The notes: a model not told the origin generated them from the sequence alone. A stretch of DNA of 64,000 nucleotides from Trichosphaerium sp. ATCC 40318 (GCA_038496445.1 JALMLS010000360.1:1-64000), one strand, 5' to 3'; counted from the first letter of the stretch, positions 1 to 64,000 are shown. Translations and numbers: made by a program.

Positions 1-2142
1 AAAAAATTCTAGGACACCTCAAAAAACGTTATTTATGTCCAATTTTTGAGTATACTTCAGAAACACATATGTGTTTATAATATATATTTAACCAGAACTT
101 GCTGGTAATTAATAGTGTGCTTCAATCAACTATTTCATTGAAACTAAAACTGAGTTATTTCTGCTTGGGATCATATTCTTATCCTCTAACACCACCATGT
201 TTTGCAGGTAACTCTTTTACATCATGATGAGTAAGGATTACATTTCTTTCGTTTAATCCATTTTTTATCACTTTCAGTGTCCCAATAAAGCTATCGTCAC
301 CTGTCTCTAGACGGATTGTTGTCAATTGGTCGTTCTTTTGAACAAATCATTCTAATCCACAAAAACCTTTTTCACATCTTTCCTTTTGGCCGCAGGTGCT
401 CAATAAATTCGTGGTGTACGTATGCACAGTTATAGCGTATTTGATAATTTTGGTATCGAAATACAGAGGTTTCTTTTTCAATGAAGTTGATGAACATAAT
501 ATTTACATGAAAATGTCAAAAAACTCACTCTTGCTTGGGTACTTTATGCCATCAGATAGCCACAAGGTTGATGTAGTTATTTTTTACCACTATAGGAGTT
601 TTAGAGACAGAACTTGTTTTCGAATGGAGATACTTCAGGATTTACCCAAAAACAGGTTCATTGAAACTGTGTCACTACACTCCGTCAACTATGCTATAAT
701 TTACACTGTGTAATACCACACATATTGACTATCATATGAAAAGTGTGGGATGGTCAATTAGCTCTTGAGGTATTTAATTCCAAAAATCACTTTATTGTCC
801 ACTAGTACAGAATATTGGAATTTATCAATTACACAAGGCTGACAAGCTTAAAACTAATCTCAATTCATGACAAATAGCATTAGTGACACTTTCTGTAATT
901 TAAACACTTGTCAAAGCTTGTGTAATTGTTAATTTGGGGAACTCGCTTTTTTTTCATTCAGTACCCTGAAAACTAACGTTTTCAGCGTTTTCCGTGCGAT
1001 AAACGTCATTTGCAGGTACTTTATAGAAACGCCCTCGTATTTTGGTAGCATACGCTTGTTTTTGCCAATACCCGTGAATTGCATTTCAAGCACCTTATAT
1101 GGTGACACAACTCTTGAATCATCTGTTTGCTGCATTGAAGCTCAGTTGGTGCTTTTTTAGTTAAGCCAAACACAAACCACCAAAAAAAACTCGTAAAATA
1201 GTAAATAATTTATTTTACACTTAGATCTTAACAATGGAGCCAGCCATTCTAGGAGTACCTTCACATACGCAAAATCATTAATATGAGAGGTGTGAACTGC
1301 ATACAAAAATCGTCCCTAGAACTGCAACAACGCATGTATGCACTTGGCGCTGCAATAACACCTTGAAAAGTGTACAATAAACTTGCTGGTACGGTAAAGA
1401 CAAGAGATAAAGAGATTGAAGAAGAAAAAAAACTACAGCCCGAAGAAAAGAACAGGGCGGCACCCAGCAAAATACAATGAAGGCAACAGAAGGGATTCAT
1501 TCATTGCAAATATATATAACGGGTCGCCCTTGAGACTAAAGAAACCAACAGAGCACTGGGATAGAGCAGACCCAACAGCACCAACATCAACTTACTACCC
1601 AAATTATGAATCACAGGGCGCTGATTTCCCATGCTGCTCGAGGTGGTACTCTCAATCCCAAAGATAGACAAAACAGAACTTGAGGACATAGATCAGTACG
1701 TTGGCAGTGATCACAGTTCAGATAGTGACTTCCAGCAATACGATGAGGCAATAAACGACGACAGTTTTTGTTACCTACGTTCTTTATTTACTGCCGGCAA
1801 AATAGCCGAAAGTATATACAATACCAAGCCGGCTCTCAGAATAGGACGGCAAAAAAAAAATGCCTTCAGCGTTATGTGAAATAAAAAATTATCAATAGCA
1901 AAAACTATCGATAATCTGAGCCAGTTCCGTAAACTTAACTTTTCTTTGCATTTTTTATTTCAACAATTATTTCAATATGTATGTCAGGCAATCGCCTTCT
2001 TGAAACGATTCAGCTAATTAAAAAAAACCACAAAACCAGAACCGCAACACAAATTACAATAACGTTTCACTGAAAAATCTCATGTGTCAAGTAACACCGA
2101 CTTAATACTGATTTGTGATAACCTCAAGAGTGACAACACGTC

Positions 2143-5100
2143 ATGACAGAATCACAAAGTGACGCCAATACCAATATTGATGTTGTTGATGACTATGAAA
2201 AGGCAGCTTTAATTTATGCAGGTAACATGATATGATGAGATACAACATGTACATACCTTACTCTACTATTTAGCATACAAAGGATACAATGAAGTTGTAT
2301 CAATGTTAATTAATGCCAACGCCAATATTGATGCTGTTGGTGAATATGGAAAGACAGCTTTAATGATTGCAGGTAACATGATATGATGAGATATAACATG
2401 TACATACCTTACTCTACTATTTAGCACAAAAAGGACACAATGAAGTTGTATCAACATTACTCAACGCCAATGCCAATATTCATGCTGTTGATAGAGATGG
2501 AAATACAGCTTTAATTTATGCAGGTAACATGATATGATGAGATATAACATGTACATACCTTACTCTACTATTTAGCACAAGAAGGACACAATGAAGTTGT
2601 ATCAACATTACTCAACGCCAATGCCAATATTGATGTTGTTGATAAAAATGAAAATACAGCTTTAATTTATGCAGGTAACATGATATGATGAGATATAACA
2701 TGTACATACCTTACTCTACTATTTAGCACAAGAAGAACACAATGAAGTTGTATCAACATTACTCAACGCCAATGCCAATATTGATGCTGTTGATAAATAT
2801 GGAAATACAGCTTTAATGATTGCAGGTAACATGATATGATGAGATACAACATGTACATACCTTACTCTACTATTTAGCACACAGCGGGTACAATGAAGTT
2901 GTATCAACATTACTCAACGCCAATGCCAATATTGATGCTGTTGATAAATATGGAAATACAGCTTTAATTTATGCAGGTAACATGATATGATGAGATATAA
3001 CATGTACATACCTTACTCTACTATTTAGCAAAAAAAGAACACAACAAAGTTGTATCAACATTACTCAACGCCAATGCCAATATTGATGTTGTTGATAAAT
3101 ATGGAAATACAGCTTTAATTTATGCAGGTAACATGATATGATGAGATATAACATGTACATACCTTACTCTACTATTTAGCAAAAAAAGAACACAATGAAG
3201 TTGTATCAACATTACTCAACGCCAATGCCAATATTGATGCTGGTGATAAAGATGGAAAGACAGCTTTAATTTATGCAGGTAACATGATATGATGAGATAC
3301 AACATGTACATACCTCACTCTACTATTTAGCACAAGAACGACACAATGAAGTTGTATCAATGTTAATTAATGCCAACACCAATATTGATGCTGTTGATAA
3401 ATATGGAAAGACAGCTTTAATTTATGCAGGTAACATGATATGATGAGATACAACATGTACATACCTTACTCTACTATTTAGCATACAAAGGATACAATGA
3501 AGTTGTATCAATGTTAATTAATGCCAACGCCAATATTGATGCTGTTGATAAATATGGAAATACAGCTTTAATGATTGCAGGTAACATGATATGATGAGAT
3601 ATAACATGTACATACCTTACTCTACTATTTAGCACAAGAAGGACATAATGAAGTTGTATCAACATTACTCAATGTCAATGCCAATATTCATGCTGTTGAT
3701 AAAGATGGAAACACAGTTTTACATTTTTCAGGTTACATCAAAAGAAATACTACAAGTTTAGCTTATGTTACTATTTAGCACAAAGAGGAAATAATGAAAT
3801 TATACCAATATTACTTAAAGCACATTTAAATAAGAACGCTGGTGATGAAAATAGAAACAATGTTGATTTAGGTACTGTTGCAATTTCACACTTGTAACCC
3901 TATTTGTTTGAAACGAACAATAGTTAACAGTTGGGTTTTAGTTATATCACCAGATAAGAAAAAGTGGCAAGATTTTCTTTTATTGTTATTTAAACAAGTG
4001 ATATCAAATGCTCCAGCATCTGTTGAAGCGTTTGTAACTTTTTTAAAATACTGTCCAAGTGGTAAACAATGCCATGCACTGTGGAAATCTTGTTCATCCT
4101 TTATGTCCTCCACAAACAGTGACAGATTGGAAATGCAAATGACACAATACAACAAAGCATACTTCGAGCAGTGGAAACAAGATCTTACACATCCTAAAAA
4201 ATGGCTTCGGTACTTGGTATGCTACTTTTGAAATGCTTTACTTGTTTTAATTATTACAACCTTCAGCCAACGCGTTCTTATTTTAAACTGGCAATGGAAA
4301 AGGGCATTTGTTATTTAATTTGTTCTGTGTGCAATCCCAAAGTTGCTTTGTCTGCAGTACGAATCCACAAACCACATGTAAACTTTATAACTGTTTGCTT
4401 TTTACTAGAACTTCTGGAAACAAGATGGAGAATTAATGCGAGGCATCTTGTTTGATATGCCCAATGATGCCTGGAGCAACACCGATCAAATTGACTACTT
4501 TGAAGATATCACTACAGGTATCAAGGTCACTGTTTTGCTGCAAAAACTAAAGTACCACAAAGGAATTAAGGCTGTAAACACGCGGGAGTTAAATCGGAGG
4601 TTGCATTTTGCAAATAATTGGGACAGATCTAACAGCACGTGCGTTCAAACTTATTACCATTTAGGTGGTTTTTTCAGTTTATTTTAAAAAGGGGCATTGA
4701 TTTAAAGGCGACTGACTACAGGACACTGAATCTGCTTGATACAACTGACAAAGTGGCTGTAAGAGAATTCAACATCCTCAAACAACAGATGTCCAAAATG
4801 CACGGCTATGACCAATACGATATTGTTGAAGCGACTCTTGTTTACAATGATATCTTGAATGACAACTTTGGACAATTCAACAACATACTACAACACAGAC
4901 ATCAGTACTCTATTATAATTACCCTGTTTTGATGTGTCTAAGTATGTACTTGTAGAGGACTTCCCAACTTGTTTAAAAAACAAAATTGGAAAAATGGCAT
5001 ACATAAAAAGTACAAAGAGAGTGTTTACAAACAACACAATTCCACACCAATGCAAAAATATTCAAGTACCAATAACGAGGACGCTTCAAAAGAAGAGGTA

Positions 5101-6508
5101 ATGTTTGTTAAAAAAAGCTATTTGTACTAACCTACGTTTAGTCACCAGTGATATTGATGGCTCATGGTACAAGTGAAGAAGCAGCTTACAATATTGTAAA
5201 AGCTGGTTTTGGAACTGTGAGTGCTTTAGATGCTGGTTACTATGGTCAAGGGATATACTTCACAGTACGCGATAATAATGTAACACTATATTCATTTCTT
5301 TCACAACAGCGGAGTATAAAATATGCGTGTTCTTATGATAAGGGAGGAAAGAAAGAGAAAACACTTATTTTGAGTCTTGTCACTCCTGGCAATGTATATC
5401 CTGTAAGTATCAATTTTATTGTCGTATCTAATTTGCAAAAAGGTACACCCAAAAGACAAGTTAAGAGGACAGCCAATAAAACCAGGCTACCAAAGTCATT
5501 TTGCATTGGTAGATAGCTTAGGTAGAGTTCTCAAAGAAAATAAACTTGCCAACGCGGTATACGATGAGCTTGTTGTTGCACAAGGTACAGGAGCAACTAC
5601 CAAAAAATTGTATTAACTTGATTTTGCAATCAGATTCTCAAGCTGTTGCTCGTTACATCATCAAAGTGAAAGATAATCAAATCAAAAAACGAATGAAAAC
5701 AAAAAAACCCAAGAAAGGTGGTAAAAAGACAAAGAAACAAAACAAAGAAGAAAATGAAGGTTCAGATGATGATCTCTCTGACTCTGATGATGATAATTTT
5801 ATTTCTAACCGGTAAGACATCATCCTTTTATTTAACCTCATATTGTTGCACAGAAAACTATGGGCTGCCCATGTGGACTCAACTGATGACCAGCAATCAA
5901 CTAGCAATGATGTATATCTCGACATAGAATTACAAAAAGCAAACCAGGAGATGAACAAACTAAAGAAGAGCAATGCGAATATGAAGGAACTTCTTGAGAA
6001 TTTACAGCAAACCAAAACAAACCAACAACATTATAATGCAAAGTTAGAGCAAGACAAATCAATCAAGCAACGACGCATCATCAAGTTGACAGAAACCGTC
6101 AATAATCTAAAGCAAGACAATAAAGTCAAAATAGCAGAAAACAATGCCAACCTAAAGCGAGACAATGTCAGCCTAACAGAAAGTGTCAATAACCTACAGC
6201 AAGACAACTCAACCAAGCAACAACACATCACCAACCTAACAGAAAGTGTCAACAACCTACAGCAAGACAATGTCAAGTTGATAGAAAGTGTTAATGACCT
6301 GAAGGAAGACAACGTCAAATTAACAGAAACCAATGCCATCATTAAAGAAAGTGTCAACAACCTGAAGAAAGATAACGTCAACGTATCCAAAAGCAACGCC
6401 AACCTGGAGCAAGATAACGTCAACATAGAAAAAAGCTTAAATAGCCTACAAGAGAGAAACGCCATTCTACTTGCCAAAATAGCCCAACTTGAAAATACAA
6501 ACAAGTAG
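2143..6508 (+). CDS. Multi-exon protein: ankyrin repeats + unknown middle domain + PARP-like ADP-ribosyltransferase (H-Y-E) + acidic/Lys linker + coiled coil (ANK-ART copy 1)
   Basis: ATG at 2143 (MTESQSDANTNIDVVDDYEKAALIYA) splices in phase 1 through ten 99-nt ankyrin exons (e.g. AQKGHNEVVSTLLNANANIHAVDRDGNTALIYA) and a capping exon (3779-3871). Later exons read ILMAHGTSEEAAYNIVKAGFGTVSALDAGYYGQGIYFT / RSIKYACSY...LILSLVTPGNVYP / ...GYQSHFALVD...AVYDELVVAQ / DSQAVARYIIKV, which are PARP-fold motifs. The last exon encodes a heptad coiled coil ending at TAG 6506-6508. The start codon is inferred. Confidence 0.85.
2222..3731 (+). repeat. Tandem array of 10 x 151 bp units (52-nt intron + 99-nt ankyrin exon)
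   Basis: The intron GTAACATGATATGATGAGATAYAACATGTACATACCTTACTCTACTATTTAG starts at 2222, 2373, 2524, 2675, 2826, 2977, 3128, 3279, 3430 and 3581, an exact 151-bp period. Confidence 0.97.
6080..6460 (+). repeat. Imperfect coding repeats (LTESVNNLQQDN-like, multiples of 7 aa) in the ANK-ART C-terminal coiled coil
   Basis: ACAGAAAGTGTCAA(T/C)AACCTACAGCAAGACAA-like units recur within ORF 5843-6508. Confidence 0.75.
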
Positions 6509-6782
6509 CTGTTACAATTAATTGGAGATTATGGTGGTACTTAGGTCGTTTGAGGTACAGAACACCTATAGCACTATCTCTCCTACATATTTTCGACACG
6601 CACGTTAGAGCTCTACAGTCAACAGCGATAGTTAGTTTTTGTATGCCAATATTAATACAAATGCTTGTCATAAATAAATAGTTTTTGTCCATTCAAGACG
6701 TGTTAATTTTTCCATACATCGATATAGAGATGAATTCAAGGTTCCTAAAAAAAATTTCGTAATAGTAGTTTACACCCTGTAG

Positions 6783-7146
6783 TAACGCCCTTCCGTTATG
6801 AATGAATAATTTGAATATTCAAATACAGCCTACATTCACAAATATTCACGACTAAAAAAATTCATTCATTATACATGCACACAGTAAAAGGCCGAAAATT
6901 GTGCAATTTGATGGCTGATTTTGACTGGATTTGTGGGTTTTGGTGTTCTGTTGACTATTCCGATTCGGTTTTCAAATGCAACTTGTTGAATCTATCCATG
7001 GAACATCGTTAGGTGCTACAAACCAAAAGCTCCTCAACATCCTGACTCACCAAACGCCCATGAATATTCATGAATGAATATTAATGAATATGGCTTACGG
7101 GACAATGAATATGAATATTGCTTGTATTCATAACGGAAGGGCGTTA
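6783..7146. mobile_element. Non-autonomous DNA transposon (MITE), hAT-like, 364 bp
   Basis: Terminal inverted repeats TAACGCCCTTCCGTTATGAAT (from 6783) and ATTCATAACGGAAGGGCGTTA (to 7146). The element is flanked by an 8-bp direct repeat CCCTGTAG (6775-6782 and 7147-7154) and has subterminal GAATA/TATTC repeats. An 8-bp TSD is characteristic of hAT elements. Confidence 0.88.
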
Positions 7147-7601
7147 CCCTGTAGTGACACTTATAAAACTTGTATGGATTATGGTAGGATATTTTGGGAT
7201 AACTATCCTGTCTATTGGCTTACTTTGTTGCTTTCGATGAATTGGTTGCTATGAGGACATTTTTAGAGCCAATATACGGTGGTGTTGCATAAGCTTTCGT
7301 CAATGACGGATGACTAAGTTAACGCTCCATTTAGATTTATTACTGATGATAACGGTATCACGTGGGCAGTTGCAGGTGCTTGGATCTTCTTTTTCCAGAT
7401 GGTAGCAAACAGCATGTACTTTTTTTTGTAGTTTTAGATTAGATATACATTTGCAAGTCCCGCTGCGATTGTAGGAAAAATTAATGGTATTTCATTCTGT
7501 CTTGGTGCTATATTAAAACTTTGGCGCCTTCTGTAATGGGATCTATATTTGAATGGAGCCAAACAAATGGTTTTGGTTTTCGCTTGAAAAAACGCGTCTT
7601 G

Positions 7602-7893
7602 ACGAAACACGTGCGTTTATCTCGCGGTAGAAAATACAGAAAAAAATAGGAATTGTAACATTTATGCAAACACAGTCAAGTTCAGTTCTGATTTTTTCCA
7701 CAACAGATCTACATGTCAATACGCGTATTTTGTATTTTGAAACTGACACAAGATTTGTAAACATTCCTCGTTTTTGGCTCAAAAAAACCACAAAGAAGTC
7801 CTCATATCTGGTTTGAAAAATCGATTTTTGATCTGATTCTTTACACACTAATGCGACATGTATATGTGCGTATAAAACTACAATAAAAATATT
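7602..7893 (+). repeat. Dispersed ~290-bp non-coding repeat, copy A
   Basis: Near-identical direct copy at 16297-16587 (ACGAAACACGTGCGTTTATCTCGCGGTAGAAAATACAG...CAATAAAAATATT). Confidence 0.92.
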
Positions 7894-9179
7894 GTCCAAA
7901 ACACATTCAAAAACAGCAGAATGAACAAATTTTTGACTTACAAACATAATGTTAGCGTATTACAAGGAGCCTCATATTGTACGTACCCAAGCAACACTGG
8001 GAAGAAAACCGAAAAATGTTTCTTTTTACCATTAGTGTAAGGCACGTAGCGCTGTTGGTTAGTCAACACTTTCGGTTTGGATTAAATGTTAACTCTAGGC
8101 GAATGAAGCAAATAACCAAAGCGAAGGGTACAAGGGTTGCTATTGCTACGTGAACATGTCATCACCAGTGTATACTACTCATTAAGGTTTAGACAATGAA
8201 TTGTTGGAAGCGTGGTTGCTATAAAGATCATAGGCACAAGTCATGTCAAAAAAAAAGTTGTTGCAAAAATACTGATGTGTAGTGGTTGTTAGCGCTCAAT
8301 ACTAGTAACGCAATATATTGGGTATCCGCCGTGGAAGGCAATGAAAAGACTGCATGTCCGCTTGATCAATTACAAAGTAACCACAAAGAAACAAGACATT
8401 ACCAAACCTCAACAAAAAAATAGGAACAAAGGGGTGACGCCTATGATACGATGTAGGGTAAAAGCGTTCTTTCCATCAATAACAACTGCAGACTCAATTT
8501 TTTTCTATACAACGCCTTGTAGGCACTCTGTTGATCTTCTACGTCGTAGACAAAATAACAGAAAAAAAAGTGTTGTAGACATGTTCTTTGGAGTAGATAG
8601 CGCATCGTGGTGCGTAAGGAGCCCGTCGGCCGTTTTTATGCCGCAGTGTTAGTTCTGTTAACCTCAAAACACAAAAATTTAAATAGACATAGCCTACTCT
8701 GATAATCTAAAGTGTTACAACGAAACCAGTGGAAGATAGAAAATACAAGACAAAAAAAATCTATCTCGACATGTGATCAAACAAAAACAAATGGTTACCA
8801 CGTTCTGCCTGGCGTAAAAACCTCAGCAAATTCGTTGTGTTGTTCCCACTTCTCGTTATGATAATGTTATAATAATACCGCGTTGGCTGTCGGGTTAAAA
8901 AATAGTCCGCGAAAACAAAGCGTTCTACATTACTACAAACTACCAAGAAAATAGGTATTGCCATCCAAAGGGTTTTTCTTTGTTTTCACAACTGTATTTT
9001 GAAAAACCGGTTCGCACTTGTTTCGCTCTGTCTCTGTACGCTTTTTTGATGATTCCTGAGCGACATCTCGTCAAATCACTTGCTAGCTTCACAATTAACG
9101 CTGTACTACTGAAATCTTAGCTACCTCGCTATGGAGTTATACTTACACAGTGTTACATAACGCTAGCGACTCAAAACCA

Positions 9180-10520
9180 TACTTGTTATTTTTTCGTTTC
9201 TGTCATTTCAATGTGAAGCATTTATACCAACTCTCCTACAAGGTCACTGAGGATTACTGCTGTCATGTTACCAATGTACTTTGAACATCATGTATTGCAA
9301 CGATTTCTTTATTATAGAGTTTAGCAATGACTTCAGTACTAGCACTTTCTAAGGGAAACGCTTCAACCCAAAGTGTAAAGTAATCTGAGAATAAAATGAT
9401 ATATCTGTTTTACCATGCCCGCGGTTGGAAACGTTCCAGCAAAATCTACTGCTAAATGGAGCATTAGATCTCATTCGTTCAATCGTGGATGTTCGTCTTG
9501 TTTTCTTGGCTTGGCATTTAGGACATTCGTGGATCTAATTATTAGTGTCAGTATAGTATCTTGCAATAATATCTAATTCTGGGTTTGTAAAACATCTTGT
9601 CAAAGCCTAAGTGTCTTGGTAGTGCATCAGCGTTACTGTGAACATGTCCTGGTCGATATTGTACTTCAAAATCCAGTTCTTGAAGTTTCATTATCACTCT
9701 AGCCAATCGATACAGTTGGGTTTTTAATGTTAAGTAAACAGTCACATTCTGTGACAGAGTAATTCTTTTCATCCGGTTGCACGAGGCACGCAATCTGTTC
9801 ATCACCATCTATTATCTGTGTAACTACACCAATGCTAATGCATCTGTGAAAAGAGTAAATCTGTGCGGATGCCATAGTAGCTTAGCGTACCCTTTTTATA
9901 AATCGTCTGTAGTAACCAGTTTTTCGTAGACAACATAAGTCTGAAAAGTCTTTGGGAGTCGAGATGTTAGAAATAGCACTGATCTTTGCTGGATCAGGCG
10001 CTATGTGCACTGTCAATTTGGTATGGCCATAATAGTGTATCAGGAGCGTTAGTAAGTCTAAACAGCTTACCTTTGTATTCAAATAGACCTTACTTCGTTG
10101 TAAAGGCAGTCTTCTCTTTATCTTCATCTGCCATAAGGATTTGCCAATAACCAGATGTCTAGTCGACTGAGATAGATAACTTAGCGTCTCCAATACAATC
10201 CAAGGTGTCATCTTAGCGTGATGGGATAGTTACCCCTTTTTGTTATTTTGTTTAATCTACGAATATCTTTTCCATCTTTCTTTGGTACTAACACAACAGA
10301 TGCAGCCCATTCGGGTTGGGAATGAAATAACGCTATAGTTCAACATGTCGTTAATATGCTTTTTATTCTCATTAGAAGCTTTATAGCTCTTTCTGTAGAG
10401 CTGACAGGAGCGTTAGTACCTGTCAATACGATGGCGAATTCTAGTATTGACAGTGTTGGAAGTGTCAGGTTTACTAAACAAATGTTGATTCGATTAAATG
10501 AGCTTCAACAACTGCGCTCT
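9180..10520 (-). mobile_element. Degenerate Ty3/Gypsy LTR-retrotransposon pol (RT, RNase H and integrase fragments)
   Basis: Minus-strand fragments with stops and frameshifts. RT: PEWAASVVLVPKKDGK, DIRRLNKIT, SGYWQILMADEDKEKTAFTT*GLFEY...LTNAP, PDPAKISAI...GYYRRFIK. RNase H: FTLFTDA and LQELDFEVQYRPGHVHSNADAL. Integrase: ILSDYFTLWVEAFPL. Confidence 0.88.
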
Positions 10521-11724
10521 TTGATCAATACTAATATTGGACCAATAACATTGTGTCCTTTAGAGAAACGAGATGAGGATAAGACAAAAGTTTTTTATTT
10601 ATTTTTCTGTCGGGATTGTCTTCAAATAAATCGATGGCAGTATTGATGTTGCTCATAAATTCATCGTCTCAGTCAAATGACTGCATTAAATCGTGCTAGG
10701 TAAACACAGTTGCAGAAAGAGTATCGATGCGAGGGTTAAGTACGCAACCCTGGTTGATAAGAACAGGCGCTGTATCAACTTGAATACAGTACGAGTTGTT
10801 GGCACAGAAGTTAGGCATAATAGTATTCCAACAAGGCCTAGACACGCTTGCCAAGGCGACATTCATGACAGTTTGTAGTGCCAGTGAGTCATCGTTGATA
10901 GGAGTGAAGCTGTTCTCAAACTAGTGAAGCATGGCGCTGAGAGATCTGTTGACATCAGCACAACAGTCAAAGAGATGACGCATTGTAGCAACAATATTAC
11001 TGTACATGTTCATGCTCGTGGGAGGCAATGTGAAGGAGCTTGTGATTAATCCAAAAGTCTAGTTAGGGAGGAACGGCATAGGCGCGTCCGAGCCAACAGG
11101 AGAAGAGACTTTGGGAAATGGTTGTAGCTCTGCATCCCACGGCTTGATAGAGCTTCCATTTAGACGTTTTCGCCATCAGAGTCAGTGTCCATGTCATCAT
11201 TGGCAACGTTTGGACATGGATCAGGTACAGTGTCACCATTCGCAATGCAACCAGTACTAGGAGAAGAGTTAGAATAGGCCGGTGCAGTAGTGCCGGGTGT
11301 CAAATGTATTGACACTCGAAAAATGTGTATTTTTGTTTGAATAAAAAGTATTTTGTTTGTCGAGAAAATCGAGAAGAGTTACTGTAGCGTTGATCACTAC
11401 GCGTAGGGTTTTAATTTTTGGTAAAACGGCATTGATTAAAGTTCTTGCACCGAAAATTATTGCCAACGTTGCAGTTTTGATTGTCATGCCGTTGATAGCG
11501 TCGTTAGGCGCTATCGGCTGGTTTGTTGGCTAGGAGTCGCCAATATTTTCCAAAACGTCATGAGAGAGTTGTTGATATTAGACGTCACCATGACAACGAG
11601 AATGACAGTTTGAACAACTGCTTTTTACTGTTTCTCTCTTCCGGAGGCTTCAACCGATCAAATCGTGCAATTAATGCTATCTACACCTCCAAAGACGGTC
11701 AAGTTGAAAAATCTGATTTCAGCT

Positions 11725-12044
11725 TGTTATTGACCAGCCCTCTACTCGTGAGAGTACTGCTCATACGCATTTCTACGCGTACAGAAACGTTATATAGCAC
11801 TTTAAACAAAAACTATGCTGTTATAGTATTTAACTCTTCTATTTCAGTCCCGAAACGATCAAGCAGTGCTCGAAATACTACGATCGCCACAATAAAGCAC
11901 AAAAATGAAGGACAGACACATTTTGAGACTTAAACTGAAAACCAGCGATAGCATGCAATTACCAAAGGTCTACTTTTCCGCTTGCGTTAAACATTGCATG
12001 AGCGATATGCGTTTTTCCCGGTTCTAATGAGAGGGCCTGTAACA
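11725..12044 (-). repeat. Candidate LTR (TG...CA ends with a short imperfect inverted repeat) upstream of the Gypsy relic
   Basis: The ends TGTTATTGACCAGCCCTCT and AGAGGGCCTGTAACA form an imperfect inverted pair and lie 5' of the minus-strand pol. I found no second copy. Confidence 0.3.
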
Positions 12045-12719
12045 ATTTGACTTGTGCTTACGAAAAGTGATACGGAACGCAAAATGCAGCTCGCTTGTAA
12101 ATATTACAGAGTTTTTTGCCGAACATAGCTTGTAAGGGCGAATACACTTTGAACAACTATTTATGGTTCCCAATAACGCTCAATACAACCTCAGTACTGT
12201 GTATGTGTACACCTTGAGCGTTGCAACCTCAAAACAAAACACAAAACAAACAAGGGTTTGAGCGAGAGCCTTAAAGAAGGATCACTCGGTGCTTTGTCTA
12301 GATACTACGCTACCGAAAAAACATCAGAAAAGAGGTTGCACAAGAAATTAAATTAAGGTTACCTATGTTGTATCGACGCCAGGTAGGGTATTGAGAGTAC
12401 GGCGATGGAGAAAAGACTAAAAACCACAACGGAGCTGCACGAGGTAACAGTAAACCCTTATCACCTACGAATGGGATACCTCTACAATAAAAGCCAAACA
12501 GAGTTCAAGCTAATACTCCTATGTTGTTGCAGCTTTAAGTCTTCCTCCACAAGAAAAAAAGTCATGACTTTTCTTTAACGGTAGTTTTTTTTTTGGTTGA
12601 CTTTCTTTCATCTGCCCTGAAATTCATGGATGTCCATATAATGGCAAACTACACTTAACTATAAACCACAAAATAAAAGTTGGAGGCACCAACCAAGATG
12701 AGCATGAAACGTTCAAATC

Positions 12720-12840
12720 GTTTGGTGAGGTTAACATACGTAAATGCTTAAAACGGAAATTACAAAGCTTGGCGATCTTCTTAGATGAGCACAAACCGCA
12801 TATCTTTTTCGTTACTCAACCTGGATTCGTGAACAACCGA
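12720..12840 (+). mobile_element. Possible relic of a non-LTR retrotransposon APE endonuclease N-terminus
   Basis: NIRKCLKRKLQSLAIFLDEHKPHIFFVTQ resembles the NxRG...K...PDIxxxQE start of L1-type endonucleases. The match is short and degenerate. Confidence 0.35.
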
Positions 12841-13079
12841 GAAAGGCAAAGTCAAACATTACAATAGAATGATACCACACTATGAATTCCATTTATTCGG
12901 CTATTCAGCATGCTGAACTAACAAGCACTCATCTGAAAATAAAAAAATTGTAAATGCATGTTGTTTATCATGCCATTACTTTTGTACTTCATCGAACTAC
13001 AAAAGGTTTTCTTTTCCAAGTGATACAGCATGGTCAAACGCCACTCAATCGCATCGTTTATATCGCAGCTTGATGGCAA

Positions 13080-14430
13080 GGGTATACAAAGAAACGCATC
13101 TACATGGAACCTTCGTAAAGGACCTCACAGCCTTTTTTTGTAGTGCTTCCTACAACTTAAAGTGATATTGCCGCTACCCTTAATTTCGCTTCTAAGCATG
13201 TTATTCGCATATCAGTAAAGAGTGCTGGTCACCACCAAGATATAAGGTGCGCTAGTACTCGTATCAATCTCTTTCTCCTAACAATGATTTAGGAACACTG
13301 TCGATGATGCCATTATGCTCAAATGAAGTTCTTTTCCCAAAGAACGTTAGACAAAGAAAACGTGCTTTTGACAGTTGGTCCACGAGTCAGAGTTGGGAGA
13401 TACATCACTGGCTACTCACTGAAAGTCAAACAATTGCTGCTGCAAGCGGAGGTGATCCATTTGGTCCGGCTGGTTGGGCAATGGGCGGTGGGCACGGTCG
13501 ACTTACTAGAATGATAGGCGTTGACTTATTCACAAAAGTTGATTTGGTACTCACAAACGGCACTTTTATCACAGTTCCATCCACTAGCACTATAAAATCT
13601 TTGGAGCTATACGAAGTTCTGCTGGACACCATTATGGAAGTAAAACAGCGCTAACATTCAATGTATTCCCAGATCCACGGCATGTTTCAGAGTTCTAAAG
13701 TGCTTTTGCTATCATTGATAAAATCGCAAATGACTTCCAACTTTGTCTTTCTCATGCTCCAAATTTCACTGATGTGTACTTCATTACTGGATATTCCTTT
13801 GATAGAGATTTTACGTATGCTCTTATCGCCGTGTATTGTATTGGTGTTCTATCTCATGCTCAGGCGCACTTACCGCGTACTGAAATTCAAGGATGTAAAG
13901 TTTATCCCAGTGCAATTATTCAAACTTACAACTCTTACGTGCGTACTTGGAAGGAAATAACAATACCAGTGACGTTGGAGGATCAAGTGTACTTGATATC
14001 TACTGCTCTAGACTTAAAAAACTAGGTCAACTTACCATAATGGATGAAAGACTTTGTGCCTAGCCAATGGCCAAATACTAAATTGGTTGTTCTGGAAACG
14101 GCATTCTTGGTGGTTTCAGCCAACATGGATCCGTACTGTACTTGCTCATGCAATGCGTAACGCATTGATGCCATTGACTTGCTATGTGAGTTGGGATGAT
14201 CGAATGGCGTTCCCACACCAGAATTGGTCTCACAAATTTGTGAATGGGCTGACGCTGTATTGAAGCCAACAGGCTTTGATCAATGGGTTTACTGGAATGA
14301 ACCTCAACATAACTTCGAATCAACACAATCGCGGCAAGAGAGCTACTATGGATCTATTGATATGTGCAATGAACTATTACAAGTGAAGAGTATGCATGAT
14401 CCGAATTATGTTCGTGTGTTTTCACTGTGT
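13080..14430 (+). pseudogene. Berberine-bridge-enzyme-like FAD-linked oxidoreductase pseudogene
   Basis: VVLPTT*SDIAATLNFASKHVIRISVKSAGHH (FAD-attachment region), GPAGWAMGGGHGRLTRMIGVD...VDLVLTNG, and the C-terminal BBE motif VYWNEP...YYGS...ELLQVKSMHDP. In-frame stops and frameshifts are present. Confidence 0.8.
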
Positions 14431-16296
14431 TGGTTGGGAAAAAGTGGCAAATGTAGATCCAGCCACTTGTCAGATGATTGCTCTTGTTCAAAACAATTAT
14501 CTACAGGCGCATGCGCTCACAAAGACATGTGACTATCTTAAAATAACACTTATGCAATGTCCGTCTAATTAAGTTCAGAAATAAAAACTACTTCATTATT
14601 TACGCAATGATCACAAGACAAAATTGACGAAGAGACAGCAACAACGCTTTAATCTCCTCAACGATATAAAACTAAATTCCAAATGGAAGAGATGTATTTA
14701 CGTACACAGAGATAAACAGTGTACCCTATTTCAGAACAAGCAAACCAAGCAATTAAATCTTATATAGCGTTCCCAAATAAACCTCACACTGACCTAGGTT
14801 TATACAGCCCTAACGACCGTAGCAAACAACCAGCATTGATTAACGAGACATGAATCTTTAAAGACAAGCAATTTAAAAAACAATTCCAAACTAGCAGATA
14901 CTAAAATACCTTACATTAAAACCAGAGGATACGAGAGGAGAGACTGTGCCCATATGTATTAACATGGAGAAACCACGGGTTTGCTACAACATAACTAGAT
15001 GTTAGCTCATATATGACATACAAAGAAAAGAGAATAACGAAAGGCTTGCAGTAAAGATTTACAAAACTACTTTTTTATCATGTATCTATATACCGTTCAT
15101 TTTATTCATCAATCCATTATTTGAAGAACTACAACACTCCAAATGTGGCTACGTAATAGGTTGTACATAATGTCTGTATTAGCGTATGCTAATGATGTCA
15201 AATTGTGCTGAAAACTACGATAAATAACATGATTAAACTATTTGACATTGTCAAAACGTTTGCCAAATTCTGTTAACAAATCTACCAAGTTGGAAGCAAT
15301 TTTAGAGTGCCAGCCAAAATTGTTGTCCATGTAATCAACCAACTACTCCTAGCCAAGCAACATTTGTCTTGTCATCAATTGCCATACCATGAAAAACAGT
15401 GGACAAATGGAAGGGTCAATTCTAAAACATACAGAAAATTGTAAGTCCATCGAAGACTAAAGGTCATAGACGGTATAGTCACAAAGTTGGAGCTAAACCA
15501 TATCTGTATTAAATATTTGCAAACTGGTCGAGTGGCAATACTATACAATGTCCTTAACTATGATACAAACTCACTCATGCTTGCGACCAAAGAAGATAGA
15601 CTGCGTAATGCAGAAATCTTCAATACCCAAGTAATACAAAGCGCGATATCAAACTAACCGCAGTAGTAGGTTGTGGATCACAAACAATGGCAATTTTTGA
15701 ATACCTGGGCAGACATAAATAGCTGCAACAAAACATTATTTAAACACCATATAGTGTCCAGATGAGAACAGAAGATAGATAGATACACCGTGCTTGAATT
15801 AAGATCTAATCGAATAAACTAAACAAGCAAACTCTAGGATATGTAACAAAATCAAGTTCATTAAATATTCTGCTGTGTCTCGAGTAATAACAATATTGGT
15901 TCTTCAATTGTATCTAGTGAGTCACAAAGTCGACGTAGTTTAATAGGATAAGTTTATTTATGTATTCACCATCTTATTTTCCACTAGAGAAATTAAAGAA
16001 GAGCATGGCTGAACTTCGAAATTTTTTGTTGCTCAGGCCTATAAGAATTTCGTACATGACTTACTGCATAAACTTAAGCGCGATTTTTTTCCACAATACA
16101 CTAAGATATCGGTTTGAGTCTTTTTACTTGCTGAAATGAACGCGACATTGTAGTTCGTTTTTGGCACAAAAAAACCAGAAAAGAAGTCATAATTTCTGGC
16201 TTACCAATCCAACTTCGACTCTGATTCTTTACACACAAATCCAATATGTATGTGCACATATAAACATACCAAAAATTTGTTTGTCGCTCAAGTTTT

Positions 16297-16587
16297 ACGA
16301 AACACGTGCGTTTATCTCGCGGTAGAAAATACAGAAAAAAATAGGAATTGTAACATTTATGGCAAACACGATCAAGTTCAGTTCTGATTTTTTCCACAAC
16401 AGATCTACATGTCAATACGCGTATTTTGTATTTTGAAACTGACAAGATTTGTAAACATTCCTCGTTTTTGGCTCAAAAAAGCCATAAAGAAGTCCTCATA
16501 TCTGGCTTGAAAAATCGATTTTTGATCTGATTCTTTACACACTAATGCGACATGTATATGTGCGTATAAAACCACAATAAAAATATT
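16297..16587 (+). repeat. Dispersed ~290-bp non-coding repeat, copy B, preceded by a diverged partial sub-repeat at ~16155-16280
   Basis: Near-identical to 7602-7893. The upstream segment TTTTTGGCACAAAAAAACCAGAAAAGAAGTC...CTGATTCTTTACACAC resembles the 3' half of the unit. Confidence 0.92.
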
Positions 16588-18594
16588 TTCTCCGCTTGGC
16601 TTTCATTGAAACGCCTTTAAAAAAAAAAAGTGGTAAGCCAACTTTCACTGATGCCTTACACCGACCCAACATGTTGGTACGTATGTAATGGGTTAAAAAA
16701 AGTGTCTTCCTTGACACTAACACAAGAAGCTAAGCAAGAAACGATCTGAGAATTGTCAATATACGAATGAAGTGTGCGACGTTAATAGACTCCTCTAAAC
16801 GATTGTTCTAGGTACTTTGTGGCAAAACTCTGTTATGTTCTGAGGTCATGTTGGCGCTGCTAATTTGTTTAATTAATAACACGACGTTGGTTTTTGCTAA
16901 CATGAATATATTGCTATATTTCTATCGAATGGCATTAAAAAAGTATAACCTACCAAAGAAGTTTCGCTTGCGCAAGCCCACGTACTTCGCGTGTGTGCTT
17001 TTATTGCTAGAATAAAGTCTATAGCTCATGTGGCGAAAAGGTATGAACAGTATAGTGGTCTCGTTATAATAATGACATTTCTGTTCTCGTTACAATTCTG
17101 GTGTTGTGTGCAAGGTATTTCGCTATTATTTGGTTAAATAGTTGAAAAACCTTTTCGAACGTTTGCAACTTCGGTAATAATGCTGCTTCCACCTAAATCG
17201 TAAGCCCAGCGCATTGAACACTACAAGCACACGTTCGTTGATGGAATCAATAATCACGTTAGTTGATCACGTGAAAGTTAACTTTATGTTTACAAATGAT
17301 AATTTTGTTTTGTTGCAATCACCTAGCAACATACTTTATGTTAAAAAATAATAAAGCCGTTACTACGTTCTATATGACCTTTCTACAGTATCAATAGCAC
17401 TGAGTTTAGAAGCATTTTTTCACAATGCACTACTTCTACATACTTTTTTTGTCTCCGTTGCTTACAACGCCTCATTCTAAGACAGACGTACATACAATGT
17501 CTGTCAGGCTTACATCGTAGTTTCAAAGTGAGTAAGACACCAAGGACACCGCCCACTAGGCGGAGTGTAATTGTGAGGTTTGCTATTTCAAGATATACAG
17601 AAGTCTTCTCATCCTCATTTGCTACTTTCCCTTCCAAGTCTTAGGATGACTCAAAGACTCGTCATCAACTGTACTATCACATATGATTAATATCAGTATG
17701 TTACTTTGATAACTGTTATAGTTTCTAAAGAGAAAGTAATGAGGATAGCTGAAGGAATATGAAATTTTGAATGCTAAAGCGACTGGAGTCAGTCATGACT
17801 TCTTTTACATTCTTAAATTTTGTGCATGATCAACACATAGAGCAAAGCTACCTCAGCCCGTTTTTAAATGAATGTTAGTTTATTGAATCCATTCCATACG
17901 ACTCAAACGGTCCTTATAAATGTGAGGTTAACTAGCACAACCAATGTATCAATATTCAGAACAACTTGAACAATAAATTATTATCATGATTTAGTCTGTA
18001 TGCTTCTAACTATCACTCATACTCATTATTTAACAGCAGAAAAGCAACAAAATGAACAGGAAAAGTAAGAAGATGACTAAGAAGATGACTAAGGCAGACA
18101 AAGCTAGTTTGCTAAAGACGATCAATGGAAAATGCACATGGTCAGTTTGGTTTGCAGAGTTTAGGGCTCCTCAATATAATAGCTTGTTATCACCAACTTA
18201 GATAACAACGTCACTATCAAAACATATCGGAAGAACAAAAGCGCCAGCACCCTCGAAACTTCCGCATTGGCAACGGTAGAACCCATGCGGGCGACATGCT
18301 GATTCCAAATATAATGGACAAAGGCAGAATTGCTTGACTTGCACTAACGCCCAGCGAGCTAAATATATTTTTTAAGGGATAATGAACCTCTCAATGAAAA
18401 TGGGGTTACTGCAGCTGTCAGAAGAGGTGGTTATAAGCCATACACAACCGAGGAAACAAAAACCAGAGCCAAAACCAAAGACAGCCATTTTATTTCCGCT
18501 GTACTTGCCGTTGTGACTACTCAGCAGAAGCTTATTCAAGAATACAGGGTAATGGAGCCAGAAGACAAGGAAACAAAGACTCAGACTACATCAC

Positions 18595-19230
18595 TTCTTT
18601 TTAGAGATACCTTGTCCAACAACAACCTTGTCGTATACTGCATTGGTGACTTTATCTTCAGTGACAGCTCTACCCTTATGATCAATGTAATGACTTCGGT
18701 AGCCTTGTTTTATAGGCCTTCCTATTAAATCCTCCGTTGGTTTTACGTGTGTAATCATTAATACATAATACACAATTCTTGTTTGTGTACAGGGTATATG
18801 TTGCCAGGAGTAATGCCTCAAAATAACCGGTTTTTTCTTTTTGTCCTCTAGTATCGTATGCATTTTCGAGATCTTCTGATGGTCACTTTGTCATTTGTAT
18901 CAAGGAGATTCAGTGTTCTGTTGTCCCTTTTTTGTAAAATAAATAAACTACAACCAATTGTTGCTTTGAACGCACGTAGATCTATTACTTGCTCAAACTA
19001 CATGAGAAAAACGTCTTGGCTCCTTTTTTTGTATGGTGAAAGTAACAACATTAATTTCCTTTCAACAGTGCTTTCAGGTAAAATTGCAATGGTGCCTGAA
19101 AAAGTGTTCTATCAACAGCATTGATATTGACAATGGCATTGATTACATTGATATAATCTCATTGTGTAGAGACGCCCATTATTGTCGCTAGTAATTATAT
19201 TACGCCAACTGAAAGCAAGGGATTCTGTGA
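18595..19230 (-). pseudogene. Internally deleted ANK-ART pseudogene (copy 3)
   Basis: The minus strand gives, in order: ankyrin remnants (HNEIISM*INAIVNINAVDR), the middle-domain piece DNRTLNLLDTNDKV, then ITPGNIYP-intron-VKPTEDLIGRPIKQGYRSHYIDHKGRAVTEDKVTNAVYDKVVVGQ. The order is colinear with copy 1. The HGT/YFT segment is deleted and the catalytic E is replaced by K. Confidence 0.85.
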
Positions 19231-19877
19231 TATGTTTCCTAAAGGCTACAGCAGTAATTACAGCTCTGACGACGAAGGAGCAACTGGAAAGGGCGTTGAC
19301 CATTTTTAAGAACTAAGAGAAAGCACATGGCTTTAAACCACGTGTTGATAGCGCTAAAAAGAAATATGCTTTATGCGCTAATAACGATTATGCATTCTTG
19401 ACTCGTGACGAAGAGAATTGCGGAGACAAGATTGCCGACTTTACTTTTGGCCATCGATCTATTTACAGCAATCATGAGCGTCAAACCAAGTCTTACGCTT
19501 AATATCGGTAAAGTAAACAGGCTCACAAATATGTTCATAGTTGTTGGTGGTAGAACAGAGCACGGAGAAGCCTTAAAAAAATATATCTTTTATTCCTCAC
19601 TTTTTTTTTTTTGAGGAATTTAAAGTTCACGCTACAGTAAAAGAACTCCATGTAGCTATCATAAGAAATACATGTAACATGTGATTTTTCAATAACGTCA
19701 TAGCAATAACCATCCGCAATTACAATGTCATGAATACTCAGACTTGTTAGTGTTGTTCGGTTTGCGTGAAAAAAAATCCCGAGCCTGCTAGTTTAGTCGA
19801 TAGATGTTGATTTAAAGTTGTTTATTAACAGTATTTACATAACATGCAAGTCAATTTAAAAGAAATGAGATGTGCGT

Positions 19878-20870
19878 TCATACTTTTGCCAGCATTGGTT
19901 TGAATTTCTTGAGTGCTGGGTCATCTTTACTGACCAAACCCTTCTTTGCTTTACGAACTTGTTCAACAACTTTATCAAACTTTTTCATTTCAGGTACTTC
20001 AAATACACCATCTCCATTGATCTTGTTATTTGGCATCTTCTTGTATCGTTGTGCTTGTTTTGTTTCTTTACCCCAACCACATGCCCAAAGTGCATCAGGC
20101 TCAACAAGCGGATGAATAGAACCTTTGGAATCCAAGTAGAATCCACTTTTAAACCCTTGAGATCCTGTTTTGTTGATCACTTTGTGAGCGCCCTTCAATA
20201 CCTCAAGTACAGCTGCAAGTGTTGCATTGGCTTTGGCATACCTGTCATAACGTAAAATGTTCTTTTGCTGATTGGATGATTACCTAGGCGAGAGGGTGAG
20301 TCATACATCACAAAAAGTAACAAAGCAAAGCAAATAGTAGCGTACCTAAACCAGATTTTATTTTTTCTTCAATCCAAGCAGTGCGAACTGCTTTTGAATC
20401 TTATCGTATGGTGTCCACCATGTCTTCATTGAGCAAGAATCACTGATGTGAGCACAATAATTTGTACCATTTGGATTTGGGCTGATGATACCGACACAAG
20501 GACCCAAGCCAGCACACCACACGGTTTTGCTATAATAAACTGTTAGACTATACAGTACTAAATATGAAAACATACGCAATAACCCCTCCGACACCTCCTC
20601 CAACAGTTGCAGGTTTTACTGTTGGCTTCTTAGTACTATGATGAAGAGTGTCAGTAATGATTGGATTTTGCTTGCAGATCAATCGACGTACACTTTCTCT
20701 CCATGAGCTTTCTTTTGAAGCATTTCTTGTTTACGTTTTTTAGCTTCTTCTCTCATTCTAAGTTGTTTCTCTGTTGGTTTTGGTTTTGCTGGTTTCTTCT
20801 TTTGAGTAACACGTTTCGTTGTCTTGCTTTTGTTAGTAGTCGTTGTAGTTGATCTTTGTTTGTTTGACAT
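19878..20870 (-). pseudogene. Frameshifted intron-containing gene: Lys-rich N-terminus + possible CheD/CNF1-YfiH-like Cys-His hydrolase motif
   Basis: ATG at 20870 (MSNKQRSTTTTTNK...). One exon reads KTVWCAGLGPCVGIISPNPNGTNYCAHISD. About three frame changes are needed to reach the terminal ORF 19878-20198. Confidence 0.45.
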
Positions 20871-21451
20871 TATGAGTGTTGTAAGATGTTGTGTTTTGAT
20901 GTTGGTTGTTGTTATTTTTGATATTCTCGGCACAATGAAATAAGTCGACGTGATTGAAAATTCAGTTTTTTCTTCTCTCACGATGAACTCTTATTTCACG
21001 GATAAATCGCCGTGGAACTTAATTTCACGTTGATAATTAATGCCATAATACAAAGTAACAAAAGAGCGAAGAATATCCGTTTTACACTGTTCTTCAACTG
21101 ATTTTTCTTTTTCTCGTTAGGATCCTCTCAAAAAGGGAAACCGATGTAAGTACAATACAATCATACTTACAACAACGAGCCAAAAGGGTTTTTAAGTGAA
21201 TTTACCGCGCGAGATTCATCGAGAAAAATACGGAAAAAAACGGTACATTCTTCATGCGAAATGCGTTATTACAATTAGTTGAGCGAAAAGTTGTAAAAAG
21301 GAGAAAGACGCAACCACGATTTGATCACGTGATCCAGAGGTAAGCCCAAAAAAAAAAAAGTACAAATCCAAAATTGTCGTTTTTTATATTTACATTACAT
21401 ACATCATCGTTTGGATGTAGCGTTGTTGGAAGAAAATAAAAAAAAATAAAG

Positions 21452-22521
21452 TTATTTCTTGCTGGTACCAAAACCAGTTGGTAATCCCATCATTGCAAGC
21501 TCTTCATCTTCTTTTTCTTGCTCTGGATCCTTCTTCTTGCTCTAAACAAAACAACGCGTCAGTAAAAAGACGCAAAAAGAAAGAAAAAATGGGAAAAAAA
21601 AAACCAAAAAAAATTGCCAACAACTCGACACAACTTGACGCTTATGCGTCAAAATTATTTTTTAACGCAATGAGTAATATCAGTGTCACCATACAGTTTA
21701 AAAAAAAGGAGAAACAAAGCACTAGAAAGGAAAAGAAATTTCAACACAAAAAAAATAAAAAAAACATTTTTTGTTTACCTCCTCTTCTGCTATTTTCTTC
21801 TCCAACTCCTTTCTACGTATAATCTCTTGACGTCTTTCCTTTCTAGCACGCTTTTTACGCTCCTCTTCTTCTTCAAGTTGTTGAATCCTATCATCAAAAC
21901 TGTACTTTGAAATCTCGTCCACCTTACGTTTATGCTGGCGTAGCCTGTTTTTAACGTCGCTCAAGGTAGATCGCTTCGTTTTGAGGGACATACCCATGCG
22001 TCTTTGATCTAAGAAACAGCGTCAACTATTGCAGCAGTAATAGAAGCGCGACAACGCTTTATTCAATCGAATTGATTTTGCAACTTCTTTTGTACGTACG
22101 TTTTCTTCCATTCAAATGGTCCAAGTAACTCATTGAATCTTTGATAACGCAATTACATGCTTCACAAAAAAAACCGCTCTAGATAATGTCAAAAAAAGCT
22201 TGTTATTTGTGTATTACATACTGCTTCATCTCCTGTGGCCGCACCGCTTGCAGAAACAACTCTTGTTCGTCCCAAATCTTTTACAAGGTCCACATCGCCT
22301 TCACGCGCCACCAGCGGCTTTAAATCAACGGCGCTAACTAGTACAAAACATTTAATTACTTGGAGTTTGTATAATTCCGTACTATCAACAGTAACAATGT
22401 TTTCATTCTCCTCCCTATCCCTCGCCTTCTTTCTGTACTCATCTAAATCCCACGTTCTACGCTTTGGCTCCTATCAATAATTTAAGACTGAATTAGCGCA
22501 TTCGCCACAATGTACCGTCAT
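21452..22521 (-). CDS. ZMAT2: Zinc finger matrin-type protein 2 / Snu23 (spliceosomal B complex)
   Basis: Spliced MT/EPKRRTWDLDEYRKKA..., GFFCEACNCVIKDSMSYLDHLNGRK, QRRMGMSLKTKRSTLSDVKNRL, and C-terminal MMGLPTGFGTSKK*. Confidence 0.92.
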
Positions 22522-23776
22522 GTTACGAGATTACTTTGGCTTTGACAAAGTTACAGAAACAAAAAAAAGCTGAGGTCAAGACTTGTCTAACAAACTTGAA
22601 CGAAGTCTTTGACAACGGCAAGTAGTTGTTGGTTTTATATCAGTACTGCTAACAAAGTCTGCTACGTAGTCACCAAAACTTGTAACTGAGCAATCTTCAC
22701 TTCACATTTATTGCTGCTGATCCAGTCGCAACTAATAATTCTTGTGCAAGAATAATTGAGCTTTGTAAAGGTGCAGTACACAAGTTGATCACGTGAACTT
22801 GGAGATAAAACGTTGTACATTCAGACGTCTGTTTTAGGGTTTCTGAGATTGCATTTAAAATTATATTTTCGGTTCTGTTTGCTCGTTTTGTAGTAAACTA
22901 AATGATATGGCCTACCAACGCTCTCAAAACACTCCGTTAAATTTTATTACAGTGTAAAATGGACACCAAGAATAGAAATTAAAAGCGCAAAGACAAAAAA
23001 GGTTTTGTTCAATGGAGAGAGCTTGGTTTGTGCATTCCCTTGCAATTCGGCGAAAGAACATTTAAAAATAAACAGTTGTTTCTTTCAGAAAATGTCTGTA
23101 TAGTCCTATGACGTATTGTTTGGAAGGAGTGTAACAGTGCACATGTTTTTGGATAACAATAAACAAAAATAAACGTTAGCGAACTGTTTATTTTGTCGTT
23201 AGTCCAACAATACTCCTATCGTACTTATAAATTGGTTGGAGAATGAGTTCGCCAGTTATTTGTTAAATGGAACACAGTAGTCCGCGTTTACTACTAAAAC
23301 ACTGGCAAACCCCTTCAACGAAGTGGTATAGGCGATTACACCATAAACTTAAAGTAGAATCCACTTTTAACGGAAGGGATTACAAGTTTGCTGCTAAACA
23401 GCCGTGTATGCAGTCAAAATACATTTTTAAACGTTTAGTTTTTCGGTGGCTCCGACTTTCGCCTTCAAATTTCAACTCTTTTTTTACCACAAAGTGAATA
23501 CAACTCAAGTGTTCACTCTCTGTTTATAAACACAACTGTAGTAACACAACAACAAACCTAAAGGTATGCAATAGTGCTGATCTCGTTTTGTCCGATTTCA
23601 TGGGAGCGTTTTCTCTTGCAAAATAAGCCGCAAAGTGGTAAAGCACTGTGCTTATTACTTTCGCCTCTGTCGGGAGTTTTTAGGAGCTTTCGACCAGATG
23701 TTTTTTTCTTCTGTCGCTTTTTGCTCTTTCGCCACTGTCGGAGCCTGTCATTAACCTACTGACCTAGACCGCAAGC

Positions 23777-25144
23777 ATGGGTGACGACGGCGACAAAGTT
23801 AAAAAGCTTACGAAGGAAATAGAGTCCCTCAAAAACCAGATAGAGAAAAACCGCACTGAAAAGAACGACACAGATCGTACGTTTTTTAAAATACCACAAA
23901 CGCATTTTTGTGCAGTCTTTGCCTTTTACCCGTTTTTTAATACGTTTGGACCCAATGTTGCCTCTTTAAACTAACCCGACATAGTAAAGCAATATGTTGC
24001 CAATGAGAGCATCAACTTGCCTAGTGGGGACAAACTAAAAGCGCGCCGTACATTGAAGGGCCATCTTGCAAAGATTTACTCTATGCAGTGGTCTACCGAT
24101 AATATTCATCTTGTTTCGGCTTCACAAGATGCCAAGCTTCTTGTTTGGGATGCGCTTACCACCAACAAACTCCACTGTATTCCTGTACACACCTCATGGA
24201 TTATGACTTGCGCATACGCTCCTTCTGGCAGTTTTGTTGCCTGCGGTGGTTTAGATAACCTCTGCTCTATCTATAACCTCAGATCACGCGATATTCCTAT
24301 TCGTGCCTGTCGTCAATTGTCCGCACACACTGGTTACCTCAGTTGCTGTCGATTCCTCGATGATAAACAAATCATTACAAGTTCTGGTGATGCTACTTGC
24401 ATCTTGTGGGATATTGAAGCCGGCTCTAAGATTAAGGAGTTCTCCGACCACTCTGGAGATGTTATGAGGTATGCGCGCTGCCATACACAATAATTTAACT
24501 CTGTTTTATTTTAAATCTTTTTTTGTGAACAAAACTGTTTTTATATGGGTATTTTACGGACTCACATAACCTTTAGCGTTTCTATTTCCCCTAATCAGAA
24601 ATATTTCATTTCTGGTTCTATTGACGCCACAGCCAAACTTTGGGATTTACGTTCCGGCAAATGCACCCAAACATTCAAGGGACACGAGAGTGATATCAAC
24701 ACTGTCCAGTACGTTTTTTTTTCGTAAATTGCAAAAACGTTTTGGTTTAATAAATACCTAACTTTCTTTTTTTAGATACTTCCCAACCGGCTATACCTTT
24801 GCCACTGGATCTGATGACTCCACCTGCCGATTGTTCGATATCCGTGCTGACCGCGAGCTCATGACTTACTCACACGACAGCATTCTTTGCGGTATCACAT
24901 CTATTGATTTCTCACTCTCCGGCCGTTACTTATTTGCTGGTTACGATGACTTTAACTGCAACATGTGGGACACCCTCACAGGTGAGAGAGTACACACTCT
25001 TGAAGGTCACGATAACCGCGTTTCGTGCCTCGGTGTTTCTCCTGACGGTATGGCTCTCTGCACAGGTTCTTGGGATCATCTTCTCGTACGTTACGACTAA
25101 ACATTTCAGTTACTAATTTTTTTCCGTAGCGAGTTTGGGCATAA
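23777..25144 (+). CDS. gpbA: Heterotrimeric G-protein beta subunit (WD40)
   Basis: [16 protein letters not shown]...[14 protein letters not shown]...[18 protein letters not shown]...[31 protein letters not shown]. Five exons. Very similar to Dictyostelium GpbA as I recall it. Confidence 0.97.
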
Positions 25145-25380
25145 ATAGATAGTTAGGCGCGAGAGACCTTGAACTGTAAAAAAAACTGCTCTTACAAAAC
25201 CATGTGTACCATAAGTTGAACCAATAAATCAGCATTACCGTTGAAAAGTCTTGTTTGTTTTTTCGCTAAGTAAGTGGTTGTTTGTGGAATTAAATTAAGT
25301 TGAGGGTAGAAGGAAAAAGGCAAAGCCAACACCTATGTTGTTTATATTTAATTAAAGGGACCAAGCTTTGATTTGTAACC

Positions 25381-26946
25381 ATGGCGGACTATTGGAAATC
25401 AGTTGGCAACAAATGGTGTGATGTTTGTAAATCATGGGTTAGAAACACCAAAGTCGTACGTTAATGCGCTATGTAAGCCGTTTCCTGCTAATTGTAATTA
25501 ACAGGCCCAAGCGAAGCACGAAAAGGGTGAAACGCATAAAGGGAACCTACGACAGAGGTTAAACGACATGATAACCAATAAAAAAACTCATAGCATGGCG
25601 CAGGACACTAGGGCTGCACAGCTTCTTAAAATCAAAATGGTACGCGTATACGCCCCCGATTACGCTTACAGGCAACGTTTCGGGTGACATGTAACAAAAG
25701 TAAAACACCAACAACAGCTGTTTCTAAATTCGTTTTTAGGCTGGTGAAAGCGCCTATAAACACGATATGGCTGGCGGTCAAGTATACGAATCAAGGTCGA
25801 CAGAACCTGGTGTTGCAACAAACCCTTACGAAGCTGCTCTGAGTACGTCATCGTTCCGTAATTACACTTCCCTTCAGTTTCTCAATCGAAGAGTATTTCT
25901 CATTTTTGAAGACGTCACTCATCTGTTTGCGTTCACTCTACGAAAGATTGCCTTCTCTTGATGTTATTCTTATGTTTTTTGTAGATCCTGATGGATTAGG
26001 TAGTCAAGACCGCTGGGCACAGAAGTATCAACATCTACGTAACTTTCAAGCCCAACAAGAAGCGCAACAAGCAGCGTATAAAAAACAATGGGATGAATAC
26101 TATGCTCGTAATCCAAATGCTTATGGACCACAAGCAACCAGTCAACAAGCATACGCCTATCAGAATTATGGTTTGAAGAAAGCTATGCCACCACGTAAAA
26201 ATCAAGCGCCGCCACCCGCTAGATCAGGTCCACTTCCTACTGCTAACTCACAAGCACCACCGCCTCCTACTAGATCAGGTCCACCGCCTCCTGCTAGAGC
26301 TAAAGGACAGATAAAAGATCAAAGTAGAGATGATAAAAAAGCTTCTGATTCTGCGGACAAATCTGAAGAAAAAGACTCTGAGAAGAAAGAGGATGGTGAT
26401 TTAAAGGATGTTCCAGAAGGTGAAGGAGAGGCATATTGGGCTTATGGTTATAATAACTGGACTGCTGCACCTATGCCTGGTAAATGGGAAGAAGTTCAAG
26501 AAAAGGACAGATTTAATGAGTATTGTAGACCTGCTTCTCCTGAGAAAGTACGAATGAGGCTTTTAGCTGTTTTGTAGAGTGACGTTAACGATTTTTTTAA
26601 AGAAGAAATCGGAAGCTAGGGAGCCTACAGAGGAAGAACTAGAAGCAGAGGAGCTAAAGAGGCTTAAAAAGAAGAGAAATAGACCTGATTATGAAGATAG
26701 CGATTCAGACGACTTGGAGGTAAGTAAAACGCCTTATGTTTGCGTTATTATTTGCTTTGTTGGTATGCTTGTCGCTTTAAGGGGTTAATGTTGTTTTTGT
26801 AGAGTGGTCAGCCTCGTGAAAAGAAGGTTGCACCAACAAAGCAGTTTACAGGGAAAAAAGCAGCTTCAGTAGCACCCGTTGTTTGGAAGAAAAAAGTAAA
26901 AAAGCCTGCGAAGAAAAGAAAACGGTTTCGCCGTTCAGAATTGTAA
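25381..26946 (+). CDS. WBP4/FBP21-like U1-type zinc-finger spliceosomal protein
   Basis: N-terminus MADYWKSVGNKWCDVCKSWVRNTKV/AQAKHEKGETHKGNL matches the WBP4 zf-U1 signature. Gln/Pro-rich middle and basic C-terminus ...KKRKRFRRSEL*. Confidence 0.8.
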
Positions 26947-27296
26947 TAATAAAGTAAAATAAACAAAAAAGAAGAAAACAAGAAAATCCTTACGTTTACG
27001 TGCAAGTTACAGGACCTTAAATTGTAATTCAGAGAATAGTACAAGTGGTAGGATTAAGGTAGAACCATTGAACAAAAGTGTATTTGTCGAAAAGTTGACG
27101 GTTTGTTGCATGCTGAAAGCGGAGTTACCATTGAAGTCACGTGTTAATTTAATTGAGCAACATAGTGATAACACGCTTTGTGAAGTATTTGAACATACAT
27201 CTAGATGTATGTTGAGATAATTACAATTCCTTGTATGTTCTGGGATGCACCTTAAAGAAAAACTTTCGATAAAAATGTGAGAAACATTATTTCTTT

Positions 27297-30200
27297 TTAT
27301 TGTTTCTCTGTATGTGCTTCGATCATTTGTTTTGCTCTTTCCATAAGATTTGGATAGTATCCATCTGTTGAAATATGTTTAATGATATGACGAGTTTCTT
27401 TAGACCATTCTAAAAGAAGTAAGTGAAAAAACTTGTAATGTTTAAAGAAGTCAAACAAAGGTCGTTCTTTTTTTTGGTTACCATTGGTGCTTGTTTCAAT
27501 AATATTCATGTACAGCGATAATGCTCTTTTAATCTTCTTATTGTATTGTGGTGTTACCTGAAAATACTGGTGTTAAGTATAAATAAGTTGATGACTGTTT
27601 TTTTTTGCAGTTTGTGTTCTCGCGTGACTTGTCGCAATTCAACAACGTTATTATTCAGTTATTGTATTGACAAGAATGTATACACGCGAAAGGAAATATT
27701 AAGAGACAAAAGCAGAGTTAAGTGTTGCCTGAAAAGGTGCAACAATAAAAAAACGTAAAGAACTTTTTAGAAAAACCGTTACCTCGTCAATATGCTGTCG
27801 AGTCTTGATACACATCACTAAAGCAAATCCCAAATTACGAAATGCATCCTTAGATATAATTAACAAACGTAGTTAATGAAATATCATAAAGCAATAATGT
27901 ATAATAAACAAGGTTACCTCATTAAATTCATTCAAAAGTTTGCAAAGCAATGTATATTTTTCAGCTGCCTTAGCAAACATTTCGTGACTCTCTATGTACT
28001 TTTTATTCTTGTATGGTGGTTCACCACACTTAAATAAAGCTTTTCCCCAACTATTCTAGATAAAACAAAAGATTAAAAACGAGCAAGTATTTGAAAGAAA
28101 AACCTAAAAAAAACTTACCAAAATTGAGGTAGATTCTGGGGAGAGCTGGTGCGCTCTTGTGAAACGTTCTAATGCTTTACGCAAACAAGAAGTTCTATTT
28201 GTTTCAGAAGAACTAATACCGGCTTGTGATACCTTGATAATACATCAGGATATTATTTTTTTAGACATAGGTTGTATTTTTCTTGCATGCTTCGTTGACA
28301 TTTTTTTTTTGTGGATATGTTGAATCCAATTCATCGTGCTTTGACAAAAACTGTTTTTTTTCTATTTTCACGTACATATATTGCAGCTAAATTGTGATGA
28401 ACTTGAGAATCATGCTCATTAAAGTCTAGTTTTAGCACTTTTTTAAATTCAATTTTTGCTAGCGGTTAGTTAATATCAAGTCAAGAGTTTTAAGCTTAGT
28501 GTCGTTGACATACCACTCTGTAAATTCTTTAGTGCCGGTTCTATACTTTTGTTCTGAATAAGACATCGTGCATAACGAAAATGTGTATGTCCTGAATTAA
28601 ATAATAAAGTGTAAAATGTCACTGTGTTCAAAGATATTCCATTTTCTGTAACTATTTTTAGAGCTTGTTGAAGCTTATTACACGCCCTCCCTAACAAGGA
28701 TTGTTCTTCTCCTATTTCTGATACCATTGAAGCCCTTGAGCATAAAGCGGTGCCTAAACAAATGATGTAAATAGCCAGAAAGCCAACGACAAAAAACAGC
28801 TTGTAGTAGACATGCAAAAAAAACTTTGATAAAAGTTCGAACGCACCCCACTTCCAAAGAGCTTTCCAATCTGTTGGGTTCAAGTTAAGGCTTCTTTTAT
28901 ATTTTTTAGATGCTTGTACCCATAGTTTTTTTGATTTAGAGGATTTAGTGAGAGCAGCTTGTCTACTCAAACAGAACGCCCAGTTCCTTTAAACAAAAGT
29001 GAATAGAGAAGGCCTTAAAAGTTATTAAGTTTAGCATGTATCTCACCTAATTGCTCTGTAATCATCTGGTTTGATAGACAAGCATTGTTGAAACTGGTGG
29101 TTGGCCTAAGTAAATGTCAATAAGCACGTGTTGGCTAATTGAACAACTTACACGTTCATATATTTTAAAGGCTTTAATCCCAGTCATTGTTGTCGCCTTT
29201 CTTGCTAATGCCGTACCTTCTTCAAAGGAAATTCTATGCATGTGTTTGACACGTGGTACTATACTTATTATTTGACTTGAAATAAATGATCCTGTTCTGA
29301 GAGAAGAAATGATACTTCCGGGCAATGATTTATACTTCTCACACTTTTTCAATAAAATTCCTGTTATATCACAAAGTCGTTTGAACATCTTCGGCCTGTC
29401 TATTGAAGTACTCCATTTGAAGGAATCCTTGGTAATTTCAACCTTAGAAGTAAGCGTTTTGGAGTTTTCATCATCAATAGGAAACCTGAAGAAGAAATTA
29501 TTAAGCAACAACTCCAAATCTTTTCATAGTTCAAATGCTTCGGTTTTTCCCCCACCCCTTAAATACTGTTTAATTCACAAAATAAATCCGTAGGGTGGTT
29601 ATGTGGTATGGTGAAGTGGAATTGAGAGAAGAGAATTGTAAATCACGTGTTGTATTTCAAGCACAAAAAGTTGTGTATGAAGTAAATAATTCAACTGTTT
29701 TCTTCGTTTAACCATTGAGCAATTGGGAATGATACCTTTCTAACAGTTCTGGGGCAATATGGTTGCGCCAGAATTCTTCAGAATCATGAGAGAATAAAGA
29801 ATTAAAAAAATGAATAGCAACATCTACAAATGATTTTGTAGTGACAAGTGATCCAGAGTCAATTAACTTTCTCCACCTTAAAGAAAGTTAAGTACAATTG
29901 CAATTTCCACTAACTTGTCTCACCCTCCTTCCAATAGATGTTTCGCAGTTCGTGCTGAAGCTTCTGTCAGAACCAGAGTCTTTAGCTTTTTGTTATGCAA
30001 ATGGCAGTATAACCAAATTAGATAACGCATGTTAATCCCTCTCAAGTGCATTCTTCGAGAAAATCAGCTTCAAAAAAACTAAACAACTTAAAAATAAATT
30101 GAACTTTTCTAGTTTAACATTCGTACTCAGCACAAAGTTCAGGTAACTCTTCACTTGAAGGTAATGCGCTATCAAAATTAGACTAAAAAATCCCGTGTTA

Positions 30201-32166
30201 GCGACAACACTTTAGAACTTGGACGAGGCTCAACTTAATATTTTGATAGTCATTAAAATTAGTGTTGAGTTGCCAGTAGCGGAACCAAATCCTAAAAATA
30301 AAGTACGTACTGTAAGTGTAGTAACACTAGATCGAGAACATTCACTTACACAATCACCAAAATCGATTATCTTAACAGCTACACCAAAAAAAGGTTAGTA
30401 ACCTTGTAAGATTATTTTCTAGTAAAAAAGCAATAAAAAGAAACTGCATTATTTTGACACATGTGACATTTATAAATTTCAAATTAAGGTAAACACAAGT
30501 ACGCTTTAGCCTTGATTCCAAGTACAGTGCAAACTCTGGAATTACTTCGTATAGCTAATTGCATAGTTAAGCAGGAAAAAATACAAAAAAAATTTGAATC
30601 TTTTTTTTGAGTTAAGAATCCCAAACGTACTAGTTTCGTAGTTGCCTCTGTTACCTTTTCTTAAAATATTTAGAATTTGTAAACTCTTAGAGTATATATA
30701 CAACATTTGAATGTATAATACCTCTTTGTTATGTTCTCCCTGAAGGTCATCTTTTCCAAAACTACTGAAGGCATCTGACGATAAAGGTACACTATTTGCT
30801 TTCACAAACTCAGGTCTAAATAACCGATACAGCTTTGCTCGCTTGAATTTTGGAAACGTTGGTGGAAACGTCCTTGCCACATCAACTAAAAAAGAGGATG
30901 TTAATGACATACCAAGCAAGTAACACTTTAAGTTTGGTTTGAAAGTGGAAAACAAGAGTAGTAGAGTTGTAGTTACGTAGGTAGAAGTTGTTGTCAGTTC
31001 CTTGGTGTCCTTCAACATCTACTGCTGTATATAAATGGTATTGGTGCATACCATCAGTATCAGTAACACGATGTTTCTAACCTCTATGTTTTAGAAAGGC
31101 AATCGCTTCAGTTTCGTATTGGAAAACCAAAATGTACTGGTACCTTTAGATTTAAAATTCTTGCTGCAGCCTTTATCTTTTGTTCAAATTTTGGATTATC
31201 ATTGTGTATCTTTATACCAGCATTATGGCTTCCATAAATAAGACTATTTGAATGTAAAGGAATAACAGATTGTGCCAAAACACAATGTCCACGGTACCTA
31301 GTTAATAATAAGTAAACAGATAACAATGTTTTTTTGGTCTCACCGAACAAGAGCCATCAATGGCGTGAAAAGCCTAGATATCCTACAATCTGAGAAAGCC
31401 ATAGCAGCTCTTATTTCATGCTAGACAATTACGTAAGCAAGGCGACTGTGAACGCAAGGAGCAGAGCAAAACTTTTTTTTTTTTTCTCTTCTGATTTTTT
31501 TTCTTCCTTTTTACTTACTTCTGCTGCTTTTATTGCGTATGAGTCTCCACCGTATATCTTCTCCCAATCCTTTGATAGTTTGAATAGAATACCATCATGT
31601 AAGAACTTTTCTCCACCAGCAATACCACCTACAGGAACAGCCATGACTGTCTTTTCTTCATTGTTCAAATGCATCTCATTTATAATCTTTACACTTATTT
31701 TACTTGCTACGTTTGCGAAATCCAAAGAAAGCTGTTTTAACTTTGTTGCACGCTCTAATTCAGCCTCTACGTCACTAAAAGAGGTCTTAGTTGTGATGTT
31801 AGACATAGGACGTTAAGAAAATTATAAATAACGATACTAACGCGCTATTTGTACGGTTTAGATTACATAAAGGCGTGTTAGGTATTAAATGGGCGCATTA
31901 AGGTTATTTAAGAAGTAAACCGACTTTTAGTCGTAATATGCGTTAATAACGTACGTAGAGCGAGAACAAGCTATTCCAGGAGAGTGTAGTAATTCTTGAA
32001 ATTCTTTATTCCAATCTAGGCGCACGTTAGATGTTTTTGCGATATTTGGCGTTATTTAACGAGTACCACGTGATGCTGTTTTTTTATGCTGTTGAATAAG
32101 ATTAACAGCGTCATTTACGTTGGTTACAACACCATAAGGGCCATATGAAGACTCACTATAATCCAT
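27297..32166 (-). CDS. Clu-domain (clustered mitochondria-like) protein with C-terminal TPR-like repeats
   Basis: DWNKEFQ, GGIAGGEKFLHDGILFK, HEIRA...PLMALV/YRGHCVLAQS...LIYGS, DVEGHQGTDNNFYL/VDVARTFPP...LYRLFRPEFV...PLSSDAFSSFG. TPR-like segments such as SLNLNPTDWKALWKWG follow. Start inferred at ATG 32166. Confidence 0.82.
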
Positions 32167-32723
32167 ATAAGGCCTAAGCTTTGCACTATGCTCAAAACCA
32201 AAAACGAGGTTGACAATTCATAAGGCGGGTGTCTGTTAAGTGGCGTTGCAGTAGTCTTTTCGGGTGACAAAGAAATGGTTTGCCCTTGTTAAAAGGGAAA
32301 GTAAGACAATACTATTATTTAATACAGCCGAAAAAACGAACCCCTTTTTGGCATCAAACATCAGTGCTTTTTGTGGAAAAGATGGGATACTGTGGGGGCT
32401 TGGCGCGAGCGTTGTTGCAGTTCGTGGTGAGGAGCTTTGAAACCCAAACTCCTACTCTCAGAACTAGATAATTTGGATCTTGCTATCCATCTCCTGGAGC
32501 AACCTTAGAAGTGAATGAGACCCAGTAACAAGGTCAGTTCTGTTTGAAAATGCAGTTTGTTTGGAACTCTTCTATTTATTTATTTAGAGTATTACAGTTG
32601 CAGTTACTTAAAAAATTGTATTAACCTATCACTACGCTGCATATTTCTGTATACAAGATATAGTTATTTGTAGCTTTAACTCTGATATCTTTCCAATTAT
32701 GAGAGTGTTTAGATACCATTTTA

Positions 32724-34598
32724 TTATTCATTTCTGATTGTCTCTTCTTCGGTTACATACCACTGACCTTCAGTATCGCTTGCTTCTGTAAGGTCTTCAT
32801 CTATTAAAAAATTTGTCAACAAAGGATTGTTAATAGCAAAATGGAAACAACTTTTTTACTCGTCATAGACGACTCTAATTTACGAGTTGATTATCAATAA
32901 GAATACGCTATGTACTACAAATCGCAATCTCATGCGCTATAGGCGCGCTTTTAAGGGTAAAGAGTGTTCAAAACTAACCTGAGTCTTCCCAAAATTTATA
33001 ACTTGACCATCCATTTGGAGCACTCGCCTTCCATTCTTCATACCTGTTAAGAATCATTAGTACTGTGATAAATATTTCTTTCCGGCCCTACCCTTCAACA
33101 GCAAGTTTAACTCGTTCTATTGTCATTGGTGCGTATTTTGTAGCGACCTTAAAAAAATAAGTTAAAATCAAGCAACCTTTTTCTATTGAAAACACGTGTT
33201 CATACCCAGTTTACCATGAACTTTGGTATAGATCCTAATTTAAAAGAGGTTAAGCAAAGGTTATATAAAAGTAAATGTGGCGAGAGGTTATTTGATTACC
33301 TTTAGGATCAGCTCTGCTGAAAAAGTATACTTCAGATCCACCGTTATCCATTTTTTTAATAACATAGCCTGTTCGATGTGATTGAGCTCTACATCAACAT
33401 AAGTAACGTTTTGTATAGTATTGATATGTGAAAGGTTAATATACGAATTATATCAACATCGTACCTGATATAGTGCTTGTACTGTGGGCAATCCTTGCAT
33501 TTTACAGATTGATTCATAATAATCCATATTCCTTATGAAAAAGCGTGAGTACAATATGACATGCCGGAATGATTGAAGTTATTATTCCAATGTCTTTAGA
33601 ATTCTTAGTACCTTTTTCAAGGTCACGGCTCCATCCTCGTTTTGTACAGAAATCACGATTCTTCATACCGGAGGGAGACTATAATTTATATCAATTACAA
33701 TTCCAGAAAACAACTATTTTTGATTTTTTTCGAAATTGTGAACAAGTCAAAAAACCCTACTAACCTTTGCTGCGTAGTACCCAATCTCATTATTTTTATC
33801 TATTATACGGATAGGATATCCATCTAATAATGCATTATTTGATAAATTCTATTGCCGTGATCACAGTTGTACAATAAATAAAAACCACAAAGCGTTGTAC
33901 CTATCATATTAGCATCCCACAAAAATCGATACTACAGTAGTTATTAATTAATTTATAGTTATTAAATTATGCACGTTATTTGCAAGCGTAAAAAAATCTG
34001 TGCGTACCTCGTGATCATGGAGAACAGAGTACATCGTTTCTAGTAAACGCAACACGTGAGCATTTTTTGAAAAAAGACTAAACGGTATACATAACGATCC
34101 CAACGTACCAGGTTTAATATCTGACCATTGGGCGCGAATACGAACTTCCTTTACAGGACATCCATCTGGAACCTGTAAACGGCAAAAGGAGTTGAGCGTC
34201 ATTAAACACAAAAAAAAAAACCTTTAAAAAAATTGTGCTTTAAATGCGTTTTACACCTCACTATGCGCACGTGATTAACAAAAAAACAATACATACCTTT
34301 CTTGTCCATACCGTTATATTTCTTCTATCATAAACCATTACCCAACTGGGGTTGTTATCGATACAAAGACTATAAAAACCTTCAAATTCACGTGTTGTAT
34401 AAGGTTGATGTTTTATTTCTGACGAAACGATATCTGGTTGGTTCTTTTTATGTTGGAACCACGTGCGTCTACAGACGCATTTAGTAAGTTATTTTGTAAT
34501 TTAGTAGTTAATTAATGAATTCTTGATAACGAAAAACGTAAGTAGTACCTACTAGAGAATTCTTTTGCTCTGAAACCTTCAGGTACGTTATTCGACAT
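32724..34598 (-). CDS. START-domain lipid transfer protein (PCTP/STARD10-like)
   Basis: Spliced WVMVYDRRNITVWTRK/VPDGCPVKEVRIRA...MYSVLHDHE/YRFLWDANMI...NNEIGYYAAK/..KNRDFC...ADPK/GSIPKFMVNW/VATKYAP. Confidence 0.85.
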
Positions 34599-35139
34599 CT
34601 AAAGATCTTGTTTTTTTGACGTAAAAAAAAGTTCAAACTAGCGTTGACTTAGCTAGAACAATCGTTTAGAGTTGCCTATTAACGTGTATACTTCTAGTGG
34701 GTGCACAAAGACATGGTACTCACTTAGAGAAGGAAATGCGCTTCTTGGATTTAGTAGAGCCCGATGTTGTAGAATAACTTATATAATGGTCGAAAGAGCC
34801 AGTATGTAACAGTAGGATCATTATACCTAAATCTATCGGCCAAATCGTTACAATCTGCTGTGATCAAATATAATTACGAGTGGTATTCGTATTGTGTACT
34901 TAGTAGATCTTGAGGACAGCCTGTGTCGTCCCTTCCTTTGGTAGACGTTATCATTTATATTTGAATTGTCCATATCTGTTGACACCGAACACAACGGTAC
35001 CATATCCAAATGTCTGGTAATTGCCGGGTGTACTTGGCCCATGTTGTGCACCCAGAATACTTGTTGCATGTTCTTTGTTGAAAGTTAAAGGTGTACGTAC
35101 CAAGGGTGCGACGCGTTTCAGCGTTGATAAACAGTGATC

Positions 35140-35330
35140 TGCTGTTTGATTCTTGTAATTCTAGTTCGAGATTGTTATAAATAAAGGTGTCAGAATCAGA
35201 TAGTTCATCATCAGATAGCTTGCCAGCAGAACCATCAGTATCTGCTTGTAACTTGATTTTCTTCAGTTTGTTCATTATCGCCATTCTCTTTCTTTGTCTT
35301 TTTATCACCTTTCTTGGCTTTTGAACTTTG
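35140..35330 (-). pseudogene. Short relic of the ANK-ART C-terminal linker and coiled coil (copy 4)
   Basis: DNA similarity to 5700-5950: CCAAGAAAGGTGATAAAAAGACAAAGAAA vs CCAAGAAAGGTGGTAAAAAGACAAAGAAA, SDDELSDSDTFIYN vs SDDDLSDSDDDNFISN, and LELELQESN vs LDIELQKAN. Frameshifted. Confidence 0.7.
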
Positions 35331-35488
35331 ACGTTTTGTAACTTTGCCGTTCTTCTTTAAATCCATCCTGTAAAGTCTTGCACGTGACCAAAGATTCACT
35401 AAGATTCTTGTAACGGTAGAGATCAGTTGTAGCTTAAGACTATAATGGAGACGAAAGGATTTGTATTTTTTGGCTTCTTTATTTATTT

Positions 35489-37090
35489 TCAAACTAACAA
35501 CAATGAAAGAAGTACACTGGCTATCAATGTGCCAAAGCAAAGGCTAAATGCAGATGCGCCACTCTCCGTACGCATCGCCGGTGCGCTAGTAGTAGGTAGA
35601 GTTGTAGGCATAGTGGTTGGTTGCGAAGTGATTGGTGGGCTAGTGGTAGGTGGTGTAGTTGGAGGCATAGTGGTTGGTGGCGGTGATGGTACAACAGGTG
35701 CCAGTGTAACAGTAGCATTTTCACCCATCACTCGTGGATCAACAACACGGAAGTAAGGATCAGATGCTGAAGTGTTTCTTTGTTTTTCAGAAGCTGTAAG
35801 CTATAAGAAACAAAGAAAAGTTAAAATTTAATCGATGACAGAACTTGGCCGAAAATCGATTTGAACAGTACACTGTTATGACGTACAATGAGCATATCGA
35901 CTGAATTGACATAGTGTAGATTAGCATAATCTTGTTTTGTACCATTACTCAAAAAAGTCAACCCTTGTCTTTTGTATGTGCTATTTTTGTATAAAGTAAT
36001 AACTGGTTGATAGTCAAATCCTGTGAATGTAATATATGCCAGAGCATCAACTACACTATCTTCTGATGATGTAACATCTATTGTAAACTTTGTTATATTC
36101 TCTGTTCCGCTTATTTCACCAAGCCATATAACTGGTCCATTGCGTGAGATCTCATTTGAGTCGCTTATTGAGATGATTTGAGCGTAAAGTGTGTACTCTG
36201 TTAGGGAGGATTGTGGTCTCTCAATCCATACCATAACATGCTGATTCATTGCTTCATTGTAAATAGCTTTGACTGGTCCTACGTTCACTTCATCAGGGAG
36301 TGCGTAGACGACTTCAGATGAGAAATCTTCTTCCTTTACAAAAAAAATATCAGCAAACATACGTCTGCAGTTTTTTCTTACTGCGTTCAATAGAATCGCT
36401 ATTATAGTATCTGGTCCTCCAAATGTAATCAAAAGAGTTTTACCATCCTTTGCGTTAGTCGAGGTAGTTTCGGTTAAACTCTCAGTAAAGGCTATGCATA
36501 AAAGAACAAAGAGGTAAGAAACCGACAGTTTGAGATTTCTTGGTTTTTTCGTACTTTGCATGATGTATGCTGGGTGTGGTGAATTAGGATCCTTCAGGGA
36601 AAACGAACTTACTACAGTGCCAGTACTATTACTATAGAAGTATAGGTAACGTTGTGTATCTATATGAGTAAGTCAGCGAACATTGGTGACTTACATAGAC
36701 TGAAACATATCGCAAAATATGCAACAGAACAAAGTTTACTTACTTTTATCGTAACTTATAGCATCAGAAACTATTCTAGAGAAACCTGTCGTATTTCCTT
36801 GTACATACTAGGATAGATAAATAAGTGTCGGGATACAGCACGATGTTCATTTTCAGTTTTTTTGAAGAAAATACACGCGTGTAGTTGATACAAAAGTGTT
36901 CACCAACGATGTTGTACGAGTGAAAGTTTTACGTACATGAGTTCCATTAAAGGTGTAACCACTGTAACTAGATTGTCCTCCACCGAAAGAAAGAAAAACA
37001 AGTTCATCATCGCCTGGTATAAGAGCTAGAAGTTCTCCTCCAAAGGTGTCTTCAACGCTGAAATTCGCTTTTGTCAAAACAGCTGTACAG
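35489..37090 (-). CDS. Putative GPI-anchored cell-surface protein with a beta-rich ectodomain and Pro/Thr stalk (5' end unresolved, possibly damaged)
   Basis: The last exon ends PPPTTMPPTTPPTTSPPITSQPTTMPTTLPTTSAPAMRTESGASAFSLCFGTLIASVLLSLLLV*, a mucin-like stalk followed by a hydrophobic tail. Upstream exons lie in ORFs 35821-36561 and 36853-37077. Confidence 0.6.
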
Positions 37091-37342
37091 TGATTAGTAA
37101 TAATAGATGTTAATTACAGATAAAATCACTGTCAAAAGGGAAACCACCGAAACTGCTTTTTTTTTGATTGTAGAAACAACTGTTGGGGTGACACGTCACG
37201 TTGTGTTTTGAAAGTTAAAAGAATATAATATGAAATTAAGTGCAGGGAGATATTCCGAAGACTGCTAAAAAGACAACATTGGTAAAAAAAAAATCAAGAA
37301 TTCGCGAATTTCGTATCGAAAAAATGTTCTGAACATCCCCTT

Positions 37343-37469
37343 TGTTTTAGTTCTATTTATTCAAATTCTTACTTGTCACCCACGCGAATATACTTGTGTA
37401 AGCAAATATAAACATAAGACATCTTCTTTGGGGTGATAAGTAAGAATTTGAATGAATAGAACTAAAACA
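37343..37469. mobile_element. 127-bp hairpin / MITE-like element
   Basis: 39-bp inverted repeat TGTTTTAGTTCTATTTATTCAAATTCTTACTTGTCACCC ... GGGTGATAAGTAAGAATTTGAATGAATAGAACTAAAACA with 2 mismatches. No clear TSD. Confidence 0.6.
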
Positions 37470-39299
37470 GGTTAAAAAACCAGCTCTTTAAAGTGACTGT
37501 TCTTCGATTTCAATTTTGGGGCAAACTGCTTTTTTTTTTTTTTTTGGGAATTCTTAATTGGGTGCACCCAAAACCGACGATCGGTTTCGCTTTATTCAAG
37601 ATACTGAACGCGCTCTTAGTTTGTATGTCCAGTTTTAAAGTACCTTGCTCTTCTCCAATGTGTAAGGTGAAAGAAAAGATTGCTACTCCGTTTACTCTTG
37701 TTCCAAAGGTAACGCTGGCGATTGCTACCGTTTTTGTACCGTTTAGCTCAAGTGACGTCATTAGCGAACCCCATTCTTGGTTAAGAGCGACATAGTCGTC
37801 CATTGGAGATTCAAAGGCTAGTACCAGCAGTTTAGTTACAATAATGTTATACGCTCACTATCAATTAAGAACAGCTTGAAATACGCGATTTTACGCATTT
37901 ATAGAGCCGTTTAACAAGTTGATTAGAGTACTCGTACCCAAAGTAAAAAGTAGAATCGATAATACCGATAATAGACGTATAACCATTCTTGTTGATGCTA
38001 TGACAATATGTAAGATGCTTTTTGCGTAAATCTAGCTAGATCCAAAGTTGGTGACTTAACTATCCAAATATGTTCATATTACATACGTATGTATACCTCT
38101 TAATACCACGAATTCATTGGGAAATGACCACTATATGTTGTCATGATCCTTGAGTTTTTAGGCCATCTCCCACTAAACTTATGGATATGTCTAAAACGAG
38201 AGCATCTCAAAGGCTACGTGAGTGTTATTCTAGTGTTAAATCGAGTAGGAGTGATTGTAACTTTGTCTCTTACACGCAAGCACCCTGACACAACAGTTCC
38301 AGATATCACAGTACCTGAGATTTGCATTGTAAAGGATGATGGTTTGTTTACTTCATGCTCATATTCAGTCGACATAGATATGATGATATGCATCATAATA
38401 GTCTCAGAAATCCGCGGATATTGAGAAAGCTCAAACATTCTTTGAGCTGCAGAAACAACCAGTACAAACATTAAGCTTTAACAAGTGATACAAGCATTGG
38501 ATGCATGTCCCTAATAGCAGTAGTCACCTATACAAACTAAGTCAATAATGTAGTCCATTATCACAAAAACATACCTTGTCAACACGTGACAAAAACCATT
38601 TCGTAAAAGAAAGAAAACAAAACTGTTGTTGTATAAATTGTTGGCATTTTATCTTATATGAGTAGATAGTGTTGAACGTACATGATAGAATAGTGGGTAG
38701 AGTAGGGCTGTGGCAACGACCAGAACTCGTCAACATACTCCTATATTGGGATGATGCCTTTCTGTTCTTGCTGTGAACAATCTATGTTGTGATCTGATCT
38801 TGTAAAGCGGATACATAGTTCGCACAGCTATTCACTGTATCAGGTGAAGCTAAGGTTGTCATTGCACAGTACTGGCCGAACACTGAGAACAAAAAGGCCT
38901 CGTCCAGGTCAATTCCACTAGCTACTGTTGCCATCCTAGTCAGTGTAAAACTTTCACTTATCACGTGATACAAATATATAAACCTAGCTGTACGTGGGTA
39001 TGTGAGATTGTTGAATGTGAAACCAAACATTGATATTAAACTTACAGTGTTACTTGAATCGCTTACGTAACTATTGAAAAATGGTTTCATTTGTTATAAC
39101 CGACTCAATTGTTTAGTATAAAAGGACACAATAAAATGTTTTCTATCTAAGATTATCGAAGTCAACGACTCAAACAAGTGAGCTGCTACAAATTTAACTA
39201 TCACATAAGATTGTTGTATGTAAAACGAAACATTTAGCAATTCCTACCACGAGCGTTTCTATACTGTTGTTTATTGTTCTGCTCAGTAACACGATTTAG

Positions 39300-42200
39300 T
39301 TAATTCTTCCCAGTTTCAAGACGAGCTATTTTATCCAGTACTTCAGCAAGCCTTGCTTGTAAGTTATTGTTGGTTTCTTGTAACTCAGCAATGTATTTTT
39401 TCTGATTTGCAATACTATGGGATAAGTTTCTGTTGGCTTGCTCCAGATCCTCATTACTTGGTTTTTGTTCGGCATTGAGATTATTGTTTGACTCTTCTTC
39501 ATCAGGCTCTACATGAGAAGCCCATAGTTTTCTTGTATTGCCAATTAGCAAAAAGAATAGAAGTGTAATTCTTACCGGCTACTAATGAAGTTGTCGTCAT
39601 CAGAATTGTATACGTCATCTGAGTCATCTGAATTATTACCAGACACAACCTGTTCATTTGGTTTATTTATGTTTATATTCTTCTTCATGGCTCTATCGCT
39701 TTTCTTTGGCTCGATGTCTTTCCTTTTCGGTACCACTTTGATGATGTAACGAGCAATGGTTTGATTATCTGAACTCATCATAAGTAAGAACTAAATAAAT
39801 ACCATTTGTTTCTTGATTGTACCTTGTGCAACAACAAGCTCATCGTACACTGCTGTTTTTAGTTTCCCTTCTTTCAGAGGTTTACCTGAGTGGTCTACCA
39901 ACGCGTAATGGCTTTGGTATCCTGGCTTTATTGGGTTCCCTCTTAAGACGTCATTTGAATGGACCTTAAGATAAAAAAGTTAACGTGGCTATATATGTTG
40001 ATTACTTACAGGATATGTATTGCCAGGCGTGACAAAACTTAGGATAAGGGTATTTTCTCCTTTTCCTGAGGCATCATATGAACAAGCGTATTTGATACTC
40101 CTCTGATATTCAAAGAAAAATGTGAGCACGTGCATAATTTAAACGGTTTTGTTTAGCGTACAGTGAAGTAAATGCCTTGACCATAGTAACCAGCATCCAA
40201 AGAGCTCACAGTCCCAAAACCAGCTGCTACAATACTGTACGCAGCTTCTTCACTAGCTCCATGTACCATCAATATCACTGGTAACTAAAAACAAGATTGT
40301 AAGCACGATTTGAGCAGGACTACTTACATCTACTGCTGAAGCGTCATCAGCATCAGTTGATCCATTTTGTGGAGCGAGTGCCTCATACTTTTGGTAAACA
40401 GCATCTCTGTAATCCTTATTAATATTATCTTCCTTCCATTCCTGCTTTTTAAACAAGTTTGGTAGATCCCTTTAAATAGAGGTTAGAATTACAAGGGCAA
40501 TCAATACCATAATTTGTTCTTTTGGATATCGTACTGATGTCTGTATTTCAATAGTTTGTTGGCTCTTCCAAAGGTTTCAGTCAAGATATCGTTACAAACT
40601 AGAGTTGCTTCTACAAGATTGTATTTGTTGAAACCATGCATTGTTGACAATTCTTGTTTTAGGATGTTTAATTCTCTTACAGCTACTTTATCATTTGTAT
40701 CAAGAAGGTTCAGTGTTCTGTAATGAGTCGCATTTGATACAAACCCACTTAAAAAAAAATTACATAGTTAAAAATAAATACAACAATATTGAACGCACGT
40801 GACTTTAGATCTGTCCCAATTGTATGAGTAATTCAGTCGTGGATTTATATCCCATCTGCGTTTGCTTTTTAATCCTTACAGTTTGTTGTAAACAAAACTA
40901 GGTACAAAACACTAACTTCCTACCTGTAGTGCATTTGGTAGCTTCTAAATCGTCATATTGCTCTGAATTATCACCCCACATGTCTTTAGGAAGGTCGTAA
41001 AGAATACCTTTCATTAATTCTCCGTCCCCTTTCCAAAAATCCTGAGGAGAAAAAAAAAACAAGTGTTAGGAAGATATTGTTGAATGATTTTCTGGTTTGT
41101 GTGTTATTATCAGGTAACGTACTTGCGAAAATGCAAGCTTGGGATCACATATTGTACAAATTAAATGACAAATACCTTTTACCATTGCCAGTTCAAAATA
41201 AGAACGTGTTGGCTGGGCATGTATTAGTAGGTACTGTATATTCTTAGCATACCAATTGTTGCAGCCATGCATTAATATCTGCCGCTGTTAACTCTCCATC
41301 TCTGCTTGATTTATGTTTGCTTTTGAAGTATGAACAAGAGAGCCATAGATCACGTGATTGTTGAAAATATGGTAGGAGTTTTAAAACATTAATGAACAAC
41401 TCAACAGACCCAGATTCTTGTAAGTGAATCATGTTGATTAACAGTACTCGAAAAAAGTCTTGCCAAAGTTTTGTAGACGGCAAAATGCCGCCAGTTTCTT
41501 TTAGTAAAGTGAAGAATAATGAAGTCATTATTCCTGAATCTAAACACAAAATAAGTCCTCGGTCAATTTACAAACAAGTGACAAACACACCATGATTAAG
41601 AGTTTCTTCATCAAAGCTGATAGGTGCAATATTCGCCATTGCTTTGAGTAGCATCACAACTGCATTCAAGCCCGCATGCGCTGTAGAAAGAAGTGAGTTA
41701 CAGTCTATATTAATATCTTGTTACATCACCTGCATAAAGTAGAGGTGTCTCTCCTTTATTATTAGCTATGTCAATAGTGGCGTTTGCTTTTATTAACATA
41801 GACACAACTTTATTGTTATATTCTTTAACTACAGCAATGTTAGTTCTTGTAGACTATTTACGACTGTCACATTACCTGCATGAAATAAAGCTGTATTTCC
41901 GTCATTATCAGCTGCGTCAACGTTTGCATTTCCTGCGATCAAGATTGACATCACCTCACAACTACTCCTAAGACTTAAACGTGCTAAAAATAAAGTGAGT
42001 TTCAAAAAAAAGTTTTGTCTATCGTGTGATACAAAGGTACCTGCATAGATCAAAGGAGTCTCTCCCTCGTTGTTGGTGGCATCAATATTGGCATTTGCTT
42101 TTACCAGCATTGATAAAACTTTAAGGTGAGAATAGAGGACTAAAGGAAAATATCAGTATCAGCCGCTAGTTTTTATTCTGTTGTGCCACCTGCTGTATGT

Positions 42201-44185
42201 AAAGCTGTATTTCCTTCTTTATCCTTTGCGTCGATATTTGCATTCGCTTGAATTAACATTGAAACCCTTTCTTTATATCCCTGTTGTACTACAGGCAACA
42301 TAAGTTAACCGAAATTAATTGGATAAGAACTTGACATGTTACCTGATAGAATTAAGGGCGTATTTCCATATGAATCAACAACTTCAGTATTTGCTTTTGC
42401 TGCTAGCAACATTGAAATGTCAAAAACATCTTCACTATACTGCACTTAAAGGAAACGTGAGTTAGAATTTATGTGGGTTAAGCACAGTTACCTGCAAAAT
42501 ATAAAGCTGTTTCACCTTGTTTTGTGGCAGCGTTTACGTTTGCTTTTGCTTCAATTAACATTGCCACAGCTTCTGAGTTTTTATTACTTGCTTTATTGTA
42601 GGGTGAGTGACAGCTGTTGTACAGACTGTTGTGGTATTACCTGCGTAAAGTAAAGCTGTGTTTCCGTATTTATCAACTCCAATTTCGGTGTTTGCGCCTG
42701 CTCCGATTAGCATTGAAATGACTTTGTTGTTACTACATTCCACTATAGGTTGTCAATCAATTGTTTTGAATGGTATTTGAAGTGACGTTACCTGCATAAA
42801 GTAAAGCTGTCTTGCCATCTTTATCAACAACATCAACATTCGCTTTTACATTTAATAACAGTGAACAAATTTCAGTAAACTTATCACCGTTGTTCTCAGC
42901 TAAAGTAAAAAATGAGAACGTCATTTAGAATGTAGAATTTGAGGAATATTTGAGGAATATTTGAGGAATGTACGTGTACGGAATTACTACTCTACGCCCA
43001 ACCACAAAGTATAAAAAGGTAAGGTTTTTTCTCGCTATACGCTGTAATGCTAGTTTTGTTGGTGGCTGTTGGTACTGTCGCGTGAGTGCAAAAGAAGATT
43101 TTTACTAATTAAATGCACTGAAGGATGCGAAAATACTATAGGTCTTTGTGTGACTTCATAAGAGCAAGCATTTTTTTTTACAAACAAATAAAATAAGTGT
43201 AAAATACTTTTTGTAGCACGTTACCTGCATAAAGTAAAGCTGTTTTGCCATATTTTTTATCAGCAACTTCTATATTTGCGTTTACTTTTATTAACACGGA
43301 AACAATACTGGTGTTACCGTATTGAGCTAAAAGAAAGTGTGACTTGTTTAAGTTAAGAAAAACTTGTGACTTTCACCTGCACAAAGTAAAGCTGTCTCTC
43401 CTCGTTTGTTAGTAGCATCAACATTGGCCTTTGCTGCAATCAACATTGACACAATTTCTACTGTACATGGTCTGCATCCGTACACTAAGGCAATTGAGCA
43501 AGCTGCAGTTATGACACAACAATATTACCTGTATTAAGTAAAACTGAGTTTTCGTCTTTATCAACAGCATTGACGTCAGCATCGGCTTTGATTAGTAAGG
43601 ATACAGTTTCTTTTTGTTCTAAATGGCGATGTGAGTTGCACATTGTATCTGTGATATTATTACCTGCATACATCAAAGCTGTCCATCCATCTTCATCAAC
43701 AGCATTAACATTTGCATTGGCTTTGATTAGTATTGATACAACTTCATTGTGTCCATTTTGTGCTAATCAATGATGAGTTAACGTTGTATCTCACCTGATA
43801 TGTTACCCGCCCACATCAAAGGTGTCAATTTGCGGTTATCAACAACATCAATATTTGCATTTGCGTTTAGTAATGCAGACACAATTAAACTGTATCCTTC
43901 TTTGGCTAACAAAATACAAAAAAATAAGTTTACTTATTCGCAATTACGTCACGTGTGACGCTGATATTACCTGCACAATGTAAAGCTGTTTCTCCAGTTT
44001 TAATATCAAGAGTATCAATATCACTATTCGAATCCGCCTTTAGTAAAGTTGACGAAACCATTTTAATATCCCCAGTACGCACTACAGTCAAGCCATGAGA
44101 AAGAATTAATGTATTTCCTGCTGTTACCTGCGTGGAGTAAATCTGTCGCATTATTTGGGTTTTCTTTGCCTGGTGTTTCCGCCAT
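39300..44185 (-). CDS. ANK-ART copy 2: ~15 single-exon ankyrin repeats + middle domain + PARP-like ART + short coiled coil
   Basis: ATG at 44185 (MAETPGKENPNNATDLLHA), then phase-1 ankyrin exons such as AQNGHNEVVSILIKANANVNAVDEDGWTALMYA separated by divergent introns. The ART exons read VILMVHGASEEAAYSIVAAGFGTVSSLDAGYYGQGIYFT / RSIKYACSY / ...GYQSHYALVD...AVYDELVVAQ, with the same intron positions as copy 1. Stop at 39300-39302. Confidence 0.85.
42938..42969 (+). repeat. Three copies of an 11-bp unit (TTTGAGGAATA) in the long intron of ANK-ART copy 2
   Basis: Read directly from the sequence. Confidence 0.8.
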
Positions 44186-44373
44186 AACGCGTTGTCACTA
44201 GCGTAGTTGTTTTAAAATTACACCGGAAAGTATGATGATTGTTAGTGTGTACGGTAAACAGTTTACCGTAACGCTGTTAATGGTTGGACGTAAGGATAAA
44301 TATGTTAATCTCGCGGAGAGTTAATACTTGTATTGATTTCTATTCGCGAAAAAAAATTAGCGTAAAAAAGGTA

Positions 44374-44381
44374 TCACGTGA
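44374..44381. promoter_or_regulatory. TCACGTGA E-box ~190 bp upstream of ANK-ART copy 2 (one of at least 9 in the window)
   Basis: The same palindrome occurs at 17267, 21325, 22789, 38961, 41350, 45539, 49031 and 62998. Confidence 0.45.
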
Positions 44382-44970
44382 TTTCTTCGTAGAAGTACGC
44401 ATTCCAACTTTTGAGTGATAATATCTGGAGTTTCTCATGTACTGCTAAAGCGGTGAGAAATAGAGTAGAGGTTCCACCATACTCCAGAGTGAGTGTGTTA
44501 ATACACGACAAGACGCTATCTAGCGTTAGGAAAACCACCGAAATGTTCGTAACGAAATAATAATATGATATATTTTGTTCGCAAGGAATTTCTACCGTAC
44601 TAGATCGATAGACGGCTTTTGGGAGGGAAGCCAAAGTTTACTCGGTAACCTACGCACTGCATGATGTGTACTGTTGCAAAACATGTAAGGAGAATCTGTT
44701 TATTACATAAAGGAAGCTCATTGTTTGCTTACATTCAAACAATAATGCTTTCTATTGGTAACATGACAAGTTCTGGATACACCCTGTGGATAGCACACAA
44801 GAACCTGCCAATGAAGTCCTTTAAGAATAGCGAGTTATCTATATAGAATTCTGGTAATAGTAAAATATTTAAAGCTAAAAAAGCCTTTTGATTGAAATGT
44901 CCTTGACACGACTCCATTAAGTAAGTAAAGGGCAAAGTATGGGTGTTCCATTAATTGTTAAGGAAGAAAC

Positions 44971-45561
44971 CTACTTAAAGGGCAATTTATTCATTTCAAA
45001 GACCTTTACACACTTTCCATTTCGATAGAACGAATGAATATCTATAACTCCATCAGGATACCACCTTCTATAATCTCCATCTGGCTCGCCATTGACACAT
45101 TCGAAAAACTCATTAACACTACCATTCGAATGCCATCTCTTAAACTCGCCTTCTCGTAAACCATTCTTGTAAGTACATTGACAAGACATGTTACCATTAC
45201 GATGCCAAGAAGTATATTCTCCATCCAATTTCCCATTTTTATAGGAACAACAAGTTTTCTTGGCAATAGCATGTTCTTTATTCCATAGTTTACCGTCTCT
45301 ATGCGTAACATACCATGTCTCATGCCTACCATGTAATACACCATTTTGAAAGCACGTGCGTGACTTTAAAACTCGATAATACGAGAATTTAAGGAAAACA
45401 CCATTCTTTTCTAGTATATAGTCATATCTTGATGTTGTTGCTGTTTGGTGGTTTAATAACGGCCATTTTAGGTATACTTCCGTGTCTAGTGAGATTATCA
45501 TGTGCTGAAGCTCTAAAGGTATTGCCAAAATGATACTTTCACGTGAGTTCTTTAGTCCCAT
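44971..45561 (-). CDS. Intronless protein with an F-box-like N-terminus and MORN-variant (YwqK-type) repeats
   Basis: IILAIPLELQHMII (F-box-like LPxE) followed by YKNGKLDGEYTSWHRNGNMSCQCTYKNGLREGEFKRWHSNG repeats. Single 196-aa ORF. Confidence 0.8.
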   Translation of the reverse strand: MGLKNSRESIILAIPLELQHMIISLDTEVYLKWPLLNHQTATTSRYDYILEKNGVFLKFSYYRVLKSRTCFQNGVLHGRHETWYVTHRDGKLWNKEHAIAKKTCCSYKNGKLDGEYTSWHRNGNMSCQCTYKNGLREGEFKRWHSNGSVNEFFECVNGEPDGDYRRWYPDGVIDIHSFYRNGKCVKVFEMNKLPFK

Positions 45562-45848
45562 TACAACTCAAATATTGCACATCCCAAGTCACTTAAACTA
45601 GCATCGGGCTTAAGATATTAAAGGTAATGAGTTTCCTTTCCATTGACATGGTAGCCGACACGAATGTGGTTCTCAGATATCATCTCGGTGCGTATTGTAA
45701 GTTTTTTTTACAGTTCTACGTTCAATAGCACATGAGATACTAATTCTATTTACAATTGCCCAAGATCTCAGTGTCAAGGATGAAAAACCCATGCAAAGTA
45801 ATCAATGTCTAATAAAGTGTTTATTCTGACAAGATTGTTTAATACTTT

Positions 45849-48800
45849 CTAGTTTCTTGGAATAGTGTATCCCTCTGGTTTTACAATAGCAACCCAATCT
45901 TGGGAGTTTGGTGCAGTAATCCTAGAGCTACTTACTCTTCTTGGAGCTCTGTATTGTCCAGTTCTTGGATCAAAGAATATTGCCTCCCATCTACCTGAAC
46001 CGAGCTCTGCTCCTACGTTCAAGGTACCACCTGTAGGTAATGATACCACGAAAAATCTAGAGTGCTTAAAGCAATAACCATTACCCAAGTTGCTTGCACA
46101 AGGTCTCATACTGACAAAAGGTATTCTAAACAAAGTTGAACTAAACTGTTACAATAATAAAGAATGCCTTACCGTTGCATAAAATCGATAGCATGTTTTG
46201 TCCAGCCCCAAACAGAGTTACGAGATCTGAAATCTTCTAAGTTGAGATCGTTATGAGCTTGTTGGTATCCAAAATACCATTCACAGCCGGCACCACCTAA
46301 AAGAAAGTCAAAGATATCTCCTTCCATTTCTTTGACTTCTTACCTTGTAAGAGCGATCCCCAAAGAACTTTTGTTCTAACTTCAATATGATTTGCGTTTG
46401 GTGGGTCAGGGCGGACACCAGTCTGGGCAGGTCCTATCTCATCAGAAGTGAGAATCCATTTAGGTCCTCTGCTTTCCTGCGAATGCTTGTTAGCGTGGAA
46501 GTATGGCGCCAATGGCATACTGTAGCTTGCCACCACTTTTTTACTTCGGCAGCAACATTATCTATCCTAGTTTGAATAGAAGCTCCAAGGAAGTTTGATT
46601 TACCAACAAGAGGGCGATAGACTTTCTCCTAAAGAAAAAAGAAAAATATGAGAACGATTTTAAAATTTCGAGAAAAAACCAAATAACTGCCGTCTAGACA
46701 TACGTGATCGGATCCGTATGTATGGACAACTATCAAGTGCTTATAAGCATCCAATCTATCGATATAATCTGTAAATTGAGAACGTTGAGAGTCAGTATTA
46801 GTGTTTTCTTCACCAAGATTCCACGTGATTGCAAGATGGTATCCAAAACGAGCAACAAGTTCTCTGTAGTATACTTTTCTTTGTCTTCCCAAAGCACCTC
46901 CATCAAGTTGTTGATCATTTTCAGTTTCCTGAGTAACAATATGGAGCATAACACCTGTTGCGGAAATGATAAGAACCACGGCAGGAGAGTAGTAGTAGAA
47001 ACATACCTTTAGTGTCCATATGCGTAAATACAACATCCCATTGCGCCAATTTACTCACATCAAACTTGAAACGTTCATTTTTGTTGATCCAAGGGTACAC
47101 ATCCTTACCTTTAGAAACAAGGTAAGTACTCACATCATTTCACAAAAAAGCATTATACCATCTCCCAAAGGAGCATTCATAGTCAAGAAATAGATAGAGT
47201 TCATTCCCTTTGAAGCAAGATAGTTCACAGCACCGATAATATTCTTTCCCTTGTTTCCTTTGAATACAGGATCTCCAGATCTCCAATCACGTGCGTGTGG
47301 ATTGTAACGATGAGTACTAGGCGTATTATCAAACTCATAGTATGCTAAGACCCAAGTTAGAAGAAGTTGAGACACGAACAACACAGAATATCGTACCCAA
47401 GAAGTTTTCGGGAGAATCAGCACCTCCCTTGATGAAGTAGTCTTTTGTTCTTGAGTATTGCATGTAGTGTTCGCCTACGTATTCTAGAATACCGTTGTTC
47501 CTACAACGCTGATGAGAAGGGATTATTCTCATTGTTAACAGTGCAACACTACCTCTTATCACCACCTATGCCACCAATATTGAACGTTCCAGAAGCACCA
47601 TTAAAAGAAGTTACTTGCCCAGCTGTAGATGAGAGCGACTTTGCTACGTCGTTACCAGTACGAAAAGAAGCTGTGACTGAGTAGGTTCCTAAAGAGGAAT
47701 CAACATGTGCCTTCTCTATAGCAAGAACCAGAGCGCACCTGTGAATGGAGGTGTAAAAATACAGCGCCATTTGTTGCCGGAAGTGGCTGAGGTTTCAGCA
47801 GCGTTACCATCAGCAGCAAAGAAACCAGGAATAGTCCACGAACCGCCACCACGTCTAAATACGCAATTAAGCCTGAAATTTGTGAAAGTGGCTGCGTCAG
47901 TCTCTCTTCTTTGTGGTCCAGTAAACGTTACCTAAAATAACAAATGAGACTAAGTGTAAGGGCAAGATGGGCTCTAATGTTCGTACATAGACTGGATGAA
48001 AGCGATGTCCATCTGTTATAATTGTAGGTGCAGTTCTCATTGGTCATGGGGGTGCAGGAGTGGATCCACCGTTTCTTGTAATTTCAAACCAGTTGAAGTT
48101 TAAGCTATTAACGTTGAACTTGATTCGAATGATATGTTTGCCAGCAGATACTGATCCAATATCAGCTCCGTATGTACGCCAAACTTGATGGCCTGTAAAG
48201 AAGTTGTAAGAACACTAGTTGTAATGTCAAGCAAAGAAAGCGTACCTCCAGTAGCAGTAAATGAGATTGTGGCTTTTTTGCTGCCGTCAATAAGAACGTC
48301 GAAAGACTTTCTTGCACTACCACTTGCTGCAACACGTGCGTTGATTCTAAATGAACCCGTCGATATAAAGTATTCGCCAGAAGTTACCCAACCAACATTA
48401 CAACCACCGCCAGAATCAGTGGTTCTTTGCAAGTCAACTCTGTTTGTACCACCTTGATCAGCTCCGCATGATTCACCGCCTTACAAAATTAATAAGTTAC
48501 AGGCTTGTTACAGTACCTGAATTGCCAGCGGAAGAATCCAAGAATCTGTTGAATTTTTCAGCTTGCGTTTTACCAGGTGCAGATCCAGCAACAGTATTGA
48601 CAACTAAAACACAGTAAGGTTTGCTAGTTGTTGAAAAGAAAAAAAAGAAGTAGAAATATTGTACTTTTAAAGTTTCTGTTAAACGTAGAAGACGCTCTTC
48701 CTGTTGCACCTGCTCCAGAGTGTGCTTTTACTGCAAGAGTATGGCTTCCGTATAAATTACTAGAAGGCCATTCGTTAGGGATAGGTCCATCGTCACCATG

Positions 48801-49115
48801 TAAATAGAAAGGGGCAATATTTTCTATTGCGTTTATGCTTCCATCAAGAAGAAAAGATACAGAAGCACCAGATGCTTCGGCTCTTACTGCAAGCTTTCTA
48901 CCATAGATAAAAGTGCTATAGATATCACCATTTTGGATAGTTTTAAGAGTATTGCCAGAACTAGCGGATACCAAGCGTAAATTGTTTACCGATTGTGTGT
49001 ACACCTAAAAATAAAAGTCACGTTTTGTTATCACGTGATAAAAAGAACTTTAAAAAAATGTCCAATGTACCTGTGCGCATATTGATAATGCGACAAGGAT
49101 CAGTATAAGCTTCAT
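45849..49115 (-). CDS. Secreted bacterial-type carbohydrate-active protein: signal peptide, Ig-like module, CBM6-like module, DUF5060 + TIM-barrel GH-like catalytic domain, C-terminal beta module; one in-frame TGA
   Basis: Signal peptide [18 protein letters not shown]6-like [18 protein letters not shown]...LNFNWFEI. Catalytic-region motifs [109 protein letters not shown] and FFDPRTG. Many short introns. TGA at 48044-48046. Confidence 0.78.
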
Positions 49116-49137
49116 GTTGGTGTTGCTTTCAGGGGGC

Positions 49138-49381
49138 TATAGTTTTTCCGAATTTTCCGAAAACAAAAATTCGAATTCGTAGAAAGATGCATAGCTAGGG
49201 CAGTCCACTAAACTAGAAAGCCTGGTTCACTTACGGTCGGGTCCTCGCTGTGCTCGGAACTAGAACCCGACCTTCGCTCACATATAGTGATCCATTGGTG
49301 GGTATAGGCATTCGGTTTTTGTATCGAATTCTATTTTTTCGAATTTTTTCTTTCGAAAAATTCGGAAAAAACGTGGGTCCG
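49138..49381 (+). mobile_element. ~245-bp MITE-like repeat, copy A
   Basis: Imperfect terminal inverted TTTTTCCGAATTTTCCGAAA / TTTCGAAAAATTCGGAAAAA arrays and an internal GGTCGGGT...ACCCGACC stem. A near-identical inverted copy lies at 59830-60087. Confidence 0.85.
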
Positions 49382-50197
49382 GCTTTCAGCTGTTGATGTT
49401 TTGCTTGTGTTGAGCTTATGAAAATGATTTAAACATAGTTCACAATTAAGCACAAATATGGCGAACAAATACTGTTGGCTTTTAAACTGTGTTCTGGTAT
49501 TCGGGGAAGATAGCGCCATGGTTATAAAGTATATTGACGGAGATATAAAGCAAAAAGTGCTGGGTTGTTGTGCAAAAACTAATCCGATATTTTAATCCTC
49601 CTTTTTGCCAGTGTACTAACAATGTAGGTGCTTGTATTCGTTTACTAGTGTACTAGCGGTGAGATAGCGGGTAAAACTAAGTTGTGCACAATGAGTTTTA
49701 TTTTAGATTTCTGACAACAAGTTTTGCCAAAGGAGTTTTACAATGCTCTAAAGCCAAAAAAGTAAACAAGCTTTATGTGATTTGTACTTCTCAGGGCCTA
49801 CCTTATTCGGTTACAACTAAACACTGTACCCCTTGAGTACGATTACACGAGACCCAAGCAAAAGTCCTTGGCGCTAAGTACTAACGAAGAAATATATGAA
49901 GAAATAAAAATTCGCCAACAATTAACATCGTGCTCGGGATAAATTGCCCGAGTATTGTCGCAAACCATTAGCTGGAGTATTTTTGTAATTGTTAACATTA
50001 GATCTAAAACAGTAGTCGCTCGTAAAAGCATTTACTTAGCAAGGCACACATAGCACGTGATTGCAAAAATCGGTTTAAACTGCTTTTTCTTTAAGAACAC
50101 AGAGCGTCCTGTAGCTAGTGGTCAATGTGAGCACGTGCTGGTAAACGTTTCTTTTTCGCTAGCGGATTAAAAACCCAAATATTGTACCTTGGCGTGT

Positions 50198-53100
50198 ATG
50201 AACGTGATAGAAGGTGAAGCACGAAGTTTACTACACATCGAAAATCAGGAACCAGAGCTGGTAATAAATAATACGGTAAATGCGGTGCAAGGTTACCCCG
50301 GTTCAGTTATCTACGACGTGCTAAAGTACGTAAGCTTGCAGTGTAAAATAAGAGCAAATACACTCATTTTAACAGTAGTGGATGGTAAGACATCAATTTC
50401 TTTTATCGTCTATTCAAATTTTGAAGAGAACTGATCTTTACAAACGTACGTGCAGGATCCGTGTTAGTTACCAGTATTACGTATTTCCGATAAGTGCAAC
50501 AAAGGTCAAAATACAGCTTGTCTAAATAACAAAGTATAGCATTCAAAGAGCAAAATGTACCTAAGTGCCATTCTATCACGTAAGGTGACAAACTCAGTGA
50601 ACACTTGAACAAAAAAAGATCCAGACTCCGAAGAGCATACGGTGCATTGACCACTATGCAATTAGACCAAATGACTAGACCGAAGTCTAGCCTGGAATCG
50701 TACTAAGGCTCTGGCAAAGCGAGCAGATACTACTGCATCTATCGCTCAACACAAATTTTAAACGGGTAGTTGTCAATAAAAAATAACTTGGGAAAGCTCC
50801 TATTTGGCGGAAAGTGAAGTTAACAGCGCAACAGTGAGTTAACGACATATAAGTAAACTGAACTTTTGATGCTTTGATGAGTTTTCAAAATGACTTCGAC
50901 AACGCACAAAAAGGTGCCAAGACTATCGCTTATTCGCTCACTTACCTCCGCAATTACGTCTATATAGCATGCGGGTTAAATTTGTCTTTTGCGTTAATCT
51001 CTTCATACGACACTTTCGATTGTTGTTACTGGACTTCACCTGTTGTGTTGCCTAAATATTATGTCGTCTGTAACCAAAATACTTTAAATGGCAATAAACC
51101 AGCTTTAATTTGCATAATTTATTATACCTACGCCATTATACTACTCTAGCCAATATCTGTGGAGGTACTGGCCGAAAAATTAAGATTCTTGTTCTCTAAT
51201 ACATGTACATACGATATACGCACTAAAATACTCATTTCAAACCTTTAGAGACTTACTGGTTAATCGTACAACAAAATACACGTAAAGGTACTTGTTGCGC
51301 TCGCTCGACCACAAAGAGTGGCTTTGGGTGTTTTGAGGTGCTTTGTGTATCTGCCAGCCGTCAACACAATTCATGGTAAATGTGAGTGAGTAACGACTAA
51401 ATATCTATAAGCTAAACGCCAAGGCTGGTATTGTAAGCGATTGTGACGAAACAAATATCATTTTTGTACCTAGCCATCAGAAGCCGTCGCCATGGTGCTT
51501 AAAAACGCAAAAGTATTCGTGTGCGGATAAACAGGAGCCACAAATGGCACTTTAACATGTCGCGTCATGTATTAAAATGTTTTTAGTTTTGTTTCTGGTC
51601 TGATGGGTTTATACGCACTCAGCGGCCTAAAAAATGCGCAAGAGCGTGTAAAACAAGGTTTAGAAGGTAATGGGATAACCCACGTTTCTACCACCTGACA
51701 AACTGTTCATAACAATACGTTTTTAGGCGTCATCGTTGCGCTTATTGTTTGGCTGGTTAGTATTGCTTCAACCAAAAATGCTTCATCAAACACAAAATTT
51801 CGAACTTTGTTCACCTTCATGGTGCTTGTGCGTATTTGGTTTTGGCGTTACTCCAAGAATCTTGCCTTTATGCATTCTACATTTAGTATTGGGTTTGTTA
51901 TTGTACGCTCTTTCATAAAAGTCGTTTAAAACGCCCGCTAATAATACAATAATAGATTTCAGCGCTTATTGGATGCCTTGGAGTAGTTGGTTCAGTAACT
52001 ATTGCCCGTCCTAAAACAAAAAACGTTTGGCATTATCAGGCATTTCTAATGGTACAATACATTTAAAACGACATGTCAATAACGATTTTTATAACGACTA
52101 AAAAAAGAAAATTCGCCAAAAATCTGTTAGCGAATTGTAAAACGTGAATTTTATTTTACCTTTACGTACCGCGCATCTAATAACAATATTATATACATGC
52201 GGCCAGGTAGTAGTACATCACGAAAAAACTGAACGCTTTTTACTTTTTTATTTGAAATAATCAAAACACATTCTTCTTGTGAACCGTAGCGGCCTTGATA
52301 TTATTAACGTAAAATCTGTTTTGAACTTTGCTAAACGGGTTATTTTTACGTATTTTTTTTTGAATGAAATTAAAAGTAAAACGTGTCAACACTGTCCTTG
52401 TGGCTCAAAAACCGTTTTTTTACAAGAATTTATTTTTTATGTACTACGTTGATTTATTTTATTTATTGGGTGTTTTTTTGTAGACTGTAGCTGTTGCGTT
52501 GTTATTAGGGCCAACGCATGCAAGCCTTGAAAATATGGGGCTTAGCGCAAGTTGGTTGATATCTCCAGAATTCTATGTTATAGCTACGCATGCTACTGCG
52601 ATAGCGTTTGCAATGTTACATTGGCACGTAGATGGTAGTATTTTTTTGGGTATATCACTCTTTAGTATGGCTTTTTTCGAGGCTGTGCAGCTATTAGCTA
52701 TGGTGGAAGTACCATTAGACACAATGTATATATTTGTAGTATTGGCGAAAGTATTATCACTTCTGTGCACATTGAGCTCTTCAATGGAAACTAGCGTTAA
52801 GCCACGTGAACTTACAAGAGGAGGACTTAAAGCACCGTCTTCTCCACTTAGACCAAGACCTACTTTGGGTGAAATAAGAAAAACACAAGGAGTGTACTCG
52901 AAAAGTTATGTGCTTCCTAAACGACCAAGAACAGGGAGACCACATCACCACTCGCCACTTGATGACTTTGATAATGATAGTGCAGGATATCATCAATCAG
53001 ATTTACTGGAGGTTGTGGGTAGACACGTGAGAAACGAACTGGCACCGGCTTCTATGCTTGCGGAGGTAATTTATTTTGAATTATTTTATTCCTAACTTGT

Positions 53101-56100
53101 TGAGTTGTTCACACCTCCTTTTGCTTATTTTACTTTAAGTTTTTCCAATCTGGCACAGCTTCATTAGCTTCTATAACAGAACAAATACCTCAATTGAAGA
53201 AGTCTATTGATAATACGCTTAAAATTGTTACAACTTCAGTTGACTTTATTCGATTTTCTAAGATGACCAAAAGCGATATTCAAACTCCCTTCAGCATTGT
53301 TGCTGTACTTGAAAAAGTCATAGAGGGTAAAATAGATAAGAAGAATATTGATTTATTCTATACAATTGATAATGACGTACCTACAACATTACTTGGAAGT
53401 GCTAGTCATACAACTTACATTCTATCTCAACTTATTGATAATGCATTAACATTCACACATCACGGAAAAGTATGGATTAGAGTTAAAATGAGAGACAGTA
53501 GTTTTGTAGAGTTTCATGTACGTGATACTGGAACTGGTATTAATAAGGCACATCACGATCAGATATTTCATCAGTTCTTTACGACAAGGGAGCCTGGATG
53601 CGGTATAGTTTTTTCTTGGTCAATTTTCCTATTTTTTTCTTACTTACACTGATAGGTGTTGGTCTTGGTTTGGCTACTTGTAGATCAGTTTCTCGTCTTT
53701 TTAAGAATGGTTCAGTAGCACTATTAAAGTCTACGCATACTCTCGCTCAAGAAAATACAGACAGCAAGCTTGGATCTCATTTTTGCTTTTCGTAAGTTTA
53801 TTTTCAAAACACTTATATCTAATTAATAACACCTATTTTTAGCGCTCAGTATACTTTTAAATCTCCAGTAGAGACTTTTGCCGATTGTGCACAATGGAAT
53901 TCTTTACCAAGTTTACGCGTGTTGGTTGTTCAGAGGTGTGAAGAACTAGGCCAGGAGCTTTGCAATGTTTTGAAACAACTTGGCGCTGCCGAAGCTAATT
54001 TTGAAAGTAACCCTGAGTCAGCATATAAACAACTTGTGGTACGTCATGAAAAATACTGTCCTACAAAGTAAAGTTAATTTTTTCGAGCTAATTAAATTTA
54101 GAATGGTTGTGGTGAAGAAGGCGCTCCTTATACTCATCTATTGCTTGACATGTTATTAGAAAGTGATGCGTACGTTTGTTCTAAAATTCAAGAACCTTAA
54201 TGACTTATTATTACCATCACTCTGACCTACGTTTGTCTACTACAGCTGAAAACACGGCCTCTATTCTATTTACTTTAGACTAATAATTTTTTTTTAGTAA
54301 AAATGTTGTGAATGGTGCAGCGTATGCACGTCGTGTTAAGCTCAATCCAAAATTGAAAAATATAAAGATTGTTTTAACTCCGAATCCAAAGGATGTACCT
54401 TCTATGCAACCAGAGCATGTAGATGTTATAGCAGCAAAACCTATTTCTAGAGATAAATTGAGCTCTTTGATTGGTAAAAAGAAGAATAGCGCTCTAATCG
54501 ATGGTACGTTTCTTATTCTTATTTTTTTCCGAGAAAATTTATTTATTCGTTTTCAACTGGTATTTCGCAGTTTTTATGACAATTCATCGTATCATATCTC
54601 CGGCTATATTAGCGTCATGAGGAAAAAATAACATAAGATGAATCGTTATGTTCAAAAGCGAATGAAGGGTTTTTGTTCACCTGTTATTGAACTTTTGCAG
54701 TTTTTCATTGCAAGCAATTATTTATTGTGCTACTGTTTTTTTATGGTATTGATTTAATTCATTTGCTTAGGCTCTATCAAATCACAAATGTCTTTATCAG
54801 TACTTGTTGCTGAAGATAGTCCAACAAATATTATTGGTGCGTAACTTTGTAACAACAGTGAAAGCATTTTGGTTTTCTCTTTTTTTTCTTTTGGCTTTAA
54901 AGTTATGTACTTACAAGCAATTAGTACTCACAAAGACGTTGACCAATATGGGTCATCAGTACGTTTTATAATAATATATCAAAAGTAACATACTCTGTAG
55001 ATCCCATTGTGTGAAGGACGGTAAAGAAGTTCTTGATGAATATAAAAAAAATCACTCAAAATATCATATTGTTCTTATGGATTGCCTCATGCCTGTGATG
55101 GATGGATGGGAAGCTACTCAAAAGATAAGAGAATGGGAGAAAAGTCAAGGATTAGAACATAAGCCAATAGTCGCATTATCAGCTGCTTCTGATCCTGAAG
55201 ACATTGAAAGAGCTAATGAAGTTGGTATGGACCATTTTCTTATAAAGCCAGCAAAAAAACTTGAGCTGGAGAACTTATTCGCAACTGTTATTGGAAACTA
55301 TAAAGAAAAGAAAGATGCAGATGTATCTGTAAAAGAAGGCCCTCTATGTAAAGTTCTATGGGCTGATTCTAATACTGTCAGGTAGCGATCTTTTATCATA
55401 AGTTGTTTTATGAAAAATAGTTCCCTTTGTTCCTTTCAAACGTCTTTACTTCTCTTATCTGATATCAAATATTTGCGTGCTAAATACTTCTTTTTAATAG
55501 CTTTAAATTGGTGTCAATGATGTTACCTAACTTTGAGTTTGATTATGCAGAATCTGGAACAGAAGTAAGTTGTTTACAGATATCTTACAGTGCAGTTTCT
55601 AACCTTTTATAGTTGGTGAATACAGTAAAAGCACGATACAACCATTATGATGTCATTGTTATCGTAAGAACTCTCCTATGTTTAATTGTGTTGCCAAAAA
55701 CTCTAAAACCAGTGACATGGCTTGTCATGCATCCTTTCGTTTTTTTTTCAAAATGGAAAATTACGCCTTTCAGTATTGGTTTCTCGTTCATATTCCATCC
55801 CGCTTTGCTATGCTTGTTGACCTCAATATGGCCCCTTCTAACATTTTTTAAAGGCAGAACATATTGCTACTATGACAGGACGTCGATGTCTTGTAGACAT
55901 TCGTCGCTATGAAAAAGATGAAGGCATGCAATTCCAAAAGCCTGTCATTGGCTTTGCTACATCGACACACAATGCTGAAATGTGGTACCGATCTGGATGT
56001 AAATGTGTCATGGTTAAACCTATTGATTTGCCTCAACTAAAGACACACCTCGAGAGTCATATCCACGTATGTCGGACTTGTTTCCCGTCATCAAACCCAA

Positions 56101-58340
56101 ACTTAAGAAAAGTATTTTTTGGTCTTAGCGTTTCTCTTCTTTCACGTTTCTTATGATGTTATTTGCTCATATTTTATACTAGGGAGGCGCTAAACTACCT
56201 ACCGATAATGTCGTTGTGAGGAGAGTTTATGGTTTGAAGGTATTAGTGTTAAGCAATGATGCTGAGTTGGCGAACAAGTTATATCAGGATGTTGTTGATA
56301 GAGGACATGAATGTATTATTAGCCGTATAAGAAAACCAAAAGAGCTCACATACGTCAGTAAAGGGTCTTGTCATAGTGATAGAGACTTAGTACTTTATCA
56401 TATAAACTTGGACATGAAAGATATTGAGCTTGCTTCACCAACTGTACGCCAAAACCCAAGTTTCTCTTTTTTCTTCATTAGAAATTCCACGTGTTTAAAT
56501 TTTTTTTTCGCGCGTAGAGTCCTTGACTGTCTTTGTATTCTATAACTCATACTGTGTCTCTTTAGGCAAGACCTATTATAGCTCTATCTTCGAATCCAAG
56601 CAAGGAAGAAGAGGAAGCTGCCATTAAACTTGGGTTTGCTGAGTATGCTGCTATGCCTATTACAAACCAAAAGCTTGAGACTATTCTTCATGAAGTTGAA
56701 CGTAAACGTGTGCATTCTGTTAATGAGACGCATTTTAAACAACCAAGGAACCTATATAAACTTGAGCGTGAGTTCGAGAGTCTAAGACAACTGTTCAGGT
56801 ACAATATTATCAGTTTTTTACTGTGCTCTTTTTTTTTTTTGCCATGCCTCACACCTGTGTTTAGTAAATTCATTCCAATGGAGTATCAGCAACTTATTGC
56901 TCCAAGAGGTCTTGATTGTGTTAAGCTAGGAGATTATAGGTTCGTTTTAGTTCAAAAAATGAATGTTGAACCGTTTGTTTCTTCTTTTTTTTCTCTTTTT
57001 TTTTCGAGTTTGTGGAGCTCTACCTATCGCCTAACGTATAGTTTTGCAATGCAATACAGCAGAAATAACTTGATTTTGATCAGAGATAGGGTTTATACTA
57101 ATTGTTCGGTTAGGAGACATCGTATTACTGTATTGTTCAGTGATATTCGAGATTTTACAACTATGACAGAAGATATGGATCCTAAAGATGTTATTGAATG
57201 GATTAATAATTACAACGCCTTTGCTATAGCACCTATTTATCAGTATGGTGGATTTATAGATAAATTCATTGGAGACTCAATAATGGGTATGTACCAACAA
57301 AGTCAAACAGTGTCAACAACAAAAAGTTGGAGCATAATTTTTTTTTTTCCTTTGCATGCTTACTAACACTCTGCTCTTAGGTGTGTTTGCTAGTGATACA
57401 AGAACACAGCAAGAACGGTACAGTGACATTTTTTATTGTTTTGTTTGTTCAAGTGCATTGGCTGAGACTGTTTAGCGCCTTGTCTGCTGTTAGATGTGCC
57501 GTCAAAATGATTGAAAACCTGAATAAAATGTCTGCATCTTTACCTACTCTTAAAAGCGAGACTGGTATTGGTGTAAACACCGGAGATGTTATTATTGGTC
57601 TTATCGGTACTGATACACGTATGGAGACTACTGCACTTGGAGATGCTGTAAATCTTGCATCGCGAACTGAGTCGCTTTGCAAAAAGTAAGTTATCTTCAT
57701 TTTTTTTTTGGTTTGTAAAAGGCTTACAGCTCCTCATAACCTGGTTTGTAATTTTCTTGTAGATACAAAGCAAGGATTCTCATTACAGAGAGTACAAAGG
57801 CTGATATGGGTGGAAACGCAAATGACTTTGATCTACGTCTTGTAGACTATGTTTTTGTAAAAGGTAAAAAAAAGCCTTGTAAGATATACGAAGTAATGGA
57901 TGCTGATCCGTACGTAACCACCCCCAAGCTTACTCAAAATAATTCGAAAGCTATAAATACATGTACTAAAACCTACACAGACCTGAAATTAAAGAAAAGA
58001 AGCTAGCTATACTCACCAATTTTAACCAAGGTGTCGAAAGTTATAAAAACTCACAGTTGGCGAAAGCCAAATCTTGGTTTGAAGTACGTCAATCATACAA
58101 TGACTCCAGCAAATGCCTTTTTTGAATGTCATATCTTTGTACTTAAAAACAACCACGTGTTTTTCACGTGTTTTTTAATGTCTTGTCGCCAATGCTAATT
58201 TTTTTCTTTTTTTTTTTTTGTAGAAATGTCTTGAAGTCTACCCTGAAGATGAGCCTACAAAAATACTTCTTGAACGTGTTGTTAAAGGTCTAGAAGATCC
58301 AACTAATTTCAAATCTGTTACAGCTTTGAATTCGAAATAA
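50198..58340 (+). CDS. Membrane-bound hybrid His-kinase-like / four-receiver / class III adenylate cyclase (AcrA/ACB-like)
   Basis: Multi-TM region at ~51590-52790. Degenerate HisKA LLEVVGRHVRNELAP. HATPase ILSQLIDNALTFT...VRDTGTGI...GVGLGLAT. Four REC-like units, one canonical (VLVAED...VLMDCLMPVMDG...VALSA...LIKP). Cyclase TVLFSDIRDFTT...IDKFIGDSIM...GIGVNTG...TTALGDAVNLASRTES...VKGK. Stop at 58338-58340. The 5' exons and start are uncertain. Confidence 0.85.
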
Positions 58341-58583
58341 TAATACAAAATGACAGAAGAATCAAGCTATTATACCATGTACTTTAAATGTAATCCAATA
58401 AAACAAAAAAAAAATAGCTAATTAAAGAAAAAACACATTAATTAAACAGTACAACAACATTATCTTAACTAACTAACCTAACCCAATCAAATATATTTTT
58501 GACGAAATACAGCAGACTTATCTCAATCTGAGAACCTAATAGTAGGCGAAAATAATACAGAGTAGACAGGGTAAATTTGGAGC

Positions 58584-59483
58584 TTATTTCTCACAAACAA
58601 CTTTCAAAGGTGACTTTAACAGTCGGTTACCATCAATCCACATACACTCTTCCTTAAAAAATCCATTCCTATGCCATAGTCTAGTCTTGCCATGCCGTTT
58701 ACCATCAGCCCACATGCTGCGTTCCTTAAGTTGTCCGTTATAATACCATTTCATTCTTTTACCAAACAGTTTACCATCAACTAAAAAGCATTGTTTCAAA
58801 AGTTGTCCACTCTCAAGCCAATATTTGAGTTTGCCATGTCGTTTACCATCAATCCACATACACTGCTCCTTAAGTTGTCCATTTTCATGCCATGATTTAC
58901 ACTCACCATGTTTGTTATCATCAATCCACATACACTGGTCCTTAAGTTGTCCGCTTGCATACCATGTCTTACTCTCACCATGTAGTTTATTATCAATCCA
59001 CATGCCCTGCTCTTCAAGTTGACCATTTTTATACCATCCCCTAGATTCACCATGCTGTTTATCATTAGAAAATGTCCACTGTTCCTTAAGTTGTCCGCTT
59101 GCATACCATGTCTTACTCTCACCATGTAGTTTATTATCAATCCACATGCCCTGCTCTTCAAGTTGCCCATTTTTATACCATCCCCTAGATTCACCATGCT
59201 GTTTATCATTAGAAAATGTCCACTGTTCCTTAAGTTGTCCGTTCTCATACCATCCCTTAGCTTCTCCATGCTTTTTACCATCAACCCACATCCACTGTTG
59301 CTTAATTGTTCCACTTTTATACCACTGTATCCATGGTCCTTTCTTTTTTAATGCCTCATTAAAATGTGTATTGATTGCTGCTCTTTTTGATAGTGTATGA
59401 AACTTTGTAAATGCTTCCATGTTGAAAGTACAAATATACTGTTGAAGTTCACGTGGGATATCTAATAAACTCACTGAGTCCAA
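58584..59483 (-). CDS. Intronless F-box-like + MORN-variant repeat protein, copy 2 (no in-frame ATG before the F-box)
   Basis: SLLDIPRELQQYIC followed by ~10 repeats of 24 aa (WYxNGQLKEQxMWIDGKxHGExxx). The ORF opens on TTG. Confidence 0.75.
   Translation of the reverse strand: MDSVSLLDIPRELQQYICTFNMEAFTKFHTLSKRAAINTHFNEALKKKGPWIQWYKSGTIKQQWMWVDGKKHGEAKGWYENGQLKEQWTFSNDKQHGESRGWYKNGQLEEQGMWIDNKLHGESKTWYASGQLKEQWTFSNDKQHGESRGWYKNGQLEEQGMWIDNKLHGESKTWYASGQLKDQCMWIDDNKHGECKSWHENGQLKEQCMWIDGKRHGKLKYWLESGQLLKQCFLVDGKLFGKRMKWYYNGQLKERSMWADGKRHGKTRLWHRNGFFKEECMWIDGNRLLKSPLKVVCEK
58939..59226 (-). repeat. Recent 144-bp tandem duplication (two MORN repeats)
   Basis: 58939-59082 and 59083-59226 are identical except for one synonymous change. 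Confidence 0.92.
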
Positions 59484-59829
59484 TTTACAGTCTACATTTT
59501 TATGCTTTGCACTAGACTATAAAAAATTAGCGTGATTACGTATAATCATGAACGAAAGGTTGCTCTGTGCGCTACAAGAAGATTGTTACAGAATTCGAAG
59601 AAAAAGCTCAAAAAAAACTCCCCAAAATGAGAAGGTTGTCACGAATTTACCCTTACTGGCTAATTACAATAGCATGTAGTGGTTTTGCGTGTGTTTTACG
59701 TACCATATGTACTTAAATTACTAATCACAGTTAAAAAACGTTTGTGAAGTATATACAGTATGTTTCGCAAGGAGGAGAAGCTGTATATTGTAATTTAAAA
59801 TATGTTTATGATTAAGCCAAGCTTGCTTA

Positions 59830-60087
59830 CGGACCCACGTTTTTTCCGAATTTTTCCGAAAGAAAAAATTCGAAAAAATAGAATTCGATACAAAAACCGA
59901 ATGCCTATACCCACCAATGGATCACTATATGTGAGCGAAGGTCGGGTTCTAGTTCCAAGCACAGCGAGGACCCGACCGTAAGTGAACCAGGCGCTTTCTA
60001 GTTTAGTGGACTGCCCTAGCTATGCATCTTTCTACGAATTCTATTTTTTCGAATTTTGGTTTTCGGAAAATTCGGAAAAAAACTATA
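59830..60087 (-). mobile_element. ~255-bp MITE-like repeat, copy B (inverted relative to copy A)
   Basis: Reverse complement of 49138-49381 with small indels. Confidence 0.85.
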
Positions 60088-60620
60088 TCAGTTGTATACA
60101 CTGTCCTATGTACTAGGAGTTAGTCATGGTATTATTCCGGGTTGCAAAATATGGAAATGAAATCGTGTTTTTTGTTTATGAGTTTACAACTTGTTGGCTC
60201 CCAGGTTGGTGTCAAGATTAGTATATTGGCACATTACTATAGAAAGTTCTTAATCAGTATAGAATATGGTAGCATTGCGCTTATATTGCAAATGTATATG
60301 CATACAGCGTGTTGCAGTTTCAAAAGCGGAAGCCATAAATACAAAACATTCCATTTTATGCTGTAGACCTGTAAACAATCTATACTCCAATCTATGCTGT
60401 AAAGAGGATACCTATCAGTTCTCACAACAGTACAACCTGTAATGTGAAGCTATGATTTTTCGTATTGAACAGTAATGGTGGCCGATGCGAGGAGCAAGGG
60501 GAACTCATTAAACATTAAAAAAAAAAAAAACCACTATCGCTAATCCAGCATGTTCAATTCCACTACTGCGAGAAGGATTCTTAAGATTCCCCTTAAGTTT
60601 AATCAAATGTTTATTTGATA

Positions 60621-61176
60621 TTACGTAGCTACATGACACTGATAAGTGTCGTGCTACGAATGTAAGACAGCGCTCTCAGTGTAATTGTTATTGGCTACAT
60701 TTCTAAGCCGTGAACCTTAAGCTGGTGTAGTTTAGCGTCATACTGTTGCTGTGTTAAGAAACCAGCCTGAAAGTCTCCCCTGTAGGCATATTGTGAGCTA
60801 TAGTTTTAAGGAGCGTAACAAACAGAAAGGCCATTGTAATTAGTTGTATATACGCGTAGAACAATCTTTACGGCGATTTAACGAAAGATAAAACGGATTG
60901 CCTGTTGCTTCGTTTAAAACGTACTGTACGCGATGGAATTGTTGTAAGAGCGCTAGTTGATTCGATTCAACGGCTTTTTGGTCAGTTTGACGCTTTTCAG
61001 TTGTACCTAAGTGAAATTGCGTTACACTACATGTAATCGCCGATTCACATACCATCACGACCTGCTAGCGCATCGTAGTACTCATTCTTTTTACGCGCTT
61101 CAGCTGCTTTCTTTGCTTGCTGTTGCTTTAACCAATCATCAGCAGGGTTAGCATCTGACTCTCTAGAAACGCTCAT
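60621..61176 (-). CDS. Small 4-exon hypothetical protein (~105 aa)
   Basis: MSVSRESDANPADDWLKQQQAKKAAEARKKNEYYDALAGRD/GTTEKRQ...FHRV/HSQYAYRGDFQAGFLTQQQYDAKLHQLK/HDTYQCHVAT*. The three GT-AG introns keep the frame. Confidence 0.6.
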
Positions 61177-61343
61177 CTTGTTTTAGCTCTGAAATTCTAA
61201 AAACATTTAAGTCGTGCTAGAAACAAAGTCAGCATTGAAGTGGCCTGGCGTTAGCGCTAATTTGTCCAAAGAAATCTGACTAGTATTGACTGCGTGACAA
61301 CACGGTAGTTATTCTCAGGTACAAATCATTTACCGAATAGCGA

Positions 61344-62808
61344 ATGGATGATACACGCACGTGCGAGAACATAAAACAGAAACCTGTAAAAAATAAGTAC
61401 AGTACTACTTTTAAATTATTCTGGTACGTCATTATATCGCTTTCATACGCGTAAACTAATCTATACGAACAGCCTCTTGGTTGTTTTAAGTCTTTTATAC
61501 CTTATCATATCACTTCCTTCAACAGCAAGATCATTACGCACATACAAATTCTACGAGGCTGAAAAACAACCTATTGACGTCAAAAAACCCCCAACGCCTT
61601 CTATAGACTATTGCCCACCTTTCCTAAATGACTCTACTCTAAAAAGGGCTAAACTTGTATCTCAGGAACCAGATTTAAGTATTGATATTACTGACGCTTT
61701 AAACACGTGGGTAGAAAAATATCATTTGCCTGCCATTAAGAATCCTTCATTACCTTCATCAAAATTCTTATTGTATAGTAATACACATGCTGGATTTGGT
61801 AATAACTTCGAGGCTTTTGTAAGCGCGTTTACCGTTGCTGTTCTTACACAGCGTGCTTTTATTATCAAACCTTATGATCAAGCACAGTTTTTTATTGAAG
61901 TATGTACTTATATTCAAGGTGAGTTTTTCTCGTCTAACCTCGAAGGTGTTGATTATGATCGAGATTATAAAGCTACAGCTGGTTTTCTTAATAACACATA
62001 TGTTACATATCTGCCTTTCACGCAGATAGATTGGCACTGGGTATACTACTGTAACAACGCTGAAGTTGATTTGCTTTCAAAAAAAGTGATTGGAATGTCA
62101 GGAAATCAGTATATTCTACAGGGCATTCTTGCACAGCCAACAATGAGAAAAATATTCTATGACACGTTTGGAACGCATAAAGATGTGTTCCATCAAATAA
62201 CAAAAAAGATGTTGGTACCTGTACCTTGGATACAAAAAGACATTGAAGAATTCAAACAAGAATATTTTGAGAAAAATTATGTTATAGGGATTCATTTCAG
62301 AACAAAAGAACGTGAGATACCAGAAGGATATGAAAAAAGATTTCATAAAGTTGCAAGAGATATTACAGAAAAGATAGAGGATTCTCTTCCTAAAGGAATG
62401 AGAGTAAAGTGGTTTTTAGCTTCAGACTCAAATAAACTAAAACAAAAATGGGAAGAAAGATATCCTGATCATGCCATTACCTTTAGAAAGGAATACAAAC
62501 AAAAACATGGAGGCACGTGTTTGCTATGTACATGGCGCGTTCTAACCTTTTTATAAGGTTGTGCTGGAGCCATTGTAGATCTTTACTTACTATCTAGTTC
62601 AGATACACTTTTACTAACTCTTTGGAGCACATTTGGTTATGCAGCACAAGGGATGGCCGGTAAAATACCTTTTGTTATGTGGGATAAATGTCATAGATGG
62701 TATAGTGCTTATCCTTGTTACCATGAATGTTTTAATGGATACGACCATGCTGATGGACCTTGCAAAGAGAGATATAATGTCAACGAAATGTGTTTACCTT
62801 GTAGATAA
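61344..62808 (+). CDS. Type II membrane alpha-fucosyltransferase (GT37/GT23-NodZ-like superfamily)
   Basis: N-terminal TM (FKLFCLLVVLSLLYLII), then GFGNN...AVLTQRAF, motif I VIGIHFR, motif II WFLASDS and motif III AIVDLYLLSSSD...WSTFGYAAQG. Confidence 0.85.
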
Positions 62809-64000
62809 AGTACTCTTCAGTACTATAAGAAAATTATTTAAATAAATCGTATTGAGGTTATCATCGGTTTCGATTTTGTTTCTTTGGTGGAAGTTTACAA
62901 AAAGAAATACCAAGTATCTTTTTGCTTATACGTTCTTACTCTATAAGTATTACTTTCTGATTTCTAGCTTGCACAGCGTTAACATTTTCAGAATCTATCA
63001 CGTGATTTTACAGGATGGTGCTGACCAACGTCCCTAAGAAAACTCATAATTTTATGCTCTTGTACAAACTTTTCTTTTCAGCAATCATTTACTTTGCAGT
63101 TCTCTGTGGGCGTAAGGTATTCATTACAAAAGTTCTTAGCCCAAATAAAAATGTCCCAGTTTTAAATGAAAGTCAACGTGCTAATATCGAGTTGAAGCCC
63201 ATCGGTATGTGTAAAAAGATTGAGGTATTTATGGTTACCTGTACTCATCTGTTAATTAATTTTTTATTCTATCTACAACGCCAACTTAGATTTTAACAAT
63301 CACACTTTACAGTAGGGGTACGAACGTTGTCTACTAAACCTATTAAACTTATGTGTTAATTAAAAACTGTAACGATTTTTTTAAAGCTCTAATTTTATCT
63401 TTACGACGCGTGACACGTGTTTTTATTCTATTGGTATTCAATTCTAGCCTAATTTTGTTCTAGTTTTGCAAATAGGTAGGTGCACCCATCGAAGTATCTT
63501 TAACGCAACGCACAAGACACCAACTTTATTTTTGTCAACAGTCGCTAGTACAATAATTTCTTGTTTTAGTGGATGGATTCTTACTGCCTTGTTATTTATC
63601 CTTTTAACAAGTGTATCGTCAGTCAATTTTTAGTTTCCTTGACATCTAATGATAACGGAGCTTGGATCTGTTTACTTCCGTTCTGACCGGTCATCTTATT
63701 ATTTGTCAGGCAGCTACACCTATTCAAGGTATGTCTAAAAAACTGTTAACCAAAAGTCTTTTTACTTAAGGCTATTGTAGCTGATGCTGAGTTTGTTTTA
63801 AAGTCGAAAGCTCATTTATTGGTACTAGTTTTTTAACTACAAGTTGTGTTCTTATGTCACAACCTTCTTGCCTTTTGTATTTTTAGTTGAACGAACGTCT
63901 AAAGTTCGAAAATGGTTTTCAAACTATTCGGATCAATTGGTTTACCCTTACCGGGTAAACTAGGTTTTACCGTTTTCAGGATCAGAACAACGGATCCTTA

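Follow-up and report, generated by a model that had tools for sequence, protein, structure and literature searches.

The window, by which we mean the whole 64,000-nucleotide stretch of Trichosphaerium sp. DNA that was analysed, contained at positions 2143-6508 of the plus strand a gene in which tandem ankyrin repeats precede a predicted PARP-type catalytic domain. On balance, we consider it probable that this gene is an intact member of a lineage-specific ankyrin-PARP family in a protist, itself probably amoebozoan, and that its array of ten repeat units arose by recent tandem amplification. The pattern of variation is probably due to selection for differences on the binding face, acting against concerted evolution.

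Gene structure and the ten-unit ankyrin array

The gene had 22 exons, or 23 if an in-frame 45-nt intron (4518-4562), whose position was common to the paralog and to transcript L004, is spliced out. All introns were GT-AG and 40-70 nt long, and the reading frame comprised approximately 1,085-1,100 codons (coding sequence of 3303 nt including the stop, or 3258 nt with the extra intron removed). Exon-by-exon phase arithmetic revealed no internal stops in any of the 22 exons, and the exon junctions were consistent with those of the spliced relatives P0001 and P0002. The encoded protein is predicted to contain, in this order, 11.5 ankyrin repeats, a helical region, a PARP-family ADP-ribosyltransferase with a His-Tyr-Glu triad, a linker of charged residues and an extended coiled coil (Table 1).

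Table 1. Features of the ankyrin-PARP gene and of its relatives in the window
Feature	Position	Strand	Description
Exon 1	2143-2221	+	Start codon (ATG at 2143) and truncated copy of the unit's 3' two-thirds, from translation
Ten 151-nt tandem units	2222-3731	+	Each a 52-nt intron, then a 99-nt phase-1 exon with one ankyrin repeat
Exon 12	3779-3871	+	Diverged terminal half-repeat (helix pair) closing the ankyrin domain
Exons 13-17	3942-5097	+	Helical region, then N-terminal part of the predicted PARP catalytic domain
Exons 18-20	5142-5584	+	Core of the predicted PARP-type ADP-ribosyltransferase; triad codons His 5163-5165, Tyr 5256-5258, Glu 5566-5568
Exon 21	5634-5811	+	Lysine-rich stretch, then acidic serine-rich linker, from translation
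Exon 22	5854-6508	+	Coiled coil of ~215 residues with short internal repeats, then TAG stop (6506-6508)
Third-copy relic	18612-19042	-	Pieces matching exons 13, 16, 19 and 20 only, from tblastn
Paralog	39298-44184	-	14 phase-1 exons of 90-111 nt with one ankyrin repeat each, followed by the downstream exons found also in the gene at 2143-6508

Outside the repeats and the catalytic core, profile searches gave little. Exon 12 alone had no Pfam match, and the 47-nt intron before it resembled the 52-nt unit intron at its two ends only; no Pfam family reached its cut-off with any of exons 13-17, and exon 21 matched no Pfam family. Exon 22, with short tandem repeats at 6228-6329, gave only weak coiled-coil family matches and no match in a protein search, and the equivalent region of P0001 (residues 484-588) was modelled by AlphaFold as a single long helix.

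A reading of the sequence alone had described ten 99-nt phase-1 exons of one ankyrin repeat each, separated by 52-nt introns that differ at a T/C site and at one other base, and both translation and Tandem Repeats Finder bore this out. The program reported at 2162-3738 a period of 151 nt, 10.4 copies, 91% matches and zero indels. The ten introns, each exactly 52 nt, began at 2222 and were spaced 151 nt apart. They were identical except that position 22 was either T or C and that the eighth carried a single T>C; the exons were symmetrical (phase 1-1). An ankyrin repeat (Pfam PF00023 and clan) is a 33-residue helix-loop-helix plus hairpin, and single 32-residue exon translations reached 21.6-23.5 bits with Ank (cut-off 21.1) and 24.5 bits with Ank_4 (cut-off 22.7), with E values of ~1e-4 to 3e-5.

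The introns were indeed more conserved than the exons, as that reading had noted: variable columns amounted to 36 of 99 in the exons and 2 of 52 in the introns (p = 3e-6), and mean pairwise divergence among units was 12.5% and 1.4%, respectively. With introns 98.6% identical beside exons at 88%, the array is a small natural experiment in concerted evolution. Exon variation had been placed mainly at three sites. The array bore the listed variants exactly as read (tetrapeptides at the helix-1 end, hairpin variants and LMIA/LIYA/LHFS endings), but amino-acid variation was not confined there, since it also recurred at the helix-2 core codons 11 and 13 (M/T, I/L) and at codons 20-22.

The paralog has the same layout of one repeat per exon, and its third repeat was the closest one to all ten units of the array. 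Its repeat exons were separated by unrelated introns of 44-325 nt; the exons were 64% identical to each other and the introns 60%, compared with 54% for shuffled sequence. Because a paralog with the same layout has such scrambled introns, the array at 2143-6508 must be considered young. Corresponding downstream introns of the two genes were also at shuffle level (0.58 vs 0.55), and therefore constraint on introns is not general in the ankyrin-PARP family. Transcript L004 (protein P0002) was 97-99% identical to the 3' exons of the paralog with the introns removed, so a near-identical strain transcribes and splices the paralog. Expression of the family was represented by L004 and L001, both from one transcriptome. 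The second intact copy and the relic copy lay within 40 kb. Neighbours in the window also included a fucosyltransferase-like frame, which gave no match in a protein search, and a MORN protein, for which an exact look-up gave none either.

Two proposals about the unit intron were discarded. It had no Rfam match in the window and its RNA folding was no better than that of shuffles (z = -0.5), so a structured or known RNA was rejected; an origin as an introner-type element was rejected as well, because the diverged paralog carries introns at the same phase-1 site in every repeat.

Exactly periodic arrays of 1.5 kb are hard to assemble from short reads, and a transcript of the gene's own was not found, as could happen if the array were an assembly artefact or the gene a dead copy. 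We regard this as very improbable, given that exon pairs within the array differed at 3-22 sites and every unit was distinguishable, that the period was exact and indel-free, and that the frame was open through 22 exons with canonical splice sites and constrained framework codons.

The predicted ADP-ribosyltransferase domain

Pfam PF00644 matched the stretch at 5142-5402 with E = 8e-5 and 22.7 bits, below the cut-off of 26.7 bits because the query, two of the domain's exons, held only part of the domain. Relatives passed the cut-off at 30.9-45.5 bits, including those 81-87% identical over this stretch (30.9 and 36.5 bits). In the relative P0001 the match began at residue 188, and the AlphaFold model was confident from approximately residue 170 (pLDDT ~90 or more), with pLDDT >90 over most of residues 170-415; residues 1-165, the equivalent of the helical region, were modelled as helical with low confidence. 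When this model was compared with Foldseek, the best 50 of 373 matches (E <= 0.001) were all PARP catalytic domains, with E values of ~1e-9 at best and target-normalised TM scores up to 0.73. The modelled fold of P0001 is that of a PARP-type ADP-ribosyltransferase.

P0001 alone matched none of the sequences of solved structures; only profiles did so. A profile of 74 relatives matched the solved domains of ZAP, PARP12, PARP10, PARP4 and PARP14 (E = 4e-8 to 1e-4), and the family motifs Gly-Ile-Tyr-Phe and Asp-Glu-Leu-Val-Val aligned with their PARP4 counterparts and His-Gly-Thr with that of PARP12. The His and Tyr of the triad aligned with PARP12, and the Tyr and Glu with PARP4. Among the 74 relatives the Tyr was invariant and the Glu was present in at least 90%, whereas PARP10, PARP12 and ZAP are not known to have the catalytic Glu. 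ZAP and PARP12 have an antiviral role. The accessory domains of PARP4, PARP10, PARP12 and ZAP, whose catalytic domains were the best profile matches, are unlike those of the present family, and identity in the structural alignments was only ~15-17%, although the motif-level alignment spanned the His-Gly-Thr, Gly-x-Tyr-Phe and Asp-Glu-hydrophobic strands. Profile, model and located triad codons together indicate that the gene has a PARP-family catalytic domain with His-Tyr-Glu in place, a predicted ADP-ribosyltransferase, in agreement with what had been proposed from the sequence.

Relatives of the enzyme domain, from uncultured and amoebozoan sources, carried Roc-COR, LRR, RCC1 or ankyrin modules. 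The nearest named ones belonged to Amoebozoa (Difflugia and Copromyxa), which makes the amoeba host suggested earlier plausible. In the PARP survey papers retrieved we found no description of this PARP-like domain family, which recurs behind Roc-COR, LRR, RCC1 and ankyrin modules.

Patch exchange and probable selection among the ankyrin units

Of the variable columns in the five most similar units, 14 were replacement and 3 were silent, the latter among 126 silent sites (p = 1.3e-4); the density of replacement changes was approximately eight times that of silent changes, with synonymous and intronic sites counted together. Measured against introns and synonymous sites together, the replacement excess was significant (p = 1.3e-4 to 5e-6); measured against synonymous sites alone, it was not (p = 0.18-0.44). 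Of the changes private to one unit, 16 were replacements, 4 were synonymous and 1 lay in an intron (p = 0.001), with private replacements ~8-11 times denser than private intron changes. Replacements were mostly on the predicted binding face (hairpin and helix-1 positions). Across the whole repeat pN/pS was 1.13; it was 0.4-0.5 at the framework codons, and therefore the repeats are not drifting freely. The dN/dS above 1 that had been expected at the contact positions was significant with introns as the neutral reference, while the ratio from synonymous sites only, 2.6-5.8 at the three variable patches, did not reach significance.

Synonymous divergence of the exons was 0.11 and intron divergence 0.014, a difference of about eightfold that cannot come from selection at the protein level. 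It points to special homogenisation or constraint of the introns, or else to exon variation partly imported by conversion from other repeats, and in both cases the introns become weaker as a neutral yardstick. Selection favouring diversity is supported only if the introns count as neutral, and the older array of L001, which lacks a replacement excess at the three patches, speaks against it.

Patches were exchanged among the units. In the four-gamete test 59 of 120 pairs of informative sites failed, implying a minimum of 5 events within 151 nt, and the mosaic breakpoints fell within exons. Units 1, 8 and 9 had a mid-exon block of 24 bases that differed at 6 of them. Three of these differences were silent, intermediate forms were lacking, and the block resembled another repeat of the paralog (30 of 36 matches); donor exons or repeats for the variable patches were not pinned down in the paralog or in L001. 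Tandem amplification of the intron-plus-exon unit is clear. The intron-mediated exon shuffling that had also been proposed was not borne out: because the mosaicism sits within exons, shuffling of whole exons via introns is not specifically supported.

These data could also be explained without any selection for diversity, by a recent tandem duplication of exons of the ordinary kind. Gene conversion centred on the introns, or the demands of splicing a repetitive transcript, would then keep the introns alike, and the exon differences would reflect relaxed constraint plus patches copied from other ankyrin repeats. The excess of synonymous over intron divergence, the partly silent, paralog-like differences of units 1, 8 and 9, the abundant four-gamete failures and the lack of significance with synonymous sites alone all agree with such an origin. 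So does the fact that the variable positions are generally unconstrained ones (also PMC4308713): constraint was also lowest at these positions in the paralog (Spearman 0.52) and in L001 (0.38), as expected under mere relaxation. However, introns elsewhere in the family are unconstrained, the unit intron has neither unusual RNA structure nor an Rfam match, framework codons are conserved, and the much denser private replacements are not explained by imported old patches. For these reasons we hold this explanation to be unlikely.

The reading that we prefer, selection for differences on the binding face, would start from a single intron-plus-exon unit of the ancestral gene, recently multiplied in tandem to give the ten-unit array. 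The units would have continued swapping short patches, and the hairpin and helix-1 surface would have gathered replacement changes several-fold faster than silent ones, with selection favouring repeats that differ on the binding face and concerted evolution holding the introns uniform. If the replacement excess holds family-wide, it would constitute a clean case of tandem exon amplification diversifying the binding surface of a repeat protein in a lineage other than plants, animals or brown algae. The surface would, moreover, be coupled to an enzyme of ADP-ribosylation and not to a kinase, GTPase or cell-death domain.

Comparison with known systems and possible functions

The sequence-only reading had likened the variable sites to the target-contact positions randomised in DARPins; replacements do concentrate at those positions. 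Codon 3 of the unit presumably is position 14 of the DARPin scheme. According to our own alignment to consensus numbering, codons 24, 25, 27, 32 and 2 are positions 2, 3, 5, 10 and 13 of the ankyrin library ANK-N5C (PMC4308713), whereas library position 33 (codon 22) was almost invariant in the array and codons 4, 5, 11, 13, 20 and 21 varied additionally. In ANK-N5C the library positions were chosen as high-entropy positions of natural repeats (PMC4308713), and therefore the overlap is expected for any ankyrin array and is no evidence of a sensor.

Tankyrases (PARP5a/5b; clade 4 of Citarelli et al. 2010, PMC2964712) resemble the protein in having an N-terminal ankyrin array, a C-terminal His-Tyr-Glu PARP domain and an oligomerisation module, and a common logic, with the ankyrin repeats bringing targets to the enzyme, is likely. 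Tankyrase catalytic domains were among the Foldseek matches. Tankyrases, which are confined to animals (PMC2964712), have a SAM domain between the ankyrin and PARP domains; here a C-terminal coiled coil follows the enzyme domain instead, and SAM gave no match at E up to 1 in any exon of the gene, nor in P0001 or P0002. The profile search of solved structures found no tankyrase at E up to 0.01, and the catalytic domain showed no special affinity to tankyrase over PARP3, PARP4, PARP10 or PARP12, Foldseek not separating the subfamilies. The earlier judgement that this is not a tankyrase was therefore upheld.

PARPs gained ankyrin repeats independently more than once (PMC2964712), and the ankyrin-WGR-PRD-PARP proteins of clade 1A, from Dictyostelium, fungi and Paramecium (PMC2964712), are likewise ankyrin-PARP fusions in protists. 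The WGR and PRD domains that precede the catalytic domain in this clade were not detected in any exon of the gene or in P0001 and P0002; the profile of the present family finds PARP12, ZAP, PARP10, PARP4 and PARP14 instead of PARP1-type sequences.

Considering this anatomy and the way tankyrase works, the concave face of the ankyrin solenoid would bind partner proteins. The ADP-ribosyltransferase domain may then transfer ADP-ribose from NAD+ to these partners or to itself, and the coiled coil could oligomerise the protein in place of the SAM domain of tankyrase.

The Ectocarpus ROCO-LRR and NB-ARC-TPR genes (PMC3341825; PMC11378527) offer a second parallel. They share one repeat per symmetrical exon, with the frame kept on gain or loss of repeats, as well as clustered copies with relics and a replacement excess on the ligand face, which in our gene is significant only with the intron yardstick; in addition, relatives of our enzyme domain are themselves fused to Roc-COR. 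Repeat type (ankyrin here), output domain (PARP-like here) and lineage all differ. In Ectocarpus whole exons relocate, whereas in our array, the single young one on which this comparison rests, exchange occurred within exons, and inverted or intronic spare exons were not seen. A search of the literature on exon-per-repeat ankyrin genes yielded nothing usable.

It had been suggested that such a gene works as an innate-immune-type receptor, in which a diversifying ankyrin surface senses pathogen molecules and thereby activates the ADP-ribosyltransferase, an effector that would consume NAD+. This would fit the excess of replacements that the young array has on its predicted binding face, the clustering of copies and a relic as in birth-and-death families, and the pairing of the same enzyme domain with Roc-COR, LRR, RCC1 and ankyrin modules, that is, a variable front end with a constant output. 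ZAP and PARP12 are among the nearest solved sequence relatives, and the Ectocarpus exon-per-repeat genes under positive selection were proposed as candidate receptors (PMC3341825). On the other hand, the gene has no signal peptide, death-fold or STAND module, ordinary signalling is equally typical of modular repeat-plus-enzyme proteins, the selection signal hinges on intron neutrality, and the older array of L001, with pN/pS of 0.7-0.9, showed no replacement excess at the three patches. An immune role is accordingly doubtful.

A broader proposal, which we put forward as speculation with low odds of being correct, is that amoebozoans and their allies may own a receptor-like superfamily whose recognition or switch modules (ankyrin, LRR, RCC1 and Roc-COR) can replace one another while sharing a single output, one PARP-type ADP-ribosyltransferase. 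Young exon-per-repeat arrays would be its fast-evolving recognition surfaces, and near-identical introns with symmetrical exons might also permit frame-preserving exon skipping, yielding many ankyrin isoforms per gene.

Beyond the window, the distant genomic relatives L005 and L006 (46% G+C) had neither a tandem array nor detectable ankyrin exons upstream, and they shared with our gene an intron inside the catalytic core. When metagenomes were scanned with a 19-base exon pattern, 80 contigs matched, each of them once and none with an array, and we treated these matches as chance; one of the contigs was labelled human-gut.

The ankyrin exon array and the gene model

Tandem Repeats Finder detected a period of 151 nt at 2162-3738 (10.4 copies, 91% matches, no indels) in the ankyrin-PARP gene located at 2143-6508 (+), and each repeated unit was composed of one intron (52 nt) and one exon (99 nt). 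The first of the ten introns was found at 2222 and the others at 151-nt steps, and the only variation among them was a T/C at intron position 22 and one extra T>C in the eighth. All ten exons were phase 1-1, with Ala as the split codon in every case, and each one contained one ankyrin repeat, the Pfam Ank and Ank_4 cut-offs being attained by single exons. In animal ankyrin genes, many repeats are likewise encoded as single 99-nt exons. The array, introns, exons, ankyrin repeats and triad described in the sequence-only reading were all recovered, and its lists of exon variants agreed residue for residue with the exon translations. No Rfam family matched anywhere in the 64-kb window, and the 52-nt intron folded no better than shuffled sequence.

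The gene model comprised 22 exons separated by introns of 40-70 nt, all of them GT-AG, with zero internal stops and a length of 3303 nt including the TAG at 6506-6508. Frame continuity was followed by phase arithmetic, each exon being translated in its inferred phase and the split codons separately, and searches were run exon by exon. Some junctions were set by the spliced relatives P0001 and P0002, two database proteins.

Exons of the ankyrin-PARP gene model
Feature	Position	Strand	Remarks
Exon 1	2143-2221	+	
Exons 2-11	ten of 99 nt, first at 2274, step 151	+	
Exon 12	3779-3871	+	
Exon 13	3942-4216	+	
Exon 14	4267-4356	+	junction 14/15 set by spliced P0001 and P0002
Exon 15	4409-4638	+	junction 15/16 set by spliced P0001 and P0002
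Exon 16	4692-4904	+	
Exon 17	4956-5097	+	
Exon 18	5142-5264	+	junction 18/19 set by spliced P0001 and P0002
Exon 19	5310-5402	+	
Exon 20	5443-5584	+	
Exon 21	5634-5811	+	
Exon 22	5854-6508	+	

An extra 45-nt stop-free intron in frame is likely at 4518-4562, at the residue position of an intron in the paralog and its transcript; with it removed, the gene would have 23 exons and 3258 nt. This candidate and the intron at 5265-5309 were each exactly 45 nt, stop-free and in frame, and retention of either one would insert 15 residues and leave the protein unbroken. The equivalent of the 5265-5309 intron was read through by gene callers on genomic contigs of two distant relatives (P0003 and P0004).

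Exons 1-12 encoded 11.5 ankyrin repeats, the PARP catalytic domain was contained within exons 16-20, exon 21 carried a Lys-rich stretch followed by an acidic one, and exon 22 corresponded to a coiled coil. Exons 13-15 and most of exon 16 matched no Pfam family when searched exon by exon, and the equivalent region was helical, at low confidence, in the structural model of P0001. SAM, WGR and PRD domains were not detectable in the exons of the gene, nor in P0001 or P0002.

Age of the array and divergence of its units

A second member of the family, the paralog at 39298-44184 (-), carried its ankyrin repeats singly on 14 phase-1 exons of 90-111 nt, after which came the same downstream exons as in the ankyrin-PARP gene. 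Because the intron positions were common to the ankyrin-PARP gene and this diverged paralog, an introner-like origin of the introns of the array was excluded. Transcript L004 matched the 3' exons of the paralog with 97-99% identity and without the introns, and therefore family transcripts are produced and spliced in a near-identical strain. Transcript L001 was a third member, with seven in-frame ankyrin repeats upstream of the P0001 frame; its ankyrin introns were spliced out, and it kept one intron (700-805, with an N run inside) at the site where an intron separates exon 12 from exon 13 in the ankyrin-PARP gene. An additional copy survived as a short relic at 18612-19042 (-). The last 69 nt of the ankyrin-PARP gene (6442-6510) showed 97% identity to L001 2511-2579, compared with about 80-88% elsewhere, which might reflect either a short tract of conversion or constraint on the C-terminal end.

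Repeats within the array shared 88% identity in the exons and 98.6% in the introns, and those within the paralog 64% and 60%, respectively, the intron value for shuffled sequence being 54%. Between the two genes, equivalent downstream introns gave 0.58 versus 0.55 for shuffled sequence, with exons 55-85% identical. Since the introns of the paralog and the downstream introns were near the shuffle level, the introns of this family are not under general constraint. The paralog unit closest to all ten exons of the array was the third repeat (77-84 of 99 bases), and the introns around this repeat resembled the 52-nt intron most closely (0.69-0.71). The array thus represents a young amplification of a single ancestral unit, later than the split between the two genes.

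Mean pairwise divergence among the units was 0.125 for exons and 0.014 for introns, and variable columns amounted to 36/99 in exons and 2/52 in introns (p = 3e-6). Nei-Gojobori counting gave a pN/pS of 1.13 for the whole repeat, 2.6 (5.8 without the terminal unit) for the three patches pointed out in the sequence-only reading, namely the helix-1 end, the beta-hairpin and LMIA/LIYA/LHFS, and 0.4-0.5 for the remaining codons. Changes private to one unit comprised 16 replacements and 4 synonymous changes in the exons and a single change in the introns (exon versus intron, p = 0.001). Units 2, 3, 4, 6 and 7, the five closest to one another, had 14 replacement variable columns, 1 synonymous column and changes at 2/104 flanking intron sites; the p value was 1.3e-4 for replacement versus all silent sites and 0.18 versus synonymous sites alone. 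In the older array of L001, pN/pS was 0.7-0.9 and the patches were without excess.

Exon synonymous divergence was 0.11, about 8 times that of the introns (p = 0.007 on columns), a ratio which protein-level selection cannot yield. Half of this synonymous signal came from one mid-exon block in units 1, 8 and 9, with 6 differences in 24 bases, 3 of them silent, and intermediates absent; the block resembles a short patch of imported sequence. The four-gamete test was failed by 59 of 120 informative-site pairs, and no fewer than five exchanges were counted within the 151-nt unit, so the mosaic was finer than whole exons.

At six codons aligned with classical randomised library positions, pN was 0.24, the numbering being inferred from PMC4308713 and from our own alignment of the repeat to consensus motifs. 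The positions of the ANK-N5C library were randomised because natural repeats vary at them (PMC4308713), and hence the overlap with the variable codons was to be expected. The variable positions were also correlated with those under least constraint in the paralog (rho = 0.52) and in L001 (rho = 0.38). The proposal of a recognition module diversified by exon shuffling was supported in its ankyrin and H-Y-E architecture and in the greater uniformity of the introns; its argument from the library positions was weakened, and the exchange seen here was finer than whole exons. Taking the introns as a neutral yardstick, we consider with moderate confidence that the units are kept similar by concerted evolution, with replacement differences being retained or favoured on the binding surface.

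The locus resembled the ROCO and NB-ARC-TPR genes of Ectocarpus (PMC3341825) in having one repeat on each exon and exons that preserve the frame; the third likeness, to the terminal-branch positive selection seen there at ligand-face sites, would hold if the introns here are neutral. The parallel is apt and is based on one array.

The catalytic domain and its relatives

Exon 18 alone matched positions 51-90 of PF00644, and 5142-5402, a partial, stop-free query reading through the 45-nt intron, scored 22.7 bits (E = 8e-5) versus a cut-off of 26.7 bits. When 1.84 billion representative proteins were scanned exhaustively by HMMER with this query, 363 were found at E <=0.001 and just 7 at E <=1e-10. 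P0001 (590 aa) and P0002 (450 aa), both from the single JGI transcriptome sample 3300016894, shared 87% and 86% identity with the query and were missing exactly the 15 intron-encoded residues. These two proteins as well as P0006, P0007 and P0012 passed the Pfam PARP cut-off. Another close relative (P0005) came from MMETSP, and the nearest species-named relatives came from two members of the Amoebozoa, Difflugia compressa and Copromyxa protea, which support the amoeba proposed in the sequence-only reading.

A profile built from 74 relatives matched, among solved structures, the catalytic domains of ZAP, PARP12, PARP10, PARP4 and PARP14, and when the C-terminal half was profiled from two sequences, Gly-Ile-Tyr-Phe and Asp-Glu-Leu-Val-Val aligned with the equivalent PARP4 motifs. 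In the family alignment the Tyr was invariant and the Glu was retained in at least 90% of the 74 relatives. The PARP-type His-Tyr-Glu triad of this gene (codons at 5163-5165 for His, 5256-5258 for Tyr and 5566-5568 for Glu) was assigned from the family alignment, the PARP12 and PARP4 profile alignments and the codons in the window. AlphaFold2, run on P0001 with the alignment of 74 relatives, gave pLDDT >90 across most of residues 170-415, and the best Foldseek matches of the model were all PARP catalytic domains (E about 1e-9, target-normalised TM up to 0.73), evidence which concerns the fold of this relative and not of the gene's own protein.

A Roc-COR front end was found in four relatives with a PARP-like domain (P0011, P0038, P0102 and P0135), and P0169 had Roc-COR and a C-terminal SAM alongside this domain; in P0042, from the same 90% cluster, the domains detected besides it were COR and SAM. 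The PARP-like domain was preceded by LRR in P0063, by ankyrin and SH3 in P0085, and by RCC1 in P0012. Because its relatives carry such varied front ends, the domain appears to be a reusable output module, which is equally compatible with a receptor-like role and with ordinary signalling. In the Roc-COR relatives the PARP-like domain lay at the C-terminal end, in some duplicated and in some with SAM after it, and the LRR, ankyrin-SH3 and RCC1 relatives came from metatranscriptomes and Amoebozoa.

In the portions of the PARP survey of Citarelli et al. (PMC2964712) cited here, the Roc-COR-PARP architecture was not met, tankyrases are ankyrin-SAM-PARP proteins of animals only, clade 1A consists of ankyrin-WGR-PRD-PARP proteins of Dictyostelium, fungi and Paramecium, and independent gains of ankyrin repeats by PARPs are concluded. 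The present family fits neither of the two definitions as given there. By analogy with tankyrase and from the anatomy of the protein, the ankyrin groove would probably serve to recruit partner proteins, the His-Tyr-Glu domain would move ADP-ribose from NAD+ onto these partners or onto itself, and the coiled coil would bring about oligomerisation.

Other elements in the window

Directly downstream of the ankyrin-PARP gene, the two 22-nt arms of a perfect inverted repeat (6782-6803 and 7126-7147) flanked 322 nt, and the element at 6782-7147 looks like a miniature inverted-repeat transposable element. The open frames at 7543-7947 (-) and 16101-16445 (-) had a near-identical peptide stretch in common, suggesting a dispersed repeat or transposon remnant with two copies in the window. 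Intronless MORN_2 repeat proteins were located at 58584-59483 (-), made of a 72/144-nt tandem repeat, and at 44971-45561 (-); a MORN-like tandem repeat also adjoined a distant relative in the nucleotide record L005 (6186-6513). Among the frames at 24017-24493 (+) and 53194-57366 (+), one resembled by eye part of a G-protein beta-subunit (WD40) gene, others resembled, by eye only, histidine kinase ATPase and receiver domains, and an adenylate/guanylate cyclase gave a weak Pfam match slightly under the cut-off. The histidine kinase ATPase-, receiver- and cyclase-like frames could belong to a single large signalling gene.
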